Shown here: positions 1 through 64,000 of the stretch, piece by piece
How positions within the stretch are numbered: position 1 is the first letter of the stretch
How the letters are laid out: each line of letters starts with the position of its first letter
Assembly: GCA_002269645.1 (NCBI GenBank)
Contig: NIVC01000669.1
Coordinates: 1 to 64,000, forward strand
Length of the DNA: 64,000 nt
DNA from: Macrostomum lignano
Lineage: Eukaryota
Direction of reading: 5' to 3'
Translations under genes and position numbers: made by a program
The notes under the pieces: generated by a model
Told to the model about the DNA's origin: nothing
Database searches by the model: none
The model's input: only the letters and a program-made list of their open reading frames with translations

Positions 1-1046
1 TCCTTATTACCAGTCCTCAGCTGTAATCAAGGAACAATCACTTCTAGCTCTGTAGCTAGGCAAACCCAGTAAATCAAATGAAGGTATGTATTACCTTGAG
101 TCCTGTCTCTGAGAGCTCTTTCCGTGTTCTGTTATTCTCGGACTTCCTTTGAACCTCGAACTTCGTTAGACGTCTATGTTCGTAACCAGGTCGCGTTCCT
201 TTACGTCCACTGAAGTCGTTTCCGGCCGGTATCTGTAGTGCGGACCAATGGGAAGCTTCCAAATCAACAATGGGTACCCTGCGCCAATCTGCGGTTTAAT
301 ATAAGCCTACTCCTTCTAGCAGTGCCTCCATGCACTCTAGGTATAGCTCCGGAAACCACTGATAGTCTTCTAAGATCTATCAGGGGCAGTCCTTCTGGAG
401 ACTGCAACCAGCAGAGTCTAAACAGACTCAGGAGTCTCAACAGACTCAAATAAACTCAAGTCTCAATAGACTTGAGCGAGACGTCTCAACCAACAGGCGC
501 AAATGAGTAAGGCTTACCGCAAGAACTCGTCCACGACGCGAGTTTCTTCAGGAAGGCTTCGCTAGAGCTTCCTCTTCGGAGCTTCTCTCTCTTGGAGATT
601 TCTTGGCTCCGGGTCCGTTCCGGACCACTTGTATTTATAGGCGTTCAGACCTCTCTCGAGGTCGTACATCACTGTCTTCGCAAATGTCAAAGGGTCACGA
701 TTCGGTGGCTGTCAAGCATGACAGGGTAGAAAGTTGCGCAACTAGTCTACTGTAAAAGCGCATGATTGGTTACCGTAGCTGGTAGACTTTGATTGGTTCA
801 TCCGGGTGCAACCCGAGTGCAAACCAAATGATGACTTGAAGGTGGGGTTTGAATTGACAGTTGTTGGTCGCACGTGATTGGGTGATTTCTAAAATTAGCA
901 TGCTCGAGATTTCTCTCTTTCTATTGGTTAATTCGAATATATGTATGGTTCAGCGCATATCCTTATACATGCTCCTCAAATTACTACTATTTAAGTAGTA
1001 CGTTAACAATTTTAAATAACTTTTCTGGGAGATATAATACTCTACA
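1..1046 (-). repeat. LTR (3' LTR of copy A; left 8 nt missing from the window)
   Basis: Matches 10789-11832 except four single-base indels in the first ~200 nt. Ends ...TACTCTACA (TGTAGAGTA on minus) next to the PPT. Confidence 0.95.
632..639 (-). promoter_or_regulatory. LTR TATA box (TATAAATA) with several upstream CCAAT boxes; same motif in LTR2 and LTR3 (22205-22212)
   Basis: Plus-strand tatttata = minus TATAAATA. Several plus-strand attgg (minus CCAAT) lie at ~765-930 in U3. Confidence 0.65.
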
Positions 1047-1049
1047 AAA

Positions 1050-1061
1050 TCTCCCTTTTTT
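1050..1061 (-). other. Polypurine tract, copy A (AAAAAAGGGAGA); copy B at 11836-11847
   Basis: Purine run 3 nt upstream of the 3' LTR TG on the minus strand. Confidence 0.8.
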
Positions 1062-1257
1062 ACGAAAAAACTCGTCCCGAGTTTGAATAAAAATATAAAT
1101 TTACAGAAACGTCTTGAACTTGATATTGTATATATTTATATTGCCGGTATGTTACATTGTATACATTATCAGTAGTTAGTTTTGTCAGAGTTAATGGAAA
1201 GTTATCGTCTGATAAATGCAGATGACACTTGCCCCTGTGTTGATGCCGCTCGGACGA

Positions 1258-1896
1258 TCAGCCGAACCCGATTTTGAGCACGGCGGATATCTGCTGCGCT
1301 GTTCGCGCAGCCAGACATGCCACCGCCCAGAATGTCGGCTGAAAGCGTGTGAAGCGCGGTTCCTCTGTGCGCTCGAGTATCATCAGGTAGGCGTCAATAC
1401 TCGTGAGTCCTGGGTGCTCGCGAGCCAGGCTCCTGGAAATTCCAAGGACGTGACGCCATGACTCCTGATGCCGGTGCGGCCACGGCCACGACCGGACGGC
1501 GATGGACAATTGCTCGAAGGTCAAGCTGTCCGGCTCCGCCAACGTCAACTCTGGCACTGGTGTTATTGTCGCCAACATCAGCGCCGTCGAATGGTTGACA
1601 GGAGCTAGACATTCGGTGCAGATCTCTATATCTCTTGCACCGTACCTTCGGAGACAGCTTGCACAGACCCAATGTCGGTTGGAACACACCTGAACATGGG
1701 GCTGTTCGCCGCATACCACACAGGTAGCCCGCGCGCGACGGCAGACCGGGCAGGTAGATAGCATGGTAACATTGCCATCCACCTGCTGCGCCATGGCGTC
1801 GCAGGAGACACACACGCGGTGTCCCCACTCACACGTCGGGATCATATAGTCCCGCGTCTCGAGACAGCAGGGGCATACGTCGTTGTTCTCGGCCAT
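1258..1896 (-). CDS. Retroelement accessory ORF3, double RING-HC (C3HC4) protein, 212 aa (copy A)
   Basis: CPCC-x10-CxxxH-x2-CxxC-x16-CPVC followed by CVVC-x8-CxxxH-x2-CxxC-x11-CTEC. Lies inside the element, same strand as pol. Confidence 0.85.
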   Translation of the reverse strand: MAENNDVCPCCLETRDYMIPTCEWGHRVCVSCDAMAQQVDGNVTMLSTCPVCRRARATCVVCGEQPHVQVCSNRHWVCASCLRRYGARDIEICTECLAPVNHSTALMLATITPVPELTLAEPDSLTFEQLSIAVRSWPWPHRHQESWRHVLGISRSLAREHPGLTSIDAYLMILERTEEPRFTRFQPTFWAVACLAARTAQQISAVLKIGFG

Positions 1897-1950
1897 CTGC
1901 GGGTTTTATGTAATCATCGTAATTAAAGCAGTCAGGGTGAAGTATACAGT

Positions 1951-2619
1951 CTACTGTGTATACCGTAAAAGCCATATGAAATAACTACGTGACAAAATTA
2001 GTCTTTTTAGCGCGTGGCAATATATGTGCAATGTCCAGTGAAACGCGTGATGGGCATGCAAAAATTGTCGTAGATGTCGTTCTATATCCAGGGGTAACAT
2101 ATGACGCAATATTCCTTGATTGTTATGTGCGTACAGTAGTAATTCATTGCGTGACCGTCGAGCGAAACGAGGTACTGGCCAAAACTCTAGCAACTGTTCG
2201 ATACGTATTGCGGGTAGTGTTCGAATATTATCAACATGTAAGCATCGATTGGCGTCGGGCTTGATGCGACACCACTTCTTGAAGGTGCTGTCCTTCGGCA
2301 TACTGTTACACATAGGGCATCCTATGATGCCCCTACTAGCGGTTCGTTTCAAGCATTGCATGCAAATAAAATGACTTTGATTACAGTATTGAAAGGTGCG
2401 CCACGAATAACAATAGGCGCACTGCGTCAGACTACTCCTACATAGGGGGCAGCTTTGCCAGTGTTGGATATGATGCGCGTCACACAAGCAAGTGCCGCAT
2501 ATGCGATGATTATTTATACAAATGGTTGGTGGTTTTTTATGCAGGTCATCTTCCAAACAGACAGGGCATTCATAGAGTTGCCGTGGCTGGGTCGCCAGTC
2601 TAGACTGTGCATTGCCCAT
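1951..2619 (-). CDS. Retroelement accessory ORF2, double RING-HC protein with N-myristoylation motif, 222 aa from first ATG (copy A)
   Basis: The track ORF starts at a GTG; the first ATG (2619) gives MGNAQS. CPVC-x12-CxxxH-x2-CxxC-x12-CPLC and CAYC-x8-CxxxH-x2-CxxC-x11-CPMC. Confidence 0.85.
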   Translation of the reverse strand: MGNAQSRLATQPRQLYECPVCLEDDLHKKPPTICINNHRICGTCLCDAHHIQHWQSCPLCRSSLTQCAYCYSWRTFQYCNQSHFICMQCLKRTASRGIIGCPMCNSMPKDSTFKKWCRIKPDANRCLHVDNIRTLPAIRIEQLLEFWPVPRFARRSRNELLLYAHNNQGILRHMLPLDIERHLRQFLHAHHAFHWTLHIYCHALKRLILSRSYFIWLLRYTQ

Positions 2620-2765
2620 AGTCGTTAGCCAAGCGTCAGTTGCGGTTATGTAGTCAATTGTAGAGTTCACTTGTGGAGTCGCTCGGATTAGTCGCCTCTT
2701 ACGACAAGCTTGCGAAGCTGTAGAGCTATTCTGACCCGGTCTCTACACGGGTTTGTTTTCGCAAC

Positions 2766-5700
2766 TTAACGAGGTCGCAGATTATAGCCGTGCGGCTGGC
2801 TCTCGTTCGTTGTTTGAGTCTCCTCGTGCTTCGTTGCGATGTGGCGGTTTGTCGAACGCGTGCGGTCGGCATTGTCAAGTGACGGTAGAAATGTCGCCGT
2901 GTCAGTGTTGATCCTTTTCAATCGATGAATGTGCACGTAGAATTGGTGCTGATGAGGATCTTGCACATTGGCCAGGCGTGCCGTTGTCGGTAACGTTAGT
3001 TGGACCACTCGATATGGTCCTTTGTACTTCTGTGCGTGTTTGTGCGTCTGTTGTGGCGGATAGTGCAGGTAGACGATGTCGCCGGCTGTCAGAGTTGTCG
3101 ATCTCGTGTCGGTGCCGGTGGTCAGAGCCACCTGATTGTCGATGTTGTGCTTGGCTACTTTCCATGCGAGGTGTAGTTGCGTGACGAACTTTTGAATGGA
3201 CGTCGGGACTTCCACATATTGCGATGGTAGTAGTTGCTGTGCCAATAGGTTTGGCGGCTGGAAGTCTCGCCCAAACATTAGAAAGAATGGCGTATTATCC
3301 GTTGATCGATGAATAGCGCTGTTGTAGGCCATTGTTACTGCTTGCAGATAGATGATCCAGTCGTCCGGTTGTTGATGCGCGAAGTGTGTAATCATCTCGT
3401 GTAGGTTGCGGTGAAACCTTTCAACCATGTTCGCCTTCGGATTGTAGGTCGATGTGTAGATCTGCGTGATGTTGAGGATCTTCACCACTTGCTGAAAGAG
3501 TTGAGACGTAAACTGCGATCCATTGTCCGATGTGAGGTTCTTTGGCGTACCGTACTTGCAGATGATGTCGTTGAAGAAACCCATTGCCACTGTCTGAGCT
3601 GTGATGTCCGGTATTGGTATGGCAATAGCAAACTTTGAGAAAATGTCCAAGGCTGTTAGGATGTAGGTGTAGGCTATGCCATGGAGACAGCTCGGTGGCA
3701 GCGGTCCGGTGATGTCGATGCTGAGACAGTCCATAGTCGTTGACTTCGGTATCGATTGTAGCTGTGGTTTTTGTCGTCGTCCTGTCTTTGATGCTGCGCA
3801 TGAGTGGCAGTTATTGCAATACTGCTTGATGTCGCCATGCATGCTTGGCCAAAAGTAGTATTGCTCCACTCTTGCAATGGTTTTGGCTGCCGACAGGTGT
3901 CCAGCGAGTGGGTTGTCGTGCAGCTCGTTGAGAATGGCCTGCCTAAACGAATATGGCATGTAGATTTTAGGTTTGTTGTCACTCATCCAGTAGAGTCGTG
4001 TCTTGTTGATTGTTAAATGTTGTCGCTGCTTGCGCAGGAATTTTCGTTCCACGGGGCTGAGCTTGATGTCCTTGTCGTTGTTTTTAACTGCTATGTAGAA
4101 GTTGTCGTGTTCAGTCTCATCCACCAATTCCTTGATGTTAGGGATTGGATGAATGGCGTTGACTTCGTAGGTTCTTGACAGAGCGTCCGCCGCCTTGTTA
4201 GTAATTCCTGGTTTGTAGACGAGCTTGTAGTTGTAGTCCTGGATCTTGAGTGTCATCCTGATGAGTCGGTTGTTTGTTTGTCCTTTTGTAGTTACGACGT
4301 AGGTCAGCGGTGCGTGATCTGTGCGTACTATCGTCGTATTGGAGAACCATAGATGTAGTAATGGAACTGTCGTAGGGCGAACAAGACTCCTAGTAGTTCT
4401 CGTTCCGTAGCGGACCATTTTGTCTCATTCGGTTTAAGTGCTCGACTGACGTAGGCTATAGGTCGTTCCTTTTTGTCTTCAGTTTCCTGTAGTAGGACTG
4501 CTCCGAGTCCCGTTCCTGAGGCGTCTGTCTCGATGATGAAGGGTTTGTCGAAGTCCGGATGCTGTAGCAGTGCGTCTGATGTCAGCTGTCGTTTGATTTC
4601 GTCAAAACTTTCTTGTTGCTTTTGTGTCCAATTATCCTGCTTCCATTTGTCGAACTTGAGCAGGTCGTACAGCGGCTTTGCTGTCTTCGCGAAGTTGGGT
4701 AAGAACTTTCGGAAGTATTGCGCTAGTCCAAGAAATGATTGGACCTTCGTTATGCTAGTTGGTGTAGGAAACTTCTTTACTTTCTCCACATTGTCTGGGT
4801 CCGGTGAGATTCCTTTGGCTGTCACTTGGTGTCCTAGGTAACGTACGTTGTCTCGGAAGAATTTGCATTTCGTCGGTTGTAGCTTAAGACCTTGGCGTTG
4901 AATGAGCGCTAGGGCCTTCTCCGTAGCTTCATAGAGTCGTTGGAAGTCTTCTCCGTAGGCCAAGATGTCGTCGACATAGTGCAGCAGGTTTGTGCATCCT
5001 GCAAGCATGTATGCCGTTAGTCGGCTCATTGTTGCTGGGCTGTTGCTGAGTCCCATTGGCGACCGGTTGTACTCGTAGACTTGTCCATTGTAGGTTTTGA
5101 AAGCCGTGTACTGTCGTGATTCTTTCTCGATTTCAATTTGCCAAAATCCATGACGTAGGTCGAACACCGTGAACAATTTTGCTGTGTTGAGCTTTGCTAG
5201 TAGCTCGGAGATCTTTGGTAGGCTTTGCTGATCCGTCGGTATGTACTTGTTCAGCAGTCTGAAGTCGCATACAAGTCGTCTTTCGTTAGTCTCCTTCTTT
5301 TGTACCAGTAGGCACGGTGAGGAATAGGCTGAAATTGCTTTGCTGATGATGCCGTGCTTTAGCATTTTATCGATAATTTCATCAAAGTGTTGTTGCAGAT
5401 GTTTGGCAATCGGGTACGGCTTGCATTGAATTGGTTCCGTGTGCGGTAGAAGCTTGATTTCTTGTTTAATGTCTTTAGCGCGTCCGATGTCGTAATCATG
5501 ATGGCAGAAGGCTTCGTTGTACTTCCACAACAGTTGTCGAACTTTCTTCTTTTGCTGTTCCGTGATCGGGCTGTCGTCCAAGTTGATTTTCTTTTGAAAT
5601 TCTTCTTCTGTTAGTCGTGGAGTCGTGTGCTCAATCAGCATAACTGATGCTTGAGTGTTGAGATGACCGATGCACATTCCTTGTCGTAGATGAACCATTT

Positions 5701-8700
5701 CCGCGTTCGGGTTGAAGATTTGTACTGGCAGCTGCTTATCTTTTGCCACCAGCACTAGTGCCGTAGGCATCATAATTTGGTGTTTAGCCGTGACTCTTCT
5801 GTTTGGGTCGAATATCATTGCTTCCTCCGTTGCGTTAGTTGCCTTTGCCTTTATCCAGCAGGCGCTCTCCGGTTGGATGATGACATCTTGTTGCAATGTT
5901 ACTTTTGGTAGTACTCGGATCTGGTTGATCAATGGTTGTTCTACCGAGTCGATCTTGAACGTTTGCTTATTGAAGTCGAAGGTCAATGGTAGTCGAAGCT
6001 GCTTGAACGTGTCGATGCCAACAATAACGTCCTGGTTTGGGAGTCTGTCGATGACGTACGTTGGAACTGTCAAATGTTTATTAGCGATTCTTAAATCAAT
6101 GTCGGCTTTTCCCAGAATGTTTAGCGAATGTCCTCCTGCTCCTGCAACTGCGATTGTTGCTGGCCGTAGAGCAAGTCGTAGCTTGTTGCACAGTTGTTTT
6201 GATATAACTGTAATGGAGCTGCCGGAGTCCAGTAACGCTCGACATGGTAGATTGTTGATTATAACTTGAGCCATTGCTTTGCCAATTTCGGCGTGTAGAG
6301 TACATACGTAGTTTTCTGGCCATTTTGGGTCTTGCTGTTCTGCTTGATAGTTAGGTGGTTGTATTCTTGGTGCCGTTGGTGTTGTCGGAATCGATGGATA
6401 TAGCCGCGTTGCTAGTGTCGGTTGCCCTTGAACCTCACGATGTGCAGTTTCTGTTAGTTCTAAACTGTTGTCGCCTTCCGTTGTCGTTCTTTGCATTATG
6501 GCATTCACTGTCTTCTTAGCTCTTGGACAAGTTTGACTGAAGCACCGTACGATTGACGAAATGATGAAGATTGCCGTGGCAATCCACACAATGCAAGCAC
6601 CGTAGAAGATGAATCCTTGATAGAGACTGCCTCTTCCATTGAGCAGCTCCCAGAAGCTGTTTGTCCAAAATGATTTGATGGCGCTGTCCATTGAAACAAG
6701 GACGGGAAATCTTCCTGTCCCGGTTCCTTTGTCCTTTCTTGTGAACAGCTGGTGAATCATCTTGCGTTGGGTGATGAACGCTTGCAAGAAGTCGTTGATC
6801 GTCCATCCTGGTGTTATTTCGTCAAGTTGGGTATCGGCGAATGGCCTATACTTTGTTCTGTTGAATCGGATTTTCAAATCCTCCATGTCGTAGTTTTCGT
6901 CGACGATTACTTCCGGTTCTGTGATGTTTGCTGTCGTTCCAGTTGTTTTGATGACGTGTAGTGCATTGTCCAGTTGATAGTAGTTCGCTGCCGTGGTGCA
7001 AGGTCTCGGTATTGCGGTGCCAACGATGATGTTGTGTACCGTGTCCAAGAATCCTTGAATTCGTTTTCCTTCGTAGAACGCTTCAATCCTTGGCTTGTCG
7101 TAGCAGGTTGTTGACGTGTTTGACGGCAAGATGTTGAAGTGCTGTATCGGCGTGCACTTGTATATCAACAGATGCTCGTATATTGGAACTGCCAAAACGT
7201 TCGTCATTCCGGTGATTTTACGAAAAGTCATCGTAGGGTTGACATAGTAGTTTTGTCTGGCATAATTTAAGTTGATTGCGTGCATTTTGCAAGTTAGCTG
7301 GACCAGTGTTCGATGCAAGTGGTTTAACTGGTTGTGTAGATTGTGATCCAAAGCCGTTATCTTTGCTGACAGTAGTCGGTTTGACACTAGTTTGGGACGT
7401 TCGATGTCTCGTCGTCGTCTGTTCTGTTGTTCCTGCTGTTGATACGTTCCGTTGATGATCGCCAGAAAGGTTTGTTTGTCGTCTTCTTTTACGTAGACTG
7501 GTATCTCTTGTTCCGAGATGAATAGTGTCTTGTCTGTATCCTTGCATTTCAGTTTTTGCTCGACTGGTTTCTTTTGAAACGTCAGTGCCAAGTCTCCTGA
7601 CTTTGCCAAAAACGTATTTGACAGTAGACCTCCTTCAACTGTGTGATACTTTTGAAGCTTGCAGTCAATTTCCGGCTCAACTTCCCACGCGAAGAAGTAT
7701 TGTCGTGACTTAGATGGTTCTTCATATCGTGAGTCGCCTCTGCGTATAATTTGCCATCGATAGTCTTGATGATATGTTGGACTCAACGGTAAGCTGTATA
7801 GTTCCTCATTCCGCAGTATCGGCGTTGGACACCATCCTTTGCTGTATCGGCAGTCGCTTAATTGCAGTTGTAGCGACTCCATTTTTTCAAAAGGATTGTG
7901 ATAGAATGGAATATTCCTGATTAGGTAACTGTTTCGTGTCATGTAGTTAGTCCATGCTTCCGAAAAGTGTACATATCGTCCGTTTGCTGAGTTCTTCGTT
8001 CGGTAAAGTTGTGCCTCCCCCACTTTCTCATCCGGTTCTAGCTGACCATCCTTTGAGAACAGTGTTTGGTTCCATTGTAGACATTCAGCGTGCGACACAT
8101 GTAGTTCGTGTTGCCAAAATCGAATTCTGTTCCACTGTCCTCGCCAAACTTTTTCCACTAGGTGCTTGTCTCTGAAGCACACTATTCCGTGTTGTCGATG
8201 CTTTTTGATGTTAGCCTTGTAGAGGTCGAGTGTAATCTTCTTTGGCTTCGTTTGGTTTGTCTTGAAGTAGCTGCATTTGATGTCGGTTGGTATCTTGTAG
8301 ATCATCGGTTGGATATGCGCATCCGTTGGACATATCATTGGTTTCTCCATTGCTGTTGCTTTGGTGACTACTGCCGTCAGTAGTATTATGATGATCCAGA
8401 ATATCCAGAATCGCCATTTTCTGAACGTTGCCGTTGTCTTTGCTGGCATTGGCTGCGGCTGCCATTCGTTATCTTCTGCGTCCGCATCGTATTCTTCCTC
8501 TTGTTCCATTGGCGTTTCCGAGCGCAAGGCATCCGATTCGTTCCGCTGCTTGTCGTCTTCATCATTTTCTTCCTTGCTTTCTTCCGATGTTGTAGTTGTG
8601 TCACTCCATTGTCTGCGGTACCTCACTTCGGCCTTGTAGTCGACCGTTTGAATGTAGGCTTCACCATTTCGTTTATATCGGATCTCGTAGCATTGATCGC

Positions 8701-10084
8701 TGTCGGAGCTTAGATTTCTTTCTTCCATTCCTTTGTGCCTTCCGTCTTCATGTGCTTTGTCGACGGCTTGGTTGTCATCAGCGTCATTGTGCATCTCATA
8801 ATCGTGATCGCTGCTTTCTTCTCGCTGTTCTTCTTCCATTTCTGCATTTCCGTCGTTGCTTATTTCGTTGTCATCCTTCGTTGCCAGTTCCTTGTCGTTG
8901 CCTTTGTTTGTTTCTTCTTTTCTTTCATTGATGTCGCTTGGCAATGTTTTTTCTGTGCTCACTTCTGCCTTTTCTTCTTCGCTGTCAATGTTAGTTTCTT
9001 TCATTTCGACCATGCTGATGTTTTTTGTCTTTTCGCTGCTCTCCGCATCGAGCCAGTCGATTTCATTGATAGTGAAGTCCATTTCTAAGTCGTCTATCGT
9101 GAAGACTTGCTGCTCTTGCTGTTCGCTTTCCGGTGTGTACGTGATGGCGTTTGCATATCGTTGCATCGCTTGCGTTGGTTGCTTGGGCATGTATCTGGCG
9201 TTTCGCGGTCTGTAGCCATTGTTTCCTAAGCGTTTCGTGTTTTGCTGCTGCCAATTTTGATGCTGTTGCCATGGTTTTTGCTGCTTCCGTCTGTTGAATG
9301 GCTGTCGCGGCATATCATTTCTTGTTGACCGATGAGGACAATGTATTTGGTAGTGTCCTTCTCGTCCACAGTAATAGCATCTGGCTTGGGCTCGTTCATT
9401 TCGTCTTTTTTGTTCGGCGATAACGGCTGTTTGATGTTGCATCAGCTTGTTTAGTTGCTGTGTCAGTTTCTGCACTTCTGTGTTGCCGGTTGTCATTAGT
9501 GGAGCGCTTGCTTCCCACTGCATTCCGCACCGTAAAAGGTCTTCCTCGGTTTCAATGTTTTCGCGCAAAAGTCTATCCCGCAGTGACGGCTGTGCATTGT
9601 TTATTACGTGCAGGATGAGGTTTTGTTCACGGTCCATCAATCGTTGTCGCTCTCTTGCGGCTAACTCCGCTGCGCCTGGAGGTGGCTGATCCGCCGCTGG
9701 CAGCGTTGGCTGATGCAGTGCCTTAATTATTTGACGTATATCGTCCACGAAGGTCAGGAAGGATTCTGTTGGCTGCATCCGTCTGTTATGCAACTTGTGC
9801 AGTAGCACTGACCTGTTTGTGCCACAGCGGTTGAAGTGTGCGCGCAGTTGAATGATTAATGCTGGGTAGTTTTGCTGTGTTGCCGCGTCTAGTTTACCAT
9901 AAATCTCTCGTGCGGTGCCTTGGAGGAGTGGTGGCAACAGTTGCGCTTTTTCTGGATTTTGTAGGTTGTATTCCCTACATACCAGGTCAAAATGATCAAC
10001 AAAGGTGTTAAAGTCTTTTTCCATAGAAAAGGTGCCAACTGTCTCTTTGATATCTCTGTGCACCGTTGGATTGCGCCGCGCCAT
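2766..10084 (-). pseudogene. Gag-Env-Pol polyprotein, copy A, split by a 1-nt deletion at ~4336 in RNase H (real lesion or consensus error)
   Basis: 1918-aa ORF (4328-10084) plus 550-aa ORF (2766-4418) equal the 2439-aa ORF of copy B. Plus strand tcgtcgtattgg here versus tcgtcggtattgg in copy B. Confidence 0.9.
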
Positions 10085-10767
10085 GTTGTTGATGGGATAG
10101 AACGGTAGCTCTAGGTCTGGGTCGATTTGTAATGGATCTTCCAGTGTGGTGTTTCTTTCGAAATAAACTTCGGTTGTAACTGATTGTCTCGCGGCGCTTT
10201 TGACACCTCAATTTGTTATGTCTGACCTTGAGCGGAATTCGGCTTTTGGCTGCTTTTTCTGACCTCTTATTCGCTGGCTGATTTTCGCACTTATGCGGCG
10301 TCCCGCAAAGTGTATCTTTAAAGTGCTTGAAGTGCAGCTGCTTCTTGCTTTTTTCAAAGGCCTTTCTTGTCTTCGTGACGTGCCTTGTCACGTTTTATCA
10401 AATTTCGGTTTGTTTTAGCTTTCGTCAAGTGTTTTTAATTTCGGTTTTGTTTTAGTGTGTATTGATTATTTTTCGGTTTGTTTTCAGTGTACCGGACGTT
10501 GTTTTCGGTTTTGTTTAAGGTTTACTCTTGCTCGAGCTCGTTAAAAACAAAAATTTAACACGCGTGCTCAAACGTTACTCAAAATTGACAGGTACTCAAG
10601 CCTGTATATCGAAACTTTTACTCGCGTTTCAAATCGTAAAAAAATCGAAAAGTGTCGAAAAATTTTACCTCTAACACGTGCGCGCAAAATTAATGAAGTC
10701 GCTCTTTCGTCACGTTACAATAGCTTGATCAGGGCTATTGCTCAAAGTTTGAGTAGTGCCGAGAGGG

Positions 10768-10778
10768 CGAGATCACCA
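10768..10778 (-). other. Primer-binding site, copy A (TGGTGATCTCG; tentatively tRNA-Trp); copy B at 21555-21565
   Basis: TGG start 2 nt after the LTR end CA. Pairs with the metazoan tRNA-Trp 3' end (CGGGGUCACCA) over 11 nt with two G:U wobbles. tRNA identity is uncertain. Confidence 0.65.
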
Positions 10779-10780
10779 AT

Positions 10781-11832
10781 TGATGTGTTCCTTATTACCA
10801 GTCCTCAGCTGTAATCAAGGAACAATCACTTCTAGCTCTGTAGCTAGGCAACCCAGTAATCAAATGAAGGTATGTATTACCTTGAGTCCTGTCTCTGAGA
10901 GCTCTTCCGTGTTCTGTTATTCTCGGACTTCCTTTGAACCTCGAACTTCGTTAGACGTCTATGTTCGTAACCAGGTCCGCGTTCCTTTACGTCCACTGAA
11001 GTCGTTTCCGGCCGGTATCTGTAGTGCGGACCAATGGGAAGCTTCCAAATCAACAATGGGTACCCTGCGCCAATCTGCGGTTTAATATAAGCCTACTCCT
11101 TCTAGCAGTGCCTCCATGCACTCTAGGTATAGCTCCGGAAACCACTGATAGTCTTCTAAGATCTATCAGGGGCAGTCCTTCTGGAGACTGCAACCAGCAG
11201 AGTCTAAACAGACTCAGGAGTCTCAACAGACTCAAATAAACTCAAGTCTCAATAGACTTGAGCGAGACGTCTCAACCAACAGGCGCAAATGAGTAAGGCT
11301 TACCGCAAGAACTCGTCCACGACGCGAGTTTCTTCAGGAAGGCTTCGCTAGAGCTTCCTCTTCGGAGCTTCTCTCTCTTGGAGATTTCTTGGCTCCGGGT
11401 CCGTTCCGGACCACTTGTATTTATAGGCGTTCAGACCTCTCTCGAGGTCGTACATCACTGTCTTCGCAAATGTCAAAGGGTCACGATTCGGTGGCTGTCA
11501 AGCATGACAGGGTAGAAAGTTGCGCAACTAGTCTACTGTAAAAGCGCATGATTGGTTACCGTAGCTGGTAGACTTTGATTGGTTCATCCGGGTGCAACCC
11601 GAGTGCAAACCAAATGATGACTTGAAGGTGGGGTTTGAATTGACAGTTGTTGGTCGCACGTGATTGGGTGATTTCTAAAATTAGCATGCTCGAGATTTCT
11701 CTCTTTCTATTGGTTAATTCGAATATATGTATGGTTCAGCGCATATCCTTATACATGCTCCTCAAATTACTACTATTTAAGTAGTACGTTAACAATTTTA
11801 AATAACTTTTCTGGGAGATATAATACTCTACA
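10781..11832 (-). repeat. Shared middle LTR (5' LTR of copy A = 3' LTR of copy B), 1052 bp
   Basis: Flanked by the PBS on the left and the PPT on the right. TG...CA termini (left edge could be 10784). No differences from 21568-22619 seen by eye. Confidence 0.95.
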
Positions 11833-12043
11833 AAATCTCCCTTTTTTACGAAAAAACTCGTCCCGAGTTTGAATAAAAATATAAATTTACAGAAACGTCT
11901 TGAACTTGATATTGTATATATTTATATTGCCGGTATGTTACATTGTATACATTATCAGTAGTTAGTTTTGTCAGAGTTAATGGAAAGTTATCGTCTGATA
12001 AATGCAGATGACACTTGCCCCTGTGTTGATGCCGCTCGGACGA

Positions 12044-12682
12044 TCAGCCGAACCCGATTTTGAGCACGGCGGATATCTGCTGCGCTGTTCGCGCAGCCAG
12101 ACATGCCACCGCCCAGAATGTCGGCTGAAAGCGTGTGAAGCGCGGTTCCTCTGTGCGCTCGAGTATCATCAGGTAGGCGTCAATACTCGTGAGTCCTGGG
12201 TGCTCGCGAGCCAGGCTCCTGGAAATTCCAAGGACGTGACGCCATGACTCCTGATGCCGGTGCGGCCACGGCCACGACCGGACGGCGATGGACAATTGCT
12301 CGAAGGTCAAGCTGTCCGGCTCCGCCAACGTCAACTCTGGCACTGGTGTTATTGTCGCCAACATCAGCGCCGTCGAATGGTTGACAGGAGCTAGACATTC
12401 GGTGCAGATCTCTATATCTCTTGCACCGTACCTTCGGAGACAGCTTGCACAGACCCAATGTCGGTTGGAACACACCTGAACATGGGGCTGTTCGCCGCAT
12501 ACCACACAGGTAGCCCGCGCGCGACGGCAGACCGGGCAGGTAGATAGCATGGTAACATTGCCATCCACCTGCTGCGCCATGGCGTCGCAGGAGACACACA
12601 CGCGGTGTCCCCACTCACACGTCGGGATCATATAGTCCCGCGTCTCGAGACAGCAGGGGCATACGTCGTTGTTCTCGGCCAT
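12044..12682 (-). CDS. Retroelement accessory ORF3, double RING-HC protein (copy B)
   Basis: Translation identical to 1258-1896. Confidence 0.85.
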   Translation of the reverse strand: MAENNDVCPCCLETRDYMIPTCEWGHRVCVSCDAMAQQVDGNVTMLSTCPVCRRARATCVVCGEQPHVQVCSNRHWVCASCLRRYGARDIEICTECLAPVNHSTALMLATITPVPELTLAEPDSLTFEQLSIAVRSWPWPHRHQESWRHVLGISRSLAREHPGLTSIDAYLMILERTEEPRFTRFQPTFWAVACLAARTAQQISAVLKIGFG

Positions 12683-12736
12683 CTGCGGGTTTTATGTAAT
12701 CATCGTAATTAAAGCAGTCAGGGTGAAGTATACAGT

Positions 12737-13405
12737 CTACTGTGTATACCGTAAAAGCCATATGAAATAACTACGTGACAAAATTAGTCTTTTTAGCGCG
12801 TGGCAATATATGTGCAATGTCCAGTGAAACGCGTGATGGGCATGCAAAAATTGTCGTAGATGTCGTTCTATATCCAGGGGTAACATATGACGCAATATTC
12901 CTTGATTGTTATGTGCGTACAGTAGTAATTCATTGCGTGACCGTCGAGCGAAACGAGGTACTGGCCAAAACTCTAGCAACTGTTCGATACGTATTGCGGG
13001 TAGTGTTCGAATATTATCAACATGTAAGCATCGATTGGCGTCGGGCTTGATGCGACACCACTTCTTGAAGGTGCTGTCCTTCGGCATACTGTTACACATA
13101 GGGCATCCTATGATGCCCCTACTAGCGGTTCGTTTCAAGCATTGCATGCAAATAAAATGACTTTGATTACAGTATTGAAAGGTGCGCCACGAATAACAAT
13201 AGGCGCACTGCGTCAGACTACTCCTACATAGGGGGCAGCTTTGCCAGTGTTGGATATGATGCGCGTCACACAAGCAAGTGCCGCATATGCGATGATTATT
13301 TATACAAATGGTTGGTGGTTTTTTATGCAGGTCATCTTCCAAACAGACAGGGCATTCATAGAGTTGCCGTGGCTGGGTCGCCAGTCTAGACTGTGCATTG
13401 CCCAT
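12737..13405 (-). CDS. Retroelement accessory ORF2, myristoylation motif plus double RING-HC (copy B)
   Basis: Translation identical to copy A; ATG at 13405 gives MGNAQS. Confidence 0.85.
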   Translation of the reverse strand: MGNAQSRLATQPRQLYECPVCLEDDLHKKPPTICINNHRICGTCLCDAHHIQHWQSCPLCRSSLTQCAYCYSWRTFQYCNQSHFICMQCLKRTASRGIIGCPMCNSMPKDSTFKKWCRIKPDANRCLHVDNIRTLPAIRIEQLLEFWPVPRFARRSRNELLLYAHNNQGILRHMLPLDIERHLRQFLHAHHAFHWTLHIYCHALKRLILSRSYFIWLLRYTQ

Positions 13406-13551
13406 AGTCGTTAGCCAAGCGTCAGTTGCGGTTATGTAGTCAATTGTAGAGTTCACTTGTGGAGTCGCTCGGATTAGTCGCCTCTTACGACAAGCTTGCG
13501 AAGCTGTAGAGCTATTCTGACCCGGTCTCTACACGGGTTTGTTTTCGCAAC

Positions 13552-16500
13552 TTAACGAGGTCGCAGATTATAGCCGTGCGGCTGGCTCTCGTTCGTTGTT
13601 TGAGTCTCCTCGTGCTTCGTTGCGATGTGGCGGTTTGTCGAACGCGTGCGGTCGGCATTGTCAAGTGACGGTAGAAATGTCGCCGTGTCAGTGTTGATCC
13701 TTTTCAATCGATGAATGTGCACGTAGAATTGGTGCTGATGAGGATCTTGCACATTGGCCAGGCGTGCCGTTGTCGGTAACGTTAGTTGGACCACTCGATA
13801 TGGTCCTTTGTACTTCTGTGCGTGTTTGTGCGTCTGTTGTGGCGGATAGTGCAGGTAGACGATGTCGCCGGCTGTCAGAGTTGTCGATCTCGTGTCGGTG
13901 CCGGTGGTCAGAGCCACCTGATTGTCGATGTTGTGCTTGGCTACTTTCCATGCGAGGTGTAGTTGCGTGACGAACTTTTGAATGGACGTCGGGACTTCCA
14001 CATATTGCGATGGTAGTAGTTGCTGTGCCAATAGGTTTGGCGGCTGGAAGTCTCGCCCAAACATTAGAAAGAATGGCGTATTATCCGTTGATCGATGAAT
14101 AGCGCTGTTGTAGGCCATTGTTACTGCTTGCAGATAGATGATCCAGTCGTCCGGTTGTTGATGCGCGAAGTGTGTAATCATCTCGTGTAGGTTGCGGTGA
14201 AACCTTTCAACCATGTTCGCCTTCGGATTGTAGGTCGATGTGTAGATCTGCGTGATGTTGAGGATCTTCACCACTTGCTGAAAGAGTTGAGACGTAAACT
14301 GCGATCCATTGTCCGATGTGAGGTTCTTTGGCGTACCGTACTTGCAGATGATGTCGTTGAAGAAACCCATTGCCACTGTCTGAGCTGTGATGTCCGGTAT
14401 TGGTATGGCAATAGCAAACTTTGAGAAAATGTCCAAGGCTGTTAGGATGTAGGTGTAGGCTATGCCATGGAGACAGCTCGGTGGCAGCGGTCCGGTGATG
14501 TCGATGCTGAGACAGTCCATAGTCGTTGACTTCGGTATCGATTGTAGCTGTGGTTTTTGTCGTCGTCCTGTCTTTGATGCTGCGCATGAGTGGCAGTTAT
14601 TGCAATACTGCTTGATGTCGCCATGCATGCTTGGCCAAAAGTAGTATTGCTCCACTCTTGCAATGGTTTTGGCTGCCGACAGGTGTCCAGCGAGTGGGTT
14701 GTCGTGCAGCTCGTTGAGAATGGCCTGCCTAAACGAATATGGCATGTAGATTTTAGGTTTGTTGTCACTCATCCAGTAGAGTCGTGTCTTGTTGATTGTT
14801 AAATGTTGTCGCTGCTTGCGCAGGAATTTTCGTTCCACGGGGCTGAGCTTGATGTCCTTGTCGTTGTTTTTAACTGCTATGTAGAAGTTGTCGTGTTCAG
14901 TCTCATCCACCAATTCCTTGATGTTAGGGATTGGATGAATGGCGTTGACTTCGTAGGTTCTTGACAGAGATACCGCCGCCTTGTTAGTAATTCCTGGTTT
15001 GTAGACGAGCTTGTAGTTGTAGTCCTGGATCTTGAGTGTCATCCTGATGAGTCGGTTGTTTGTTTGTCCTTTTGTAGTTACGACGTAGGTCAGCGGTGCG
15101 TGATCTGTGCGTACTATCGTCGGTATTGGAGAACCATAGATGTAGTAATGGAACTGTCGTAGGGCGAACAAGACTCCTAGTAGTTCTCGTTCCGTAGCGG
15201 ACCATTTTGTCTCATTCGGTTTAAGTGCTCGACTGACGTAGGCTATAGGTCGTTCCTTTTTGTCTTCAGTTTCCTGTAGTAGGACTGCTCCGAGTCCCGT
15301 TCCTGAGGCGTCTGTCTCGATGATGAAGGGTTTGTCGAAGTCCGGATGCTGTAGCAGTGCGTCTGATGTCAGCTGTCGTTTGATTTCGTCAAAACTTTCT
15401 TGTTGCTTTTGTGTCCAATTATCCTGCTTCCATTTGTCGAACTTGAGCAGGTCGTACAGCGGCTTTGCTGTCTTCGCGAAGTTGGGTAAGAACTTTCGGA
15501 AGTATTGCGCTAGTCCAAGAAATGATTGGACCTTCGTTATGCTAGTTGGTGTAGGAAACTTCTTTACTTTCTCCACATTGTCTGGGTCCGGTGAGATTCC
15601 TTTGGCTGTCACTTGGTGTCCTAGGTAACGTACGTTGTCTCGGAAGAATTTGCATTTCGTCGGTTGTAGCTTAAGACCTTGGCGTTGAATGAGCGCTAGG
15701 GCCTTCTCCGTAGCTTCATAGAGTCGTTGGAAGTCTTCTCCGTAGGCCAAGATGTCGTCGACATAGTGCAGCAGGTTTGTGCATCCTGCAAGCATGTATG
15801 CCGTTAGTCGGCTCATTGTTGCTGGGCTGTTGCTGAGTCCCATTGGCGACCGGTTGTACTCGTAGACTTGTCCATTGTAGGTTTTGAAAGCCGTGTACTG
15901 TCGTGATTCTTTCTCGATTTCAATTTGCCAAAATCCATGACGTAGGTCGAACACCGTGAACAATTTTGCTGTGTTGAGCTTTGCTAGTAGCTCGGAGATC
16001 TTTGGTAGGCTTTGCTGATCCGTCGGTATGTACTTGTTCAGCAGTCTGAAGTCGCATACAAGTCGTCTTTCGTTAGTCTCCTTCTTTTGTACCAGTAGGC
16101 ACGGTGAGGAATAGGCTGAAATTGCTTTGCTGATGATGCCGTGCTTTAGCATTTTATCGATAATTTCATCAAAGTGTTGTTGCAGATGTTTGGCAATCGG
16201 GTACGGCTTGCATTGAATTGGTTCCGTGTGCGGTAGAAGCTTGATTTCTTGTTTAATGTCTTTAGCGCGTCCGATGTCGTAATCATGATGGCAGAAGGCT
16301 TCGTTGTACTTCCACAACAGTTGTCGAACTTTCTTCTTTTGCTGTTCCGTGATCGGGCTGTCGTCCAAGTTGATTTTCTTTTGAAATTCTTCTTCTGTTA
16401 GTCGTGGAGTCGTGTGCTCAATCAGCATAACTGATGCTTGAGTGTTGAGATGACCGATGCACATTCCTTGTCGTAGATGAACCATTTCCGCGTTCGGGTT

Positions 16501-19500
16501 GAAGATTTGTACTGGCAGCTGCTTATCTTTTGCCACCAGCACTAGTGCCGTAGGCATCATAATTTGGTGTTTAGCCGTGACTCTTCTGTTTGGGTCGAAT
16601 ATCATTGCTTCCTCCGTTGCGTTAGTTGCCTTTGCCTTTATCCAGCAGGCGCTCTCCGGTTGGATGATGACATCTTGTTGCAATGTTACTTTTGGTAGTA
16701 CTCGGATCTGGTTGATCAATGGTTGTTCTACCGAGTCGATCTTGAACGTTTGCTTATTGAAGTCGAAGGTCAATGGTAGTCGAAGCTGCTTGAACGTGTC
16801 GATGCCAACAATAACGTCCTGGTTTGGGAGTCTGTCGATGACGTACGTTGGAACTGTCAAATGTTTATTAGCGATTCTTAAATCAATGTCGGCTTTTCCC
16901 AGAATGTTTAGCGAATGTCCTCCTGCTCCTGCAACTGCGATTGTTGCTGGCCGTAGAGCAAGTCGTAGCTTGTTGCACAGTTGTTTTGATATAACTGTAA
17001 TGGAGCTGCCGGAGTCCAGTAACGCTCGACATGGTAGATTGTTGATTATAACTTGAGCCATTGCTTTGCCAATTTCGGCGTGTAGAGTACATACGTAGTT
17101 TTCTGGCCATTTTGGGTCTTGCTGTTCTGCTTGATAGTTAGGTGGTTGTATTCTTGGTGCCGTTGGTGTTGTCGGAATCGATGGATATAGCCGCGTTGCT
17201 AGTGTCGGTTGCCCTTGAACCTCACGATGTGCAGTTTCTGTTAGTTCTAAACTGTTGTCGCCTTCCGTTGTCGTTCTTTGCATTATGGCATTCACTGTCT
17301 TCTTAGCTCTTGGACAAGTTTGACTGAAGCACCGTACGATTGACGAAATGATGAAGATTGCCGTGGCAATCCACACAATGCAAGCACCGTAGAAGATGAA
17401 TCCTTGATAGAGACTGCCTCTTCCATTGAGCAGCTCCCAGAAGCTGTTTGTCCAAAATGATTTGATGGCGCTGTCCATTGAAACAAGGACGGGAAATCTT
17501 CCTGTCCCGGTTCCTTTGTCCTTTCTTGTGAACAGCTGGTGAATCATCTTGCGTTGGGTGATGAACGCTTGCAAGAAGTCGTTGATCGTCCATCCTGGTG
17601 TTATTTCGTCAAGTTGGATATCGGCGAATGGCCTATACTTTGTTCTGTTGAATCGGATTTTCAAATCCTCCATGTCGTAGTTTTCGTCGACGATTACTTC
17701 CGGTTCTGTGATGTTTGCTGTCGTTCCAGTTGTTTTGATGACGTGTAGTGCATTGTCCAGTTGATAGTAGTTCGCTGCCGTGGTGCAAGGTCTCGGTATT
17801 GCGGTGCCAACGATGATGTTGTGTACCGTGTCCAAGAATCCCTGAATTCGTTTTCCTTCGTAGAACGCTTCAATCCTTGGCTTGTCGTAGCAGGTTGTTG
17901 ACGTGTTTGACGGCAAGATGTTGAAGTGCTGTATCGGCGTGCACTTGTATATCAACAGATGCTCGTATATTGGAACTGCCAAAACGTTCGTCATTCCGGT
18001 GATTTTACGAAAAGTCATCGTAGGGTTGACATAGTAGTTTTGTCTGGCATAATTTAAGTTGATTGCGTGCATTTTGCAAGTTAGCTGGACCAGTGTTCGA
18101 TGCAAGTGGTTTAACTGGTTGTGTAGATTGTGATCCAAAGCCGTTATCTTTGCTGACAGTAGTCGGTTTGACACTAGTTTGGGACGTTCGATGTCTCGTC
18201 GTCGTCTGTTCTGTTGTTCCTGCTGTTGATACGTTCCGTTGATGATCGCCAGAAAGGTTTGTTTGTCGTCTTCTTTTACGTAGACTGGTATCTCTTGTTC
18301 CGAGATGAATAGTGTCTTGTCTGTATCCTTGCATTTCAGTTTTTGCTCGACTGGTTTCTTTTGAAACGTCAGTGCCAAGTCTCCTGACTTTGCCAAAAAC
18401 GTATTTGACAGTAGACCTCCTTCAACTGTGTGATACTTTTGAAGCTTGCAGTCAATTTCCGGCTCAACTTCCCACGCGAAGAAGTATTGTCGTGACTTAG
18501 ATGGTTCTTCATATCGTGAGTCGCCTCTGCGTATAATTTGCCATCGATAGTCTTGATGATATGTTGGACTCAACGGTAAGCTGTATAGTTCCTCATTCCG
18601 CAGTATCGGCGTTGGACACCATCCTTTGCTGTATCGGCAGTCGCTTAATTGCAGTTGTAGCGACTCCATTTTTTCAAAAGGATTGTGGTAGAATGGAATA
18701 TTCCTGATTAGGTAACTGTTTCGTGTCATGTAGTTAGTCCATGCTTCCGAAAAGTGTACATATCGTCCGTTTGCTGAGTTCTTCGTTCGGTAAAGTTGTG
18801 CCTCCCCCACTTTCTCATCCGGTTCTAGCTGACCATCCTTTGAGAACAGTGTTTGGTTCCATTGTAGACATTCAGCGTGCGACACATGTAGTTCGTGTTG
18901 CCAAAATCGAATTCTGTTCCACTGTCCTCGCCAAACTTTTTCCACTAGGTGCTTGTCTCTGAAGCACACTATTCCGTGTTGTCGATGCTTTTTGATGTTA
19001 GCCTTGTAGAGGTCGAGTGTAATCTTCTTTGGCTTCGTTTGGTTTGTCTTGAAGTAGCTGCATTTGATGTCGGTTGGTATCTTGTAGATCATCGGTTGGA
19101 TATGCGCATCCGTTGGACATATCATTGGTTTCTCCATTGCTGTTGCTTTGGTGACTACTGCCGTCAGTAGTATTATGATGATCCAGAATATCCAGAATCG
19201 CCATTTTCTGAACGTTGCCGTTGTCTTTGCTGGCATTGGCTGCGGCTGCCATTCGTTATCTTCTGCGTCCGCATCGTATTCTTCCTCTTGTTCCATTGGC
19301 GTTTCCGAGCGCAAGGCATCCGATTCGTTCCGCTGCTTGTCGTCTTCATCATTTTCTTCCTTGCTTTCTTCCGATGTTGTAGTTGTGTCACTCCATTGTC
19401 TGCGGTACCTCACTTCGGCCTTGTAGTCGACCGTTTGAATGTAGGCTTCACCATTTCGTTTATATCGGATCTCGTAGCATTGATCGCTGTCGGAGCTTAG

Positions 19501-20871
19501 ATTTCTTTCTTCCATTCCTTTGTGCCTTCCGTCTTCATGTGCTTTGTCGACGGCTTGGTTGTCATCAGCGTCATTGTGCATCTCATAATCGTGATCGCTG
19601 CTTTCTTCTCGCTGTTCTTCTTCCATTTCTGCATTTCCGTCGTTGCTTATTTCGTTGTCATCCTTCGTTGCCAGTTCCTTGTCGTTGCCTTTGTTTGTTT
19701 CTTCTTTTCTTTCATTGATGTCGCTTGGCAATGTTTTTTCTGTGCTCACTTCTGCCTTTTCTTCTTCGCTGTCAATGTTAGTTTCTTTCATTTCGACCAT
19801 GCTGATGTTTTTTGTCTTTTCGCTGCTCTCCGCATCGAGCCAGTCGATTTCATTGATAGTGAAGTCCATTTCTAAGTCGTCTATCGTGAAGACTTGCTGC
19901 TCTTGCTGTTCGCTTTCCGGTGTGTACGTGATGGCGTTTGCATATCGTTGCATCGCTTGCGTTGGTTGCTTGGGCATGTATCTGGCGTTTCGCGGTCTGT
20001 AGCCATTGTTTCCTAAGCGTTTCGTGTTTTGCTGCTGCCAATTTTGATGCTGTTGCCATGGTTTTTGCTGCTTCCGTCTGTTGAATGGCTGTCGCGGCAT
20101 ATCATTTCTTGTTGACCGATGAGGACAATGTATTTGGTAGTGTCCTTCTCGTCCACAGTAATAGCATCTGGCTTGGGCTCGTTCATTTCGTCTTTTTTGT
20201 TCGGCGATAACGGCTGTTTGATGTTGCATCAGCTTGTTTAGTTGCTGTGTCAGTTTCTGCACTTCTGTGTTGCCGGTTGTCATTAGTGGAGCGCTTGCTT
20301 CCCACTGCATTCCGCACCGTAAAAGGTCTTCCTCGGTTTCAATGTTTTCGCGCAAAAGTCTATCCCGCAGTGACGGCTGTGCATTGTTTATTACGTGCAG
20401 GATGAGGTTTTGTTCACGGTCCATCAATCGTTGTCGCTCTCTTGCGGCTAACTCCGCTGCGCCTGGAGGTGGCTGATCCGCCGCTGGCAGCGTTGGCTGA
20501 TGCAGTGCCTTAATTATTTGACGTATATCGTCCACGAAGGTCAGGAAGGATTCTGTTGGCTGCATCCGTCTGTTATGCAACTTGTGCAGTAGCACTGACC
20601 TGTTTGTGCCACAGCGGTTGAAGTGTGCGCGCAGTTGAATGATTAATGCTGGGTAGTTTTGCTGTGTTGCCGCGTCTAGTTTACCATAAATCTCTCGTGC
20701 GGTGCCTTGGAGGAGTGGTGGCAACAGTTGCGCTTTTTCTGGATTTTGTAGGTTGTATTCCCTACATACCAGGTCAAAATGATCAACAAAGGTGTTAAAG
20801 TCTTTTTCCATAGAAAAGGTGCCAACTGTCTCTTTGATATCTCTGTGCACCGTTGGATTGCGCCGCGCCAT
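13552..20871 (-). CDS. Single-ORF Gag-Env-PR-RT-RNaseH-IN polyprotein, 2439 aa (copy B)
   Basis: Capsid-like N terminus; CYYCGREGHYQIHC knuckle aa236-249; LLDSGS protease D1286; RT YVDD aa1703-1706; RNase H IIETDASG D1854; integrase HHCC, DDE (SIDITGP/TSDNGSQF/VERFHR) and GPY; C-terminal YNLRPR. No stop or frameshift. Confidence 0.97.
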   Translation of the reverse strand: MARRNPTVHRDIKETVGTFSMEKDFNTFVDHFDLVCREYNLQNPEKAQLLPPLLQGTAREIYGKLDAATQQNYPALIIQLRAHFNRCGTNRSVLLHKLHNRRMQPTESFLTFVDDIRQIIKALHQPTLPAADQPPPGAAELAARERQRLMDREQNLILHVINNAQPSLRDRLLRENIETEEDLLRCGMQWEASAPLMTTGNTEVQKLTQQLNKLMQHQTAVIAEQKRRNERAQARCYYCGREGHYQIHCPHRSTRNDMPRQPFNRRKQQKPWQQHQNWQQQNTKRLGNNGYRPRNARYMPKQPTQAMQRYANAITYTPESEQQEQQVFTIDDLEMDFTINEIDWLDAESSEKTKNISMVEMKETNIDSEEEKAEVSTEKTLPSDINERKEETNKGNDKELATKDDNEISNDGNAEMEEEQREESSDHDYEMHNDADDNQAVDKAHEDGRHKGMEERNLSSDSDQCYEIRYKRNGEAYIQTVDYKAEVRYRRQWSDTTTTSEESKEENDEDDKQRNESDALRSETPMEQEEEYDADAEDNEWQPQPMPAKTTATFRKWRFWIFWIIIILLTAVVTKATAMEKPMICPTDAHIQPMIYKIPTDIKCSYFKTNQTKPKKITLDLYKANIKKHRQHGIVCFRDKHLVEKVWRGQWNRIRFWQHELHVSHAECLQWNQTLFSKDGQLEPDEKVGEAQLYRTKNSANGRYVHFSEAWTNYMTRNSYLIRNIPFYHNPFEKMESLQLQLSDCRYSKGWCPTPILRNEELYSLPLSPTYHQDYRWQIIRRGDSRYEEPSKSRQYFFAWEVEPEIDCKLQKYHTVEGGLLSNTFLAKSGDLALTFQKKPVEQKLKCKDTDKTLFISEQEIPVYVKEDDKQTFLAIINGTYQQQEQQNRRRRDIERPKLVSNRLLSAKITALDHNLHNQLNHLHRTLVQLTCKMHAINLNYARQNYYVNPTMTFRKITGMTNVLAVPIYEHLLIYKCTPIQHFNILPSNTSTTCYDKPRIEAFYEGKRIQGFLDTVHNIIVGTAIPRPCTTAANYYQLDNALHVIKTTGTTANITEPEVIVDENYDMEDLKIRFNRTKYRPFADIQLDEITPGWTINDFLQAFITQRKMIHQLFTRKDKGTGTGRFPVLVSMDSAIKSFWTNSFWELLNGRGSLYQGFIFYGACIVWIATAIFIISSIVRCFSQTCPRAKKTVNAIMQRTTTEGDNSLELTETAHREVQGQPTLATRLYPSIPTTPTAPRIQPPNYQAEQQDPKWPENYVCTLHAEIGKAMAQVIINNLPCRALLDSGSSITVISKQLCNKLRLALRPATIAVAGAGGHSLNILGKADIDLRIANKHLTVPTYVIDRLPNQDVIVGIDTFKQLRLPLTFDFNKQTFKIDSVEQPLINQIRVLPKVTLQQDVIIQPESACWIKAKATNATEEAMIFDPNRRVTAKHQIMMPTALVLVAKDKQLPVQIFNPNAEMVHLRQGMCIGHLNTQASVMLIEHTTPRLTEEEFQKKINLDDSPITEQQKKKVRQLLWKYNEAFCHHDYDIGRAKDIKQEIKLLPHTEPIQCKPYPIAKHLQQHFDEIIDKMLKHGIISKAISAYSSPCLLVQKKETNERRLVCDFRLLNKYIPTDQQSLPKISELLAKLNTAKLFTVFDLRHGFWQIEIEKESRQYTAFKTYNGQVYEYNRSPMGLSNSPATMSRLTAYMLAGCTNLLHYVDDILAYGEDFQRLYEATEKALALIQRQGLKLQPTKCKFFRDNVRYLGHQVTAKGISPDPDNVEKVKKFPTPTSITKVQSFLGLAQYFRKFLPNFAKTAKPLYDLLKFDKWKQDNWTQKQQESFDEIKRQLTSDALLQHPDFDKPFIIETDASGTGLGAVLLQETEDKKERPIAYVSRALKPNETKWSATERELLGVLFALRQFHYYIYGSPIPTIVRTDHAPLTYVVTTKGQTNNRLIRMTLKIQDYNYKLVYKPGITNKAAVSLSRTYEVNAIHPIPNIKELVDETEHDNFYIAVKNNDKDIKLSPVERKFLRKQRQHLTINKTRLYWMSDNKPKIYMPYSFRQAILNELHDNPLAGHLSAAKTIARVEQYYFWPSMHGDIKQYCNNCHSCAASKTGRRQKPQLQSIPKSTTMDCLSIDITGPLPPSCLHGIAYTYILTALDIFSKFAIAIPIPDITAQTVAMGFFNDIICKYGTPKNLTSDNGSQFTSQLFQQVVKILNITQIYTSTYNPKANMVERFHRNLHEMITHFAHQQPDDWIIYLQAVTMAYNSAIHRSTDNTPFFLMFGRDFQPPNLLAQQLLPSQYVEVPTSIQKFVTQLHLAWKVAKHNIDNQVALTTGTDTRSTTLTAGDIVYLHYPPQQTHKHAQKYKGPYRVVQLTLPTTARLANVQDPHQHQFYVHIHRLKRINTDTATFLPSLDNADRTRSTNRHIATKHEETQTTNESQPHGYNLRPR
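17335..19212 (-). other. Envelope-like type I glycoprotein domain inside the polyprotein (aa554-1179; copy A 6548-8425), gB/chuvirus-like class III fusogen candidate
   Basis: Internal signal FRKWRFWIFWIIIILLTAVVTKATA, Cys-rich ectodomain with N-glycosylation sequons (NQT, NGT, NTS, NIT, NRT), furin site RRRR (aa889-892), long helix ending in C...NP...G...A...C-x-P-I as in gB domain III/IV, TM FIFYGACIVWIATAIFIISSIV. Confidence 0.8.
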
Positions 20872-21567
20872 GTTGTTGATGGGATAGAACGGTAGCTCTA
20901 GGTCTGGGTCGATTTGTAATGGATCTTCCAGTGTGGTGTTTCTTTCGAAATAAACTTCGGTTGTAACTGATTGTCTCGCGGCGCTTTTGACACCTCAATT
21001 TGTTATGTCTGACCTTGAGCGGAATTCGGCTTTTGGCTGCTTTTTCTGACCTCTTATTCGCTGGCTGATTTTCGCACTTATGCGGCGTCCCGCAAAGTGT
21101 ATCTTTAAAGTGCTTGAAGTGCAGCTGCTTCTTGCTTTTTTCAAAGGCCTTTCTTGTCTTCGTGACGTGCCTTGTCACGTTTTATCAAATTTCGGTTTGT
21201 TTTAGCTTTCGTCAAGTGTTTTTAATTTCGGTTTTTTTTTAGTGTGTATTGATTATTTTTCGGTTTGTTTTCAGTGTACCGGACGTTGTTTTCGGTTTTG
21301 TTTAAGGTTTACTCTTGCTCGAGCTCGTTAAAAACAAAAATTTAACACGCGTGCTCAAACGTTACTCAAAATTGACAGGTACTCAAGCCTGTATATCGAA
21401 ACTTTTACTCGCGTTTCAAATCGTAAAAAAATCGAAAAGTGTCGAAAAATTTTACCTCTAACACGTGCGCGCAAAATTAATGAAGTCGCTCTTTCGTCAC
21501 GTTACAATAGCTTGATCAGGGCTATTGCTCAAAGTTTGAGTAGTGCCGAGAGGGCGAGATCACCAAT

Positions 21568-22619
21568 TGATGTGTTCCTTATTACCAGTCCTCAGCTGTA
21601 ATCAAGGAACAATCACTTCTAGCTCTGTAGCTAGGCAACCCAGTAATCAAATGAAGGTATGTATTACCTTGAGTCCTGTCTCTGAGAGCTCTTCCGTGTT
21701 CTGTTATTCTCGGACTTCCTTTGAACCTCGAACTTCGTTAGACGTCTATGTTCGTAACCAGGTCCGCGTTCCTTTACGTCCACTGAAGTCGTTTCCGGCC
21801 GGTATCTGTAGTGCGGACCAATGGGAAGCTTCCAAATCAACAATGGGTACCCTGCGCCAATCTGCGGTTTAATATAAGCCTACTCCTTCTAGCAGTGCCT
21901 CCATGCACTCTAGGTATAGCTCCGGAAACCACTGATAGTCTTCTAAGATCTATCAGGGGCAGTCCTTCTGGAGACTGCAACCAGCAGAGTCTAAACAGAC
22001 TCAGGAGTCTCAACAGACTCAAATAAACTCAAGTCTCAATAGACTTGAGCGAGACGTCTCAACCAACAGGCGCAAATGAGTAAGGCTTACCGCAAGAACT
22101 CGTCCACGACGCGAGTTTCTTCAGGAAGGCTTCGCTAGAGCTTCCTCTTCGGAGCTTCTCTCTCTTGGAGATTTCTTGGCTCCGGGTCCGTTCCGGACCA
22201 CTTGTATTTATAGGCGTTCAGACCTCTCTCGAGGTCGTACATCACTGTCTTCGCAAATGTCAAAGGGTCACGATTCGGTGGCTGTCAAGCATGACAGGGT
22301 AGAAAGTTGCGCAACTAGTCTACTGTAAAAGCGCATGATTGGTTACCGTAGCTGGTAGACTTTGATTGGTTCATCCGGGTGCAACCCGAGTGCAAACCAA
22401 ATGATGACTTGAAGGTGGGGTTTGAATTGACAGTTGTTGGTCGCACGTGATTGGGTGATTTCTAAAATTAGCATGCTCGAGATTTCTCTCTTTCTATTGG
22501 TTAATTCGAATATATGTATGGTTCAGCGCATATCCTTATACATGCTCCTCAAATTACTACTATTTAAGTAGTACGTTAACAATTTTAAATAACTTTTCTG
22601 GGAGATATAATACTCTACA
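21568..22619 (-). repeat. 5' LTR of copy B, 1052 bp; right end of the array
   Basis: Similarity to the other LTRs stops after ...TACTCTACA; host flank begins aacacggg. Confidence 0.95.
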
Positions 22620-23054
22620 AACACGGGCTACCTTTTTGCGCACCTTTTCAAACAAGAATCAAGTCGTCAGCCCTTCGGACCGTCGAGATATTCGACGATT
22701 CTGCCAGAAGGTCGGATTTTTCCCATAAGCGCCAGTGTATTCAGTACACCTCTGTGCGCCAATCAGCACTGCGCCTCAGTGCAGGCTTGCCAAGCCTCCA
22801 AATTTCATCAGCACGTTGACCACATGTGTCTGCATCAGCTGTGACTTCGTTAGTCCCAGGTGGAGCTTCTCCACTTCAACAGGTGGCACCAGGTGACTAT
22901 GAACACCCTGATGTGAATTTCTCTAGTTTCACTGACCAAGCTTCGACAGTGGGCAAGCCTCGACTGCTGGACATCCTCAGCTAGTCTCTCAAGCATTCCG
23001 TCATCACTCCGACGCCGTCTCCGACTCCGACGCCGACGAAGTCAAAAGTCCCCT

Positions 23055-23333
23055 ATGAGCTTCGGCGCAAAGCATCTGAGCAACTCCCGATGAGCCCCAG
23101 CATTTCAGAAAACCTCCCATGAGCCACAGAATTTCAGAAACCCCCCATGAGCCTTGACACCTCAGCAATTCCCCCCAGAGCCACAACATTTCAGCGAATC
23201 ACCGTAAGCCGTGACATCACAACAATCCCTCATGAGCTACAGCACATTTCAGCAATTCGCCCCATGAATCTTGATATTACACCAATTCCCCCCATGAGCC
23301 ACAGCTTTTCAGAAAGCCCCCGTGAGTCTTGAC
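23055..23333. repeat. Degenerate ~29-30 bp tandem repeat (CCCCATGAGCCACAGAATTTCAGAAA-like)
   Basis: cccatgagcc/atttcag motifs recur at ~30-bp spacing. Confidence 0.5.
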
Positions 23334-24055
23334 AGTCAATGTTGCCTGCCGATAAAAAATTGCAGTATTTTTAACTCGATACCAGGTATAGGTCAAGTCA
23401 TGATGAAATGCAAATAACATAATTTTCATTTAACAATGTATATCCACTGCTCGCAGGAATAGCTAGTCTGGCTACCTAAAGTACATCTAAGCTTGAAAAG
23501 AAACAGGTCATCGTTTTTTTATATGCCGATAGAGAATAATAACAATACTGTCGTCGTCTCATTGCTACATATAGGATAAGAGATAGCCAAAGTTATTTGG
23601 CGGGCCTACTGGCAGTGAATCGTGGGCTGAATACCCCCTCCCCCCCTCCACCCACCCCACCTCAGAGCCAATCACGCCACGCAGCTCTTAAGAATCATTC
23701 TCTACGCGACGCTAACCCGCGCGCCAAACCCCCTAAAAATGTTAGCCCTTACCCCTTTAGCTCTCTGATTGGCTGAGCCAAACCGATCCAATAATGATAA
23801 ACTGGCTAGCAGTGAGTCAGCAGCACTGTATGGTTGACAAATTAAAGCACCACCAGTTAAGTTTACAAGCTATTAGTGGAGGGGAGGTGGGCGGTTTGGG
23901 CTGACCCCAAACTGCACCCCCTCACTGCCCCTCCCCCCCATGCCAGAATCGATAAAAGGCCCCAAGGCGAGCTGAATCACTCAATTAACTTTGCATCACT
24001 CGCCTGCCTGATTATATATTATTATAGCTGTAGAATACAAATTAAATATATAGCT

Positions 24056-24463
24056 ATGCGCTTTGTCACTGTTGCTCTGGCTCTGATGGCAATGGCCGCC
24101 GCTTGCAACGGCTTCGGCTACGGTAGCGCTGGCCCCGCCGAGGTCACCGAAGAGGAATTCGACAAGTACGGCAGGCCCCGCTTAGTCAGTCACTATTTGG
24201 AGAATCCCTACGGCTGGCGCAAGGTGCTGTACGAAGCGCCCAAGGATAGCTATGGCAGCTACAAGTATGGCGGCGGCTACGGCTACGGCGGCGATAGCTA
24301 CGGCTATGGCGATGATAGCTACGGTTATGGCTCTGGCTACGGCTCTGGCTACGGCTCTGGCTACGGCTCTGGCTACGGCTCTGGCTACGGCTCCGGCTAC
24401 GGCTCTGGCTACGGCTCTGGCTATGGCTCTGGCTACGGCGCCAAGTCTGGCAATGTCTACTAA
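24056..24463 (+). CDS. Secreted Gly/Tyr-rich structural protein, 135 aa, (GYGS)9; eggshell/vitelline-protein-like
   Basis: The ATG at 24056 gives signal peptide MRFVTVALALMAMAAACNG. Single exon, GC-rich codons, TATA-like AT stretch upstream, Tyr/Gly repeats and an FDKYG motif. Confidence 0.8.
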   Translation: MRFVTVALALMAMAAACNGFGYGSAGPAEVTEEEFDKYGRPRLVSHYLENPYGWRKVLYEAPKDSYGSYKYGGGYGYGGDSYGYGDDSYGYGSGYGSGYGSGYGSGYGSGYGSGYGSGYGSGYGSGYGAKSGNVY

Positions 24464-24908
24464 AGCCAGAGTGCAGCTATAATCTGTGACTTTAAACAAA
24501 AATTTAAAATATATTGTTTCGAGTTGGTTAATATACGTAGTATACACTTAAAAAACTGCTTTTCTGTTCTTCAATTTGAACTGGTTTGGGTCTTGTTTAA
24601 ATTGGGCTTTGTGAAAAATTATTGAAGAACCAAAGTTAGCTTTTTGAACTTCCTAGTACTTGTGCTACACTATATTTTTGATCTAAAAAATCTGAGTTAA
24701 GAGCTAACGACAATTTATAAAGTAAGAGCAATAAAAGTTTATACTTAGTCTATAGCTGCGATGTGTTGAATCTAAATAAGATAATTTAAACATGCTTTCG
24801 CAAGGTGTACAACGAGCATGTACACTGTGCCTTGTCGGTCGGCCATCGTGCGTGTGAATCGCAGGACCACTCTCTGAGCCAATTTTTGTGTACACGAGCC
24901 CCAAACGA

Positions 24909-25691
24909 ATGTTGCCCCCTCTGAATCAAGTAGGGGTCGTAACGCAAGAGTCTGGCCTCGTTTACCTCTCTGAGCTGCTCTGCCCCACCTGGTCTAGCTC
25001 GACTTCCACCCCAACCGCTCCCGCAGTTCCGGAGCCAGCCCGCCGGCGCCCTCTGACCGCTAGCGGCACTTTTCCAGCAGCACCGGCGTCGAAGCGGCGG
25101 CCATCGACCACAAGAAGCCGATGCCGGACTTCATCGTCAACGGCGCTGCCGCTGGCCCGGTTTGACGCCGGAGAAGCAGCCGATTTCGATGCGGCTGGCG
25201 TGGCGGCCGAGGTGGAGCTGCAAGAACTGGCCGTGCTGTGCCTGCTGTGCCAGGTGCTGCAGACCGACGACCCATCAGTAGTGCACGCCTGGCTGTCCGG
25301 AGCCAGCGAACGCGAGAAGGCACTGGTAGCCGGGGTGCTCAAGACTGCTCTGGACGCTTGGACACTCGACCGAAGCCGACAACATCAGGAGCAGCAACGG
25401 CTGATGCCGTCCAGTCCGAAACAGATCGACCGCCTGGTCATCGATTTTGAGCAGCGAGAACCGCGCGGTCAGGCTGAGAAACCAGCCGCCGCTCGGACAG
25501 ACAACCGCCGTCCGCACCGGCCGGCCGGCTGGCCAATTCGGCTGCTCCGTCCGCAGACGGGCGACGAGGCGACAGTGGCGCCGAGGCAACGCGAACGAGG
25601 CCGGCTGCTGTCGCCGCAGATGCCGCCGCCGCCGCCGCCGCCGCCTCCGCCGCTTCGCGCAGGACACGCGCTTGCAGGAAAGTTGAGGTAA
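24909..25691 (+). CDS. TBATA/SPATIAL-like coding segment (terminal exon or short gene; 5' boundary uncertain)
   Basis: ELQELAVLCLLCQVLQTDDPSVVHAWLSGASEREKALVAGVLKTAL (~25215-25352) resembles, from memory, the conserved TBATA C-terminal motif (QEL.VL.LLCQILQTD....WL..A...EK.L...L.TA). Coding-like GC bias. Confidence 0.55.
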   Translation: MLPPLNQVGVVTQESGLVYLSELLCPTWSSSTSTPTAPAVPEPARRRPLTASGTFPAAPASKRRPSTTRSRCRTSSSTALPLARFDAGEAADFDAAGVAAEVELQELAVLCLLCQVLQTDDPSVVHAWLSGASEREKALVAGVLKTALDAWTLDRSRQHQEQQRLMPSSPKQIDRLVIDFEQREPRGQAEKPAAARTDNRRPHRPAGWPIRLLRPQTGDEATVAPRQRERGRLLSPQMPPPPPPPPPPLRAGHALAGKLR

Positions 25692-26285
25692 GCTGCTTCC
25701 TGAGATGTTGGCTCATCGGAGCTGATAATTGTCCCGTTAGATCCCACTCTAAGTAGCATGCTTAGAGTCGAAGAGTCGAAGGGTTCAAGTTCTTAAATTT
25801 GCTACTCTAAGAAACCAACCATTGCATTGCAGGTACACGCGTCTCGACCCGTCGCTGCAGCCCGACGCTCGAACTGGACTCATTTGGAGACGGCGTGGAC
25901 CGGCTGAGCTGTGGAATCGATTGGGATGAATTTCTAGTAATAATAATGATGTTTTTAATAACTGCTTTCCCATCATAATCGGTCACGGCGTCTATTATGT
26001 TTCAAAATATCAAATAAAGTACGCTAATTTTTATTCAATATTACGAGTATGCATCGAAAAATTTAAGCCCTTAATGATGATCTTCCAGATTTTTCTTTTG
26101 ACTCTGCGATCACAGAAATTCCCCCGCATCCTTGGCGATCACAGAGATTCCCCTGATTCCTTGGCTGCCCCAGCATTTATCTATTGACACCTTGGCGATA
26201 CCCGAAAACTTCCGTTTAGCCCTTTGTTACTCGTAGCTAACAATCTTCCCTCGATGCAGCCACATTAGAATTTCACTGCAGTCTA

Positions 26286-26818
26286 CAACAACAGAATACG
26301 CAGTTGCGTCACAGAGCGCGCCTCAAGGCCAGGTCGCGAATGAACGCCACGCCGCCGGCCGAATCCGGGGCGCCGGCGTCAGCCAGCAGGTAGTCGACCA
26401 AGCGTCGAGTGCGCGCCTGCCCCCGCCGGTAGGATGCCTGCAGCGTCAGCAGCAGCACCTCCTGCACCGGCTCTGGGCATTAAGCCTCGGCGCGGATGAT
26501 GTGGCCTGCCAGCTGGAGTCGCCGACGGCGCATCAGGTCGCCTGGACGGACCAGGCCGGCGCGGCGATACAAAGCCGCGTTGGTCACTCGCTCGTAGCCG
26601 ATCTTGAAGGCGGCACGCAACAGGCCAGCGTGCGCCGTGTCAACTTGTTGCTCGAGCGACTTCGTCAGCGTCCAGGTCTCGGGGTTGTACAGCAAGACAG
26701 TCTCGATCACCGCCTGGAACAACGCCGCCCTCTGGCGGTCAGGTAAGGCCTCGAACTTCAGGACTGCCCTCACAGAACGAACGGCAGCCCAGGCAAGCCC
26801 GCGGCTGTGATGTCATCG
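26286..26818 (-). mobile_element. 5'-truncated RTE-clade non-LTR retrotransposon (533 bp) with 12-bp TSD
   Basis: Post-RT motifs VLLYNPETWTLTK and RRRRLQLAGHIIR, in-frame stop at 26480-26482, short (TTG)n 3' tail, direct repeat CACTGCAGTCTA at 26274-26285 and 26819-26830. Confidence 0.88.
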
Positions 26819-27225
26819 CACTGCAGTCTAACAATGGCAGAGAAGTTTTCAAATCAAACGAAGCCATCGCAAACCAATAGAAATTGATTATTCAACTGCG
26901 CAAAAGGGAAACCCGTCAAAGGAAACAGAATTCTGCCTTCGCTTCGCTGATTCTAGAAACCGTTGCGCCGGCCGAATAATAGCTGCGACCTGCTGCGACG
27001 GGCAGGGGCTGCTGCAGGGGTTTCCCGGCCAAGTTCCGGGCTTCTGCCGGGTTTAAATGCGATGTTTTTGCTTTTACTCACTCCGCCGCCTGTCGAGTGT
27101 GGGGCGCTGTTTACTGCATATTAGTCACCCACTCACCCGCTCACGAAATAACTTCTTGGTTATTTCACCTCATTCATTCAGCACTGATCCGCTCCATCAC
27201 TCACTTACCTCTAATCTCTATCCTT

Positions 27226-27640
27226 CATCCTTCATCCACTCTCCCATCATCCTTCATCCACTCTCCCCCTCATCCTTCATCCACTCTCCCATCATCCTTC
27301 ATCCACTCTCCCATCATCCTTCATCCACTCTCCCATCATCCTTCATCCACTCTCCCATCATCCTTCATCCACTCTCCCATCATCCTTCATCCACTCTCCC
27401 ATCATCCTTCATCCACTCTCCCATCATCCTTCATCCACTCTCCCATCATCCTTCATCCACTCTCCCATCATCCTTCATCCACTCTCCCATCATCCTTCAT
27501 CCACTCTCCCATCATCCTTCATCCACTCTCCCATCATCCTTCATCCACTCTCCCATCATCCTTCATTCACTCTCCCATCATCCTTCATCCACTCTCCCAT
27601 CATCCTTCATCCACTCTCCCATCATCCTTCATCCACTTTC
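27226..27640. repeat. 22-bp minisatellite (CATCCTTCATCCACTCTCCCAT)n, ~19 units
   Basis: Near-perfect tandem units. Confidence 0.95.
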
Positions 27641-27709
27641 TCCCTCACCTCATTCCTCAACCCCCCTCTCTCATTCCACACTCTCACATATCTCAGCCCA
27701 CAGTCTTCT

Positions 27710-27920
27710 CACCTATCTAATTCACCACTCTCACCTCTCTTATTCCACACTCTCACCTCTCTTATTCCACACTCTCACCTCTCTTATTCCACACTCTCAC
27801 CTCTCTTATTCCACACTCTCACCTCTCTTATTCCACACTCTCACCTCTCTTATTCCATACTCTCACCTCTCTTTTTCCACTCTCACCCCTTTCATTCCCC
27901 ACTCTCACCTCTCACTCCAC
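27710..27920. repeat. 22-bp pyrimidine-rich minisatellite (CTCTCACCTCTCTTATTCCACA)n
   Basis: About 9 units, degenerating at both ends. Confidence 0.85.
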
Positions 27921-28233
27921 ACTCACCTCTCTCCCTCTTCTCTCCCCCATCGCCCCAGAATTTCATGCGCCATTTCTGCAGCAGGATGTTCAGCTGTCTT
28001 GTATAGCCGCGTCCCCCTCTCTCTGAGCAGACCGTCCTGCGGCCTGACGCCAATCAGAGAGCGCGAGAGAAATATGAGTCCGCGCCACCCCAGCCGAGCT
28101 TCAACAAATCGACACCGATTTCAGCGTCAAAAATCTATAAAGATTAAAATATTATTCGCCTTCATATTTTGCTCTGCAAACGCTAAACAGATCCCGTCCA
28201 GCTTCATCAGTATAGTTATTAGGAGACTACGAA

Positions 28234-28450
28234 ATGCCGCATCAAAACCATCAGCATCATCCTCATCAGTCGTTCGACATCACTCGACCGGGTGGCCAGC
28301 CGATTCTGGCCAAGTCCGATCGCATCAAACTATTCGTAGGCCAGATCCCTAGAAACATGGAGGAGCTCGAACTCAGGCCGCTGTTTGAAGAGTTCGGGCC
28401 GATTCTTGAGCTCAGCGTGTTGAAGGACAAGCTGACTGGAATTCACAAAG
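28234..28450 (+). CDS. CELF4-like: CELF3-6/bru-3/unc-75-type RNA-binding protein, exon 1 (RRM1 N-half); full gene is 8 coding exons, 1614 nt, 537 aa
   Basis: [42 protein letters not shown]; donor AAG|GTGAGT, phase 1. Confidence 0.93.
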
Positions 28451-28535
28451 GTGAGTCCTAGCTTTGTCTGAGCAATAGATATTCTGAATCATTGAGTAGC
28501 AGTGTCTGATCGTAGTGGAACAGAAATTCTGTGGA

Positions 28536-29358
28536 GCTGCAGTAGTGTGCGATTGCTATCCAACAGCAATGCTGTAGTAGTCTGTGATTGCTATCCAACA
28601 GCAAGGCTGTAGTAGTGTGTGATTGCTATCCAACAGCAATGCTGTAGTAGTGTGCGATTGCTATCCAACAGCAATGCTGTAGTAGTCTGTGATTGCTATC
28701 CAACAGCAAGGCTGTAGTAGTGTGTGATTGCTATCCAACAGCAATGCTGTAGTAGTGTGTGATTGCTATCCAACAGCAATGCTGTAGTAGTGTGTGATTG
28801 CTATCCAACAGCAATGCTGTAGTAGTGTGTGATTGCTATCCAACAGCAAGGCTGTAGTAGTGTGTGATTGCTATCCAACAGCAAGGCTGTAGTAGTGTGT
28901 GATTGCTATCCAACAGCAATGCTGTAGTAGTGTGTGATTGCTATCCAACAGCAATGCTGTAGTAGTGTGTGATTGCTATCCAACAGCAATGCTGTAGTAG
29001 TGTGTGATTGCTATCCAACAGCAAGGCTGTAGTAGTGTGTGATTGCTATCCAACAGCAAGGCTGTAGTAGTGTGTGATTGCTATCCAACAGCAATGCTGT
29101 AGTAGTGTGTGATTGCTATCCAACAGCAAGGCTGTAGTAGTGTGTGATTGCTATCCAACAGCAATGCTGTAGTAGTGTGTGATTGCTATCCAACAGCAAT
29201 GCTGTAGTAGTGTGTGATTGCTATCCAACAGCAATGCTGTAGTAGTGTGTGATTGCTATCCAACAGCAATGCTGTAGTAGTGTGTGATTGCTATCCAACA
29301 GCAATGCTGTAGTAGTGTGTGATTGCTATCCAACAGCAATGCTGTAGTAGTGTGTGAT
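28536..29358. repeat. 35-bp minisatellite (GCTGTAGTAGTGTGTGATTGCTATCCAACAGCAAT)n, ~23 units, CELF intron 1
   Basis: Tandem units with no spacers; internal ATTGCT/AGCAAT inverted repeat. Confidence 0.95.
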
Positions 29359-30235
29359 AGCCTGCCAGCATCGGCAGCCATGAAATGCACACCCGGGCCC
29401 TCTATTTGACTCCGAGAAAGTCGCGTGCCGCAGGGAATCCGGGATCTGCTTGCCAACAGGATGAATGGGGAAACCAGAGGGGATCTCGCTCGGATCCCCA
29501 AAAGCTGAAAGCCACTTTGCGTGCCGCGGGGATCAAAATGCGGCAACGCGCCTGTCTGTTTTCCCCTGCCATCTCTCTTATATTTCTCCCATTTCTCCCC
29601 ATTCGGCTCAGCTCTGAATCGGCTTCCCCTTTCTGAGCAGCCTATCCCGCATTCCTGACAGAATAGACGGACGTCGGAGGCGATGAGAAATGCAACATTT
29701 GCTGCTTTGCTGGGGCGGCAACAGAAAAAGGCAAAACTCGAAGCAAAAGGGCTGGCGACTTCTCAACACTACAAAGAAGTCATTTCTGCCGTTTCTGTAA
29801 AGAAACTGAGACTCTTACCCATCAGTCTCCGTCAACAGTCAGCCATCTTGAGCTTAGCGGCCACTTGCAATTCAAGCCAATGGCTCTCCACCTCTCTCTC
29901 TTAAAAGCCCGGCCTCACCTGTCTAACTCAAAAACAAGCCACTGCGCAAACAAGCAAGTGTAGTAAGTGCTTGTTCCTAATAAGTCTCGGGGGAGACCCT
30001 GCGCACTTGGGGGTTTACCTGCTGCCGGATTACCGCGTCCTTCTCCTCCGGTCATTCATCAACGGGCAGAATTAAAATTTTCTCTTTCTCTTTAGGCTCA
30101 ATTAATCAGCTCTGATGTTTGTAAGCCGCTCTCGGGCCAACTGCTTGTTCCGAATGTGTTCAGCCGCATTCAGCTCACTGCATTGACAAGCCGTTGGGCA
30201 GAATGAAGAATCCTATTACTCACTCAGGTGAGTAA

Positions 30236-31342
30236 TCACTCTCTGATCCTCAGGTGACCCGTCACTCTCTGATCCTCAGGTGACCCGTCACTCTCTGATC
30301 CTCAGGTGACCCGTCACTCTCTGATCCTCAGGTGACCCGTCACTCTCCGATCCTCAGGTGACCCTTCACTCTCTGATCCTCAGGTGACCCGTCACTCTCT
30401 GATCCTCAGGTGACCCGTCACTCTCTGATCCTCCACAGGTGACCCGTCACTCTCTGATCCTCAGGTGACCCGTCACTCTCTGATCCTCAGGTGACCCGTC
30501 ACTCTCTGATCCTCAGGTGACCCGTCACTCTCTGATCCTCAGGTGACCCGTCACTCTCTGATCCTCAGGTGACCCGTCACTCTCTGATCCTCAGGTGACC
30601 CGTCACTCTCTGATCCTCAGGTGACCCGTCACTCTCTGATCCTCAGGTGACCCGTCACTCTCTGATCCTCAGGTGACCCGTCACTCTCTGATCCTCAGGT
30701 GACCCTATCACTCTCTGATCCTCCACAGGTGACCCGTCACTCTCTGATCCTCAGGTGACCCGTCACTCTCTGATCCTCAGGTGACCCGTCACTCTCTGAT
30801 CCTCAGGTGACCCGTCACTCTCTGATCCTCAGGTGACCCGTCACTCTCTGATCCTCAGGTGACCCGTCACTCTCTGATCCTCAGGTGACCCGTCACTCTC
30901 TGATCCTCAGGTGACCCGTCACTCTCTGATCCTCAGGTGACCCGTCACTCTCTGATCCTCAGGTGACCCTATCACTCTCTGATCCTCCACAGGTGACCCG
31001 TCACTCTCTGATCCTCAGGTGACCCGTCACTCTCTGATCCTCAGGTGACCCGTCACTCTCTGATCCTCAGGTGACCCGTCACTCTCTGATCCTCAGGTGA
31101 CCCGTCACTCTCTGATCCTCAGGTGACCCGTCACTCTCTGATCCTCAGGTGACCCGTCACTCTCTGATCCTCAGGTGACCCGTCACTCTCTGATCCTCAG
31201 GTGACCCGTCACTCTCTGATCCTCAGGTGACCCGTCACTCTCTGATCCTCAGCTGACCCGTCACTCTCTGCTCCTCAGCTGACCTGTCACTCTCTGCTCC
31301 TCAGCTGACCTGTCACTCTCTGCTCCTCAGATGACCCGTCAC
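30236..31342. repeat. 26-bp minisatellite (CACTCTCTGATCCTCAGGTGACCCGT)n, ~42 units, CELF intron 1
   Basis: Near-perfect tandem array; an occasional +CCA variant unit recurs. Confidence 0.95.
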
Positions 31343-31699
31343 CCCATACCCCAGTAACTTCCTTATCACTATGCCGCTTAACGTAGTGACAGTGAAATTT
31401 CGCTTGATTCATGTAGAAGCCATCTCTGCTGTATCTGTATGCTGAGTATAAGCCCAAATAGGCCCCGGGCAAAAGTCTACTAAGATTGTCTTCCTTCTTT
31501 TTTCTAACGTGCGTGATTTTCTATGCCAATCTGCACTGCCTTGGCCACCATTGCTGTTCGATACGAAAATACAAATTATGTTTCATAAGTCTCATTAAAA
31601 CTGCTGCTTGTACTCGCTCAATATCCATCACCCAGTGTGCAAACTTCCCTATCTGTAGACATTTCCGAATTTTCCCTTTCTCCGCTCCCAGAAGTATCC

Positions 31700-34600
31700 C
31701 CAAATCTCAACATCCCAAATCTCAGCATCCCAAATCTCAGCATCCTAAATCTCAGCATCCTCAAATCTCAGCATGCTAAATCTCAGCATCCTCAAATCTC
31801 AACATCCCAAGTCTCAGCATCCCCAAATCTCAACATCCCAAATCTCAGCATCCCAAATCTCAGCATCCTCAAATCTCAGCATCCCCAAATCTCAGGATCC
31901 CCAAATCTCAGCATCCCCAAATCTCAACATCCCAAATCTCAGCATCCCCAAATCTCAACATCCCAAATCTCAGCATCCCAAAATCTCAGGATTCCCAAAT
32001 CTCAGCTTCCCCAAATCTCAGTATCCCCAAATCTCAGGATTCCCAAATCTCAGCTTCCCCAAATCTCAGTATCCCCAAATCTCAACATCTCAAATCTCAG
32101 CATCCCAAAATCTCAGGATCCCCAAATCCCAGCTTCCCCAAATCTCAGTATCCCCACATCTCAGGATTCCCAAATCTCAGCTTCCTCAAATCTCAGGATT
32201 CCCAAATCTCAGCTTCCCCAAATCTCAGGATTCCCAAATCTCAGCTTCCCCAAATCTCAGTATTCCCAAATCTCAGGATTCCCAAATCTCAGCTTCCCCA
32301 AATCTCAGCATCCCAAATCTCAGCATCCTCAAATCTCAGCATCCCCAAATCTCAGGATCCCCAAATCTCAGGATCCCCAAATCTCAACATCCCAAATCTC
32401 AACATCTCAAATCTCAGCATCCCAAAATCTCAACACCCCAAATCTCAGCATCCCAAATTCAGAATCCCAAATATCTTAAGTGTCAAGTACCTAGAATTTC
32501 TTCCCATATAAAATGCTTTTCAATCCTCTTTCCCCTCTCACTCGTCGAGAGATGCACTCAAAGGCAGTCAAGATGGCTGCAGGGGCCGTGCAGCGAGCTG
32601 TGCATGTACAAGCAGTTGTGAATTCGGCGGCACATGATAAATCGTTGAGAAAAATTCGAATCGAAACGGATGAAAAGCGTGCTGCACTCAAGATAATCCT
32701 GTTGTTAAACAAGCCGCCTGCCTCCCTGTCTGTGCACTGATTCTGGACACCCTGTGGCCTCCCCTCTCGCTGGCTACATTCAGGCCTCTCCCCTCCCAGG
32801 GCCGCATGGGGTGCGCGAATACTGACTGGACGGAGGCTGACGACCTCCAGCTGCAGCGAGAGCATTTCGCTGGGCTCGGGAATCGCAATTGTTGTCTTAG
32901 GCGATATTGTTGGCGCTGAACTGGCTTCCAGCGTCAACTGCGACCCGGCTAGTGCCACCCCCTTCCTAAAATTATCTTCCCTAAATCCTCCTTTTCCGAA
33001 ATCAAAAATTTTCCCTTGCCTAGATATCCCCTTATCAAAATATCAGCTTTCAGATATCTCATCTCCCCCAACTCTCAGCACCCCAAATCTCGGATCCCCA
33101 AATCTCAGCACCCCAAATCTCAGCATCCTAAATCTCAGCACCCCAAATCTCAGCATTCCCAAATCTCAGCACCCCAAATCTCAGACTCAAATCTCAGCAT
33201 CCTAAATCTCAGCACCCCAAATCTCAGCATTCCCAAATCTCAGCACCCAAATCTCAGCATCCTAAATCTCAGCATCCACAAATCTCAGCACCCCAAATCT
33301 CAGCATCCTAAATCTCAGCATCCCCAAATCTCAGCATCCTAGATCTCAGCACCCCAAATCTCAGCATCCCAAATCTCTGATCCCCAAATCTCAGCACCCC
33401 AAATCTCAGCACCCCAAATCTCAACATCCCAAATCTCAGCATCCCAAATCTCAGCATCCCAAATCTCTGATCCCCAAATCTCAGCACCCCAAATCTCAGC
33501 ATCCCCAACTGTGGTGCCGGAGCGCTGAGCTCTAGGCACTGGCTAACTAACTTACTTATGCTATGTACGTGCATCGTAAGTGCACACCATTCTTTCCTCT
33601 CCCTTCACTCTGACTGGCCATCCCCTAAGCCGCCATGTACTTGTACGTAGTTATTTATCATCACGTGACTTTATTTCTGTGTTCTCTCAGCCCCTGCTCG
33701 TATCATTATTTAATAAGCTACTTTCTAGTTAAAATAAACCTTGAGTTTCTTTATGCCAAGTTCACGGCACGACACCAACTCTCAGCACCCCAAATCTCAG
33801 CATCCCCAAATCTCAGCATCCCCAACTCTCAGCATCCCCAACTCTCAGCACCCCCAATCTCAGCATCTTAAATCTCAGCACCCCAAATCTCAGCATCTTA
33901 AATCTCAGCACCCCAAATCTCAGCATCCCAAATCTCAAAATCCCAAATCTCAGCACCCCAAATCTCAGTACCCCAAATCTCAGCATCCCAAATCTCAGAA
34001 TTCCAAATCTCAGTACCCCAAATCTCAGCATCCCCAAATCTCAGCATCCCCAACTCTCAGTACCCCAAATCTCAGCATCCCCAAATCTCAGCACCCCAAA
34101 TCTCAGCATCTTAAATCTCAGTACCCCAAATCTCAGCATCCCAAATCTCGGCACCCCAAATCTCAGCATCCCAAATTCAGAATCCCAAATATCTTAAGTG
34201 TCAAGTACCTAGAATTTCTTCCCATATAAAATGCTTTTCAATCCTCTTTCCCCTCTCACTCGTCGAGAGATGCACTCAAAGGCAGTCAAGATGGCTGCAG
34301 GGGCCGTGCAGCGAGCTGTGCATGTACAAGCAGTTGTGAATTCGGCGGCACATGATAAATCGTTGAGAAAAATTCGAATCGAAACGGATGAAAAGCGTGC
34401 TGCACTCAAGATAATCCTGTTGTTAAACAAGCCGCCTGCCTCCCTGTCTGTGCACTGATTCTGGACACCCTGTGGCCTCCCCTCTCGCTGGCTACATTCA
34501 GGCCTCTCCCCTCCCAGGGCCGCATGGGGTGCGCGAATACTGACTGGACGGAGGCTGACGACCTCCAGCTGCAGCGAGAGCATTTCGCTGGGCTCGGGAA

Positions 34601-36300
34601 TCGCAATTGTTGTCTTAGGCGATATTGTTGGCGCTGAACTGGCTTCCAGCGTCAACTGCGACCCGGCTAGTGCCACCCCCTTCCTAAAATTATCTTCCCT
34701 AAATCCTCCTTTTCCGAAATCAAAAATTTTCCCTTGCCTAGATATCCCCTTATCAAAATATCAGCTTTCAGATATCTCATCTCCCCCAACTCTCAGCACC
34801 CCAAATCTCGGATCCCCAAATCTCAGCACCCCAAATCTCAGCATCCTAAATCTCAGCACCCCAAATCTCAGCATTCCCAAATCTCAGCACCCCAAATCTC
34901 AGACTCAAATCTCAGCATCCTAAATCTCAGCACCCCAAATCTCAGCATTCCCAAATCTCAGCACCCAAATCTCAGCATCCTAAATCTCAGCATCCACAAA
35001 TCTCAGCACCCCAAATCTCAGCATCCTAAATCTCAGCATCCCCAAATCTCAGCATCCTAGATCTCAGCACCCCAAATCTCAGCATCCCAAATCTCTGATC
35101 CCCAAATCTCAGCACCCCAAATCTCAGCACCCCAAATCTCAACATCCCAAATCTCAGCATCCCAAATCTCAGCATCCCAAATCTCTGATCCCCAAATCTC
35201 AGCACCCCAAATCTCAGCATCCCCAACTGTGGTGCCGGAGCGCTGAGCTCTAGGCACTGGCTAACTAACTTACTTATGCTATGTACGTGCATCGTAAGTG
35301 CACACCATTCTTTCCTCTCCCTTCACTCTGACTGGCCATCCCCTAAGCCGCCATGTACTTGTACGTAGTTATTTATCATCACGTGACTTTATTTCTGTGT
35401 TCTCTCAGCCCCTGCTCGTATCATTATTTAATAAGCTACTTTCTAGTTAAAATAAACCTTGAGTTTCTTTATGCCAAGTTCACGGCACGACACCAACTCT
35501 CAGCACCCCAAATCTCAGCATCCCCAAATCTCAGCATCCCCAACTCTCAGCATCCCCAACTCTCAGCACCCCCAATCTCAGCATCTTAAATCTCAGCACC
35601 CCAAATCTCAGCATCTTAAATCTCAGCACCCCAAATCTCAGCATCCCAAATCTCAGAATCCCAAATCTCAGAATCCCAAATCTCAGCATCCCAACTCTCA
35701 GCATCCCCAACTCTCAGCACCCCCAATCTCAGCATCTTAAATCTCAGCACCCCAAATCTCAGCATCTTAAATCTCAGCACCCCAAATCTCAGCATCCCAA
35801 ATCTCAAAATCCCAAATCTCAGCACCCCAAATCTCAGTACCCCAAATCTCAGCATCCCAAATCTCAGAATTCCAAATCTCAGTACCCCAAATCTCAGCAT
35901 CCCCAAATCTCAGCATCCCCAACTCTCAGTACCCCAAATCTCAGCATCCCCAAATCTCAGCACCCCAAATCTCAGCATCTTAAATCTCAGTACCCCAAAT
36001 CTCAGCATCCCAAATCTCGGCACCCCAAATCTCAGCATCCCAAATCTCAGAATCCCAAATCTCAGTACCCCAAATCTCAGCATCCCCAAATCTTAGCATC
36101 CCCAACTCTCAGTACCCCAAATCCCAGCATCCCAAATCTCAGAATCCCAAATCTCAGTACCCCAAATCTCAGCATCCCCAACTCTCAGTACCCCAAATCC
36201 CAGCATCCCAAATCTCAGAATCCCAAATCTCAGTACCCCAAATCTCAGCATCCCCAAATCTCAGCATCCCAAATCTCAGCATCCCAAATCTCGGCATCCC
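31700..36300. repeat. 15-16 bp satellite (CCCAAATCTCAGCAT)n in several blocks separated by duplicated unique segments
   Basis: Blocks at ~31700-32470, 33065-33508, 33778-34175, 34785-35226 and 35495-36300. Confidence 0.93.
32455..36040. repeat. Tandem segmental duplication, offset 1718 bp (~32455-34172 / ~34173-36040)
   Basis: Unique blocks and their ORFs repeat exactly (32491-32958 versus 34209-34676; 33016 versus 34734). The breakpoints lie within satellite. Confidence 0.9.
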
Positions 36301-38168
36301 GAAACTTAATTACTGCTATTCCCTCTAAAAAGACGCAAACAGCTTGGCTCAGTAAAAATGCAGCCGAAGCCTTCCGAGCAGAAATTTGGCGTCTTCAAAT
36401 TTTCCAAGAAACAGCGTACGGGCGGGCGCGCAAGGCAGAAGAGGGCGGATAATGGGCGCCCGCAGCAGCTCCCGCTGATTTTGCTTAACTATTGGCTCCA
36501 TGCAGGTAGAATTTTTATTCGACTCTTTCGAGCCAATTTCCGAGCCATCACAAATCCAGCCCGCCTTCCCCCTGTTGAATCTCAAGAAACCGGGGGGCGG
36601 AGCGGACGGCATGGCTGCAAAAGCAGGCGCGGAAGACGGCAAAACGGCAGCTGAAATGAAATGATGAAGAGGCGGGGAGCGAATCTCGCATCCGCTATCA
36701 TTTCCTCGCCCTATCGTACCCTCCCTTTGTTAATCCCGCATTTTTATCCCCTTTGTCCACACCGGGGGGATTATAAACAGGGCGCCTGCGATGATTGCGA
36801 GTGGCCCGCCTCCCCGACCCATCGTAGGCTGGAGATCCGAGGTTCGCCTCCCCCCTCCCCCAGACAGATCTCTCCATTTTCTATCCCTCTGAGCCGCGCC
36901 CCAAGCAAACGAGAGGCCCCGGCCAGTTGCAAGTAATTAAAAATTAATTAAAGTGGGAGCGGGCTTGGGGACGAAAGGGAAGGAGAGGCGCGATGGGATG
37001 GGCCGCCGCCTCCGGGATTTCCTGCCGAAGCGCGGGAGAGAGAGGGCGAGTCACTCCGGCGAATCCTCAGGCTGGTAGAGGGGGCGCCAGGTGAGACAGC
37101 GGCGCGGTGAAAGGGAAAGCAAGCGGGAGAGGCAGACAGACAGACAGACTCAGATTTGGGGAGCAGGGGCGGAAGGATAAAAGGGAGGGCAGAGGGGAGA
37201 AGGCGCCATCCACCCTAATCCCCTCGGCCTCATTTTTCCTAGCAGCCTCGCATCCCCTCCGGCCGGCTGCTGCAACAGAGAAGAAAATGAAAATCAGATG
37301 GAGAGCAGAGGCTGGTTGACAACAGGCCGATCTAGAGATAAATTTGAAAACAAAAAGAGACTCAAATCCCAGCTGTTGAGCGCCTCAAGGGCCGGTAAAA
37401 GTCTCAGAGACATGCTGCGCACCAGCTGATGAGGACAAGGCTTTACAGATTATAACCGCGTTTTCTATAGTAATTTTTGCCCAAATCGGCGATTGCAATT
37501 GGCGCCGGTAGGGGCAGGTGCCAGGGGTAAATTGGGCAATGCAATCGGGGTGCCCCTAATTGCACCTTTCCTATGCTAGATTTCCTGCGCAGCTGCTTGC
37601 TCAAGACGTTGGCCTAAGCGCTTCGGGAGGGCGGAAGTACAAATCGCATCGGGGAGAGGCAAAACTTAAGACGCCGAGATGCTGGGGAACGCAATGACCC
37701 ACCTGTATGAGTGGCAGTTGAAATTTGTACACACTTTGGGTAGCGCATGCGAAATTCTCAAAAACAACCCTGCAGAGGGAAAAACCGCTAGTCTACTATA
37801 CAAATTTGATTGGTGAGATTTACAAGTTTCTAGCTTCATATTTATACTGATGCAGCAGCAGGTTTTCTCCTACGAGGAGCAGAAAAGAGAGGAGGAATTC
37901 ACTGATGGGGCATTGCATGCGCTAATGACTGATTCGGTGGTGCTTTCGTATATAAAACAAAAAAATCAAATATATATGAAAAATGATTTGTTTCTTTTCA
38001 ATCGGGCAAATCGAATTGAAAGGGAGTCAGATTTCTTTGTAAGTAGAATTTCCAAAGCCAGATTCCCCTCTACAAAATTAAATCGTCAAGAAAAGCATCT
38101 CAAAAAGGTACGCGGCACTGGATGAGCAGGCTGCTTTTTGATAATGATTTATGCATGCCTAATTGCAG

Positions 38169-38251
38169 GATGCGCCTTCCTCACCTACATGCATCCGGAG
38201 AGCGCCATCCACTGCCAGGCCGCTCTGCACGAGAAACAGTCGCTGCCCGGG
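38169..38251 (+). CDS. CELF4-like: CELF exon 2 (RRM1 C-half)
   Basis: TTGCAG|(G)[27 protein letters not shown]|GTGAGC; phases 1 to 0 fit. Confidence 0.93.
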
Positions 38252-38389
38252 GTGAGCGATTCCCTTTCTGACACATTTTTAACACTGATTTTACCCTGCA
38301 AATGTTCGCCGTTCTACTGGTAAGTAGCTGAATTAGCGCATGGCTGGCGAGATGCTCATGATGGAAAAGATTTTTTGTCAGCATCATCC

Positions 38390-38482
38390 CTAGCATCCTC
38401 AGCATCCCAAATCTCAGCATCCCAAATCTCAGCATCCCAAATCTCAGCATCCCAAATCTCAGCATCCCAAACCTCAGCATCA
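38390..38482. repeat. Short copy of the (CCCAAATCTCAGCAT)n satellite
   Basis: About 6 units of the same 15-mer. Confidence 0.85.
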
Positions 38483-39460
38483 ACATCCTTCTTCCACAGT
38501 TGTCTATGGTACAAAGACAGAAAAATGCAACATTTTCATGTTGGACAAGGACAAGGACTTATTAATCAGAACTTCTGAATTCATAATGAGAGATGCATAA
38601 AGTGCTCGGGAAATACGGTTCAAAACACAGCAGAGCGCGCCAAACGGAGGAAATTATAACAAACAAAAGGTTGATGTTTACCAGAGCAAAATTTATTGCA
38701 TAGGTTAGATTTTAAACACGATAAGACCGCAGAATTTACAACCGATATGACAGGCTATGTACAAAGGATTGTCTCAATCCTATATGCGATACACTCGAAA
38801 TTAAAATACAAAAAGACTGGCAGAAATCACGACGTCTCCTACTAGGATTTTCTGGATAGAAAAAGTACAGTGCGCCCTCTGTCAGTCAGGGCTCTTACAA
38901 CAGCCTTCGAAACCGCATGGCTGTTTTGTATTGTCGTCTCGGGTCGTCGCAGCCGACGAAATGCTTCAGCAGGAATCGCCCGAACGACTTGGCAGTTGAA
39001 CGATTTTGACGAGTCGACAGATTGGCGTTGTCGACATTCTTGGCACTGCCGCCGACCTTCTCCCGTCCCGTCGGTGACGAATCCATCCAAGAGGCTTGCT
39101 GGGACGATGCAGACGCGTTTTGATTCTTGTGGAAGTTTAGCAGCCCGAAATTTGTATTTGCTGTTTAAATGCAGGCTTGATCTCTTTTGTTCCTTGTTAG
39201 TTACAGCAATGCATAACGTAGTGAAATAATTTAAATTTAGACAGAAATAAGGGTAAGTACTTTCTGGATGGGAAACACACCCACAGTTTATATATTTTTA
39301 GCTATGCGCATTTTAAGCCGTACTTGAGCTAGAGGACTGCCCTGGATGAAATGTAAACTATTTACAAGAGAATGAGACTGTCATGTGACAGGTAACTGTG
39401 TGCAGAATAAAACTGACGAATTATTTTTTTACTTCTGTAGTATCCCAAACAGAATACTAC

Positions 39461-40144
<684 letters not shown>

Positions 40145-40737
40145 GCATAATATACCATATAAGCTGTACGAGTACTCGAATTCGTCTGAAGCCTCTTGTT
40201 CAAAGTCAAAGCACTCTACTATAAGTAGCGCAATCTGACTCGTCCCAGTTCCAATGCCGTGAGAGACCCTCCAGTAGAAAATCACATTAAAAAGCCACCC
40301 ACGCCAAGCGAGTACAGCAGAATGCAATTCAATTCTCTGCTTCTGGCAGCAACTAAGCCGCACGCGATTGAATAGGGAAGAGTCCGGGAAGCTGCTCTTG
40401 CAGTCTGGCGAGTGGTTTGAGAAATTTGGCGAATAGGCTGCAGCGAGCAACAAACGTAGACGGAAAATGCGTGAGATGGGGAAGAGAATTGAAAGCTAAA
40501 AAGAGAAATCCTGCATTGTTTGGAAGAGCAAAACGGCTTGATGGGGCTTGCAGATGCTGAGCAGATACAAGCAGCTCCGTCAGGATAACTCACCCCCATG
40601 ACTGTACGTCTCTGAAGCGGAGGACAGGGGGTCGGCGTGGCAGATAGATATATCTTGGTTATTGCGAATGCATTTCCCGTGCCTGTGGAAGAAGAGCGAG
40701 ACAAATCCTCCAGTGTCCCGTTCCACCTCCGCTGCAG

Positions 40738-40786
40738 ATGACTCGGCCCATGCAGGTGAAGCCGGCCGACAGCGAGTCTCGCTCAG
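40738..40786 (+). CDS. CELF4-like: CELF exon 3
   Basis: CTGCAG|MTRPMQVKPADSESRS(G)|GTGAGT; matches the conserved RRM1 end RP.QVKPAD.E.R. Confidence 0.92.
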
Positions 40787-43094
40787 GTGAGTCTGTGAGA
40801 TTCCCTACTGATAGTTGGAACGCCAATTTGAAACTGGTGAGTGTGTCTTGACTTGCCTTTTTCCGGCGGGCAGTTTCGCTTCATTCTCTTCTCTATTCTC
40901 TACTCTATTATCTCTTATCTATAATCTCTCATCTTTACACAGAGTTGAACGGAGTCTTTAAGAGCAGCGAAGTCTCTCTCTCTTTCTCTATTCTCATCTC
41001 TTCGTTAGTGTCTGTCTCCCCTTTCCCATATCTTGTCTTTTATCTCTTCCCTGTTCTCTCAACCATCTCATCTGATCCTCTCACAGCTCCCGTTCCCAGC
41101 TGTGTAGTTTCTATAAGCATACAAAAGTACAACTTGAGCACAGCAGGAGTTGACATCTTTTCGCTCGCATAGAAATGGGGCTCCCCACAGGGCCCGCACC
41201 TGCTCCTTCCCCACTGTAGCTCAATGCAGACTCATTAGGCCTTCACAAGAAAAGAGGATGAGAGAGATGTAGAAATCTCAACAGAGATCCTCTTGTTTGA
41301 GCAGACTGGAGTACAGACAGGAGACTCCGCCTGGCTTGTCAGCAGCGCGGAAATAAAGTTTAGAAATTGCCCGAGCCAAAAAGGGAATGAAAAAGATGGA
41401 CACGGGTTCGCCGGCTTTGTTCCTGAGAGCTGGCGTCGTGAAGACTCGGGAGGCTGCCATTGAGTTCTCTCTTTCCTACTACTTCCAGTAGCATGTGCGT
41501 AGGAAAAACATGATAATAATTGCAGGGCTGCGGGCACCCTGGCGCAACGCCTTCGGCGACAACGTCCTAACGTTTAATTAATATGACGCCGAAGGAGCGG
41601 CGGTAAACGCGTCCCAGACTCTCGCTTGTTAATTTGGGGGTTGTGCATGAAAATTGAATTCACACGCAATCCAGCCTGATGCGTCAAAGACAAAGTCAAG
41701 GCCGATGTACGTCTTGTGCCTGCCTGTGTGCATGCTCAGGGGTCAGTGGAACGGTTGCGACTGCTTGCCTGTAGCTGTACGTGATGTGTCTATAAGCACT
41801 GGAGTTTGGTCTCTAGTTACTGTATGTTGTGGTCAACAGTCAACAGATATGTATTATACGATCGTAGTGTAGTTGATAGGGCATGTAGCAGTCAGCACTG
41901 ATCGAGACCCCCTCCGAATCCCCGTTAGATGATTCCCAATTCGCCAATACAGGATTTGGTCTGCCCCCGATTAGCTGGTAAGTCTGCAGTGAACTGCCGA
42001 CTCCCAGGACTCACTTTCTATAATAGGCTATTTGTGGACGGATCTTCATGGACTACTAAGTCAAGAATCCGTACTGGAAACACTTTTCTCACTATTTGGA
42101 TGTGATTAGTAGAATTTAATTTTGAAAAACTACTGTAATTTGGAATCTGTAATCGTGAAGTTATGCAAGTTGCTCTTGTTTCCATCTAGGTCCTGATTTC
42201 ACCTGTAACAATACGGGGTTTCCAATCCAGATTCTAGTCGAATTCCATGGCCGCATGAGGGAAGAGAGTCTGACGTTACATCGGTTTCCACACGAATATA
42301 GATGGGGCTGGGCATCCCATCCTCCTTATTGATTCGCTGGGGTGGGCTTGCTGATGCAGAGAAGAAGCTGACCCAGGGGTGGGGGGTAGTGAGCAGGGTG
42401 AACGGCCCTGCAGGGGGGGGGGAACAGCTTAATAAAAACCCCCGACTCAACCCACATCGCCAAGTCATCCCCCCTTGGTTCTCCCCGTCCTCACTGTGAC
42501 CGGCGCCTCCTCCCCCTCCTTCCCTGGTAAGAGGGGACTGGAGGGGGCTGAGTACATTGCTCACCCTGAGAGAGAGGGAGAGGGGAAGCGATACACCCAG
42601 ATATACGATAGCGAGGGGGCATGGGGAAACACAGGCAGACACGAGAACACACGAAGTAAGCTGCACAGGAGTCAAAGCCTTGATTTATCAATGCTATTCT
42701 CCTGAAAGCCAAAAGAACAAGAAAAGATTAAGTTTTAAACTGCTTGTGTGTTGTGCTTTTTCCTCACAATTAGCATTCGCAAAAGAGAATCAAAAGCAGT
42801 CAGAGTGGCGGAGCTACTGGCTAACGACCTCACCATGCTCATTGAGCAGGGCATGAGCTCGGAGATGTCTAAGAGCACCGCTGACTTGATCGGTCAATTG
42901 CAGCAGCAGCAGCAACAACAACAACAGCAGCAGCAACAGCAGCATGGTAGCGGGAGTCTGTGCAAATATGAAGGCACCCCAACTCCCCATTGCAACGCTG
43001 ACAAGGTTAAATTCATCCAGTTTCAGTTGGCGCACCTGCCAGGACACGAGGGTGAGGCGTTTGGGGCACTTTTCAGCTGGTGAAAGATCCTTCC

Positions 43095-43235
43095 CTTCAC
43101 TCTAGTTGGTCACACTGTCTTTCTCTTGTTCACTCTAATTGGTCACACTGTCTTTCTCTTGTTCACTCTAATTGGTCACACTGTCTTTCTCTTGTTCACT
43201 CTAATTGGTCACACTGTCTTTCTCTTGTTCACTCT
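43095..43235. repeat. 33-bp tandem repeat (CACTCTAATTGGTCACACTGTCTTTCTCTTGTT)~4
   Basis: About 4 units. Confidence 0.85.
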
Positions 43236-43284
43236 AGTTGGTAACACTATTTTTTTTCACTCGAGTATGGGTCACACTGTCTAT

Positions 43285-43720
43285 CAGTAGGGAATTCAGG
43301 GAGGGCAGAGAAGAGAATTCAGGGAGGGCAGAGAAGAGAATTCAGGGAGGGCAGAGAAGGGAATTCGGGGAGAGCAGAGAAGGGAATTCGGGGAGGGCAG
43401 AGAAGGGAATTCGGGGAGGGCAGAGAAGGGAATTCGGGGAGGGCAGAGAAGAGAATTCAGGGAGGGCAGAGAAGGGAATTCGGGGAGGGCAGAGAAGGGA
43501 ATTCGGGGAGGGCAGAGAAGGGAATTCGGGGAGGGCAGAGAAGGGAATTCGGGGAGGGCAGAGAAGAGAATTCAGGGAGGGCAGAGAAGAGAATTCAGGG
43601 AGGGCAGAGAAGAGAATTCAGGGAGGGCAGAGAAGAGAATTCAGGGAGGGCAGAGAAGAGAATTCAGGGAGGGCAGAGAAGAGAATTCAGGGAGGGCAGA
43701 GAAGGGAATTCGGGGAGGGC
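43285..43720. repeat. 23-bp purine-rich minisatellite (GGGAGGGCAGAGAAGAGAATTCA)n, ~19 units
   Basis: Tandem units, two variants. Confidence 0.92.
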
Positions 43721-44029
43721 AGGCCTGCTTGAATGAGCGGTCCATGCTCATAAAAAGGCACAGGGAAGTTTCCCAGGGCAGCAATACAACAGAGAATGCA
43801 GTTTTCTGTCTGCACCGATAAGTTCCGTCAGTCGTCACCATAGCGGGCAAATCCAACCTTCTGGGAATGCTGAGAAATTAGCAATTTTTGTCGCCAAAGC
43901 TTTTTGTCTAGCAACTAATTGAAAACATATTCAATGCGAGAGGCGCCCAGCCTAATTATAGGTCGCACTCTGATCCCTCTGCAAATGGAGAATATGAAAA
44001 GAAATAGAGAGGCTCTGAAAGATATGAAG

Positions 44030-45050
44030 GCTGAGGGTGGATAGATAAGGCTGGAATTATGCAGATGAGGCTGAGAGTGGATAGATGAAGTTGGGATTCT
44101 GTAGTTGAGACTAAGAGTGGATAGATGAATTTCGGATTCAGTAGATTAAGTTGGGAGTGGATAGATAAAGTTGGGACTCTATAGATGAGGCTGAGAGTGG
44201 ATAGATGAAATCAGGATTCTGTAGATGAGGCTGAGAGTGGATAGATGAAATCAGGATTCTGTAGATGAGGCTGAGAGTGGATAGATGAAATCAGGATTCT
44301 GTAGATGAGGCTGAGAGTGGATAGATGAAATCAGGATTCTGTAGATGAGGCTGAGAGTGGATAGATGAAATCGGGATTCTATAGATGAGGCTGGGAGTGG
44401 ATAGATGAAATCGGGATTCTGTAGATGAGGCTGAGAGTGGATAGATGGAATCGGGATGCTGTAGATGAGGCTGAGAGTGGATAGATGGAATCGGGATTCT
44501 GTAGATGAGGCTGAGAGTGGATAGATGGAATCGGGATGCTGTAGATGAGGCTAAGAGTGGATAGATCAAGTTCGGATTCTGTAGATGAGGCTGAGAGTGG
44601 ATAGATGAAATCGGGATTCTATAGATGAGGCTGGGAGTGGATAGATGGAATCGGGATGCTGTAGATGAGGCTAAGAGTGGATAGATCAAGTTCGGATTCT
44701 GTAGATGAAGCTGCATGAGAATGGATAGATGAAGCTAGAATTATTTAGATGAGACTGGGAGTGGATCGATGATTCTGGAATTGTTTTAATGGGGTTGAGA
44801 GTATTTAGATTTTGAGGCTTGGCATGGATAAATGAAATTGGGAGCGGATTGATGAAGCTGGAATTGTGCAGATGAGGCTGGGAGTATTTAGATTTTGAGG
44901 CTTGGCATGGATAAATGAAATTGGGAGCGGATTGATGAAGCTGGAATTGTGCAGATGAGGCTGGGAGTATTTAGATTTTGAGGCTTGGCATGGATAAATG
45001 AAATTGGGAGCGGATTGATGAAGCTGGAATTGTGCAGATGAGGCTGGAAC
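44030..45050. repeat. 40-bp minisatellite (GTAGATGAGGCTGAGAGTGGATAGATGAAATCAGGATTCT)n grading into an 83-bp x3 repeat just upstream of exon 4
   Basis: 40-bp period at ~44030-44760; 83-bp period from 44803. Confidence 0.88.
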
Positions 45051-45114
45051 TGGGTAGATGGGGAAGTTAGGGTGAGCTAGGTCGAGTTGCAAGGCACTAT
45101 TTGAAACATTCCAG

Positions 45115-45323
45115 ATGATCGCAAGCTGTTTGTCGGCATGCTGTCGAAGCAGCAGTCGGAGGAGGACATCAGGCGCCTGTTTGAACCGTATGGACACATC
45201 GAGGAGTGCACGATACTGCGGGACCAGGCGGGCAACAGCAAGGGCTGCGCGTTCGTCAAGTACAGCGTGCACATGGAGGCCCAGAATGCAATTAATAATT
45301 TGCACGGAAGCCAGACTATGGCT
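45115..45323 (+). CDS. CELF4-like: CELF exon 4 (RRM2)
   Basis: TTCCAG|[50 protein letters not shown]...LHGSQTMA|GTGAGT. Confidence 0.95.
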
Positions 45324-45779
45324 GTGAGTGATGAATGCGATATTTTTGTGGGTCTTTTGTGACGTGACGCGAAAGTCAGGAGCTGATTGTTGTTTAATAA
45401 CGAATGTGAATGCTTGCCATATATTTGTAGAATAGCCAAAGTAACTTGACGAGTTAAAGACCGAGAGAAATAGCTAAAATATTGTAAATATTGAATTTCA
45501 CTGATGCACTGGCACTGCGAGTGGAGAGAGTACAAAATGGTAGAGACTTAAGGGGCGAGGCAATGGCTAGCGCAATGATGCACATGGAACAGAGTAGAGT
45601 ACGCATAGAGTACACAATGATTTACTGAGTACACGCAGATCGCAAGCTGCAATTCGCAAACAAAGTGACAAAGCGAAGTTAAACAAACCAACCACCCCAC
45701 AGTTACCCAGCTCACAAACCAAACAACCGTCACCTCATTTTGTTTTTTATGTACTTGTTTTTTGTGACAGTGTGAGCCG

Positions 45780-46625
45780 TGTAATAACAGTGTTTGTTTT
45801 ACAGCATGTCTTACAGTTCTCCGTTGTCTGTGTTACAGTTATTCCAGTGTCTGTTTTACAGTGTCTGTATTACAGTGTCTGTGTTACAGTGTCTGTGTTA
45901 CAGTGTTTATGTTACAGTGTCTGTATTACAGTCTCTGTGTTACAGTGTCTGTGTTACAGTGTCTGTATTACAGTCTCTGTGTTACAGTGTCTATGTTACA
46001 GTGTCTATTTTACAGTGTCTATGTTACAGTGTCTGTGTTACAGTGTCTGTTACAGTGTCTATGTTACAGTGTCTATGTTACAGTGTCTATGTTACAGTGT
46101 CTATGTTACAGTGTCTATGTTACAGTGTCTGTGTTACAGTGTCTGTGTTACAGTGTCTGTGTTACAGTGTCTGTGTTACAGTGTCTGTGTTACAGTTTCT
46201 GTATTACAGTGTCTGTGTTACAGTATCTGTATTACAGTGTCTGTATTATAGTGTCTGTATTACAGTGTCTGTATTACAGTGTCTGTATTACAGTGTCTGT
46301 TACAGTGTCCATGTTACAGTTTCTGTTGTACAGTGTCGGTGTTACAGTGTCTGTATTATAGTGTTTGTATTTCAGTTTCTGTGTTACAGTGTCTGTGATA
46401 CAGTGTCTATGTTACAGTGTCTTTGTTACAGTGTCTGTGTTACAGTGTCCGTGTTACAGTGTCTGTGTTACAGTGTCCGTGTTACAGTGTCTGTGTTACA
46501 GAGTCTGTATTACAATGTCTGTGTTACAGTGTCTGTGTTACAGTGTCTGTATTACAATGTCTGTGTTACAGTGTCTGTATTACAGTGTCTGTGTTACAGT
46601 GTTTGTGTTACAGAGTCTGTATTAC
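45780..46625. repeat. 14-bp TG-rich minisatellite (GTCTGTGTTACAGT)n, CELF intron 4
   Basis: About 60 units with variants. Confidence 0.93.
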
Positions 46626-47220
46626 AGTCCGTATTACCCAAGTGTAACTGCTCCCTGCCAGATAAATGCAGTGCCAGACACCCCTCCCGCATGCCCAGTT
46701 TCCGATCCAAAAAGAGAAAAATCAAAGAGACGAAGAGAAACAGACAGGAAGGAAGTTCGAGACCGCACCGAGCAATCAAGACCCAGTCATTGATGCATAA
46801 GTCTAGGCTGCATCTGAGAACGACTCGGGCTGCGGTCATCAATTAGCTCTTTGAGCAAACTCTAATTCGACAGGGCGTGGCACGGGAGGAAGGCTGCTCA
46901 TATTTACGGTGCCTGCTGAGTGTACACCGTCTCCAATTCCCTGCCCCCCTGATGACTATTGAGCACTATACTCTTAAAATGTTTCTCGTTTCTTTTCCTT
47001 TTTGCCTAGAGACTTCGGTCGATAAGGAGGGGAGGTAGGGAAACCCGAGAACCGGTTTCTGATGCTTCAAAATTATTCTTAAAAGACTGCCTCATCCCAC
47101 TGGCTCACAGTCGGTCTAACGCAGGTTCTGCACCTGCTTGCTAAGATTCTTAGTGCTCAGTTCTTCGTAGCAGCCACGCATTCTGATGTTTCGTGAATGC
47201 ACCCACTGGGATTCCAATGT

Positions 47221-48500
47221 AGATCCCATCTACCTGGATCCCGATCCCATCTACCTGGATCCCCATCTCATCTACCTGAATTTTGATCCCATCTTTCTAA
47301 ATCCCAATCTCATCTACCTGGATCCCGATCCCATCTACCTGGTACCCCATCTCATCTACCTGAATTTTGATCCCATCTTTCTAAATCCCAATCTCATCTA
47401 CCTGGATCCCGATCCCATCTACCTGGATCCCGATCCCATCTAGCTGGATCCCGATCCCATCTAGCTGGATCCCGATCCCATCTAGCTGGATCCCGATCCC
47501 ATCTTCCTAAATCCCAATCTCATCTACCTGGATCCCGATCCCATCTACCTCAATCCCGATCCCATCTACCTGAATCCCGATCCCATCTACCTGGATCCCG
47601 ATCCCATCTAGCTGGATCCCGATCCCATCTACCTGAATCCGGATTCCATCTACTTGAATCCCGATACCATCTACCTGGATCCCGATCCCATCTACCTAAA
47701 TCCCGATCCCAACGACTTGAATCCCGATCCCATCTAACTAGATCACGATCCCATCTACGTAGATCACGATCCTATCTACCTGGATCCTGAATCTCATTTA
47801 CTTGGATCCCGATCCCATCTACCTGGATCCGGAACCCCATCTACTTGGATCCCGATCGCATCTACCTAGATCCCGATCCCATCTACCTAGATCACGATCC
47901 CATCTACCTAGATCCCGATCCCATCTTCCTAAATCCCAATCTCATCTACCTGGATCCCGATCCCATCTACCTCAATCCCGATCCCATCTACCTGAATCCC
48001 GATCCCATCTACCTGGATCCCGATCCCATCTAGCTGGATCCCGATCCCATCTACCTAGATCCCGATCCCATCTACCAGGATCCCGATCCCATCTACCTAG
48101 ATCCCGATCCCATCTACCAGGATCCGGAATCCCATCTACTTGGATCCCGATCCCATCTACCTAGATTTCGATCCCATCTACTTGAATTCCGATCCCATTT
48201 ACTTGGATCCCATCTACCTAAATCCCGATCCTATCTACCTGAATCCCAATCTCATCTACCTAGATCCCGATCCCATCTACCTGAATTCCAATCTCATCTA
48301 CCTAGATCCCGATCCCATCTACCTGGATCCGAAATCCCATCTACTTGGATCCCGATTCCATCTATCTAGATCTCGATCCCATCTACCTAAATCCCGATCC
48401 TATCTACCTTTATCCCGAATCTCATCTACTTGGATCCCGATCCCATCTACCTAAATCTCGATCCCATCTACCTAGATCCCGAATCTCATTTAAATGGATC
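47221..48500. repeat. 21-bp minisatellite (GGATCCCGATCCCATCTACCT)n
   Basis: Degenerate tandem units with a CCCATCTACCT core. Confidence 0.9.
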
Positions 48501-48613
48501 CCAATTTCCCATAAAAGTCCTAGTAGTTCGATCCCCAACTAGCAAGCAAATTCGATAACCCAACTCAGCATAGCAACAGCACCCTAGCAACCGTTATCAT
48601 CCGCGAATTCCAG

Positions 48614-48766
48614 GGCGCCAGCAGCTCCATCGTGGTGAAATTCGCTGACAACGAGAAGGAGCGGCAGCTGCGCAAACTGCAGCAGATGGTCGGGCCGCTC
48701 GGCCTCGTCAACCCCGGAGTGGCCTCGCCCGGCCAGGTGAATGCATTCGCTGGGCCGTTCGCTCAG
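48614..48766 (+). CDS. CELF4-like: CELF exon 5 (RRM2 end and linker start); alternative in-frame donor after 48736
   Basis: TTCCAG|[25 protein letters not shown]...FAGPFAQ|GTACCG. Confidence 0.9.
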
Positions 48767-48909
48767 GTACCGGATTCCCGCCTTCGCAATTCGCAGATTT
48801 CCCGTTGTGCCGTGCCGTCAATCATTGGATGCGTTTGAGGGCGGTGGCTGAGCTGAGCGGTGTCTTGGGTAGCACGGCAGCTGGCTGTCGGCAATTTCAC
48901 TGCCGACGA

Positions 48910-49460
48910 TTTAGGTTTGGGCTAGGGTTTAGGTTACTGTTTAGGTTACTGTTTAGGATACGGTTTAGGTTACTGTTTAGGTTACTGTTTAGGTTACGGT
49001 TTAGACTACTGTTTAGGTTACAGTTTAGATTACTGTTTAGGTTACGGTTTAGGTTACTGTTTAGGTTAGGGTTTAGGTTACTTTTTAGGATATGGTTTAG
49101 GTTACTGTTTAGGATACGGTTTTGGTTACGGTTTAGGATACGGTTTAGGTTACTGTTTAGGTTACTGTTTAGGATACGGTTTAGATTACTGCCTAGGTTA
49201 CTGTTTAGGATACGGTTTAGATTACTGTTTAGGTTACGGTTTAGGTTACTGTTTAGGTTAGGGTTTAGGTTACTTTTTAGGATACGGTTTAGATCACTGT
49301 TTAGGTTACGGTTTAGGTTACTGTTTAGGATACGGTTTAGGTTACTGTTTAGGTTACGATTTAGGTTACGGTTTGGTCATGGTTTAGGTTATGGTTTAGG
49401 TTACGGTTTAGGCTACGTTTTAGGGTTTAAGTTTAGGGTTTCGGTTTGGTTTAGGTTACA
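48910..49460. repeat. 12-bp telomere-like repeat (GTTTAGGTTACT)n
   Basis: TTTAGG cores alternate with TTACTG/ATACGG; scattered TTAGGG. Confidence 0.85.
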
Positions 49461-50374
49461 GTTAGATTTAGGATTGGCAGTCAATTGTCGCAGACTCTTG
49501 TTCTTGCTGTGTCAGGCATCCCACTGCTGAGGCTTTGCACCGAAAGTGAGGTCAGAGAGTACATGTACCCACGAGAAAATCATAACAGTATGGAGGAGCT
49601 CGGGGAGAAGTTAGCACTCCGGATTCTTATTCAAGATCTCCTTGGCAGAGTGGTTCATTGGTTTCAGGTTCGATTTCAACATTGCTCTCGTTTTGGGACG
49701 ACGGTTAAATGTCAAGGAAATATGAATCATACAGTAGATTCCAAATTAAATAATTAGCACACGGGGGCTCGGCGGCCATGCTTGCAAATTCTCCTCAGCT
49801 TCTCTTCAATGCTTGAAAGTTCATTTAAAATCCAAAAATAAAAAAATTACTGAAACAAATTTTTCAGAAATGAAATCAATGGAGCTCGCGTACCTTGCCC
49901 CCCTGCCCGAGCCAACTCCCAGACAGCCCCTGCTGTTCCCATTGCCCCAAATTCTGGAAATCCCCTCAGTGCCCCCTCCCCCCCTCTCTCTCTCTCTGGC
50001 TTTCGTGTCTGGCAAAAATTTGTCTGAGCAGTTCATGCCATTCGAGTTCGATCGATTTGTGCAGTCAGCAGCGGCAGGTATTAAGGTAAAGTTGGTCGTA
50101 ATTGAGAGCCGGAGCAGTTGGAAAATCAGTTAGCAAAAGCAGACTCAGAAATGAGCGCCGCCGAGACTCAGACTACCGCGCTGAATTTGCCGCTCGATGA
50201 GTCGCGCCGTCAGCATTCAGAGCAGGACAAAGACTTGGCGCGGGTCATAGAAGCTTCGCCAGTTGGTGACGTCATCGGCCCCGCCAGTCAAAAGGGCACC
50301 AGTCGCGGCTCGTTTGGCTACATCTTCCTGCCGGCTCCGGGAATGGTGGGGCTGGGGCAGCCTGGCTTCCGACC

Positions 50375-51800
50375 TGCATCTACCTGCATCCCCATCTACC
50401 TGCATCCCCATCTACCTGCATCCCCATCTACCTGCATCCCCATCTACCTGCATCCCATCTACCTGCATCCCCACATCTACCTGCATCCCCATCTACCTGC
50501 ATCCCCATCTACCTGCATCCCCATCTACCTGCATCCCCATCTACCTGCATCCCCATCTACCTGCATCCCCATCTACCTGCATCCCCATCTACCTGCATCC
50601 CCATCTACCTGCATCCCCATCTACCTGCATCCCCATCTACCTGCATCCCCATCTACCTGCATCCCCATCTACCTGCATCCCCATCTACCTGCATCCCCAT
50701 CTACCTGCATCCCCATCTACCTGCATCCCCATCTACCTGCATCCCCATCTACCTGCATCCCCATCTACCTGCATCCCCATCTACCTGCATCCCCATCTAC
50801 CTGCATCCCCATCTACCTGCATCCCCATCTACCTGCATCCCCATCTACCTGCATCCCCATCTACCTGCATCCCCATCTACCTGCATCCCCATCTACCTGC
50901 ATCCCCATCTACCTGCATCCCCATCTACCTGCATCCCCATCTACCTGCATCCCCATCTACCTGCATCCCCATCTACCTGCATCCCCATCTACCTGCATCC
51001 CCATCTACCTGCATCCCCATCTACCTGCATCCCCATCTACCTGCATCCCCATCTACCTGCATCCCCATCTACCTGCATCCCCATCTACCTGCATCCCCAT
51101 CTACCTGCATCCCCATCTACCTGCATCCCCATCTACCTGCATCCCCATCTACCTGCATCCCCATCTACCTGCATCCCCATCTACCTGCATCCCCATCTAC
51201 CTGCATCCCCATCTACCTGCATCCCCATCTACCTATATCCCGATCCCATCTACCTATATCCCGATCCCATTTACCTAGATCCCGATCCCATCTACTTAGC
51301 TCCCGAATCCCATCTACCTATATCCCGATCCCATCTACCTATATCCCGATCCCATCTACCTAGATCCCGATCCCATCTACCTAGATCCCGAACCCATCTA
51401 CGTGGATCCCGATCCCATCTACGTGGATCCCGATCCCATCTACGTGGATCCCGATCCCATCTACGTTGATCCCAATCCCATCTACCTAGCTCCCTAATCC
51501 CATCTACCTAGCTCCCTAATCCCATCTACCTAGCTCCCTAATCCCATCTACCTAGCTCCCTAATCCCATCTACCTAGCTCCCTAATCCCATCTACCTAGC
51601 TCCCTAATCCCATCTACCTAGCTCCCTACACCCATCTACCTAGCTCCCTAATCCCATCTACCTAGCTCCCTACACCCATCTACCTAGCTCCCTAATCCCA
51701 TCTACCTAGCTCCCTAATCCCATCTACCTAGCTCCCTAATCCCATCTACCTAGCTCCCTAATCCCATCTACTAGCTCCCTAATCCCATCTACCTGGATCC
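50375..51800. repeat. 16-bp (CATCCCCATCTACCTG)n array (~50375-51235) followed by 21-22 bp variants sharing the CCCATCTACCT core
   Basis: Near-perfect 16-mer array, then GATCCC- and AGCTCCCTAAT-type units. Confidence 0.93.
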
Positions 51801-51975
51801 CGATCCAATTTGCTCAAATGAATCCCTATGATTTTTTCTGGAATCCAGATCCCAATCCCAAGTACAAAATACAATCCCATTTCAATCGGGATTCAAGCCG
51901 CTTCACTTCAGCTTTCTCAGCTTAGAAAAGGGGCAGCCCCGAGATTATGTTTTATTTTTTTGCCGCACTGGCCAG

Positions 51976-52438
51976 AGCCGCACGCAGCAGGCACAGTCCA
52001 GCATCCCGGACACCGCATTGCAGAGTCTCGCCCAGACTGCCGGTTACGTGAACCCTGTGGCTGCTCTGGCCCTACAGCTTCAGGGAGGCGCGCCAACTAC
52101 GCAGCAGCAGCCGCAGCCGCAGCCTCCGCAGCCGCAGTCAAGTCTCAGTGGTCTGGCAGCCGCTGCCGCAGCAGCCGCATCCGCCACCTCGACCGGAGGT
52201 GCTCAGCTAACAGCGGCGATGCTCAGCTCCACAGCTGGCGTAGGCGGCGGCGGCGGCGGCGGCGGTGGCGGCCTTTCGCTGTCGACAGGCACCGGCGCCA
52301 GCGGCGGCCTCGGCGGCGCCATGAACGGCGCTAGCGGCGGAGGCGGTCACTCGGTGGCTGCCGCGGCTGCTGCGGCCGAGGCTGCTGCCCTGTACGCGGC
52401 CAGCGGCATCCCGAATCCGTATTTGAATGGGGCAGGCG
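51976..52438 (+). CDS. CELF4-like: CELF exon 6 (Ala/Gly/Gln-rich divergent domain); acceptor could instead be 51988 or 51991
   Basis: Polypyrimidine tract then GCCAG, phase 0. AGYVNPVAALA resembles the CELF4 linker. Donor G|GTGAGA, phase 1. Confidence 0.75.
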
Positions 52439-52533
52439 GTGAGAATGCAATTAGTGTCTGCTTCACACTCCATGATTATTAAAGCAAGTTTGAGCTCTCT
52501 AGTAACGTTTGTTGTTAACGCTTGCGGTTTCAG

Positions 52534-52584
52534 CGGATCCCCTGCAGCAGATGTACTCGTCTATGAATGCGTACAGCGGCATCG
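52534..52584 (+). CDS. CELF4-like: CELF exon 7
   Basis: TTTCAG|(A)DPLQQMYSSMNAYSGI|GTGAGA; matches the conserved ADPLQQ.Y motif. Confidence 0.9.
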
Positions 52585-52736
52585 GTGAGATGGCAGTTGT
52601 GCTTTTGCTTGTTTTACTGACTGGAAAAATATTTCACCTAGTAAGCATGAACTGGATAGACTACTGAATTGAAGTAAGTAGAGGTGCACTGTAATAACGG
52701 GGATGCATCAGTTTAGGGAACATCTCGGGAGATCGA

Positions 52737-53250
52737 GAGTAAGGGGGCACTGTGGAGTAAGGGGACACTGTGGAGTAAGGGGACACTGTGGAGTAAGGGG
52801 GCATTGTGGAGTAAGGGGGCACTGTGGAGTAAGGGGCACTGTGGAGTAAGGGGGCATTGTGGAGTAAGGGGCACTGTGGAGTAAGGGGACACTGTGGAGT
52901 AAGGGGGCATTGTGGAGTAAGGGGGCACTGTGGAGTAAGGGGGCACTGTGGAGTAAGGGGGCACTGTGGAGTAAGGGGACACTGTGGAGTAAGGGGGCAT
53001 TGTGGAGTAAGGGGGCACTGTGGAGTAAGGGGGCACTGTGGAGTAAGGGGGCACTGTGGAGTAAGGGGGCACTGTGGAAGTAAGGGGGCACTGTAGAGTA
53101 AGGAGACATTGTGGAGTAAAGGGGCACTGTGGAGTAAGGGGGCACTGTGGAGTAAGGGGGCACTGTGGAGTAAGGGGGCACTGTGGAAGTAAGGGGGCAT
53201 TGTAGAGTAAGGGGGCATTGTGGAGTAGGGGCACTGTGGAGTAAGGGGGA
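52737..53250. repeat. 18-bp minisatellite (CACTGTGGAGTAAGGGGG)n
   Basis: About 28 units. Confidence 0.93.
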
Positions 53251-53389
53251 ACTGCTGACTCTTCATTCGTGATTCGAGATCATTCACGGCCTAATGTACC
53301 TTCAAGAATGTCAGCAGAACAAAGATGTCAATAGTTTATGTATGTAAAAGACACGCTGCTCAACCGCCCATCCCCTCCGCCCGCCGCAG

Positions 53390-53778
53390 CCGCCCCCTAT
53401 CCGACCCCGGCCGCCGCGGCCTACAACCCGTTCATGTCGCTGGCCCAGCAGGCCATCACGATGCCGGTGCAGCACAAGGACGGCTCTAAGGAGTTCATCC
53501 TGACCGGGCCCGACGGCTGCAACCTGTTCATCTACCACCTGCCGCAGGAGTTCGGCGACACGGAACTGGCCCAGATGTTCGCCCCGTTCGGCACGGTGAT
53601 CTCGGCCAAGGTGTACGTGGACCGGGCCACCAACCAGAGCAAGTGCTTCGGCTTCGTCAGCTTCGACAACTCGGCCTCGGCTGCCGCGGCCATCCAGGCG
53701 ATGAACGGCTTCCAGATTGGCACCAAGCGGCTCAAGGTGCAGCTCAAGCGGCCCAAGGGCGAGGCCCGGCCCTACTAA
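53390..53778 (+). CDS. CELF4-like: CELF exon 8 (RRM3 to stop)
   Basis: CCGCAG acceptor, phase 1. [55 protein letters not shown]...[11 protein letters not shown]...RPY*. Confidence 0.95.
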
Positions 53779-55256
53779 GCTGGGATCAGCTTCCCGGCGA
53801 GGCGGTGAGTTACGCATTCTACTGAGCAGTAGGAGATCATGGCAACTCTTCGTTGCACTGCTAAAGTATTCGTCAATAGCCATCGCTAATGAGTATTATG
53901 CTGTGAAGCTCTTAAATTGCATTCGGGCCCACTTCAGCAAACTAATCAGACCTGACAGACGGGGATGCCAGCTTATGCTCAGGAATACGACCCGAACTTT
54001 CAAGTCCAGTCTAGCATTCAATGATTATGCTCTTCGACTGTTGTTAGGTTTATTCGTTAGTGTTGCAGCCACATCATGGTGTTTGTTGCGAACTTTTTCC
54101 CTTAATTAAACACGCAACTGTCGCTGAGTCAGTGGCCACGACCCCTGGTTCGACTCCATTCCACAGTAATTTGGGGCTTGTGCGCGAAAATTGGCCAGGG
54201 AGTTGCGATTCACAGCTAGCTAGCTCTGAGGACCAACCCCCAAGGTACAGAGAGTGTACATGCCTGACCATTAGGAAGTCAGGGTCGTTGTACACCCTGT
54301 GTGAGCGTGTATGAGTGCGCGCCTGCGTACAGAATTGGCGCGCTTGTGTTGTGCTCATGAGTCAGCGGAAAGCTCCAAATGCGTTGCGCTAGAACGCCTA
54401 AAGAGCTCTTGCAAATGTCTATTTTATGTACTCGTAACAGAGGTGAACTTTGGGCTGCATTCCGGAGTGTAACCTGGCATTCCTTTCGGCAAATATTAAT
54501 TTTTTTCTAAATTGTTTTTTACGCACAGAGCCTTGCTAGCGTTTGAATATTTTACCTCGAATAGTGACAATTTGCTTTGATCAAATTAACTCGCCATATT
54601 TGAAATGCAGCTGTACAATGTTTCAAACAATGTAATCAATTTTGTTTTCGTCCCACGCAAGCATTTTTAAAATAAGCCGAACTCTTTTGTAAACTCGCAA
54701 GAATATATCAAGCCATTTTGATCCACTGCGCAGTCATAAGACAGTGGATCGTGGAGACCAAGGCATATCTTTTACTCGGATTTTTACACACTTTTACCTG
54801 CCCTTTTCTTGTGTTTTCATATCAGATCTGATCTGCGATAATGGAGTCCGTTTTTATTTATCACAATTTCAACAAATTATTTAGGAAATTATTTAGCATC
54901 AAGCGTGTACAAAGCACTCACTTTGGCTTACACAGATGAAAAATTAAGCGCAGTAAAAGTCAGGTAATGATCCGTAGGCACACCGATTAGTTACCTTAAT
55001 TTACAGAAATATCGCAATAAACTACTTTCAGATCAGTAGAATATATTAAAATCAAGGCAAATAATTATTATATTTAAATACAATACTCCATTTATTGACT
55101 CTCTTACCCCTCTCCCAAGCTTACCCCTCCAACTTGTGTCTTTCCGCACAAAATCTCTACCCCACCCCCTTCTGACCGATTTTTATTGCCCTGTCGCGGA
55201 GTTCCGCCTAAAGCTGGCATGTACATGAAATAGATTCGTTTATTGAAGTCTTAGCC

Positions 55257-55302
55257 CATAGATAAAGTATACATACATGTATACATGTATACTTTATCTA
55301 TG
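55257..55302. mobile_element. 46-bp hairpin MITE with 18-bp TIRs and 8-bp TSD (hAT-like)
   Basis: CATAGATAAAGTATACAT...ATGTATACTTTATCTATG flanked by TCTTAGCC at 55249-55256 and 55303-55310. Confidence 0.75.
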
Positions 55303-58300
55303 TCTTAGCCTCCCCCAAGGTTAACCCCTCCGACCGCATCTTTCCGCAACAAAATCTCTCCCCTCGCCCCCCCCTCTGACCAATCTTTAAATGTACATTC
55401 TCAGTGGCTAATGTACATTACGTCTTCAAGTCAATTTAAATAAAAAAATAGCTGACGCATTTCTTCCTTGCTACTGAACTGAAAGTAGACAGACAAACTG
55501 TTTTATCAAGCTAATACAACCTAAGTGGCCTATATGCAGTTATTATAGTATTTTATCTGTGGTTATCTTGGACTGATTGTACATTATTTATTGAACAGTG
55601 GCCCAGTTTTTTTCTCTATCCCTCATTACATACATTTGGTTGGATTGGAGAGGCTGCTTGCTCCCAAGTTAACGAATGATTGGATTGTACACTTCTCGAT
55701 CAGTGTACATATCAACAAAATCCTCTTTCATTAAATTATTTAGAACATGCCTACTACTAAACAGTTTGTTAATCAGATGAGACATTTGCTATGACTCACA
55801 ACTGCTTTGAGTTCAGAGTTGGCTTGCTTTGGCAAACGCCGTGTATTATATTTAGTTAATTCTGCCAATTGCTCGCCCCAGCTATCAAATTAGTTACCTG
55901 GAAATATTATTTTCTAGCTTATCTCTATATGATACAGCGAATATCTTTCTCGCCCTACCTTTACCCGCGCATCGGTGGAATGAATCGCACAAATCAATAA
56001 GCCAAGAAAATTGAATGAGCTGTATATTTCCTATAGGTAACTACCATTATGCTTATTTTTGTACGATTAATTAGCCATTATGTTTCCTTAATGTCGTATT
56101 TTTGTGAATTGAACATGTATCTAAATATTTTGTTCACGTCTCTTCTGTTTTTCATATTATTGTAGAATATTACACGTACATTTAGAATATTTTTGCGTAC
56201 AATTTCTTCCCATTATCCAATTCCCAACTTCAACTGCCTAATCCCTATGCTAGGGCAGGGATCAGGGGGAGAAACTAAGCAACAAAACGAAACAGCGTCG
56301 ATTATAAAGAAATAGAGAATAGCGGAGAGACGTAAAACTGACGCAAATTTTCCTCACATGAAAATCAAAGCATAGGGCTGAACTTAATTACAGCAGGCTT
56401 TGCAAAAAATTGCTAAAAGTTTTATGAATATAGCTGCTCTTGGAAATAAAGCCACAGAAACTATAGAATATCGATTAAATGGAGCTCACTGTACAAAAAG
56501 CAACTTTCTTGCCCCTAAAAGGTAACTTTTATTGTTCCTAAAAGCAACAAATCCTACAGAGGGCGTGTCCTGAAAGTTCAATTGGCAAGGGGTTGACATA
56601 ATCAAAACATCCAGGGACTATTTAAATTCTGTACAGGATGGCGAAAAAACAAGCTTTCTATGTAGATTCAATAATAAATTCTAGGGAGCACTAGAAAAAA
56701 CCAGTCTCCAATAATTTTCTGCATTATTTTGGCCAGTATCCCGTCCTAGTTCAAGTAGTCCCTGAGAACACCATTTTTATCGGATGTGTACACTGTAGCT
56801 ACAGTGTACATAGGGAATTTCAATCAAACTCGTGCGAGGTCATGTACATGTACGAGTACCATATTCAGTGTACAACATTGTCGTGTAAACATATTGCAAG
56901 CATGGCATCAGTTTTAATTAACTATTGTCCAATTTTACTTTTCCTATATATAGACGTAAATAAAGTGCTGTTGTGCCGCTCATCATAGGCTTTACTTTTG
57001 TGTGGGTGTCGTAAATCTCAACGGCAGCACATATTCTGTGCCTATACTGTCGTTATCAAGTCGTTAAAAATAAATCCGGACAGAAATTTAAACCGAGGGA
57101 AATATAGATCGTGTCAGGCTTTTCTCATTGTTTCGGTTTGAGTTTTTCTCGTACACAACCGAAGAGTGGTTAAATTTTAGCGGCACGCATTTTCTGTATA
57201 ATCGAAATGCTAGGTTTCATGCATTACTCTGACATTGTGATCGTTTCATAATTTCTATAATATTTCCCGTTGTTCTTATAAATGCACTGCTCAAAATTCG
57301 CCACTGCAATTGATGAAGTTCAATCTAAGCTAACTGATTTCCCACCAAAAAATTTTAATCTTGCAGAAAATTATTGGGCGGCCCTCATCTGCTCCAAGAC
57401 TGACCGTCGAGTCTCGGCCGTATCAACGATTTGAGTGTCTCGGTTCCATATAATAGCTTATAGTTTCCTGCAACCCATTTCAGCTTTTGGTGGTGTTTTT
57501 GCAGCTTTGTTTGTTACTAATTTATAAAAGCGCGCACTCACTTAGGCCTGAAATTTTGTCTCCTAAAGAAGCAGCTCATTTTCTAGTCAAGTCGTACCAT
57601 TTATCAAATCTTTAATTCCACTTTTATCCCGGACTGCCATACCGCTACTTACTGCTTTTTAATAATATTTTGCTAATTATAGCCGGAACATTCTTAGTTC
57701 TTAAAATATTATTATTTACTATGCTTCTTATTTGCTTATTTCCCGCTGACTGTATTTTTAAGCACAACTATATATCTTACTTACACCTGCGACAGCAAGA
57801 CTGAGTGAGGGACGAATTGAATTTACGAGCGTAGCTAAAACCACGGAATATAAGAAGGGCACATCCAATATATCCGAACTGCTGTACATATAAGCAACAT
57901 TTGCTGGTGAGAATGCTTGCAGATAGTTTATAGTTTGATTCATTCCTTTACTGATTTTTCGCGAGACATTAATGCTTGCCGAACTTTCCTGCTTTGTTAT
58001 AGTTACACGTAATTACACGTGACCTGTTTTTTGTTTTGCGCACTTATCTCTTAATTTTTTTAGTTCCTCCGCTGTGCAAGGTCTTTTCCCTCGCTCCTAC
58101 TCATTTTTTAGCTTTGAAGATGTTTTAAATTGAAGCTAAAATCTTCATAAAGACGCAATCAGACGCATTCAGTGCACGGTAAACTGAATGGTACGCAATC
58201 ACTATATTTAATAATCCGAGCAGTCTTATCCCAAATATAATTAAAGTATGACATTTTGCCTGCGAAATAACCGAATCACCTACAAATACCGACACGTCCC

Positions 58301-58502
58301 AATGGCTTCATATGAATGCAGCTTAACAATTAATTCCCAGACTGAGTTAAAGCTGCATCGTATTGACCGTTTCCTTCCCATTGCGGCTATTCTAATTTCG
58401 TATTCAACTTTAACAATACGCCGTTTGCATCCAAGTTTTCGTAGCTTAGTCTGGCTCGAAACAAATACAAATTATGGTGTTCTCTTTTATAAATTCTTTG
58501 CG

Positions 58503-60850
58503 AATATGGCTGTGACTTTGCGGATATGGCTATGACTTTGATACTGCTGTGACTTTGAGGATATGGCTGTGACTTTGATACTGTTGTGACTTTGAGGATA
58601 TGGCTGTGACTTTCATACTGTTGTGACTTTGAGGATATGGCTGTGACTTTGCGGATATGGCTGTGACTTTGCGGATATGGCTATGACTTTGATACTGTTG
58701 TGACTTTGAGGATAAGGCTGTGACTTTGCGGATATGGCTGTGACTTTGAGGATATGGCTGTGACTTTGCGGATATGGCTATGACTTTGATACTGTTGTGA
58801 CTTTGAGGATATGGCTGTGACTTTGCGGATATGGCTGTGACTTTGATACTGTTGTGACTTTGAGGATATGGCTGTGACTTTGCGGATATGGCTATGACTT
58901 TGATACTGTTGTGACTTTGAGGATAAGGCTGTGACTTTGCGGATATGGCTGTGACTTTGATACTGTTGTGACTTTGAGGATAAGGCTGTGACTTTGCGGA
59001 TATGGCTGTGACTTTGCGGATATGGCTATGACTTTGATACTGTTGTGACTTTGAGGATAAGGCTGTGACTTTGCGGATATGGCTGTGACTTTGATACTGT
59101 TGTGACTTTGAGGATAAGGCTGTGACTTTGCGGATATGGCTATGACTTTGATACTGTTGTGACTTTGAGGATAAGGCTGTGACTTTGCGGATATGGCTGT
59201 GACTTTGCGGATATGGCTATGACTTTGATACTGTTGTGACTTTGAGGATAAGGCTGTGACTTTGCGGATATGGCTGTGACTTTGAGGATAAGGCTGTGAC
59301 TTTGCGGATATGGCTGTGACTTTGCGGATATGGCTATGACTTTGATACTGTTGTGACTTTGAGGATAAGGCTGTGACTTTGCGGATATGGCTGTGACTTT
59401 GCGGATATGGCTATGACTTTGATACTGTTGTGACTTTGAGGATAAGGCTGTGACTTTGCGGATATGGCTATGACTTTGATACTGTTGTGACTTTGAGGAT
59501 AAGGCTGTGACTTTGCGGATATGGCTGTGACTTTGCGGATATGGCTATGACTTTGATACTGTTGTGACTTTGAGGATAAGGCTGTGACTTTGCGGATATG
59601 GCTATGACTTTGATACTGTTGTGACTTTGAGGATAAGGCTGTGACTTTGCGGATATGGCTATGACTTTGATACTGTTGTGACTTTGAGGATATGGCTGTG
59701 ACTTTGATACTGTTGTGACTTTGAGGATAAGGCTGTGACTTTGCGGATATGGCTATGACTTTGATACTGTTGTGACTTTGAGGATATGGCTGTGACTTTG
59801 AGGATATGGCTGTGACTTTGATACTGTTGTGACTTTGAGGATAAGGCTGTGACTTTGCGGATATGGCTATGACTTTGATACTGTTGTGACTTTGAGGATA
59901 TGGCTGTGACTTTGATACTGTTGTGACTTTGAGGATATGGCTATGACTTTGATACTGTTGTGACTTTGAGGATATGGCTATGACTTTGATACTGTTGTGA
60001 CTTTGAGGATATGGCTATGACTTTGGTACTGTTGTGACTTTGAGGATATGGCTATGACTTTGATACTGTTGTGACTTTGCGGATATGGCTGTGACTTTGA
60101 TACTGTTGTGAATTTGATACTGTTGTGACTTTGATACTGTTGTGACTTTGATACTGTTGTGACTTTGCGGATATGGTTGTGACTTTGAGGATATGGCTGT
60201 GACTTTGCGGATATGGCTGTGACTTTGAGGATATGGCTGTGACTTTGATACTGTTGTGACTTTGCGGATATGGCTGTGACTTTGATACTGTTGTGACTTT
60301 GCGGATATGGTTGTGACTTTGATACTGTTGTGACTTTGCGGATATGGCTGTGACTTTGATACTGTTGTGACTTTGCGGATATGGTTGTGACTTTGAGGAT
60401 ATGGCTGTGACTTTGAGGATATGGCTGTGACTTTGAGGATATGGCTGTGACTTTGAGAATATAGTTGTGAGTTTGAGGATATGTTTGACTTTGAGGAAAT
60501 GGTGGTGACTTTGAGGAAATGGTGGTGACTTTGAGGATATGGTGGTGACTTTGAGGAAATGGTGGTGACTTGAGGATATGGTTGACTTTGAGGAAATGGT
60601 GGTGACTTTGAGAAAATGGTGGTGACTTTGAGGAAATGATGGTGACTTTGAGGAAATGGTGGTGACTTTGAGGAAATGGTGGTGACTTGAGGATATGGTT
60701 GACTTTGAGGATATGGTTTTGATTTTAAGGATATGGTTTTGATTTTAAGGATATGGTTTTGATTTTAAGGATATGGTTGACTTTGAGGATATGGTGGTGA
60801 CTTTGAGGATTTGGTGGTGACTTTGAGGATATGGTGGTGACTTTGAGGAC
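58503..60850. repeat. Composite 18-20 bp satellite (GGATATGGCTGTGACTTTGC / GATACTGTTGTGACTTTGA) with higher-order patterns
   Basis: About 2.3 kb of variants sharing the GTGACTTTG core. Confidence 0.95.
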
Positions 60851-61779
60851 ATGTTCGTGGTGACCCGAAGGTTTAGATATGGGATGGCGGTTTTGTCACA
60901 CCTGAAATCGTCATCAAGTTGACTGATACCAATGAAGCATTATAAATTTAGCCCTAACAGTCAAGCAGACAGATAAAATTCCATACTGTCATCAATATTA
61001 ATTTAGCCAGCAGTTTTGAATAGCCAAAAGCAAGCAGGCATAATTCTGAAGGCAGTGAAATTTTCTATTATGGAATAAAACAGGATCAAGTGGGGATAGG
61101 AATAAACACGAAGCGAAAAAAATTATAAGCTTTATAAAGACACAAATTTACATGATGGCACATTAGCTATATTTTGGATAAAAGTAGCAAAAAAGCAAAT
61201 TACTAATAAAAATAAAGTGCAGCAGTAAGCAGAGAGAGGTTATAAGAATGTAGCAGTATAATTGTAATAAAGCCACTAATACATGTATACAAACTTAATT
61301 CACTGCAACTAGAGAGACGTCGTTCACCAACAGATGTAAAATTTCGGTCTTCAACATTTGAGAGATTCCGATATGAAAAAAACGATCTAATCAACCTCTT
61401 CAATGTCATTCTTACAGGCACATAAAGTTATTGGAATGCGGATTAGCTTAGCAACTATAGTTCGTTGGTCAAGCGAGCGAGCAACAAGTTGATGATAGAA
61501 TAGAATTCGAAAAATTCCAAAAAATTGCCAGACAGTGAAATGGACAAATTGACACAGGTAAAAATCGGTGCCAGCTGGATGAAAACATGTCCTGACAGTG
61601 TAAATAAGTGACAAATAAACGGTTCTTTACCTGGTGATTAACAATGAAGCGTAAACTACTTATAGTAACTGGCCATTGTACAAATAGATAAATAAAATTG
61701 CATATAAAACACTGAATATATTAGTAGGTTGATTAACCAATTTACCAATTTAGAGTATGGGGAAAATTGTCAAATATGG

Positions 61780-63190
61780 GAGTAGATCTGTCCCTGATAT
61801 GGGAGTAAATCTGTCTCTAATGTGGAAGTAGATCTGTCTCTAATATGGGAATAGATCTGTCTCTCATATGGGAGTAAATCTGTCTCTAATGTGGAAGTAG
61901 ATCTGTCTCTAATATGGGAATAGATCTGTCTCTCAATGTGGGAGTAGATCTGTCTCTAATATGGGAATAGATCTGTCTCTCAATGTGGGAGTAGATCTGT
62001 CTCTAATATGGGAATAGATCTGTCTCTCAATGTGGGAGTAGATCTGTCTCTTAATGTGGGAGTAGATCTGTCTCTCAATGTGGGAGTAAATCTGTCTCTA
62101 ATGTGGAAGTAGATCTGTCTCTAATATGGGAGTAGATCTGTCTCTAATATGGGAGTAAATCTGTCTCTAATGTGGAAGTAGATCTGTCTCTAATATGGGA
62201 ATAGATCTGTCTCTCATATGGGAGTATATCTGTCTCTTAATGTGGGAGTAGATCTGTCTCTAATATGGGAATAGATCTGTCTCTGATATGGGAATAGATC
62301 TGTCTCTCATATGGGAGTAAATCTGTCTCTTAATGTGGGAGTAGATCTGTCTCTCATATGGGAGTAGATCTGTCTCTAATATGGGAGTAAATCTGTCTCT
62401 AATGTGGAAGTAGATCTGTCTCTAATATGGGAATAGATCTGTCTCTCATATGGGAGTATATCTGTCTCTTAATGTGGGAGTAGATCTATCTCTCAATGTG
62501 GGAGTAAATCTGTCTCTAATATGGGAATAGATCTGTCTCTGATATGGGAATGGATCTGCACTGATATGGGAATAGATCTATCTTTAATATGGGGGAATAG
62601 ATCTGTCTCTCATATGGGAATAGATCTATCACTAATATGGGAATAGATCTGTCTCTGATATGGGAATAGATCTATCACTAATATGGGAATAGATCTATCA
62701 CTAATATGGGAATAGATCTATCACTAATATGGGAATAGATCTATCTCTAATATGGGAATAGATCTATCTCTAATATGGGAATAGATCTATCACTAATATA
62801 GGAATAGATCTGTCTCTGATATGGGAATGGATCTGCACTGATAAGGGAATAGATCTGTCTCTAATATGGGAATAGATCTGTCTCTGATATGGGAATAGAT
62901 CTATCTCTAATATGGGAATAGATCTGTCTCTCATATGGGAGTAAATCTGTCTCTCAATGTGGGAGTAGATCTGTCTCTAATATGGGAATAGATCTGTCTC
63001 TGATATGGGAATAGATCTATCTCTAATATAGGAATAGATCTATCTCTAATATGGGAATAGATCTGTCTCTGATATGGGAATGGATCTGCACTGATAAGGG
63101 AATAGATCTGTCTCTAATATGGGAATAGATCTGTCTCTGATATGGGAATAGATCTGTCTCTCATATGGGAATAGATCTGCACTGATATTA
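61780..63190. repeat. 23-bp minisatellite (TATGGGAATAGATCTGTCTCTAA)n
   Basis: About 60 units with variants. Confidence 0.93.
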
Positions 63191-63350
63191 TATGGGAGAT
63201 AACTTTATATAGCTAGGTCAATATTTAAAAAAGTTAACTTTGGCTTAAAAGTTGAACATTAGCAACAACAGCTTGGCAGACATTGTCTCATGGAAGCCAG
63301 TCGCGAGTTCGCATATTAAAAGTACATAACAGACTAATATAGCTGTTAGT

Positions 63351-63596
63351 TTAATAATTTCCGTAGGCTGGCGGAGCCTCCATGCGGTGCTCAGAGGCGG
63401 GATAAGCGGCACCGCCGCCACCGTCGCCTCCGCCGCCGCTAACGGTGGCCGAGGTGGTGCTGTGCTCGGTGCGGTAGGCGTGGCCGCACTCGCCCCGATG
63501 AAACTCGTGATTGAGAGCGCCGCCGGGTTGGCGCCATTTTAAAAACATGAAATACCCGATAGCGATGTGTAGCCCGAGCGCTGGGACGCAGAACAC
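63351..63596 (-). CDS. Probable terminal coding exon of a membrane protein (last TM helix plus tail with PPAY motif); rest of gene lies beyond the window
   Basis: Minus-strand acceptor CACACTCCAG|GTG; hydrophobic FCVPALGLHIAIGYFMFL; GC-rich codons; APPAYGNY*. Confidence 0.55.
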   Translation of the reverse strand: MFCVPALGLHIAIGYFMFLKWRQPGGALNHEFHRGECGHAYRTEHSTTSATVSGGGGDGGGGAAYPASEHRMEAPPAYGNY

Positions 63597-63719
63597 CTGG
63601 AGTGTGCGGTTTGCTAGCAGTGATTTTCTTGAATATTGGGTGACTATTGCTAATTATATAATCTATAATACTGGATTATGTTAATCTAGACGTCCATTTC
63701 AGAAGATTTTTACATATTA

Positions 63720-63985
63720 GATTCCAATGTCTAGATCCCGGATTGCAATTTCTAGATCCCTATGTCTAGATCTGGATTGCAATTTCTAGATTCCGGATTC
63801 CACTGGCTAGATCCTGGATTCCACTGTCTAAATCCTGGATTCCAATGTCTAGATTCCGGATTCCACTGGCTAGATTCTGGATTCCACTGTCTGAATCCTG
63901 GATTCCAATGTTTAGATCCTGGACTCCACTGGCTAGATCCTGGATTCCAATATTTAGATCCCGCAATTTGTTGTGTAGATCCGGG
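63720..63985. repeat. 21-bp minisatellite (TCTAGATCCTGGATTCCAATG)n
   Basis: About 12 degenerate units. Confidence 0.85.
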
Positions 63986-64000
63986 ATTCCTGTGTTGTAC

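Follow-up and report, generated by a model that had tools for sequence, protein, structure and literature searches.

Two putative double-RING accessory genes 3' of pol in an env-carrying Ty3/gypsy element of Macrostomum lignano

Two small genes located 3' of pol in a Ty3/gypsy retrotransposon were found to encode homologous proteins with two RING-type zinc domains each. We propose, with a probability of about 0.5, that each protein is a self-contained accessory E3 ubiquitin ligase which would combine an active RING and a pseudo-RING on one chain, act on host proteins, and work in parallel with its paralogue rather than as one half of an obligate heterodimer. Accessory genes with a predictable enzyme activity are few among animal LTR elements, and the architecture predicted here, a compact pair of tandem RINGs of which one is active and the other degenerate, is unusual for a ligase. 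Two small, presumably separately expressed ligase candidates make testable the long-standing question of how envelope-carrying retrotransposons counter host defence, and knowledge of what they ubiquitinate would reveal which host factors restrict such elements in flatworms. Vif, Vpu, and similar accessory proteins of retroviruses make use of host ligases instead of encoding a RING; RING E3s encoded by the element itself would, if true, be a counter-defence strategy distinct from ligase borrowing for a retroelement. Errantivirus surveys confined to gag, pol, and env overlook this gene-bearing region 3' of pol. Extra ORFs in that position are already known from the published descriptions of other elements (PMC5408684, PMC10309623), as is RING cargo in the element Burro (PMC6431247). 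What appears to be new at the sequence level is the presence of paired, free-standing double-RING genes within an LTR element, the asymmetry between their first and second RINGs, the near absence of lysine from one of the two proteins, and a putative splice from the LTR.

The host element and its relatives

The window, i.e., the whole 64-kb stretch of DNA that was analysed, carries on its minus strand a tandem array of the form LTR-internal-LTR-internal-LTR (positions 1-22619) with a unit of 10787 bp; the 3' end of the array falls just outside the window. The two tandem units show 12 differences across 11.8 kb, and the array may be an assembly duplication. Repeat and LTR comparison delimited a 5' LTR (TG...CA, about 1052 bp; 21568-22619, minus strand) that is identical to the middle LTR common to both units (10781-11832, minus strand). 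A primer-binding site (PBS) is found at 21554-21565 and a purine-rich tract (PPT) precedes the middle LTR at 11833-11850, both on the minus strand. LTRs, PBS, and PPT as laid down in a published definition of errantiviruses are all present in the unit spanning 10781-22619 (PMC13524379). No canonical heat-shock element was detected in the LTR, and an Rfam search of the window returned no match. The window is rich in minisatellites, a trait of the genus Macrostomum.

ORF and domain searches revealed a single polyprotein of 2439 aa (13552-20871, minus strand) that comprises Gag, env, protease, RT, RNase H, as well as integrase, with a Gag CCHC knuckle at aa 236-251. Pol is full length, in the order protease-RT-RNase H-integrase and in one ORF with gag, as the errantivirus definition also asks. 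The polyprotein of the second unit is broken into two ORFs near position 4330. An env of the gB/class III type was located in frame between gag and protease (17320-19206, minus strand) on the basis of a Pfam match, hydropathy, motifs, and likeness judged by eye. Hydropathy and motif positions place a hydrophobic signal segment at aa 556-580, an RRRR motif at aa 889, and a transmembrane helix at aa 1154-1184. The match to Pfam family PF24664 (Monjiviricetes_fusion) has an E-value of 1.6e-5 and a score of 23.5 bits, under the 27-bit cut-off, and a search of the env sequence against the PDB gave no match. By eye, env resembles the gB-type env sequences of bryozoans that PMC13524379 gives in its supplement. 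From its sequence it is a gB-type env with a signal segment and a transmembrane helix, in line with what the errantivirus definition asks of env, though the Pfam score is below cut-off. Three clustered motifs (YPxI, PTAP, and PPxY; 17134-17190, minus strand), which resemble late-domain motifs, occur in the cytoplasmic tail of env. All three were found in 2 of 200,000 shuffles of this 86-aa tail, the patterns having been picked after inspection of the sequence.

The first-pass annotation had described the double-RING genes as a cassette placed where env usually sits. They do occupy the usual env position 3' of pol, but env itself has not been replaced: because a gB-type env sits between gag and protease, the cassette is not an env substitute, and replacement of env by the cassette was discarded as an explanation.

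The GAG-ENV-POL order with a gB-type env is known from nematodes, bryozoans, and flatworms (Chary and Hayashi, PMC13524379), and by its sequence the host element is a member of this described class of env-carrying Ty3/gypsy errantiviruses. Mlig_errantivirus_2 of Macrostomum lignano shares with it the Ty3/gypsy pol order and the gB-type env between gag and pol (PMC13524379). The 12-mer of the PBS occurs once in the element table of that paper, which holds 1512 elements (1151 with a PBS), and the entry that carries it is Mlig_errantivirus_2. Comparison of the two elements is one of published coordinates rather than of sequences: the distance from the 5' LTR end to the pol stop is about 8.2 kb in Mlig_errantivirus_2 versus 8.0 kb here, the LTR-to-LTR length 9727 nt versus 10787, and the space after pol, as deduced from those coordinates, about 680 nt or less versus 1719 nt. 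The words 'RING', 'zinc finger', and 'accessory' do not occur in the main text of PMC13524379.

Burro/GYPSM1, a giant gypsy element of planarians, is likewise a flatworm gypsy whose env is placed in frame between gag and pol; the ubiquitin-related cargo described for it includes an AIR1/RING zinc finger, MATH/TRAF, BIR, and SUMO-like domains (PMC6431247). There, the domains are part of a polyprotein of about 4900-5100 aa or belong to an upstream ORF (PMC6431247), whereas in the element studied here two small double-RING genes stand separately 3' of pol, in a unit of 10.8 kb. In LTR elements of bdelloids, too, additional ORFs whose functions are not those of an envelope are found 3' of pol, but the cargo of the bdelloid ORF3 consists of esterases and exonucleases, and the words 'RING', 'ubiquitin', and 'ligase' are absent from the text of that paper (PMC5408684). 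The covered parts of a study of LTR families in M. lignano make no mention of such genes (PMC12801592), and within a literature coverage that is incomplete we came across no account of an LTR element with free-standing double-RING genes 3' of pol.

The two double-RING genes and their family

Both genes are encoded on the minus strand and are separated by 54 nt. ORF2 (12737-13405; 222 aa) consists of RING1 at aa 18-60 (13223-13354), a 6-aa linker, RING2 at aa 67-104 (13094-13207), and a basic tail with W147-P148. ORF3 (12044-12682; 212 aa) consists of RING1 at aa 8-52 (12524-12661), a 6-aa linker, RING2 at aa 59-96 (12395-12508), and a helical tail with W137-P138. Two ATG ORFs of at least 212 aa were obtained in none of 2000 dinucleotide-block shuffles of the pol-to-LTR interval. 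The spacing of RING1 is 2,12,3,2,2,12,2 in ORF2 and 2,10,3,2,2,16,2 in ORF3, and both agree with the C3HC4 RING consensus, C-x2-C-x(9-39)-C-x(1-3)-H-x(2-3)-C-x2-C-x(4-48)-C-x2-C. The second-RING spacing reported at first pass, C-x2-C-x8-C-x3-H-x2-C-x2-C-x11-C-x2-C, was recovered exactly in both proteins, 6 residues after the last Cys of RING1. It is also true that both genes are intact in both copies. The copies in the second unit (ORF2 at 1951-2619 and ORF3 at 1258-1896, minus strand) are identical in DNA, with 0 nucleotide differences in either gene, and since the copies are identical across ORF2 and ORF3, their intactness is uninformative and provides no evidence of selection; the argument from intact copies was discarded.

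A BLASTP alignment of ORF2 and ORF3 covered 137 aa at 28% identity (E 2e-13). Their local score was 146, versus 69 ± 14 when Cys and His were kept fixed and the other residues shuffled (reached in 0 of 2000 shuffles); the homology of the two proteins therefore exceeds a shared zinc lattice, and their description as paralogous double-RING genes stands. A two-sequence profile of ORF2 and ORF3 was then queried against 1.84 billion representatives, which returned 10 matches; the five with the double-RING architecture were kept (P0001-P0005). Matches P0006, P0007, and P0009 were dropped as they were read as SRCR/Ig repeat proteins, and P0008 and P0010 as they were single RINGs. The resulting family set has eight rows, namely ORF2, ORF3, two segments of P0001, and P0002-P0005. 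All 16 ligands and the 6-residue linker are present in the eight rows, and the RING2 spacing is identical in seven. When a six-sequence profile was run against 90% clusters, only P0003 and P0005 were matched among 893 candidates; these two proteins are encoded on short assembled contigs (994 and 1167 nt).

Searches with single sequences recovered nothing at an E-value of 0.001 among 38 candidates for ORF2 and nothing at 0.1 among 144 candidates for ORF3. With ORF2 and ORF3 as queries, every Pfam family stayed below its cut-off (the best was Sina_RING, 16.4 bits at E 0.011 and 19.6 bits at E 0.001, versus 29.3); the best relative in Pfam was P0004, which scored 26.6 with zf-C3HC4_3 against a cut-off of 27. 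NCBIfam matched 0 of 3 proteins, and in an Atlas search with ORF2 all leads, RING and SAP proteins of giant viruses, stayed below 0.9. As judged from sequence, ORF2 and ORF3 belong to a small protein family without a Pfam match at cut-off.

A similar motif downstream of the RINGs, which had been pointed out at first pass, is indeed present in both proteins, but the likeness of one tail to the other is not significant by itself: 673 of 2000 shuffles reached the score, and profile-profile comparison of the ORF2 and ORF3 tails gave a probability of 0.35%. These two results ruled out a significant pairwise motif. It is only through the family alignment that the sequences support the likeness, with W-P falling in one alignment column in seven of the eight rows (the eighth is a 130-aa protein without that region). 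In a tail HMM, the ORF2 tail was matched or beaten by 40 of 500 shuffles, while the P0002 tail outscored 495 of 500.

Within the family, ORF3 shares 59% and 64% identity with the two segments of P0001, ORF2 shares 35% with P0002, and the remaining pairs range from 22 to 31%, with ORF2 and ORF3 at 24% in this alignment. In the tree, the ORF3 group was supported at 97/96 and ORF2 with P0002 weakly at 78/90; branches are long and poorly resolved, and the split between ORF2 and ORF3 is as deep as the whole family. An old paralogy of the two genes is supported by these sequences. The GC content of fourfold sites is 0.68 in ORF3, 0.47 in ORF2, 0.44 in pol, and 0.76 in a neighbouring host ORF, and the composition of these sites differs between pol and ORF3 (p 3e-5) and between ORF2 and ORF3 (p 0.024), with p 0.17 for pol versus ORF2. 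Because ORF2 is nearer to P0002, the split is family-deep, and the fourfold-site composition differs, assembly of the cassette from two lineages would fit equally well as a duplication within the element. P0001, which is available as a protein model only, has two ORF3-type segments that are 60% alike and no ORF2-type segment. Gene number seems to vary among relatives, judging from the two ORF3-type segments of P0001 and the about 680 nt or less after pol in Mlig_errantivirus_2.

All 16 ligands are kept between ORF3 and the P0001 segments, which are 56-61% identical elsewhere (chance 8e-5 and 3e-4). This retention indicates, at the sequence level, that the lineage of ORF3 is under purifying selection. 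Applied to the distant rows, the test is circular, because those rows were selected for their ligands by the search itself. The earlier proposal of an old duplication kept by selection survives in part: the genes are old homologues and their relatives attest to constraint at the protein level, but a duplication inside the element is unsupported, as ORF2 is nearer to P0002 than to ORF3.

Composition also bears on whether the genes are passive cargo, that is, recently captured host RING genes of no use to the element. The fourfold-site GC of ORF3, unlike that of pol and nearer to that of the neighbouring host ORF, would fit such a capture, as would the apparently variable gene number. The composition of ORF2, by contrast, matches that of pol. 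Furthermore, no close named host gene emerged from the 38 ORF2 and 144 ORF3 candidates or from the 10 profile matches, five of them true relatives, among the 1.84 billion representatives, and ORF3 and its LTR-linked relatives stay open with all ligands kept at about 40% divergence. Passive cargo is already disfavoured, and we regard it as very improbable.

Asymmetry between RING1 and RING2

RING1 has Leu or Phe after Cys2, Pro after Cys7, and Arg after Cys8 in all eight family rows (Leu, Pro, and Arg in ORF2), a count to be read with the origin of the relatives in mind, which came from a profile of ORF2 and ORF3 that favours the common C-P-x-C-R motif. The pattern of RING1 is like that of SIAH/Sina-type C3HC4 RING E3s (C-x3-H spacing), with which it shares the eight ligands, the E2-facing Leu and Pro, and the linchpin Arg. 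In RING2, neither the linchpin Arg (Lys in one row) nor Leu/Phe after Cys2 occurs in any of the eight rows, and Pro after Cys7 occurs in five. The eight ligands of RING2 are present, and its first loop has 8 residues in seven of the eight rows, short of the at least 9 of the consensus, and 9 residues in P0004. This short loop and the lack of the linchpin Arg characterize RING2 of ORF2, while RING2 of ORF3, RING-like by sequence profile, lacks both the linchpin Arg and the Pro after Cys7.

The linchpin contacts E2 and ubiquitin and thereby closes the E2~Ub conjugate, and it is described that some active RINGs have no Arg linchpin and that some intact-looking RINGs are inactive (PMC11992055). 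As the linchpin rule has exceptions both ways, an active RING1 and an inactive RING2 are both uncertain. With its E2-binding and linchpin residues, RING1 apparently carries the signature of an active E3.

The family profile matched the RINGs of TRIM21, TRIM32, and RING1B at RING1 (E 8e-5 to 1e-3) and the BRE1 RING at RING2 (E 0.0015), and the RING1 and RING2 profiles matched each other with a probability of 95.6%. Queried alone, RING2 of ORF2 matched TRIM32 weakly (E 0.021) and RING2 of ORF3 matched no RING. A structural model of ORF3 built on 7 sequences has a mean pLDDT of 74, with the RINGs mostly at 86-95, an insert in RING1 at 66-74, and the helical tail lower. Residues 1-57 of this model aligned with solved RING domains and ligases at Z 4-5.2 and an rmsd of 2-3.5 A over about 50 residues, so the matches cover RING1 and barely probe RING2 and the tail. 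RING1 is thus modelled with a cross-brace fold, at Z-scores that are modest, as expected of a small domain. Foldseek with the ORF3 model gave no match at an E-value of 0.001 or better in the PDB or viral libraries; its top rows were RING1B-BMI1 fusions (E 0.004-0.009) with an rmsd of 12-13 A, which is not a whole-chain match. The single-sequence fold of ORF2 (pLDDT 37) was not usable.

Paralogous RING heterodimers are common (BRCA1/BARD1, RING1B/BMI1), and the first-pass annotation had raised the idea of a heterodimeric E3 with an anti-silencing or anti-defence role; in a specific form of this idea, ORF2 and ORF3, duplicated inside the element, would form an obligate heterodimer that degrades PIWI or other silencing factors. 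The genes are adjacent and homologous, 54 nt apart, and paralogous RING pairs are among the profile and fold matches. However, pairs of the BRCA1/BARD1 type have one partner without E2-activating residues, whereas ORF2 and ORF3 both keep these residues on RING1. Since each protein retains an apparently active RING1, a heterodimeric E3 is not needed, and the predicted active/inactive asymmetry falls within each chain rather than between the two proteins. The P0001 protein model, with two ORF3-type segments and no ORF2-type one, the weak grouping of ORF2 with P0002 (78/90) instead of ORF3, and the difference in codon composition also count against an obligate pair. Nothing in the sequence analysis points to PIWI or another silencing factor as a substrate. 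Overall, we hold the obligate heterodimer to be improbable.

Putative spliced expression and proposed functions

The only GTAAG of the LTR, a putative splice donor, is located at 22086-22090 (minus strand), about 120 nt downstream of a TATAAA (22207-22212); no ATG occurs between the TATAAA (22212) and this donor, and the counterpart in the middle LTR lies at about 11299-11303. A putative acceptor AG directly precedes the ORF3 ATG (CAG; 12683-12684, minus strand), and the same junction is implied by P0001, a protein model in which a repeated leader precedes the RING gene and the Met of the RING gene directly follows the leader. The P0001 leader aligns to the sense frame of the LTR and ends exactly at the 22090 GTAAG, with a score of 44 against a null of 25.6 ± 3.5 (1 in 1000); the same match against the whole window is not significant (E 2.4). 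The leader match points to a tie between P0001 and a related LTR element. Judging from the gene model of P0001, not from RNA, a non-coding LTR exon is probably spliced onto ORF3. For ORF2, candidate acceptors were found at 13504-13529; those with a branch-like motif lie barely within the ORF, where splicing would eliminate the ATG, and the interval upstream of ORF2 held no clear acceptor that preserves it.

The putative spliced expression from a position 3' of pol resembles that of CERV, the Cys-rich accessory protein of C. elegans Cer1, which is also encoded at the usual env position (PMC10309623). By analogy, ORF2 and ORF3 could regulate the RNA or transcription of the element itself, promoting the export of its unspliced genome or its expression; the RINGs would then be scaffolds, and ligase activity, if there is any, incidental. 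Gene position and the putative spliced expression are the same as for CERV (PMC10309623), any element that undergoes splicing needs a way to export its unspliced RNA, a helix in RING2 is basic, and tails of the ORF2 type are strongly so. Cer1 is moreover placed as sister to a flatworm gB errantivirus (PMC13524379). CERV, as described, is nevertheless a 517-aa protein with a C4 loop rather than a RING; its exons are shared with gag, whereas the putative splice here begins in the LTR, and it has M and G-like domains and exports genomic RNA (PMC10309623). The E2-facing residues of RING1 are invariant in our family, and ORF3-type tails are neutral or acidic, both at odds with regulators of the CERV kind, which we consider an unlikely explanation.

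The two proteins might alternatively be helpers of assembly or budding that recruit ESCRT by tagging Env/Gag or membrane cargo with ubiquitin; or ORF2 might be a myristoylated RING protein that acts in a matrix-like manner, for which arenavirus Z is the analogue. The three clustered late-domain-like motifs in the env tail would agree with such a role. ORF2 is basic and begins with M-G-x-x-x-S, which we take to resemble a myristoylation motif, while the start of Gag is not M-G, and arenavirus Z is among the weak profile and fold matches. On the other hand, neither P0002-P0005 nor ORF3 begin with M-G, Mlig_errantivirus_2 (16 copies), going by its published coordinates, has room for at most one such gene between its pol and 3' LTR, and the PPxY motif would already recruit a host ligase. 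A role in budding is, in our assessment, rather doubtful.

We therefore return to the reading of ORF2 and ORF3 as self-contained ligases, and outline how they might act. ORF3, and probably ORF2 as well, would be made from a subgenomic mRNA whose splicing uses the LTR donor. RING1 would bind and activate E2~ubiquitin, and RING2 would serve as its non-catalytic same-chain partner, like a fused RING/pseudo-RING pair, or as a binding surface. The diverged tails may select substrates, such that ORF2 and ORF3 act in parallel on different targets or in different compartments, ORF2 being basic and possibly myristoylated and ORF3 neutral and perhaps lysine-poor to escape self-ubiquitination. In analogy with viral RING ligases, the purpose would be to tag host restriction, silencing, or stress-signalling proteins for degradation; it is this analogy alone that suggests host defence proteins as targets.

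The nearest functional analogues are RING/pseudo-RING pairs such as RING1B-BMI1 and BRCA1-BARD1 and the TRIM pseudoligases (PMC11992055), from which ORF2 and ORF3 differ in that one natural chain carries both RINGs with only 6 residues between them, the first loop of RING2 has 8 residues, and the tail belongs to no known family. RINGs can also act without ligase activity. Among the weak matches were small virus-encoded RING proteins, including RING E3 accessory proteins of the kind of herpesvirus ICP0 and those of giant viruses and white spot syndrome virus, but these matches span one RING only and none has an E-value of 0.001 or better. As a bolder and more tentative extension, the element could be an invertebrate 'complex retrovirus', i.e., an enveloped Ty3/gypsy element with its own E3s on spliced accessory mRNAs, in which single-chain RING/pseudo-RING proteins of variable paralogue number would destroy different host antiviral or silencing proteins.

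The members of the family also differ in charge and lysine content. Tails of the ORF2 type carry charges of +11 and +12. ORF3 has a single Lys in 212 aa (position 208), and its P0001 relatives have 2 in 209 aa and 0 in 176 aa, as against 8 lysines in ORF2; the deficit in ORF3 has a p-value of 0.002 versus the lysine frequency of the family and of 0.03 versus its own GC-rich codon composition. Lysine deserts are described as common and typical in E3s (PMC10169902).

Env tail, spacer and leader of the polyprotein gene

Directly upstream of the protease, the env cytoplasmic tail of the polyprotein carries the late-domain-like motifs YPxI, PTAP, and PPxY inside 19 residues (17134-17190, minus strand; polyprotein residues 1228-1246). 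All three were found together in 2 of 200,000 shuffles of the 86-residue tail, the motif patterns having been picked after the sequence had been seen. This cluster suggests that budding is ESCRT-dependent, with Env rather than Gag as the driver. A long, low-complexity, acidic spacer (residues 330-555; 19207-19900, minus strand) separates the Gag knuckle from the env signal segment and contains two basic motifs, RYKR at 469 and RYRR at 488. The A-rich leader of approximately 690 nt (20872-21553, minus strand) runs from the PBS to the gag ATG, and a short palindrome within it, directly past the PBS (approximately 21505-21530), is a possible packaging or dimerisation signal.

Tandem units and the related model P0001

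The element forms a head-to-tail tandem array with LTRs common to the units (1-22619), which are 99.9% identical to each other. In P0001, a protein model related to ORF3, the LTR-like leader is present three times, which hints that its source also carries a tandem array. In the second unit, the polyprotein frame (2766-10084, minus strand) is interrupted close to 4330, between RNase H and integrase, leaving two ORFs; the break may be either a mutation or a sequencing error. A short antisense frame in the element's 3' untranslated region (11998-12030, plus strand) shares 7 of 9 residues with the start of a P0001 RING gene (E 6.9), a likeness probably due to chance.

Host sequences

A 135-residue host ORF with GSGY repeats (24056-24463, plus strand), 1.4 kb away from the element, encodes a secreted-looking Gly/Tyr-rich repeat protein that had no match in Pfam. 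Another host ORF, at 24909-25691 (plus strand), encodes the SPATIAL domain PF15256, which it matches with E 1.8e-12 and a score exceeding the Pfam cut-off. Minisatellites of 12-40 nt lie in dense arrays across 27200-64000, and a perfect (AGAT)171 run is located at 39461-40144.

Follow-up and report, generated by a model that had tools for sequence, protein, structure and literature searches.

Accessory genes that counter host defences are a hallmark of complex vertebrate retroviruses. In invertebrates, the closest described relatives of the element considered here are the GAG-ENV-POL errantiviruses, which have the same gene order, a class III-like Env, a Ty3/gypsy pol and a 12-nt primer-binding site (PBS) (PMC13524379). 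Chary and Hayashi (PMC13524379) reported elements with an HSV/gB-type ENV from Platyhelminthes, Bryozoa and Nematoda, and they list one from Macrostomum lignano, Platyhelminthes_Rhabditophora_Mlig_errantivirus_2, whose PBS is identical to that of the present element, although its LTRs measure 864 nt as against 1052 nt. GAG, ENV and POL are the only genes annotated in that paper; the word RING occurs nowhere in its main text and seven supplements, and the term late domain is absent from the text as available. Extra genes that lie between pol and the 3' LTR or are spliced, like the cassette described below, are known as ORF3s in rotifers (PMC5408684), as aORFs in plants (PMC7264820) and as CERV in Cer1 (PMC10309623). 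Unlike that cassette, they encode exonucleases, esterases, SMC/transposase-28-like proteins or an RNA-export factor. In the available text of the rotifer and plant papers the word RING does not appear, and the corresponding passages of the Cer1 paper concern ring-shaped structures. The supplements of a Macrostomum study (PMC12801592) contain the word 150 times in an expression table, in which the two rows examined are transcript annotations. Within the literature searched (subscription papers, Repbase and Dfam lay outside its scope) we found no account of any LTR element with a RING accessory gene; the RING cassette of this element type appears to be new, and the kind of carrier is known.

The window analysed is the whole stretch of 64,000 nt from M. 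lignano contig NIVC01000669.1, and all features of the element lie on its minus strand. The element forms a tandem LTR-internal-LTR-internal-LTR array with 99.9% identity between copies. The 5' LTR of the first copy (21568-22619, TG...CA) contains a TATA box at 22212, a splice donor after 22091, an internal acceptor before 21805 and a candidate second donor at 21668. It is followed by the PBS (21554-21565), which equals the 12-nt PBS given for the published flatworm errantivirus, and by a single ORF of 2439 aa (13552-20871) that encodes Gag, Env, protease, reverse transcriptase (RT), RNase H and integrase. Gag carries a CCHC knuckle. An internal signal/anchor segment (19138-19197) marks the joint between Gag and the class III fusogen-like Env ectodomain (17335-19137), which has an RRRR cleavage site (18196-18207) and a transmembrane helix (17335-17403). 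A polypurine tract (PPT; 11836-11847) precedes the middle LTR (10781-11832), which is common to both tandem copies and 100% identical to the 5' LTR. The second copy (1-10780), whose LTR runs past the start of the window, carries ORF-A (1951-2619) and ORF-B (1258-1896) identical to those of the first copy, and a single break interrupts its polyprotein frame where RNase H and integrase are encoded. By its LTRs, PBS, PPT and PR-RT-RH-IN order, the carrier is an env-carrying Ty3/gypsy element (errantivirus), a type already published. For Env, the matches are weak (Pfam Monjiviricetes_fusion, E=1.5e-5, below the Pfam cut-off; Atlas lead 0.89; no match among PDB sequences); together with the signal, the RRRR site and the transmembrane helix, they are consistent with a gB-type (class III)-like protein.

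The gene behind pol, ORF-A, had been noticed in a preliminary description at 12737-13405. The plus strand is closed over this interval; the frame reads on the minus strand from an ATG at 13405 to a stop ending at 12737, and it encodes 222 aa beginning MGNAQS. We regard it as almost certainly a real accessory gene. Its ATG, in the context ACT-ATG-G, is the first after the pol stop, the 146-nt gap between them holding none. An in-frame upstream GTG, which the preliminary description had named as an alternative start, was rejected because it is not conserved among sister subfamilies; the open frame upstream of the ATG extends over 41 codons here and over 4-15 in most of these. The protein consists of an N-terminal MGNAQSR motif (13385-13405), RING1 (13223-13354), RING2 (13094-13207) and a helical C-terminal domain (12740-13093). 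The two C3HC4 RINGs claimed earlier are borne out: units of the form C-x2-C...C-x3-H-x2-C-x2-C...C-x2-C occupy residues 18-60 and 67-104, with six residues between them. Across 16 paralogues and orthologues of 20-80% identity, picked to represent families, the putative zinc ligands fill 16 columns, of which 15 do not vary at all and the last is kept at ≥90%; R61 and W147-P148 are also invariant or nearly so. In the larger set of 20 sequences, all eight zinc ligands stand in RING spacing in RING1 of every member and in RING2 of 19. AlphaFold gives a confident model (pLDDT 86.9, pTM 0.79) in which residues 1-12 are disordered. In Pfam, ORF-A itself stays below the RING cut-offs (Sina_RING, E=0.011, 16.4 bits against a cut-off of 29.3), and some paralogues pass the Sina_RING cut-off with 30-33 bits.

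The N-terminal motif predicts N-myristoylation. The pattern M-G-[not charged/aromatic/P]-x-x-[STAC] seldom arises by chance: among 483 other ORFs of at least 100 aa that begin with ATG in the analysed DNA, a set that includes many redundant copies and excludes ORFs starting MGNA, none shows it. It would be used without a polybasic or Cys second signal, residues 2-20 containing one or two basic residues. If ORF-A is translated, its Gly2 is likely to be myristoylated. The protein has no transmembrane helix (top 19-residue hydropathy 0.77), and in the transmembrane sense the membrane E3 of the preliminary description fails. MARCH/K3-type ligases have transmembrane helices and a RING-CH domain; ORF-A has neither, and its ligands follow the C3HC4 order. 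Closer in layout are RNF125 and ZNRF1, myristoylated cellular RING E3s. Like ORF-A they combine a Gly2 motif with a RING and lack a transmembrane helix, and they appear among its generic RING matches; unlike ORF-A they have a single RING, and they share no homology with it beyond that one domain.

Expression of ORF-A probably involves splicing. A conserved non-coding block after the pol stop (approximately 13480-13536) contains the last YAG before ORF-A, with its AG ending at 13504, as a candidate acceptor, and ACAG|CT is present there in 10 of 10 rows. The block, about 65 nt long, is conserved even between families whose ORF-A proteins are 38% identical; short inverted repeats occur in it, their loops varying, and besides any use as a splice acceptor it may serve as an RNA element. 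In 8 of 15 rows CAG abuts the ATG of the downstream paralogues (ORF-B/C); in 3 more, two bases separate them. On the donor side, TATA is followed by GCG|GTAAGC with no ATG between them in 41 LTRs of near subfamilies, and the donor pattern is absent from the LTRs of distant families. A contig from sequencing run X5 departs from the LTR exactly at this donor and joins 29 of 29 letters behind the TACAG acceptor of a sister subfamily, a splice that stays within the LTR and comes from one contig of one run. This contig demonstrates use of the LTR donor, and a separate subgenomic mRNA for each gene, reaching from that donor to an acceptor before each ATG, would be expected. Such splicing is also suggested by a UniRef protein (P0004) in which LTR-encoded ...RLGRVVA runs straight into the start of an ORF-B; as a jumbled gene model, with a second LTR exon that could not be located, it is no proof of a transcript. 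Among the 15 of 21 joints and 24 of 163 loose ends listed, none led into the ORF-A acceptor or into either RING ORF; the four runs compared are contigs, which are unable to rank expression, and no run found to carry the sequence is on record as RNA. With cis-splicing from the LTR donor, ORF-A starts at Met-Gly. The host spliced leader ends in ATG (PMC8629364), and a leader start that extends the N-terminus was also considered and rejected: a leader joined at 13504 lies 98 nt from the ORF-A ATG and its ATG is out of frame, so that it would not extend the protein.

The next ORF is a paralogue, a relation that the preliminary description missed. ORF-B (12044-12682; 212 aa) has the same double RING and helical domain, shares 28% identity with ORF-A (E=5e-13), starts MAENN without a myristoylation motif and has CAG directly upstream of its ATG. 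Sister elements at about 81% RT identity carry two or three such RING genes behind pol. In the genome, 150 of 237 candidates were scored and all of them matched, in families at about 100, 93, 69-80, 42 and 38%. The best outside match, a UniRef protein labelled Macrostomum lignano, agrees with the second RING gene of a sister subfamily at 99% over 202 residues. A search of 1.84 billion proteins yielded 190 matches, and most of the best 150 listed cover a single RING. Outside homologues from short contigs include three of full length (P0005-P0007), one with both RINGs (P0008) and one with the end of RING2 and the helical domain (P0025). A word-index homologue search with the alignment found none among 611 candidates, and one with P0005 found only itself among 48; no loci around the outside homologues were found in metagenome or viral contigs. 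For ORF-A, dN/dS is 0.07-0.21 in 7 of 8 pairs of more than 45% identity, the remaining pair being saturated; for ORF-B/C it is 0.14-0.22 in 4 of 6 pairs, the others again being saturated. At the level of sequence, these comparisons demonstrate coding genes that are under purifying selection and linked to the element.

The cassette also seems to be exchanged between elements and is often degraded. Among 115 RT matches, 43 are 96-100% identical over the full query, yet their cassettes differ. In the C1470 element, RT protein is 99% and ORF-A 74% identical to those of the window; in DNA, pol is 85-94% and the cassette 66-74% identical, with an ORF-A dS of about 2. This pattern suggests exchange of the cassette by recombination and fits an accessory module that moves fast. 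The genome rows include 17 whole, stop-free copies of the motif-bearing type, as against 44 of 150 of truncated types; 24 of these contain stops and break off near residue 163, and 20 are cut short by a stop at residue 90. The products of truncated examples measure 124-144 aa or 81-89 aa or are reduced to a 70-aa remnant whose RING1 is broken, and ORF-B is missing; some of the elements concerned keep open polyprotein frames of 2480-2538 codons. The most numerous subfamilies have a degenerate 70-aa ORF-A without ORF-B or an ORF-A of 124-144 aa. Because the Macrostomum assembly may be redundant (PMC12801592) and whole copies may help in trans, these data show ORF-A to be dispensable in cis only. 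A deletion derivative (L041:2925-7474; G000:C301 and similar contigs), in which gag is fused to the integrase tail in a 1031-codon frame, has both RING genes whole, the second with seven matches at 100%. Contigs G000:C87, C1130, C2121, C272 and C4009 (L087-L089, L022, L031) hold same-strand scrambled element pieces with several RING alleles and resemble silencing clusters or recombination graveyards.

RING1 bears the features expected of a ligase. RING E3s present to the E2 a hydrophobic residue in the first C-x-x-C, a proline in the last loop and an arginine after the last cysteine, and the latter two mark active ligases. On the E2 face of RING1 these positions are V20, P58 and R61; Pro and Arg are kept in 20 of 20 sequences, and RING1, which in ORF-A closes with C-P-L-C-R, ends C-P-x-C-R in all of them, four homologues from other data sets included. 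RING2 has all eight ligands, but an Arg follows its last Cys in 0 of 19 sequences. Because the Arg is kept in RING1 and absent in RING2, what is known of RING-E2 contacts points to RING1 as the working, E2-binding RING and RING2 as its structural partner. The best PDB sequence match of the profile is SIAH1 (E=1.6e-5), almost all of the 60 PDB matches listed are RING E3s, and model residues 16-65 superimpose on E3 RINGs with an rmsd of 1.8-2.5 Å over 46-51 residues (Z 5.0-5.3). Several RING E2-face positions deviate. At the helix position where E3 RINGs often carry Trp or Leu, ORF-A has Ala or Ser, and in ORF-B of the window family the usual C-x-I/V-C of E3s is replaced by C-P-C-C. A complex prediction of ORF-A (residues 13-222) with a host UBE2D-like E2 scored 0.15 against a mark of 0.34; as it was run without alignments or controls, it is evidence neither way. 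Of the two parts that the preliminary description proposed to compare, the RINGs match those of E3s and the C-terminal domain has no clear match. Folded alone, that domain is all helical (pLDDT 86.6) with an invariant W-P, and fold searches reached at best Z 6.8 over a helical bundle, with none at Z≥8 or E≤0.001; the absence of a clear match does not make the fold new. It is a candidate for the substrate-binding part.

Among cellular proteins, Sina/Siah E3s and host RING/B-box TRIM-like proteins share the C-x3-H spacing and the C-P-x-C-R end with ORF-A. ORF-A differs in its two RINGs and its helical domain, and by Pfam it has no B-box, no coiled coil and none of the zinc fingers and beta-sandwich substrate-binding domain that follow the RING in Sina/Siah. 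Scored with the cassette profile, all five host TRIM-like and Siah RINGs compared reach similar values (24-28 bits), and either kind may have supplied the captured host RING. A host array of genes encoding a RING and a B-box-like domain with the same C-x3-H spacing (L083-L085; G000:C210) provides candidate donors or opponents of the cassette. Several RING E3s of large DNA viruses degrade host defence proteins. Those of this group that were compared (ICP0, baculovirus PE38, nimavirus wsv222, iridovirus and giant-virus proteins) gave weak RING-only matches (Atlas 0.80-0.86), with none at E≤0.001 and no shared C-terminal domain, and they differ from ORF-A in that its carrier is a retroelement.

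Arenavirus Z, to which the preliminary description had likened ORF-A, is a myristoylated protein that combines a single central RING with late domains in 90-99 aa (PMC3509680). ORF-A resembles it in the N-terminal Gly motif, as read from the sequence, and in the RING fold. A Z-like matrix protein, a myristoylated RING that lines the envelope, drives budding and replaces the Gag matrix domain, would suit a Gag that starts MARR and, as had been stated, has no myristoylation signal; the G-N-A-x-S-K/R motif is kept in four subfamilies at near saturation of silent sites, the Z RING is among the structural matches (Foldseek rank 30; Z 3.9-4.0, where cellular E3 RINGs reach 5.0-5.3 at best, all of these matches being generic), and Z binds the glycoprotein signal peptide through its myristate (PMC3509680). 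Nevertheless, we consider this role quite improbable. ORF-A has two RINGs in 222 aa. The Gly motif occurs in 4 of 8 ORF-A sequences, 0 of 8 ORF-B/C sequences and 0 of 4 outside homologues (4 of 20 in total). The four that bear it form one clade (support 1.0; FastTree, midpoint-rooted, no clade test) nested among motif-less sequences, a position that makes a later gain of the motif probable. The orthologous proteins of sister elements begin MA(N/K)xFEC or MDC though their Gag likewise starts MARR. P[ST]AP, PPxY and YPx(1-3)L are found in 0 of 8 ORF-A sequences, and truncated copies abound. Late-domain-like motifs lie instead in the Env tail, upstream of the protease (LYPSI, PTAP and PPNY, 17134-17190); of the 13 Env tails found in related elements, all have YPx[IL], 11 have P[ST]AP and 7 have PPxY. 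This set includes two elements at 41-42% RT identity, which share the YP motif, PSAP being present in one of them; two further distant elements yielded no tail. With Gag, Env and Pol in one frame, Gag would stay on the Env signal segment and Pol on the Env tail, and Gag would on the predicted topology be held at the membrane by that segment. Barring splicing, a single frame would also yield the three products in equal amounts. Anchoring of Gag by the Env signal segment, together with ESCRT-type motifs in the tail, suggests that budding without a matrix protein is possible for GAG-ENV-POL elements. Hence, of the two likenesses drawn in the preliminary description, the RING/E3 one is favoured by the SIAH1 match, the superposition at about 2 Å and the E2-facing residues, and the matrix or Z one is not borne out.

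In our preferred reading, ORF-A would be a dispensable accessory RING E3 or E3 mimic directed at the host, to which we give about an even chance. A captured host RING would have been duplicated into a double-RING paralogue cassette and exchanged between element lineages. RING1 would recruit a host E2 with RING2 as its structural partner, and the helical domain would select a substrate, a host factor that limits the element and would be ubiquitinated. One lineage would have gained the myristoyl signal, with ORF-A directed to membranes and ORF-B soluble; lacking a second signal, myristate would probably target membranes weakly. The gene would aid the element, while copying in cis would work without it. 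The cassette shows purifying and not positive selection; an arms race would have been supported by positive selection but need not show it. The fuller version, in which an invertebrate endogenous retrovirus lineage has two or three spliced and swapped double-RING ligases of its own, one retargeted by myristoylation, that destroy host restriction or silencing factors, is put forward tentatively, and we hold it somewhat doubtful.

RINGs without ligase activity exist, and ORF-A may be a catalytically silent decoy that mimics host RINGs of the Siah or RING/B-box TRIM-like kind and inhibits a host ligase or an E2 through pairing, without transfer of ubiquitin. The equal scores of these host RINGs, the missing Arg of RING2 and the deviating E2-face positions would fit, but retention of the RING1 Arg and Pro in all 20 sequences at 20-40% identity is more easily explained by catalysis, and we find a decoy rather unlikely. 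A protein that regulates the element's own cycle, by ubiquitinating or binding Gag or the Env tail (ESCRT entry, turnover) or by exporting unspliced RNA, has a precedent in CERV, the spliced Cys-rich accessory protein of Cer1 (PMC10309623), and a membrane-bound ligase near the ESCRT-type motifs of the Env tail would make sense. Against it, the most numerous subfamilies have a degenerate or short ORF-A, some with open polyprotein frames (trans help being possible), and its supposed targets, the element's own proteins, are much less variable than the cassette; such a role seems unlikely. That ORF-A and ORF-B are a selfish toxin-antidote pair, or copies kept by the host in silencing clusters, is very improbable: the genes occur in pairs or triplets, several identical copies of the gag-integrase-tail derivative have both genes intact and several contigs have same-strand scrambled cassettes, but the partners are paralogues of one fold and many elements have lost ORF-B and most of ORF-A. 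Frequent truncation or loss would also be expected of a functionless host RING fragment carried as a neutral passenger, a reading made hardly credible by dN/dS of 0.07-0.22, by ligands conserved down to 20% identity and by full-length homologues in other data sets.

If the host-directed E3 reading is correct, an accessory role of complex retroviruses would be performed by a RING that the element itself encodes, where those viruses borrow a ligase from the host. A conserved and amplified RING cassette would point to host factors that restrain elements in flatworms, its substrate being part of that defence. Macrostomum is a transgenic model (PMC12801592), which makes the question testable.

The 3' slot occupied by the cassette holds unrelated ORFs of 259-361 codons in distant elements at 38-42% RT identity (L066:4796-5596, L068:4600-5685, L069:6446-7225), with no Pfam match above cut-off. 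In one sister element, a tyrosine-recombinase element, DIRS-like by eye, lies between pol and the RING cassette (L031:5313-9952, L032:1-2671). Elsewhere in the window, positions 30000-64000 contain many minisatellite-like tandem arrays and a 2.1-kb duplication (32043-35911), which give rise to long spurious ORFs.

Follow-up and report, generated by a model that had tools for sequence, protein, structure and literature searches.

A Ty3/gypsy element of Macrostomum lignano with a gB-type envelope inside a single Gag-Env-Pol reading frame

The window analysed here, 64,000 nucleotides of Macrostomum lignano DNA (contig NIVC01000669.1), contains a Ty3/gypsy retroelement in which a gB-type class III envelope is encoded between Gag and Pol in one uninterrupted reading frame (13552..20871, minus strand). 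The favoured reading, to which a probability of roughly 70% is assigned, is that of a recently multiplied, envelope-bearing GAG-ENV-POL element whose single polyprotein would be threaded through the ER membrane and would bud via the ESCRT machinery, with the Env tail as the driving part. It is an element of a known kind, whose family has probably already been catalogued. The remaining interest lies in a cluster of late-domain-like motifs in the Env tail and in an array of double-RING ORFs.

Element architecture and classification

All features described below lie on the minus strand. The long frame is open from stop to stop between 20994 and 13552 (2480 aa), and translation from its first Met, at 20871, gives a protein of 2439 aa; on the plus strand no frame is open across 13552-20871. 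The ORF is flanked by LTRs of 1052 nt with TG...CA ends that are identical to each other, namely the 5′ LTR (21568..22619), with a TATAAAT about 410 nt in, and a middle LTR (10781..11832). The primer-binding site (PBS; 21552..21565) comprises 14 nt that pair with the 3′ end, including the CCA, of the host tRNA-Val(AAC), and a polypurine tract (11836..11847) precedes the 3′ LTR. No heat-shock element was found in the LTR. The LTR-to-LTR spacing of the intact copy is 10787 nt.

This 11.8-kb element is present as two tandem units that have the middle LTR in common. The second unit (1047..10780) is 99.9% identical, but its long frame is interrupted in the RNase H region, where one single-base indel lies near 4335. 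A third LTR (1..1046) is cut by the contig start, and the far end of the array lies off the contig. The minus-strand orientation, the LTRs with their tandem duplication, the RING ORFs 3′ of pol and the late-domain-like motifs of the tail were all omitted from the earlier note on this DNA.

The polyprotein starts with Gag (20107..20871), made up of a capsid region and a CCHC knuckle (20125-20166; aa 236-249, numbered from the Met at 20871). It is recognised by the CCHC motif, with Pfam matches that are sub-threshold only, and is 28% identical to the Gag of a sister family (E 2e-26). Gag is followed by an acidic spacer (19237..19854; 33% D+E), the envelope with its signal sequence and membrane anchor, and Pol. 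The latter consists of an aspartic protease with a DSG motif (16786..17055; Pfam, aa 1273-1362), a reverse transcriptase with YVDD together with RNase H (15019..16089; Pfam, aa 1595-1754 and 1819-1951), and an integrase (13786..14742) with H2C2 and core domains (Pfam, aa 2044-2216) and a C-terminal GPY motif (KGPY at aa 2355). The earlier note had read one 2439-aa ORF in the order Gag/CCHC, spacer, signal, ectodomain, TM, PR, RT, RH and IN; all of these parts are found where it placed them.

By every feature tested, the element is a member of the Ty3/gypsy group (Metaviridae), as had been proposed. The pol order by Pfam is PR-RT-RH-IN, and TG...CA LTRs, a tRNA primer site and a polypurine tract are all present. 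In a similarity ranking among solved structures, the best PDB match of the RT-RH region is Ty3 RT (E 5e-67); the next entry follows at 4e-47, foamy at 5e-44 and MLV-type at about 4e-35. Membership of BEL/Pao (Belpaoviridae) was considered and rejected: Peptidase_A17 and DUF5641 are absent from the Pfam scan, though found in the relative P0051, and instead of a three-knuckle BEL/Pao Gag there is one CCHC, with a DUF1759 match that is sub-threshold only.

The envelope domain

The ectodomain (17404..19137) is identified as a gB-type class III fusogen by profile and structure matches. It contains 12 Cys, six N-glycan sequons and a furin-type RRRR site (18196-18207; aa 889-892). As a single sequence, Env has no Pfam match on the ORF, and a phmmer search against the PDB gave nothing relevant. 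With a profile built from 28 relatives, herpesvirus gB is found at E 2e-18, and the helix and NPT motif that had been noted before align with gB; the sequence motifs quoted at that time start at aa 907, 949 and 975.

The AlphaFold model of Env (pLDDT 72.5, pTM 0.45) has a central helix of 46 residues. Searched against the PDB with Foldseek, it finds gB at E 3e-21 with a TM-score of about 0.34, and superposition on gB covers 399 residues (Z 12.1, rmsd 10.9). The model also matches nyami-, chu- and rhabdo-like G proteins, with E values down to 6e-24 and Nyavirus G among the top viral matches. Over the whole fold, agreement with gB is modest (TM-score about 0.34, rmsd 10-20 Å, pTM 0.45). The gB-like character proposed from the letters alone is upheld by the profile as well as by the AlphaFold/Foldseek check. 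That Env belongs to the class III fusogens is clear; as to its donor, herpes, nyami-, chu- and entomopox proteins score alike in these comparisons.

Two hydrophobic stretches delimit the ectodomain, one at aa 555-580 (peak 2.19) and one at aa 1154-1184 (peak 2.31). The first belongs to a putative internal signal sequence (19138..19236) in which hydropathy and motif reading, the only evidence used, suggest a basic n-region, a hydrophobic core and an A-T-A cleavage motif whose last residue is aa 578. This A-T-A motif is kept in both subfamilies of the element's family, and each of the 21 proteins inspected has a signal-like stretch ahead of env. The second stretch corresponds to a transmembrane anchor (17335..17403; ~aa 1157-1179), predicted from hydropathy to act as a stop-transfer sequence. 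Four K/R and no D/E precede the signal, and the same numbers follow the TM. Such a positive-inside bias fits a topology with Gag in the cytosol, the ectodomain in the lumen, and the tail and Pol again in the cytosol; the ER topology put forward in the earlier note is consistent with these charge patterns.

Late-domain-like motifs and 3′ RING ORFs

Between the membrane anchor and the protease lies a linker of 93 aa (17056..17334), predicted to be cytosolic. Within it, LYPSI (17176-17190), PTAP (17155-17166) and PPNY (17134-17145) are packed into 19 residues. PTAP and PPNY are the only P(T/S)AP and PPxY motifs in the whole protein, and LYPSI differs from the canonical YPxL. Motifs of these types are kept in all 19 copies that cover the tail, divergent copies having PPTY for PPNY and MYPSI for LYPSI. 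The tail of the sister family is diverged but contains PSAP and LYPTL. The tails of 32 other relatives, a set from which P0011 (TM mis-picked) and P0051 (BEL/Pao) were left out, contain 10 motifs, against 1.5 expected from composition shuffles (none of 5000 reaches 10), with any such motif present in only 8 of the 32. Gag-Env spacers, taken as a comparison, contain 3 motifs against 0.9 expected (P 0.07).

Two accessory ORFs follow pol. ORF 1 (12737..13405; 222 aa) has two RING-like C-x2-C...C-x2/3-H...C motifs, with a Sina RING match below cut-off; ORF 2 (12044..12682; 212 aa) is likewise double RING-like and a paralogue of ORF 1 (30% identity, E 5e-7). Related families have two to at least four RING ORFs behind the integrase, and in the element's own family these ORFs are truncated in many copies. 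No homologue of ORF 1 was found in the protein database, its Atlas matches are all at or below 0.90 and serve as leads only, and its single-sequence fold is unusable (pLDDT 37). ORF 1 of the present copy starts with MGNAQS, a possible myristoylation signal; in the 14 fetched copies where it was read, this N-terminus is MGNAQS or MGNALS. A RING protein with an N-terminus of the MGNAQS type recalls arenavirus Z. As a clade-wide motif, myristoylation was rejected, the first RING ORFs of related families being without it.

Continuity of the reading frame

The LTR-PBS junction occurs at 76 sites in the genome (71 exact, 5 with one mismatch), compared with 0 for the control. Twenty of the 74 other PBS sites, taken in contig order, were surveyed. 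A single frame runs from Gag to Env in 12/20 copies, from TM to PR in 15/20 and from CCHC to IN in 3/20, and the whole frame is open in 1/20; L008 was left out of the Env-PR and CCHC-to-IN counts. This copy, the one in 20 without env, has lost it by an internal in-frame deletion, as has the related L024. The frame breaks are scattered and mostly fall within folded domains. Of those beside the TM and the signal, which are read as errors or decay, three lie immediately past the TM (aa 1188-1205) and three around aa 558-600.

The same organisation extends beyond the family. A sister family with 41% RT identity, which includes P0005, has a stop-free genomic frame of 2859-2866 codons at four loci, and further families have frames of 2724-2818 codons, so that the search for relatives of the same order, suggested in the earlier note, has yielded several that share the single frame. 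In the RT and env trees, the two flatworm families group on a branch of their own, the RT tree being unrooted and of 10 rows. In a wide library, 56 env matches were tallied: 21 have a CCHC upstream, 18 a protease motif downstream and 12 both, and none has PR or RT upstream. These matches are predicted proteins, some of them gene models, and the tally includes P0002, which as a spliced gene-model artefact was rejected as evidence.

Sequence data from other sources agree. P0003, an independent record (97%), joins env to pol. Among short-read contigs from independent runs, aa ~440-595 are bridged without gaps in 4/4 (in one case to about aa 587), and aa ~1034-1240, with the TM and most of the tail, in 3/4, again without gaps; among the 12 listed of the 15 indels in these contigs, none falls inside the ORF. 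Selection was estimated from five pairwise comparisons, three of them effectively independent, which gave dN/dS values of 0.08-0.12 (ectodomain), 0-0.20 (tail) and 0.36-0.38 (acidic spacer); the spacer is thus fast evolving yet remains in frame.

Taken together, the open sister-family frames, the bridging contigs, the env-match tally and the dN/dS values indicate that the Gag-Env-Pol fusion is old, shared and translated. The 76 junctions and the presence of the same single frame in the sister family argue that the element is no assembly error. That separate ORFs might have been merged by assembly was foreseen in the earlier note, and it is continuity that the copies, the contigs and the four sister-family loci uphold.

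A model for expression and assembly

In the proposed mechanism, the genomic RNA would be translated as one polyprotein. Gag would be synthesised in the cytosol, after which the internal signal (aa ~555-578) would insert in N-in/C-out orientation, with signal peptidase cutting after A578, and Gag would stay anchored via the signal stub until released by the element's protease. The ectodomain would be glycosylated in the ER, would trimerise, and would be cut by furin at RRRR. Once the TM had stopped transfer, the tail and PR-RT-RH-IN would be cytosolic and would hang from the Env trimer, so that Pol would be carried to the budding site on Env, with dimerisation of the protease perhaps favoured. 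LYPSI, PTAP and PPxY of the tail could then recruit ALIX, TSG101 and NEDD4-type ligases, and late-domain function would come from the Env tail rather than from Gag. The 3′ double-RING proteins might serve as accessory ubiquitin ligases, each probably expressed from an RNA separate from that of the polyprotein.

A broader proposal, held tentatively and with the odds slightly against it, is that in these flatworm elements the budding function may have shifted from Gag to the Env tail. The linker would provide the ESCRT late domains, and a clade-specific, expandable array of double-RING proteins, one of them possibly myristoylated, might aid release or counter host defence.

The scheme of one polyprotein would entail Gag, Env and Pol in a 1:1:1 ratio and a lasting membrane tethering of both Gag and Pol. 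Equal amounts suit a capsid poorly, and no device that changes the Gag:Pol ratio was found. A -1 slippery heptamer at aa 353, a candidate source of extra Gag, was rejected; it occurs in 10 of the 20 copies scored, is absent from the other subfamily and lacks a structure downstream of it (about -2 to -3 kcal/mol). An Env-Pol product could start at Met546, a residue directly ahead of the signal that both subfamilies of the element's family retain and the sister families lack.

The ratio problem would be solved if a continuous DNA frame were expressed in parts, with extra Gag or Env-Pol coming from spliced, trans-spliced or internally initiated RNAs (e.g. at Met546) and the full polyprotein as a minor product. 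Copia-type elements have a spliced gag RNA, and the 3′ RING ORFs need a subgenomic route in any case. The position of Met546 directly before the signal in both subfamilies also speaks for such an arrangement; its absence from the sister families and the coding constraint on the spacer speak against it. Furthermore, a pyrimidine-rich acceptor occurs on the sense strand solely at aa 2199, and three runs of putative RNA show no splice-type joint among the 15 listed of the 17 joints, contigs being prone to drop rare forms. Expression in parts is considered unlikely, while it keeps some weight.

Distinctly less probable is intracellular-only mobility, with Env as an in-frame passenger or a mere membrane scaffold for assembly. 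An in-frame placement shields env from frameshifts and stops whatever its function, and the passages available on GAG-ENV-POL elements contain no demonstration of infectivity. However, in-frame position does not explain an ectodomain dN/dS near 0.1, the retention of the furin site or the presence of late motifs, and copies that lack env are few (1/20). Finally, the merging of separate ORFs by an assembly error or a one-off mutation is largely refuted: the whole frame is missing in 19/20 copies and the tandem pair lies at the end of a contig, but the positions of the breaks are not tied to the junctions, four loci of the sister family have an open frame, contigs from independent runs span the junctions gap-free, and P0003 joins env to pol.

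The preferred reading remains that of a single ER-threaded polyprotein. In the literature examined, the crossing of the ER, the Gag/Pol balance and the budding of a Gag-Env-Pol polyprotein are not addressed. Since the family is multi-copy, under purifying selection and resident in a model flatworm, these points can be studied in the natural host. A concrete handle is provided by the late-domain cluster, which, if confirmed, would represent an independent way to build an enveloped reverse-transcribing particle.

Relation to known elements

The NERV elements of Sacco et al. (2022) are said to have a continuous gag-env-pro-pol ORF, an env like the G proteins of nyami/chu-type RNA viruses, and extra 3′ ORFs. 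The NERV clade is defined as a monophyletic group of nematode elements with chromadorean hosts. A continuous gag-env-pro-pol ORF is also present here. Membership of the NERV clade was rejected nonetheless: the host is a flatworm, and the element lies on a separate branch from P0017, the single named nematode relative in the 10-row, unrooted RT tree. The RT of P0017 is about 30% identical to that of the element, whose accessory ORFs are double RINGs.

Errantiviruses with a gB-type ENV in the order GAG-ENV-POL have been described from Nematoda, Bryozoa and Platyhelminthes (Chary and Hayashi, eLife 2026, PMC13524379). The available sections of that paper credit the nematode case, with env before pol, to Sacco 2022, and catalogue nine flatworm elements, including Platyhelminthes_Rhabditophora_Mlig_errantivirus_2 from M. 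lignano, with 16 copies. The element analysed here likewise has env between gag and pol, with a gB-type ectodomain between signal peptide and TM. The novelty of gene order that the earlier note implied does not hold, this order having been published with an M. lignano entry among its examples (PMC13524379). Mlig_errantivirus_2 shares with the present element the host, the env type, the order and a 12-nt PBS located 2 nt after the LTR; its spacing from LTR to LTR, 9727, corresponds to that of a shorter subfamily here (9731 between two PBS sites), while the element itself has a 10787-nt spacing and two intact RING ORFs (PMC13524379, as far as available). On the basis of PBS, length, host and env type, Mlig_errantivirus_2 is probably a shorter subfamily of the element's family.

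As available, the main text of PMC13524379 makes no mention of a polyprotein, in-frame fusion, splicing, frameshift, RING, accessory genes, late domain, ESCRT or budding. M. lignano is a model flatworm for which transgenics and RNA-seq are available (PMC12801592); in the accessible main text of that LTR survey there is no mention of an envelope or RING, and the element's family may be among its 137 families. The sections available of a rotifer study of extra ORFs (PMC5408684) make no mention of RING, and those of the Troyka paper (PMC12440569) add nothing further on GAG-ENV-POL order. No report of late domains or RING ORFs in gypsy elements was found in the openly accessible literature searched.

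The earlier statement that env is normally a separate 3′ ORF was put too strongly; Atlas virus, a belpaovirus of Ancylostoma, has Env in the 3′ end of a continuous Gag-Pol-Env polyprotein of 2828 aa (PMC9094657, seen in part). Like the present element, it has Env inside a single stop-free polyprotein; in contrast to it, pol is of the BEL/Pao type, env is class II and phlebovirus-like, and no membrane pass precedes Pol (PMC9094657, same portion). Herpesvirus gB and monjiviricete/chuvirus G resemble the Env described here in fold and central helix, but differ in sequence, with 10-16% identity.

As far as the consulted part of PMC8952333 goes, PTAP/TSG101, YPxL/ALIX and PPxY/NEDD4 are the late-domain classes of retroviral Gag. 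The same three motif classes are represented here, but whereas the retroviral site is Gag, the candidate motifs of this element sit in the linker between Env tail and protease. If true, budding via the Env tail would constitute an assembly route unlike that of retroviruses or insect errantiviruses.

Genomic organisation and tandem arrays

The Gag-Env-Pol family occurs in head-to-tail arrays on several contigs, namely in the window (1-22619) and on contigs C1130, C2447, C2121 and C87 of the genome searched for copies (G000). Across the window and these contigs, array spacing is approximately 9.7-10.8 kb; five primer-binding sites of the family are found on C1130, and neighbouring units of the window array have an LTR in common. 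The arrays may represent real tandem insertions or, where they lie at contig ends, assembly duplication. In both units of the window, a 191-codon open frame (16481-17056 and 5694-6269, + strand) runs antisense over the protease; it is probably a coding-strand shadow.

Another open frame of the window (24858-25691, + strand) matches the SPATIAL domain (E 2e-12) and is probably a host-gene exon adjoining the insertion. Positions 27000-64000 harbour dense arrays of many distinct minisatellites with units of 8-40 nt, from which most of the long ORFs in this region arise.

Variation between subfamilies

Synonymous divergence between the ORF at window 13552-20871 (- strand) and three other copies of the family (L002, L010 and L011) is uneven along the ORF; for one such pair, it amounts to 0.88 in Gag, 0.31 in env, 0.11 in the tail and 0.96 in PR. 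These sharp shifts suggest recombination between subfamilies. The furin-type site also differs by subfamily, RRRR versus RQRR, with R-x-R/K-R retained (copies L009 and L010).

Deleted copies and accessory ORFs

In a family copy (L008) and a related element (L024), both internally deleted, the frame runs from Gag through the signal into a portion of env and then continues directly into integrase. Both are possibly non-autonomous forms; L024 still has RING ORFs. A further related element (L023; G000:C4009:39000-48900) contains at least four RING-type ORFs 3' of integrase, spread over about 8 kb and broken up by a mariner-like transposase on the opposite strand. The accessory array appears to grow through duplication.

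Related families

Three protein records of relatives (P0036, P0048 and P0019) have two aspartic-protease motifs C-terminal to the env TM. A second Gag-Env-Pol family, that of P0005 (2852 aa; G000 contigs C270, C1672, C4280 and C247), bears no annotation beyond RNA-directed DNA polymerase or hypothetical protein, and its env contains about 220 additional internal residues.

Follow-up and report, generated by a model that had tools for sequence, protein, structure and literature searches.

Does an LTR retroelement that encodes its own envelope protein (Env) carry, on the tail of that protein, the means of leaving the cell? The question is raised by the window analysed here, 64,000 nt from Macrostomum lignano (contig NIVC01000669.1), in which positions 1-22619 hold two tandem LTR-element copies, A and B, on the minus strand with a middle LTR common to both. 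The copies are 99.9% identical over 11.8 kb and therefore do not count as independent evidence. The features of the element are collected in Table 1.

Table 1. Features of the tandem element, ordered by position within each group
Feature	Position	Strand	Basis or remark
LYPSI, ALIX-type YPx[LI], aa 1228-1232	17176..17190	-	near match to consensus, Ile for Leu
PTAP, TSG101-type, aa 1236-1239	17155..17166	-	exact consensus match
PPNY, NEDD4/WW-type, aa 1243-1246	17134..17145	-	exact consensus match
Identical motif block, tandem copy A	6347..6403	-	sequence
5' LTR, TG...CA	21568..22619	-	primer-binding site next, 21554-21565
Gag-Env-PR-RT-RH-IN, single ORF, copy B, 2439 aa	13552..20871	-	ORF list and Pfam domains
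Gag	20092..20871	-	CCHC knuckle 20125-20166 (aa 236-249)
TM1, signal-anchor/signal peptide, aa 556-580, A-T-A at end	19132..19206	-	hydropathy; predicted cleavage site
Env ectodomain, herpesvirus gB-like class III fusion fold	17413..19131	-	profile hits, structure model
RRRR furin-type site, aa 889-892, within Env ectodomain	18196-18207	-	sequence
TM2, Env membrane anchor, aa 1154-1184	17320..17412	-	hydropathy; helix in model
Env tail/linker, presumed cytosolic, aa 1185-1255, predicted disordered	17107..17319	-	sequence, AlphaFold model
Conserved WP (W1255-P1256) before protease, candidate processing site	17104-17109	-	tail comparison
Aspartic protease, Asp1286 at 17014-17016	16762..17109	-	Pfam protease from aa 1271-1273; fold in model from ~aa 1270
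RT	15610-16089	-	Pfam (copy B ORF)
RNase H	15019-15417	-	Pfam (copy B ORF)
Integrase	14224-14742	-	Pfam (copy B ORF)
Accessory ORF 1, cysteine-rich, RING-like	12737..13405	-	sequence
Accessory ORF 2, cysteine-rich, RING-like	12044..12682	-	sequence
Middle LTR, both tandem copies	10781..11832	-	polypurine tract before, primer-binding site after
3' LTR of copy A, cut by contig end	1..1046	-	sequence

Layout of the element and its motif block

Both the order of the Pol domains (PR-RT-RH-IN by Pfam) and the presence of a CCHC Gag, TG...CA LTRs, a primer-binding site and a polypurine tract are those of Ty3/gypsy, and Env sits between Gag and Pol within one ORF, flanked by two hydrophobic segments. 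In copy B an acidic spacer follows Gag and precedes the first of these, TM1. The cysteine-rich Env ectodomain comprises ~570 aa; a profile built from 48 Env sequences hit herpesvirus gB chains (E 1e-13), and the structure model of the ectodomain (pLDDT 79) matched gB from KSHV, HSV-1, EBV and CMV by Foldseek (E 3e-21, TM about 0.47), the Env match to PF24664 being below the curated cut-off of that family. The element is a Ty3/gypsy 'errantivirus' of the GAG-ENV-POL type with a herpes-gB-like (class III) Env.

The initial annotation had described LYPSI, PTAP and PPNY as a cluster lying between the Env transmembrane helix and the protease in both copies, and this we confirm, noting that the peptide it quoted has 20 residues, of which the leading Arg is residue 1227, one codon beyond the coordinates that went with it. 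The motif block lies 44-62 aa past TM2 and 40 aa ahead of the protease Asp1286. An AlphaFold model of residues 1150-1375 consists of the TM helix, ~80 residues of low-confidence coil (pLDDT about 50) that hold the motifs, and the protease fold. When the whole polyprotein was scanned, P[TS]AP, PPxY and hydrophobic-YPx(1-3)-hydrophobic each gave a single match, namely these three motifs, and no late-domain motif was found by the same scan in Gag, which also has no Gly at position 2. All three motifs occurred together in 1/200,000 shuffles of the 90-aa tail, a figure obtained post hoc. The block thus lies in a disordered segment after TM2, the setting of a late domain, and on what the two hydrophobic segments suggest is the cytosolic side. 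Because the motifs are outside the protease fold, 'Env tail' is a more apt name for this region than 'PR leader', the other one first given to it. Which mature product would keep them depends on cleavage sites that are themselves predicted.

Contigs from four sequencing runs (three of them guessed to be RNA; all four consist of contigs) also bear on the integrity of the block: X2 (17120-17922) and X9 (17120-18203) extend from TM2 through the motif block, and X5 (17153-17772) covers two of the motifs. The database protein P0001 is missing exactly the motif block, in agreement with a 99-nt GT-AG skip. No joint at 17127-17225 was present in the contigs of the four runs, a source from which rare forms drop out, and so the gap in P0001 is probably a gene-model artefact.

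Conservation, enrichment and candidate host partners of the motifs

An Env-protease query gave 58 matches in the genome, and the best-scoring 30 of these were read. All 30 keep PTAP, [LM]YPSI and PPxY, the x of PPxY being N, T, I or G while P, P and Y are fixed. Codons were compared among 16 DNA haplotypes from 29 of the loci, one locus with an indel having been left out. Amino acid changes were found in 0/10 motif-defining codons (four changed silently) vs 25/59 other tail codons, the most variable codon of the tail being the x of PPxY; the Fisher p value of 0.011 is approximate, because L1228, which varies to Met, is outside the ten defining codons and because the haplotypes are related. To judge from these codons, the motif-defining residues are under purifying selection now.

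A further 21 stretches of the genome yielded five Env families besides that of the window. The tails of all five carry P[TS]AP, and three also carry YPx[LI]. Two sister families, with 62-64% identity to the window family in the ectodomain and 30-33% in the tail, have PTAP followed by IYPKI, the order opposite to that in the window, IYP[KR]I occupying almost the same position; one sister copy (L032) has PNAP in place of PTAP, together with IYPRI. PSAP occurs in the other three families, in one of them together with LYPTL and in two alone. PPxY occurs in the tail of only one of the six genome families, the window's own, the two sister families having it shortly upstream of TM1 and not in the tail.

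Word-indexed protein searches gave one or two close proteins, and relatives beyond these families were collected with a single HMMER search against 50%-identity representatives, with 167 hits of which 150 were listed; 151 proteins were taken and 79 matched the Env profile. After removal of 15 truncated entries, three without a clear TM segment and two of the window family, 59 tails remained (41 with the protease next and 18 without), among them P0004, which belongs to a family of the window's own genome. Among the hits listed, 17/59 tails carried a motif, vs an expectation of 2.3 under shuffling of the whole tail and of 2.8-3.1 under local shuffling (3.1 at 6 aa). P[TS]AP (7 tails), PPxY (8) and hydrophobic-YPx-hydrophobic (6) each exceeded all 1000 shuffles, and their anagram decoys had means of 0.8, 1.2 and 0.5 respectively; the single decoy [TS]APP also reached 7, because it overlaps with the motif. 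Since the search query had contained the tail, the hits were rescored without it, and 16/58 still carried a motif; with ectodomain-only scoring the count was 7/31 (1.25 expected), PPxY alone not being significant in that set (2/31 vs 0.65, p=0.13). In a set of 64 tails that includes the window and the five families of its genome, the enrichment was specific to Tyr: PPxF (2 vs 1.6), PPxW (0 vs 1.2), hFPxh (2 vs 0.8) and hWPxh (h, hydrophobic) were not enriched.

These data have to be read together with the phylogeny. A motif is present in 21 of the 63 rows of a quickly built Env tree, including 7/7 rows of the window's Env clade and 9/11 at the next node; a separate large clade has 3/30, near chance. 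The motif label changes 12 times on the tree (at least 7) vs 17.7 when shuffled, so motif rows are clustered and the 59 tails cannot be counted as independent trials. The canonical tail motif is absent from the other 42 rows, from which it follows that the Gag-Env-Pol architecture does not require the motifs. The sequences suggest a trait that is lineage-bound and labile, with motifs gained, lost and moved in some Gag-Env-Pol lineages and not universal. On the proposed check of conservation in related elements, then, P[TS]AP and YPx[LI] extend across the window lineage and all three motifs across the family, whereas the triple cluster fails as a general trait, given the single genome family with PPxY in its tail and the 42/63 motif-free relatives.

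In the Gag and spacer regions of the relatives a motif was found in 6/36 (3.1 expected, p=0.06), with no clear compensation. A first control of proteins with 'no Env' (5/24 with a motif vs 0.94 expected) was dropped, because in two of the five the tail is that of an Env family found in this genome, and the remaining three resemble Env-tail fragments. In a cleaner Env-less control, with CCHC directly before PR, none of eight database proteins had a motif, in a small sample with short linkers; likewise, the five Env-less gypsy loci L043-L047 had no motif within <=150 aa ahead of the protease.

The host genome encodes a TSG101 UEV domain and ALIX-type V domains, and its WW domains adjoin HECT domains on the same contigs. 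Met95 and Tyr68 of TSG101 and Phe676 of ALIX, which we take to be partner-pocket residues, are kept in the host TSG101 and in the ALIX copy examined, where PSAP follows the V domain. The host TSG101 has His at the position of human Tyr63, presumably a residue of the PTAP pocket. A complex prediction of the host UEV domain with a 37-aa tail peptide (score 0.18, mark 0.34) speaks neither for nor against an interaction.

What the motifs may do

The explanation that we favour, and consider reasonably probable from the sequence evidence, is that late domains borne by Env recruit ESCRT and NEDD4-family proteins for particle scission. As read from the sequence, one polyprotein would cross the membrane twice. 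Gag would remain in the cytosol, tethered to the membrane by TM1; the gB-like ectodomain would enter the lumen, and TM2 would return the tail and PR-RT-RH-IN to the cytosol. Signal peptidase would be predicted to cut after A-T-A and furin at RRRR. As Gag has neither Gly2 nor a late-domain motif, the only such motifs of the precursor are those of the disordered tail beside the membrane. The expected partners there are TSG101 (ESCRT-I) for PTAP, the V domain of ALIX for LYPSI and a NEDD4-family ligase for PPNY. ESCRT-III and VPS4 would then be brought in to sever the neck of an enveloped bud directed away from the cytosol, with release either from the plasma membrane or into endosomes. Self-release of the protease, with the conserved W-P as one candidate site, would probably come next and leave the motifs attached to the Env tail or to a short p12/p6-like peptide. 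The initial proposal of enveloped budding driven from the Env tail therefore retains the support of conservation in the family and lineage, of the Tyr-specific enrichment and of the host TSG101, ALIX and WW-HECT proteins, while the triple cluster that accompanied it is not general.

More tentatively, and with somewhat less confidence than doubt, we suggest that the budding role has moved from Gag to the fusogen: a doubly spanning polyprotein with no matrix domain would tether capsid and polymerase, its gB-like tail would recruit ESCRT-I, ALIX and NEDD4, and only Env-bearing particles would be released and passed between worm cells. Such assembly would lie between an alphavirus-like polyprotein topology and the ESCRT-dependent budding of retroviruses. 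The two RING-like accessory proteins may be element-encoded ubiquitin ligases acting in the same process. We also considered accessory ORF 1, which starts with MGNAQS, as a myristoylated matrix protein like arenavirus Z, and rejected this, its relatives being without the Gly and all Atlas hits being <0.9.

The strongest competitor, which we regard as unlikely, is that the motifs bind ESCRT and NEDD4 proteins to sort Env (with Pol attached) into multivesicular bodies (MVB) or to turn it over, and not to sever budding virions, so that the fusogen is limited at the cell surface or exosome-like vesicles are loaded. Every conservation and enrichment result above fits such sorting equally well, and as far as sequence goes budding and endosomal sorting would be matched. 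Lysines of the tail, aa 1190 and 1191, are close to the membrane, and two reviews (PMC7995964, PMC3705266) describe that herpesvirus gB undergoes ubiquitylation and sorting into MVB membranes and that subviral particles of foamy viruses are regulated through ubiquitination of Env; viral membrane proteins can also use PPxY for the turnover of host proteins, as HSV-1 UL56 does (PMC7995964). Against sorting, endocytic signals are not enriched in the 64 tails (YxxPhi, 34 vs 29.4; dileucine, 5 vs 5.5), and P[TS]AP, YPxL and PPxY together form the set associated with budding in reviews, with MLV Gag as the example (PMC8402826).

Retroviral proteases cleave aromatic-Pro bonds, and YP and WP could accordingly be cleavage sites, with the Pro-rich neighbours as linker and the ESCRT match secondary. 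WP is indeed enriched (25/64 tails vs 9.0), often 31-39 aa ahead of the catalytic Asp, and in P0006, P0030 and P0029, which are without WP, the hydrophobic-YP motif is at -36 to -40. Such a role leaves P[TS]AP and PPxY unexplained, however; with Phe or Trp in place of Tyr the five-residue motif shows no enrichment, and in the window element and three related families YPx[LI] is accompanied by a WP distinct from it. We therefore hold cleavage to be a quite improbable reason for the motifs.

More improbable still is that they are a relic, with no present role in release, of an ancestral p6-like C-terminal region of Gag left beside the protease after insertion of env. The motifs do lie just upstream of the protease, as HIV-1 p6 does, and many relatives are motif-free. 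The purifying selection acting at present and the movement of motifs between lineages count against a relic, as do the motif-free Env-less Gag-PR junctions (0/8 database proteins and 0/5 genome loci), which are small samples. Chance matches in a Pro/Thr-rich disordered linker, conceivable for short motifs in a Pro-rich tail whose clustering was noticed post hoc, are similarly improbable and already largely refuted by the rarity of the trio in shuffles, by the failure of local shuffles and anagram decoys to give the enrichment in relatives, and by defining residues that are fixed among variable neighbours.

Comparison with known budding systems and related elements

Late domains act irrespective of position and often in sets, according to PMC7995964 and PMC8402826. 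The same three classes occur in one precursor in MLV Gag, as PSAP, LYPAL and PPPY (PMC8402826), and the p2b region of RSV has PPPY and LYPSL, the latter one residue from LYPSI (PMC3705266). The MLV and RSV motifs are in Gag, whereas the window element has none in Gag and carries them after the Env anchor of a Gag-Env-Pol polyprotein.

Motifs outside Gag or matrix have precedents in bluetongue virus NS3 and HSV-1 UL56, which we take to be membrane proteins. Unlike the Env of the window element, neither is a fusogen or part of a capsid-polymerase polyprotein. NS3 has PSAP and PPxY, and UL56 has PPxY (PMC7995964); UL56 is a caution, because the review, in the sections available, reports no evidence that it takes part in envelopment. 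Foamy viruses differ in having PSAP in Gag, a separate env gene and a fusogen of a class other than that of the gB-like Env. The likeness to the window element is that the foamy-virus capsid has no membrane-targeting signal of its own and its release needs Env (PMC3705266).

Placement of the motifs on the tail of a fusogen is not listed in the late-domain reviews, in the sections consulted. If our favoured explanation of Env-driven budding is true, ESCRT budding by retroelements would not be bound to Gag or to vertebrate retroviruses, and motifs gained, lost or moved between lineages would serve as a marker for endogenous elements possibly still making enveloped particles. Env-bearing Ty3/gypsy elements are widespread in animals, and the conserved late-domain motifs would point to a specific exit route in a flatworm kept in the laboratory.

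GAG-ENV-POL Ty3/gypsy elements with a gB-type Env have been described from nematodes, bryozoans and flatworms (Chary and Hayashi, eLife, PMC13524379), where Platyhelminthes_Rhabditophora_Mlig_errantivirus_2 is listed. They resemble the window element in their Ty3/gypsy Pol, the placement of the gB-type Env, the LTRs and the many near-identical copies; as reported there, the non-canonical nematode endogenous retroviruses of Sacco et al. 2022 likewise have a flipped order of Env and Pol. With a Macrostomum member among the published elements, the architecture was already known. Transmission of these elements is called elusive in that paper, and the exit of Env-bearing Ty3/gypsy elements outside Drosophila is given as unknown in its Discussion. 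In the available main text we found no mention of ESCRT, late domains, budding, a cytoplasmic tail, RING or accessory ORFs, and a term search at word starts in its seven supplements, as available, returned no late domain, ESCRT or PTAP. The available portions of the Cer1 paper PMC10309623 and of PMC1224870 contain nothing on late domains in such elements, and a full-text literature search, which covered few subscription journals, gave no report of them. New here, within the literature searched, is the Env tail as a site of late-domain motifs that are under selection and recur in related lineages.

A sequence for Mlig_errantivirus_2 was not among the first 30 of the 125 places with 'Mlig' in the sequence supplement of PMC13524379. 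Its primer-binding site has the same 12 nt as that of the window element; its LTR is listed as 864 nt vs about 1050, and from this difference the window element is probably a different copy or subfamily. The database protein P0002, named Macrostomum lignano, is 95% identical to the window protein.

PPxY before TM1 and the host TSG101

In the sister Env families, PPxY was found before TM1, the hydrophobic segment N-terminal of the Env ectodomain, in polyproteins whose tails lack this motif: the L031/L032 polyprotein has PPPY at aa 590, 26 aa N-terminal of TM1, and the L034 polyprotein has PPAY at aa 121, 67 aa N-terminal of TM1, with chance probabilities of ~0.10 and ~0.05 respectively. Judged from the sequence, this position is predicted to be on the other cytosolic side relative to the tail. 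Given these motifs, the sister families also have all three motif types, except for L032, which lacks PTAP. In addition, we found three copies of the host TSG101 UEV domain with equal scores; the domain (L052:1252-1992) has a His where the human protein has Tyr63.

Regions flanking Env

A WP dipeptide before the protease recurs in 25 of the 64 tails compared with 9 expected, often 31-39 aa N-terminal of the catalytic Asp, and in the window element it is a candidate autoprocessing site. The spacer is Pro-rich in the sister families, whereas the window element has a long acidic one instead. The more distant Env families of this genome, L035 (684-9260), L037 and L039, have longer Env regions, and in the L035 family (P0004) a long mucin-like insertion rich in Thr precedes the furin-type site.

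Features of the window element
Feature	Copy B	Copy A	Strand	Location
WP dipeptide	17104-17109			upstream of protease
Acidic low-complexity spacer	~19240-19910 (ORF aa 320-545)			between Gag knuckle and TM1
Cysteine-rich RING-like accessory ORF	12737-13405	1951-2619	minus	downstream of integrase
Second cysteine-rich RING-like accessory ORF	12044-12682	1258-1896	minus	downstream of integrase

Accessory ORFs and tandem copies

Sister families also carry accessory ORFs (two in L031-L033, three in L034), with 34-41% identity in the two pairs compared, and one relative passed the Pfam C3HC4 cut-off. These ORFs, which the main text of PMC13524379 does not mention, might possibly encode ubiquitin ligases of the element's own.

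The contig opens with the two tandem copies (1-22619), which are 99.9% identical and share the middle LTR; they represent either a tandem of recent origin or a duplication made in the assembly. In copy A the reading frame is disrupted near 4328-4418, after RNase H and ahead of the integrase. Short tandem repeats with 8-40 nt units form dense arrays across 27000-64000 and account for the spurious long ORFs there.
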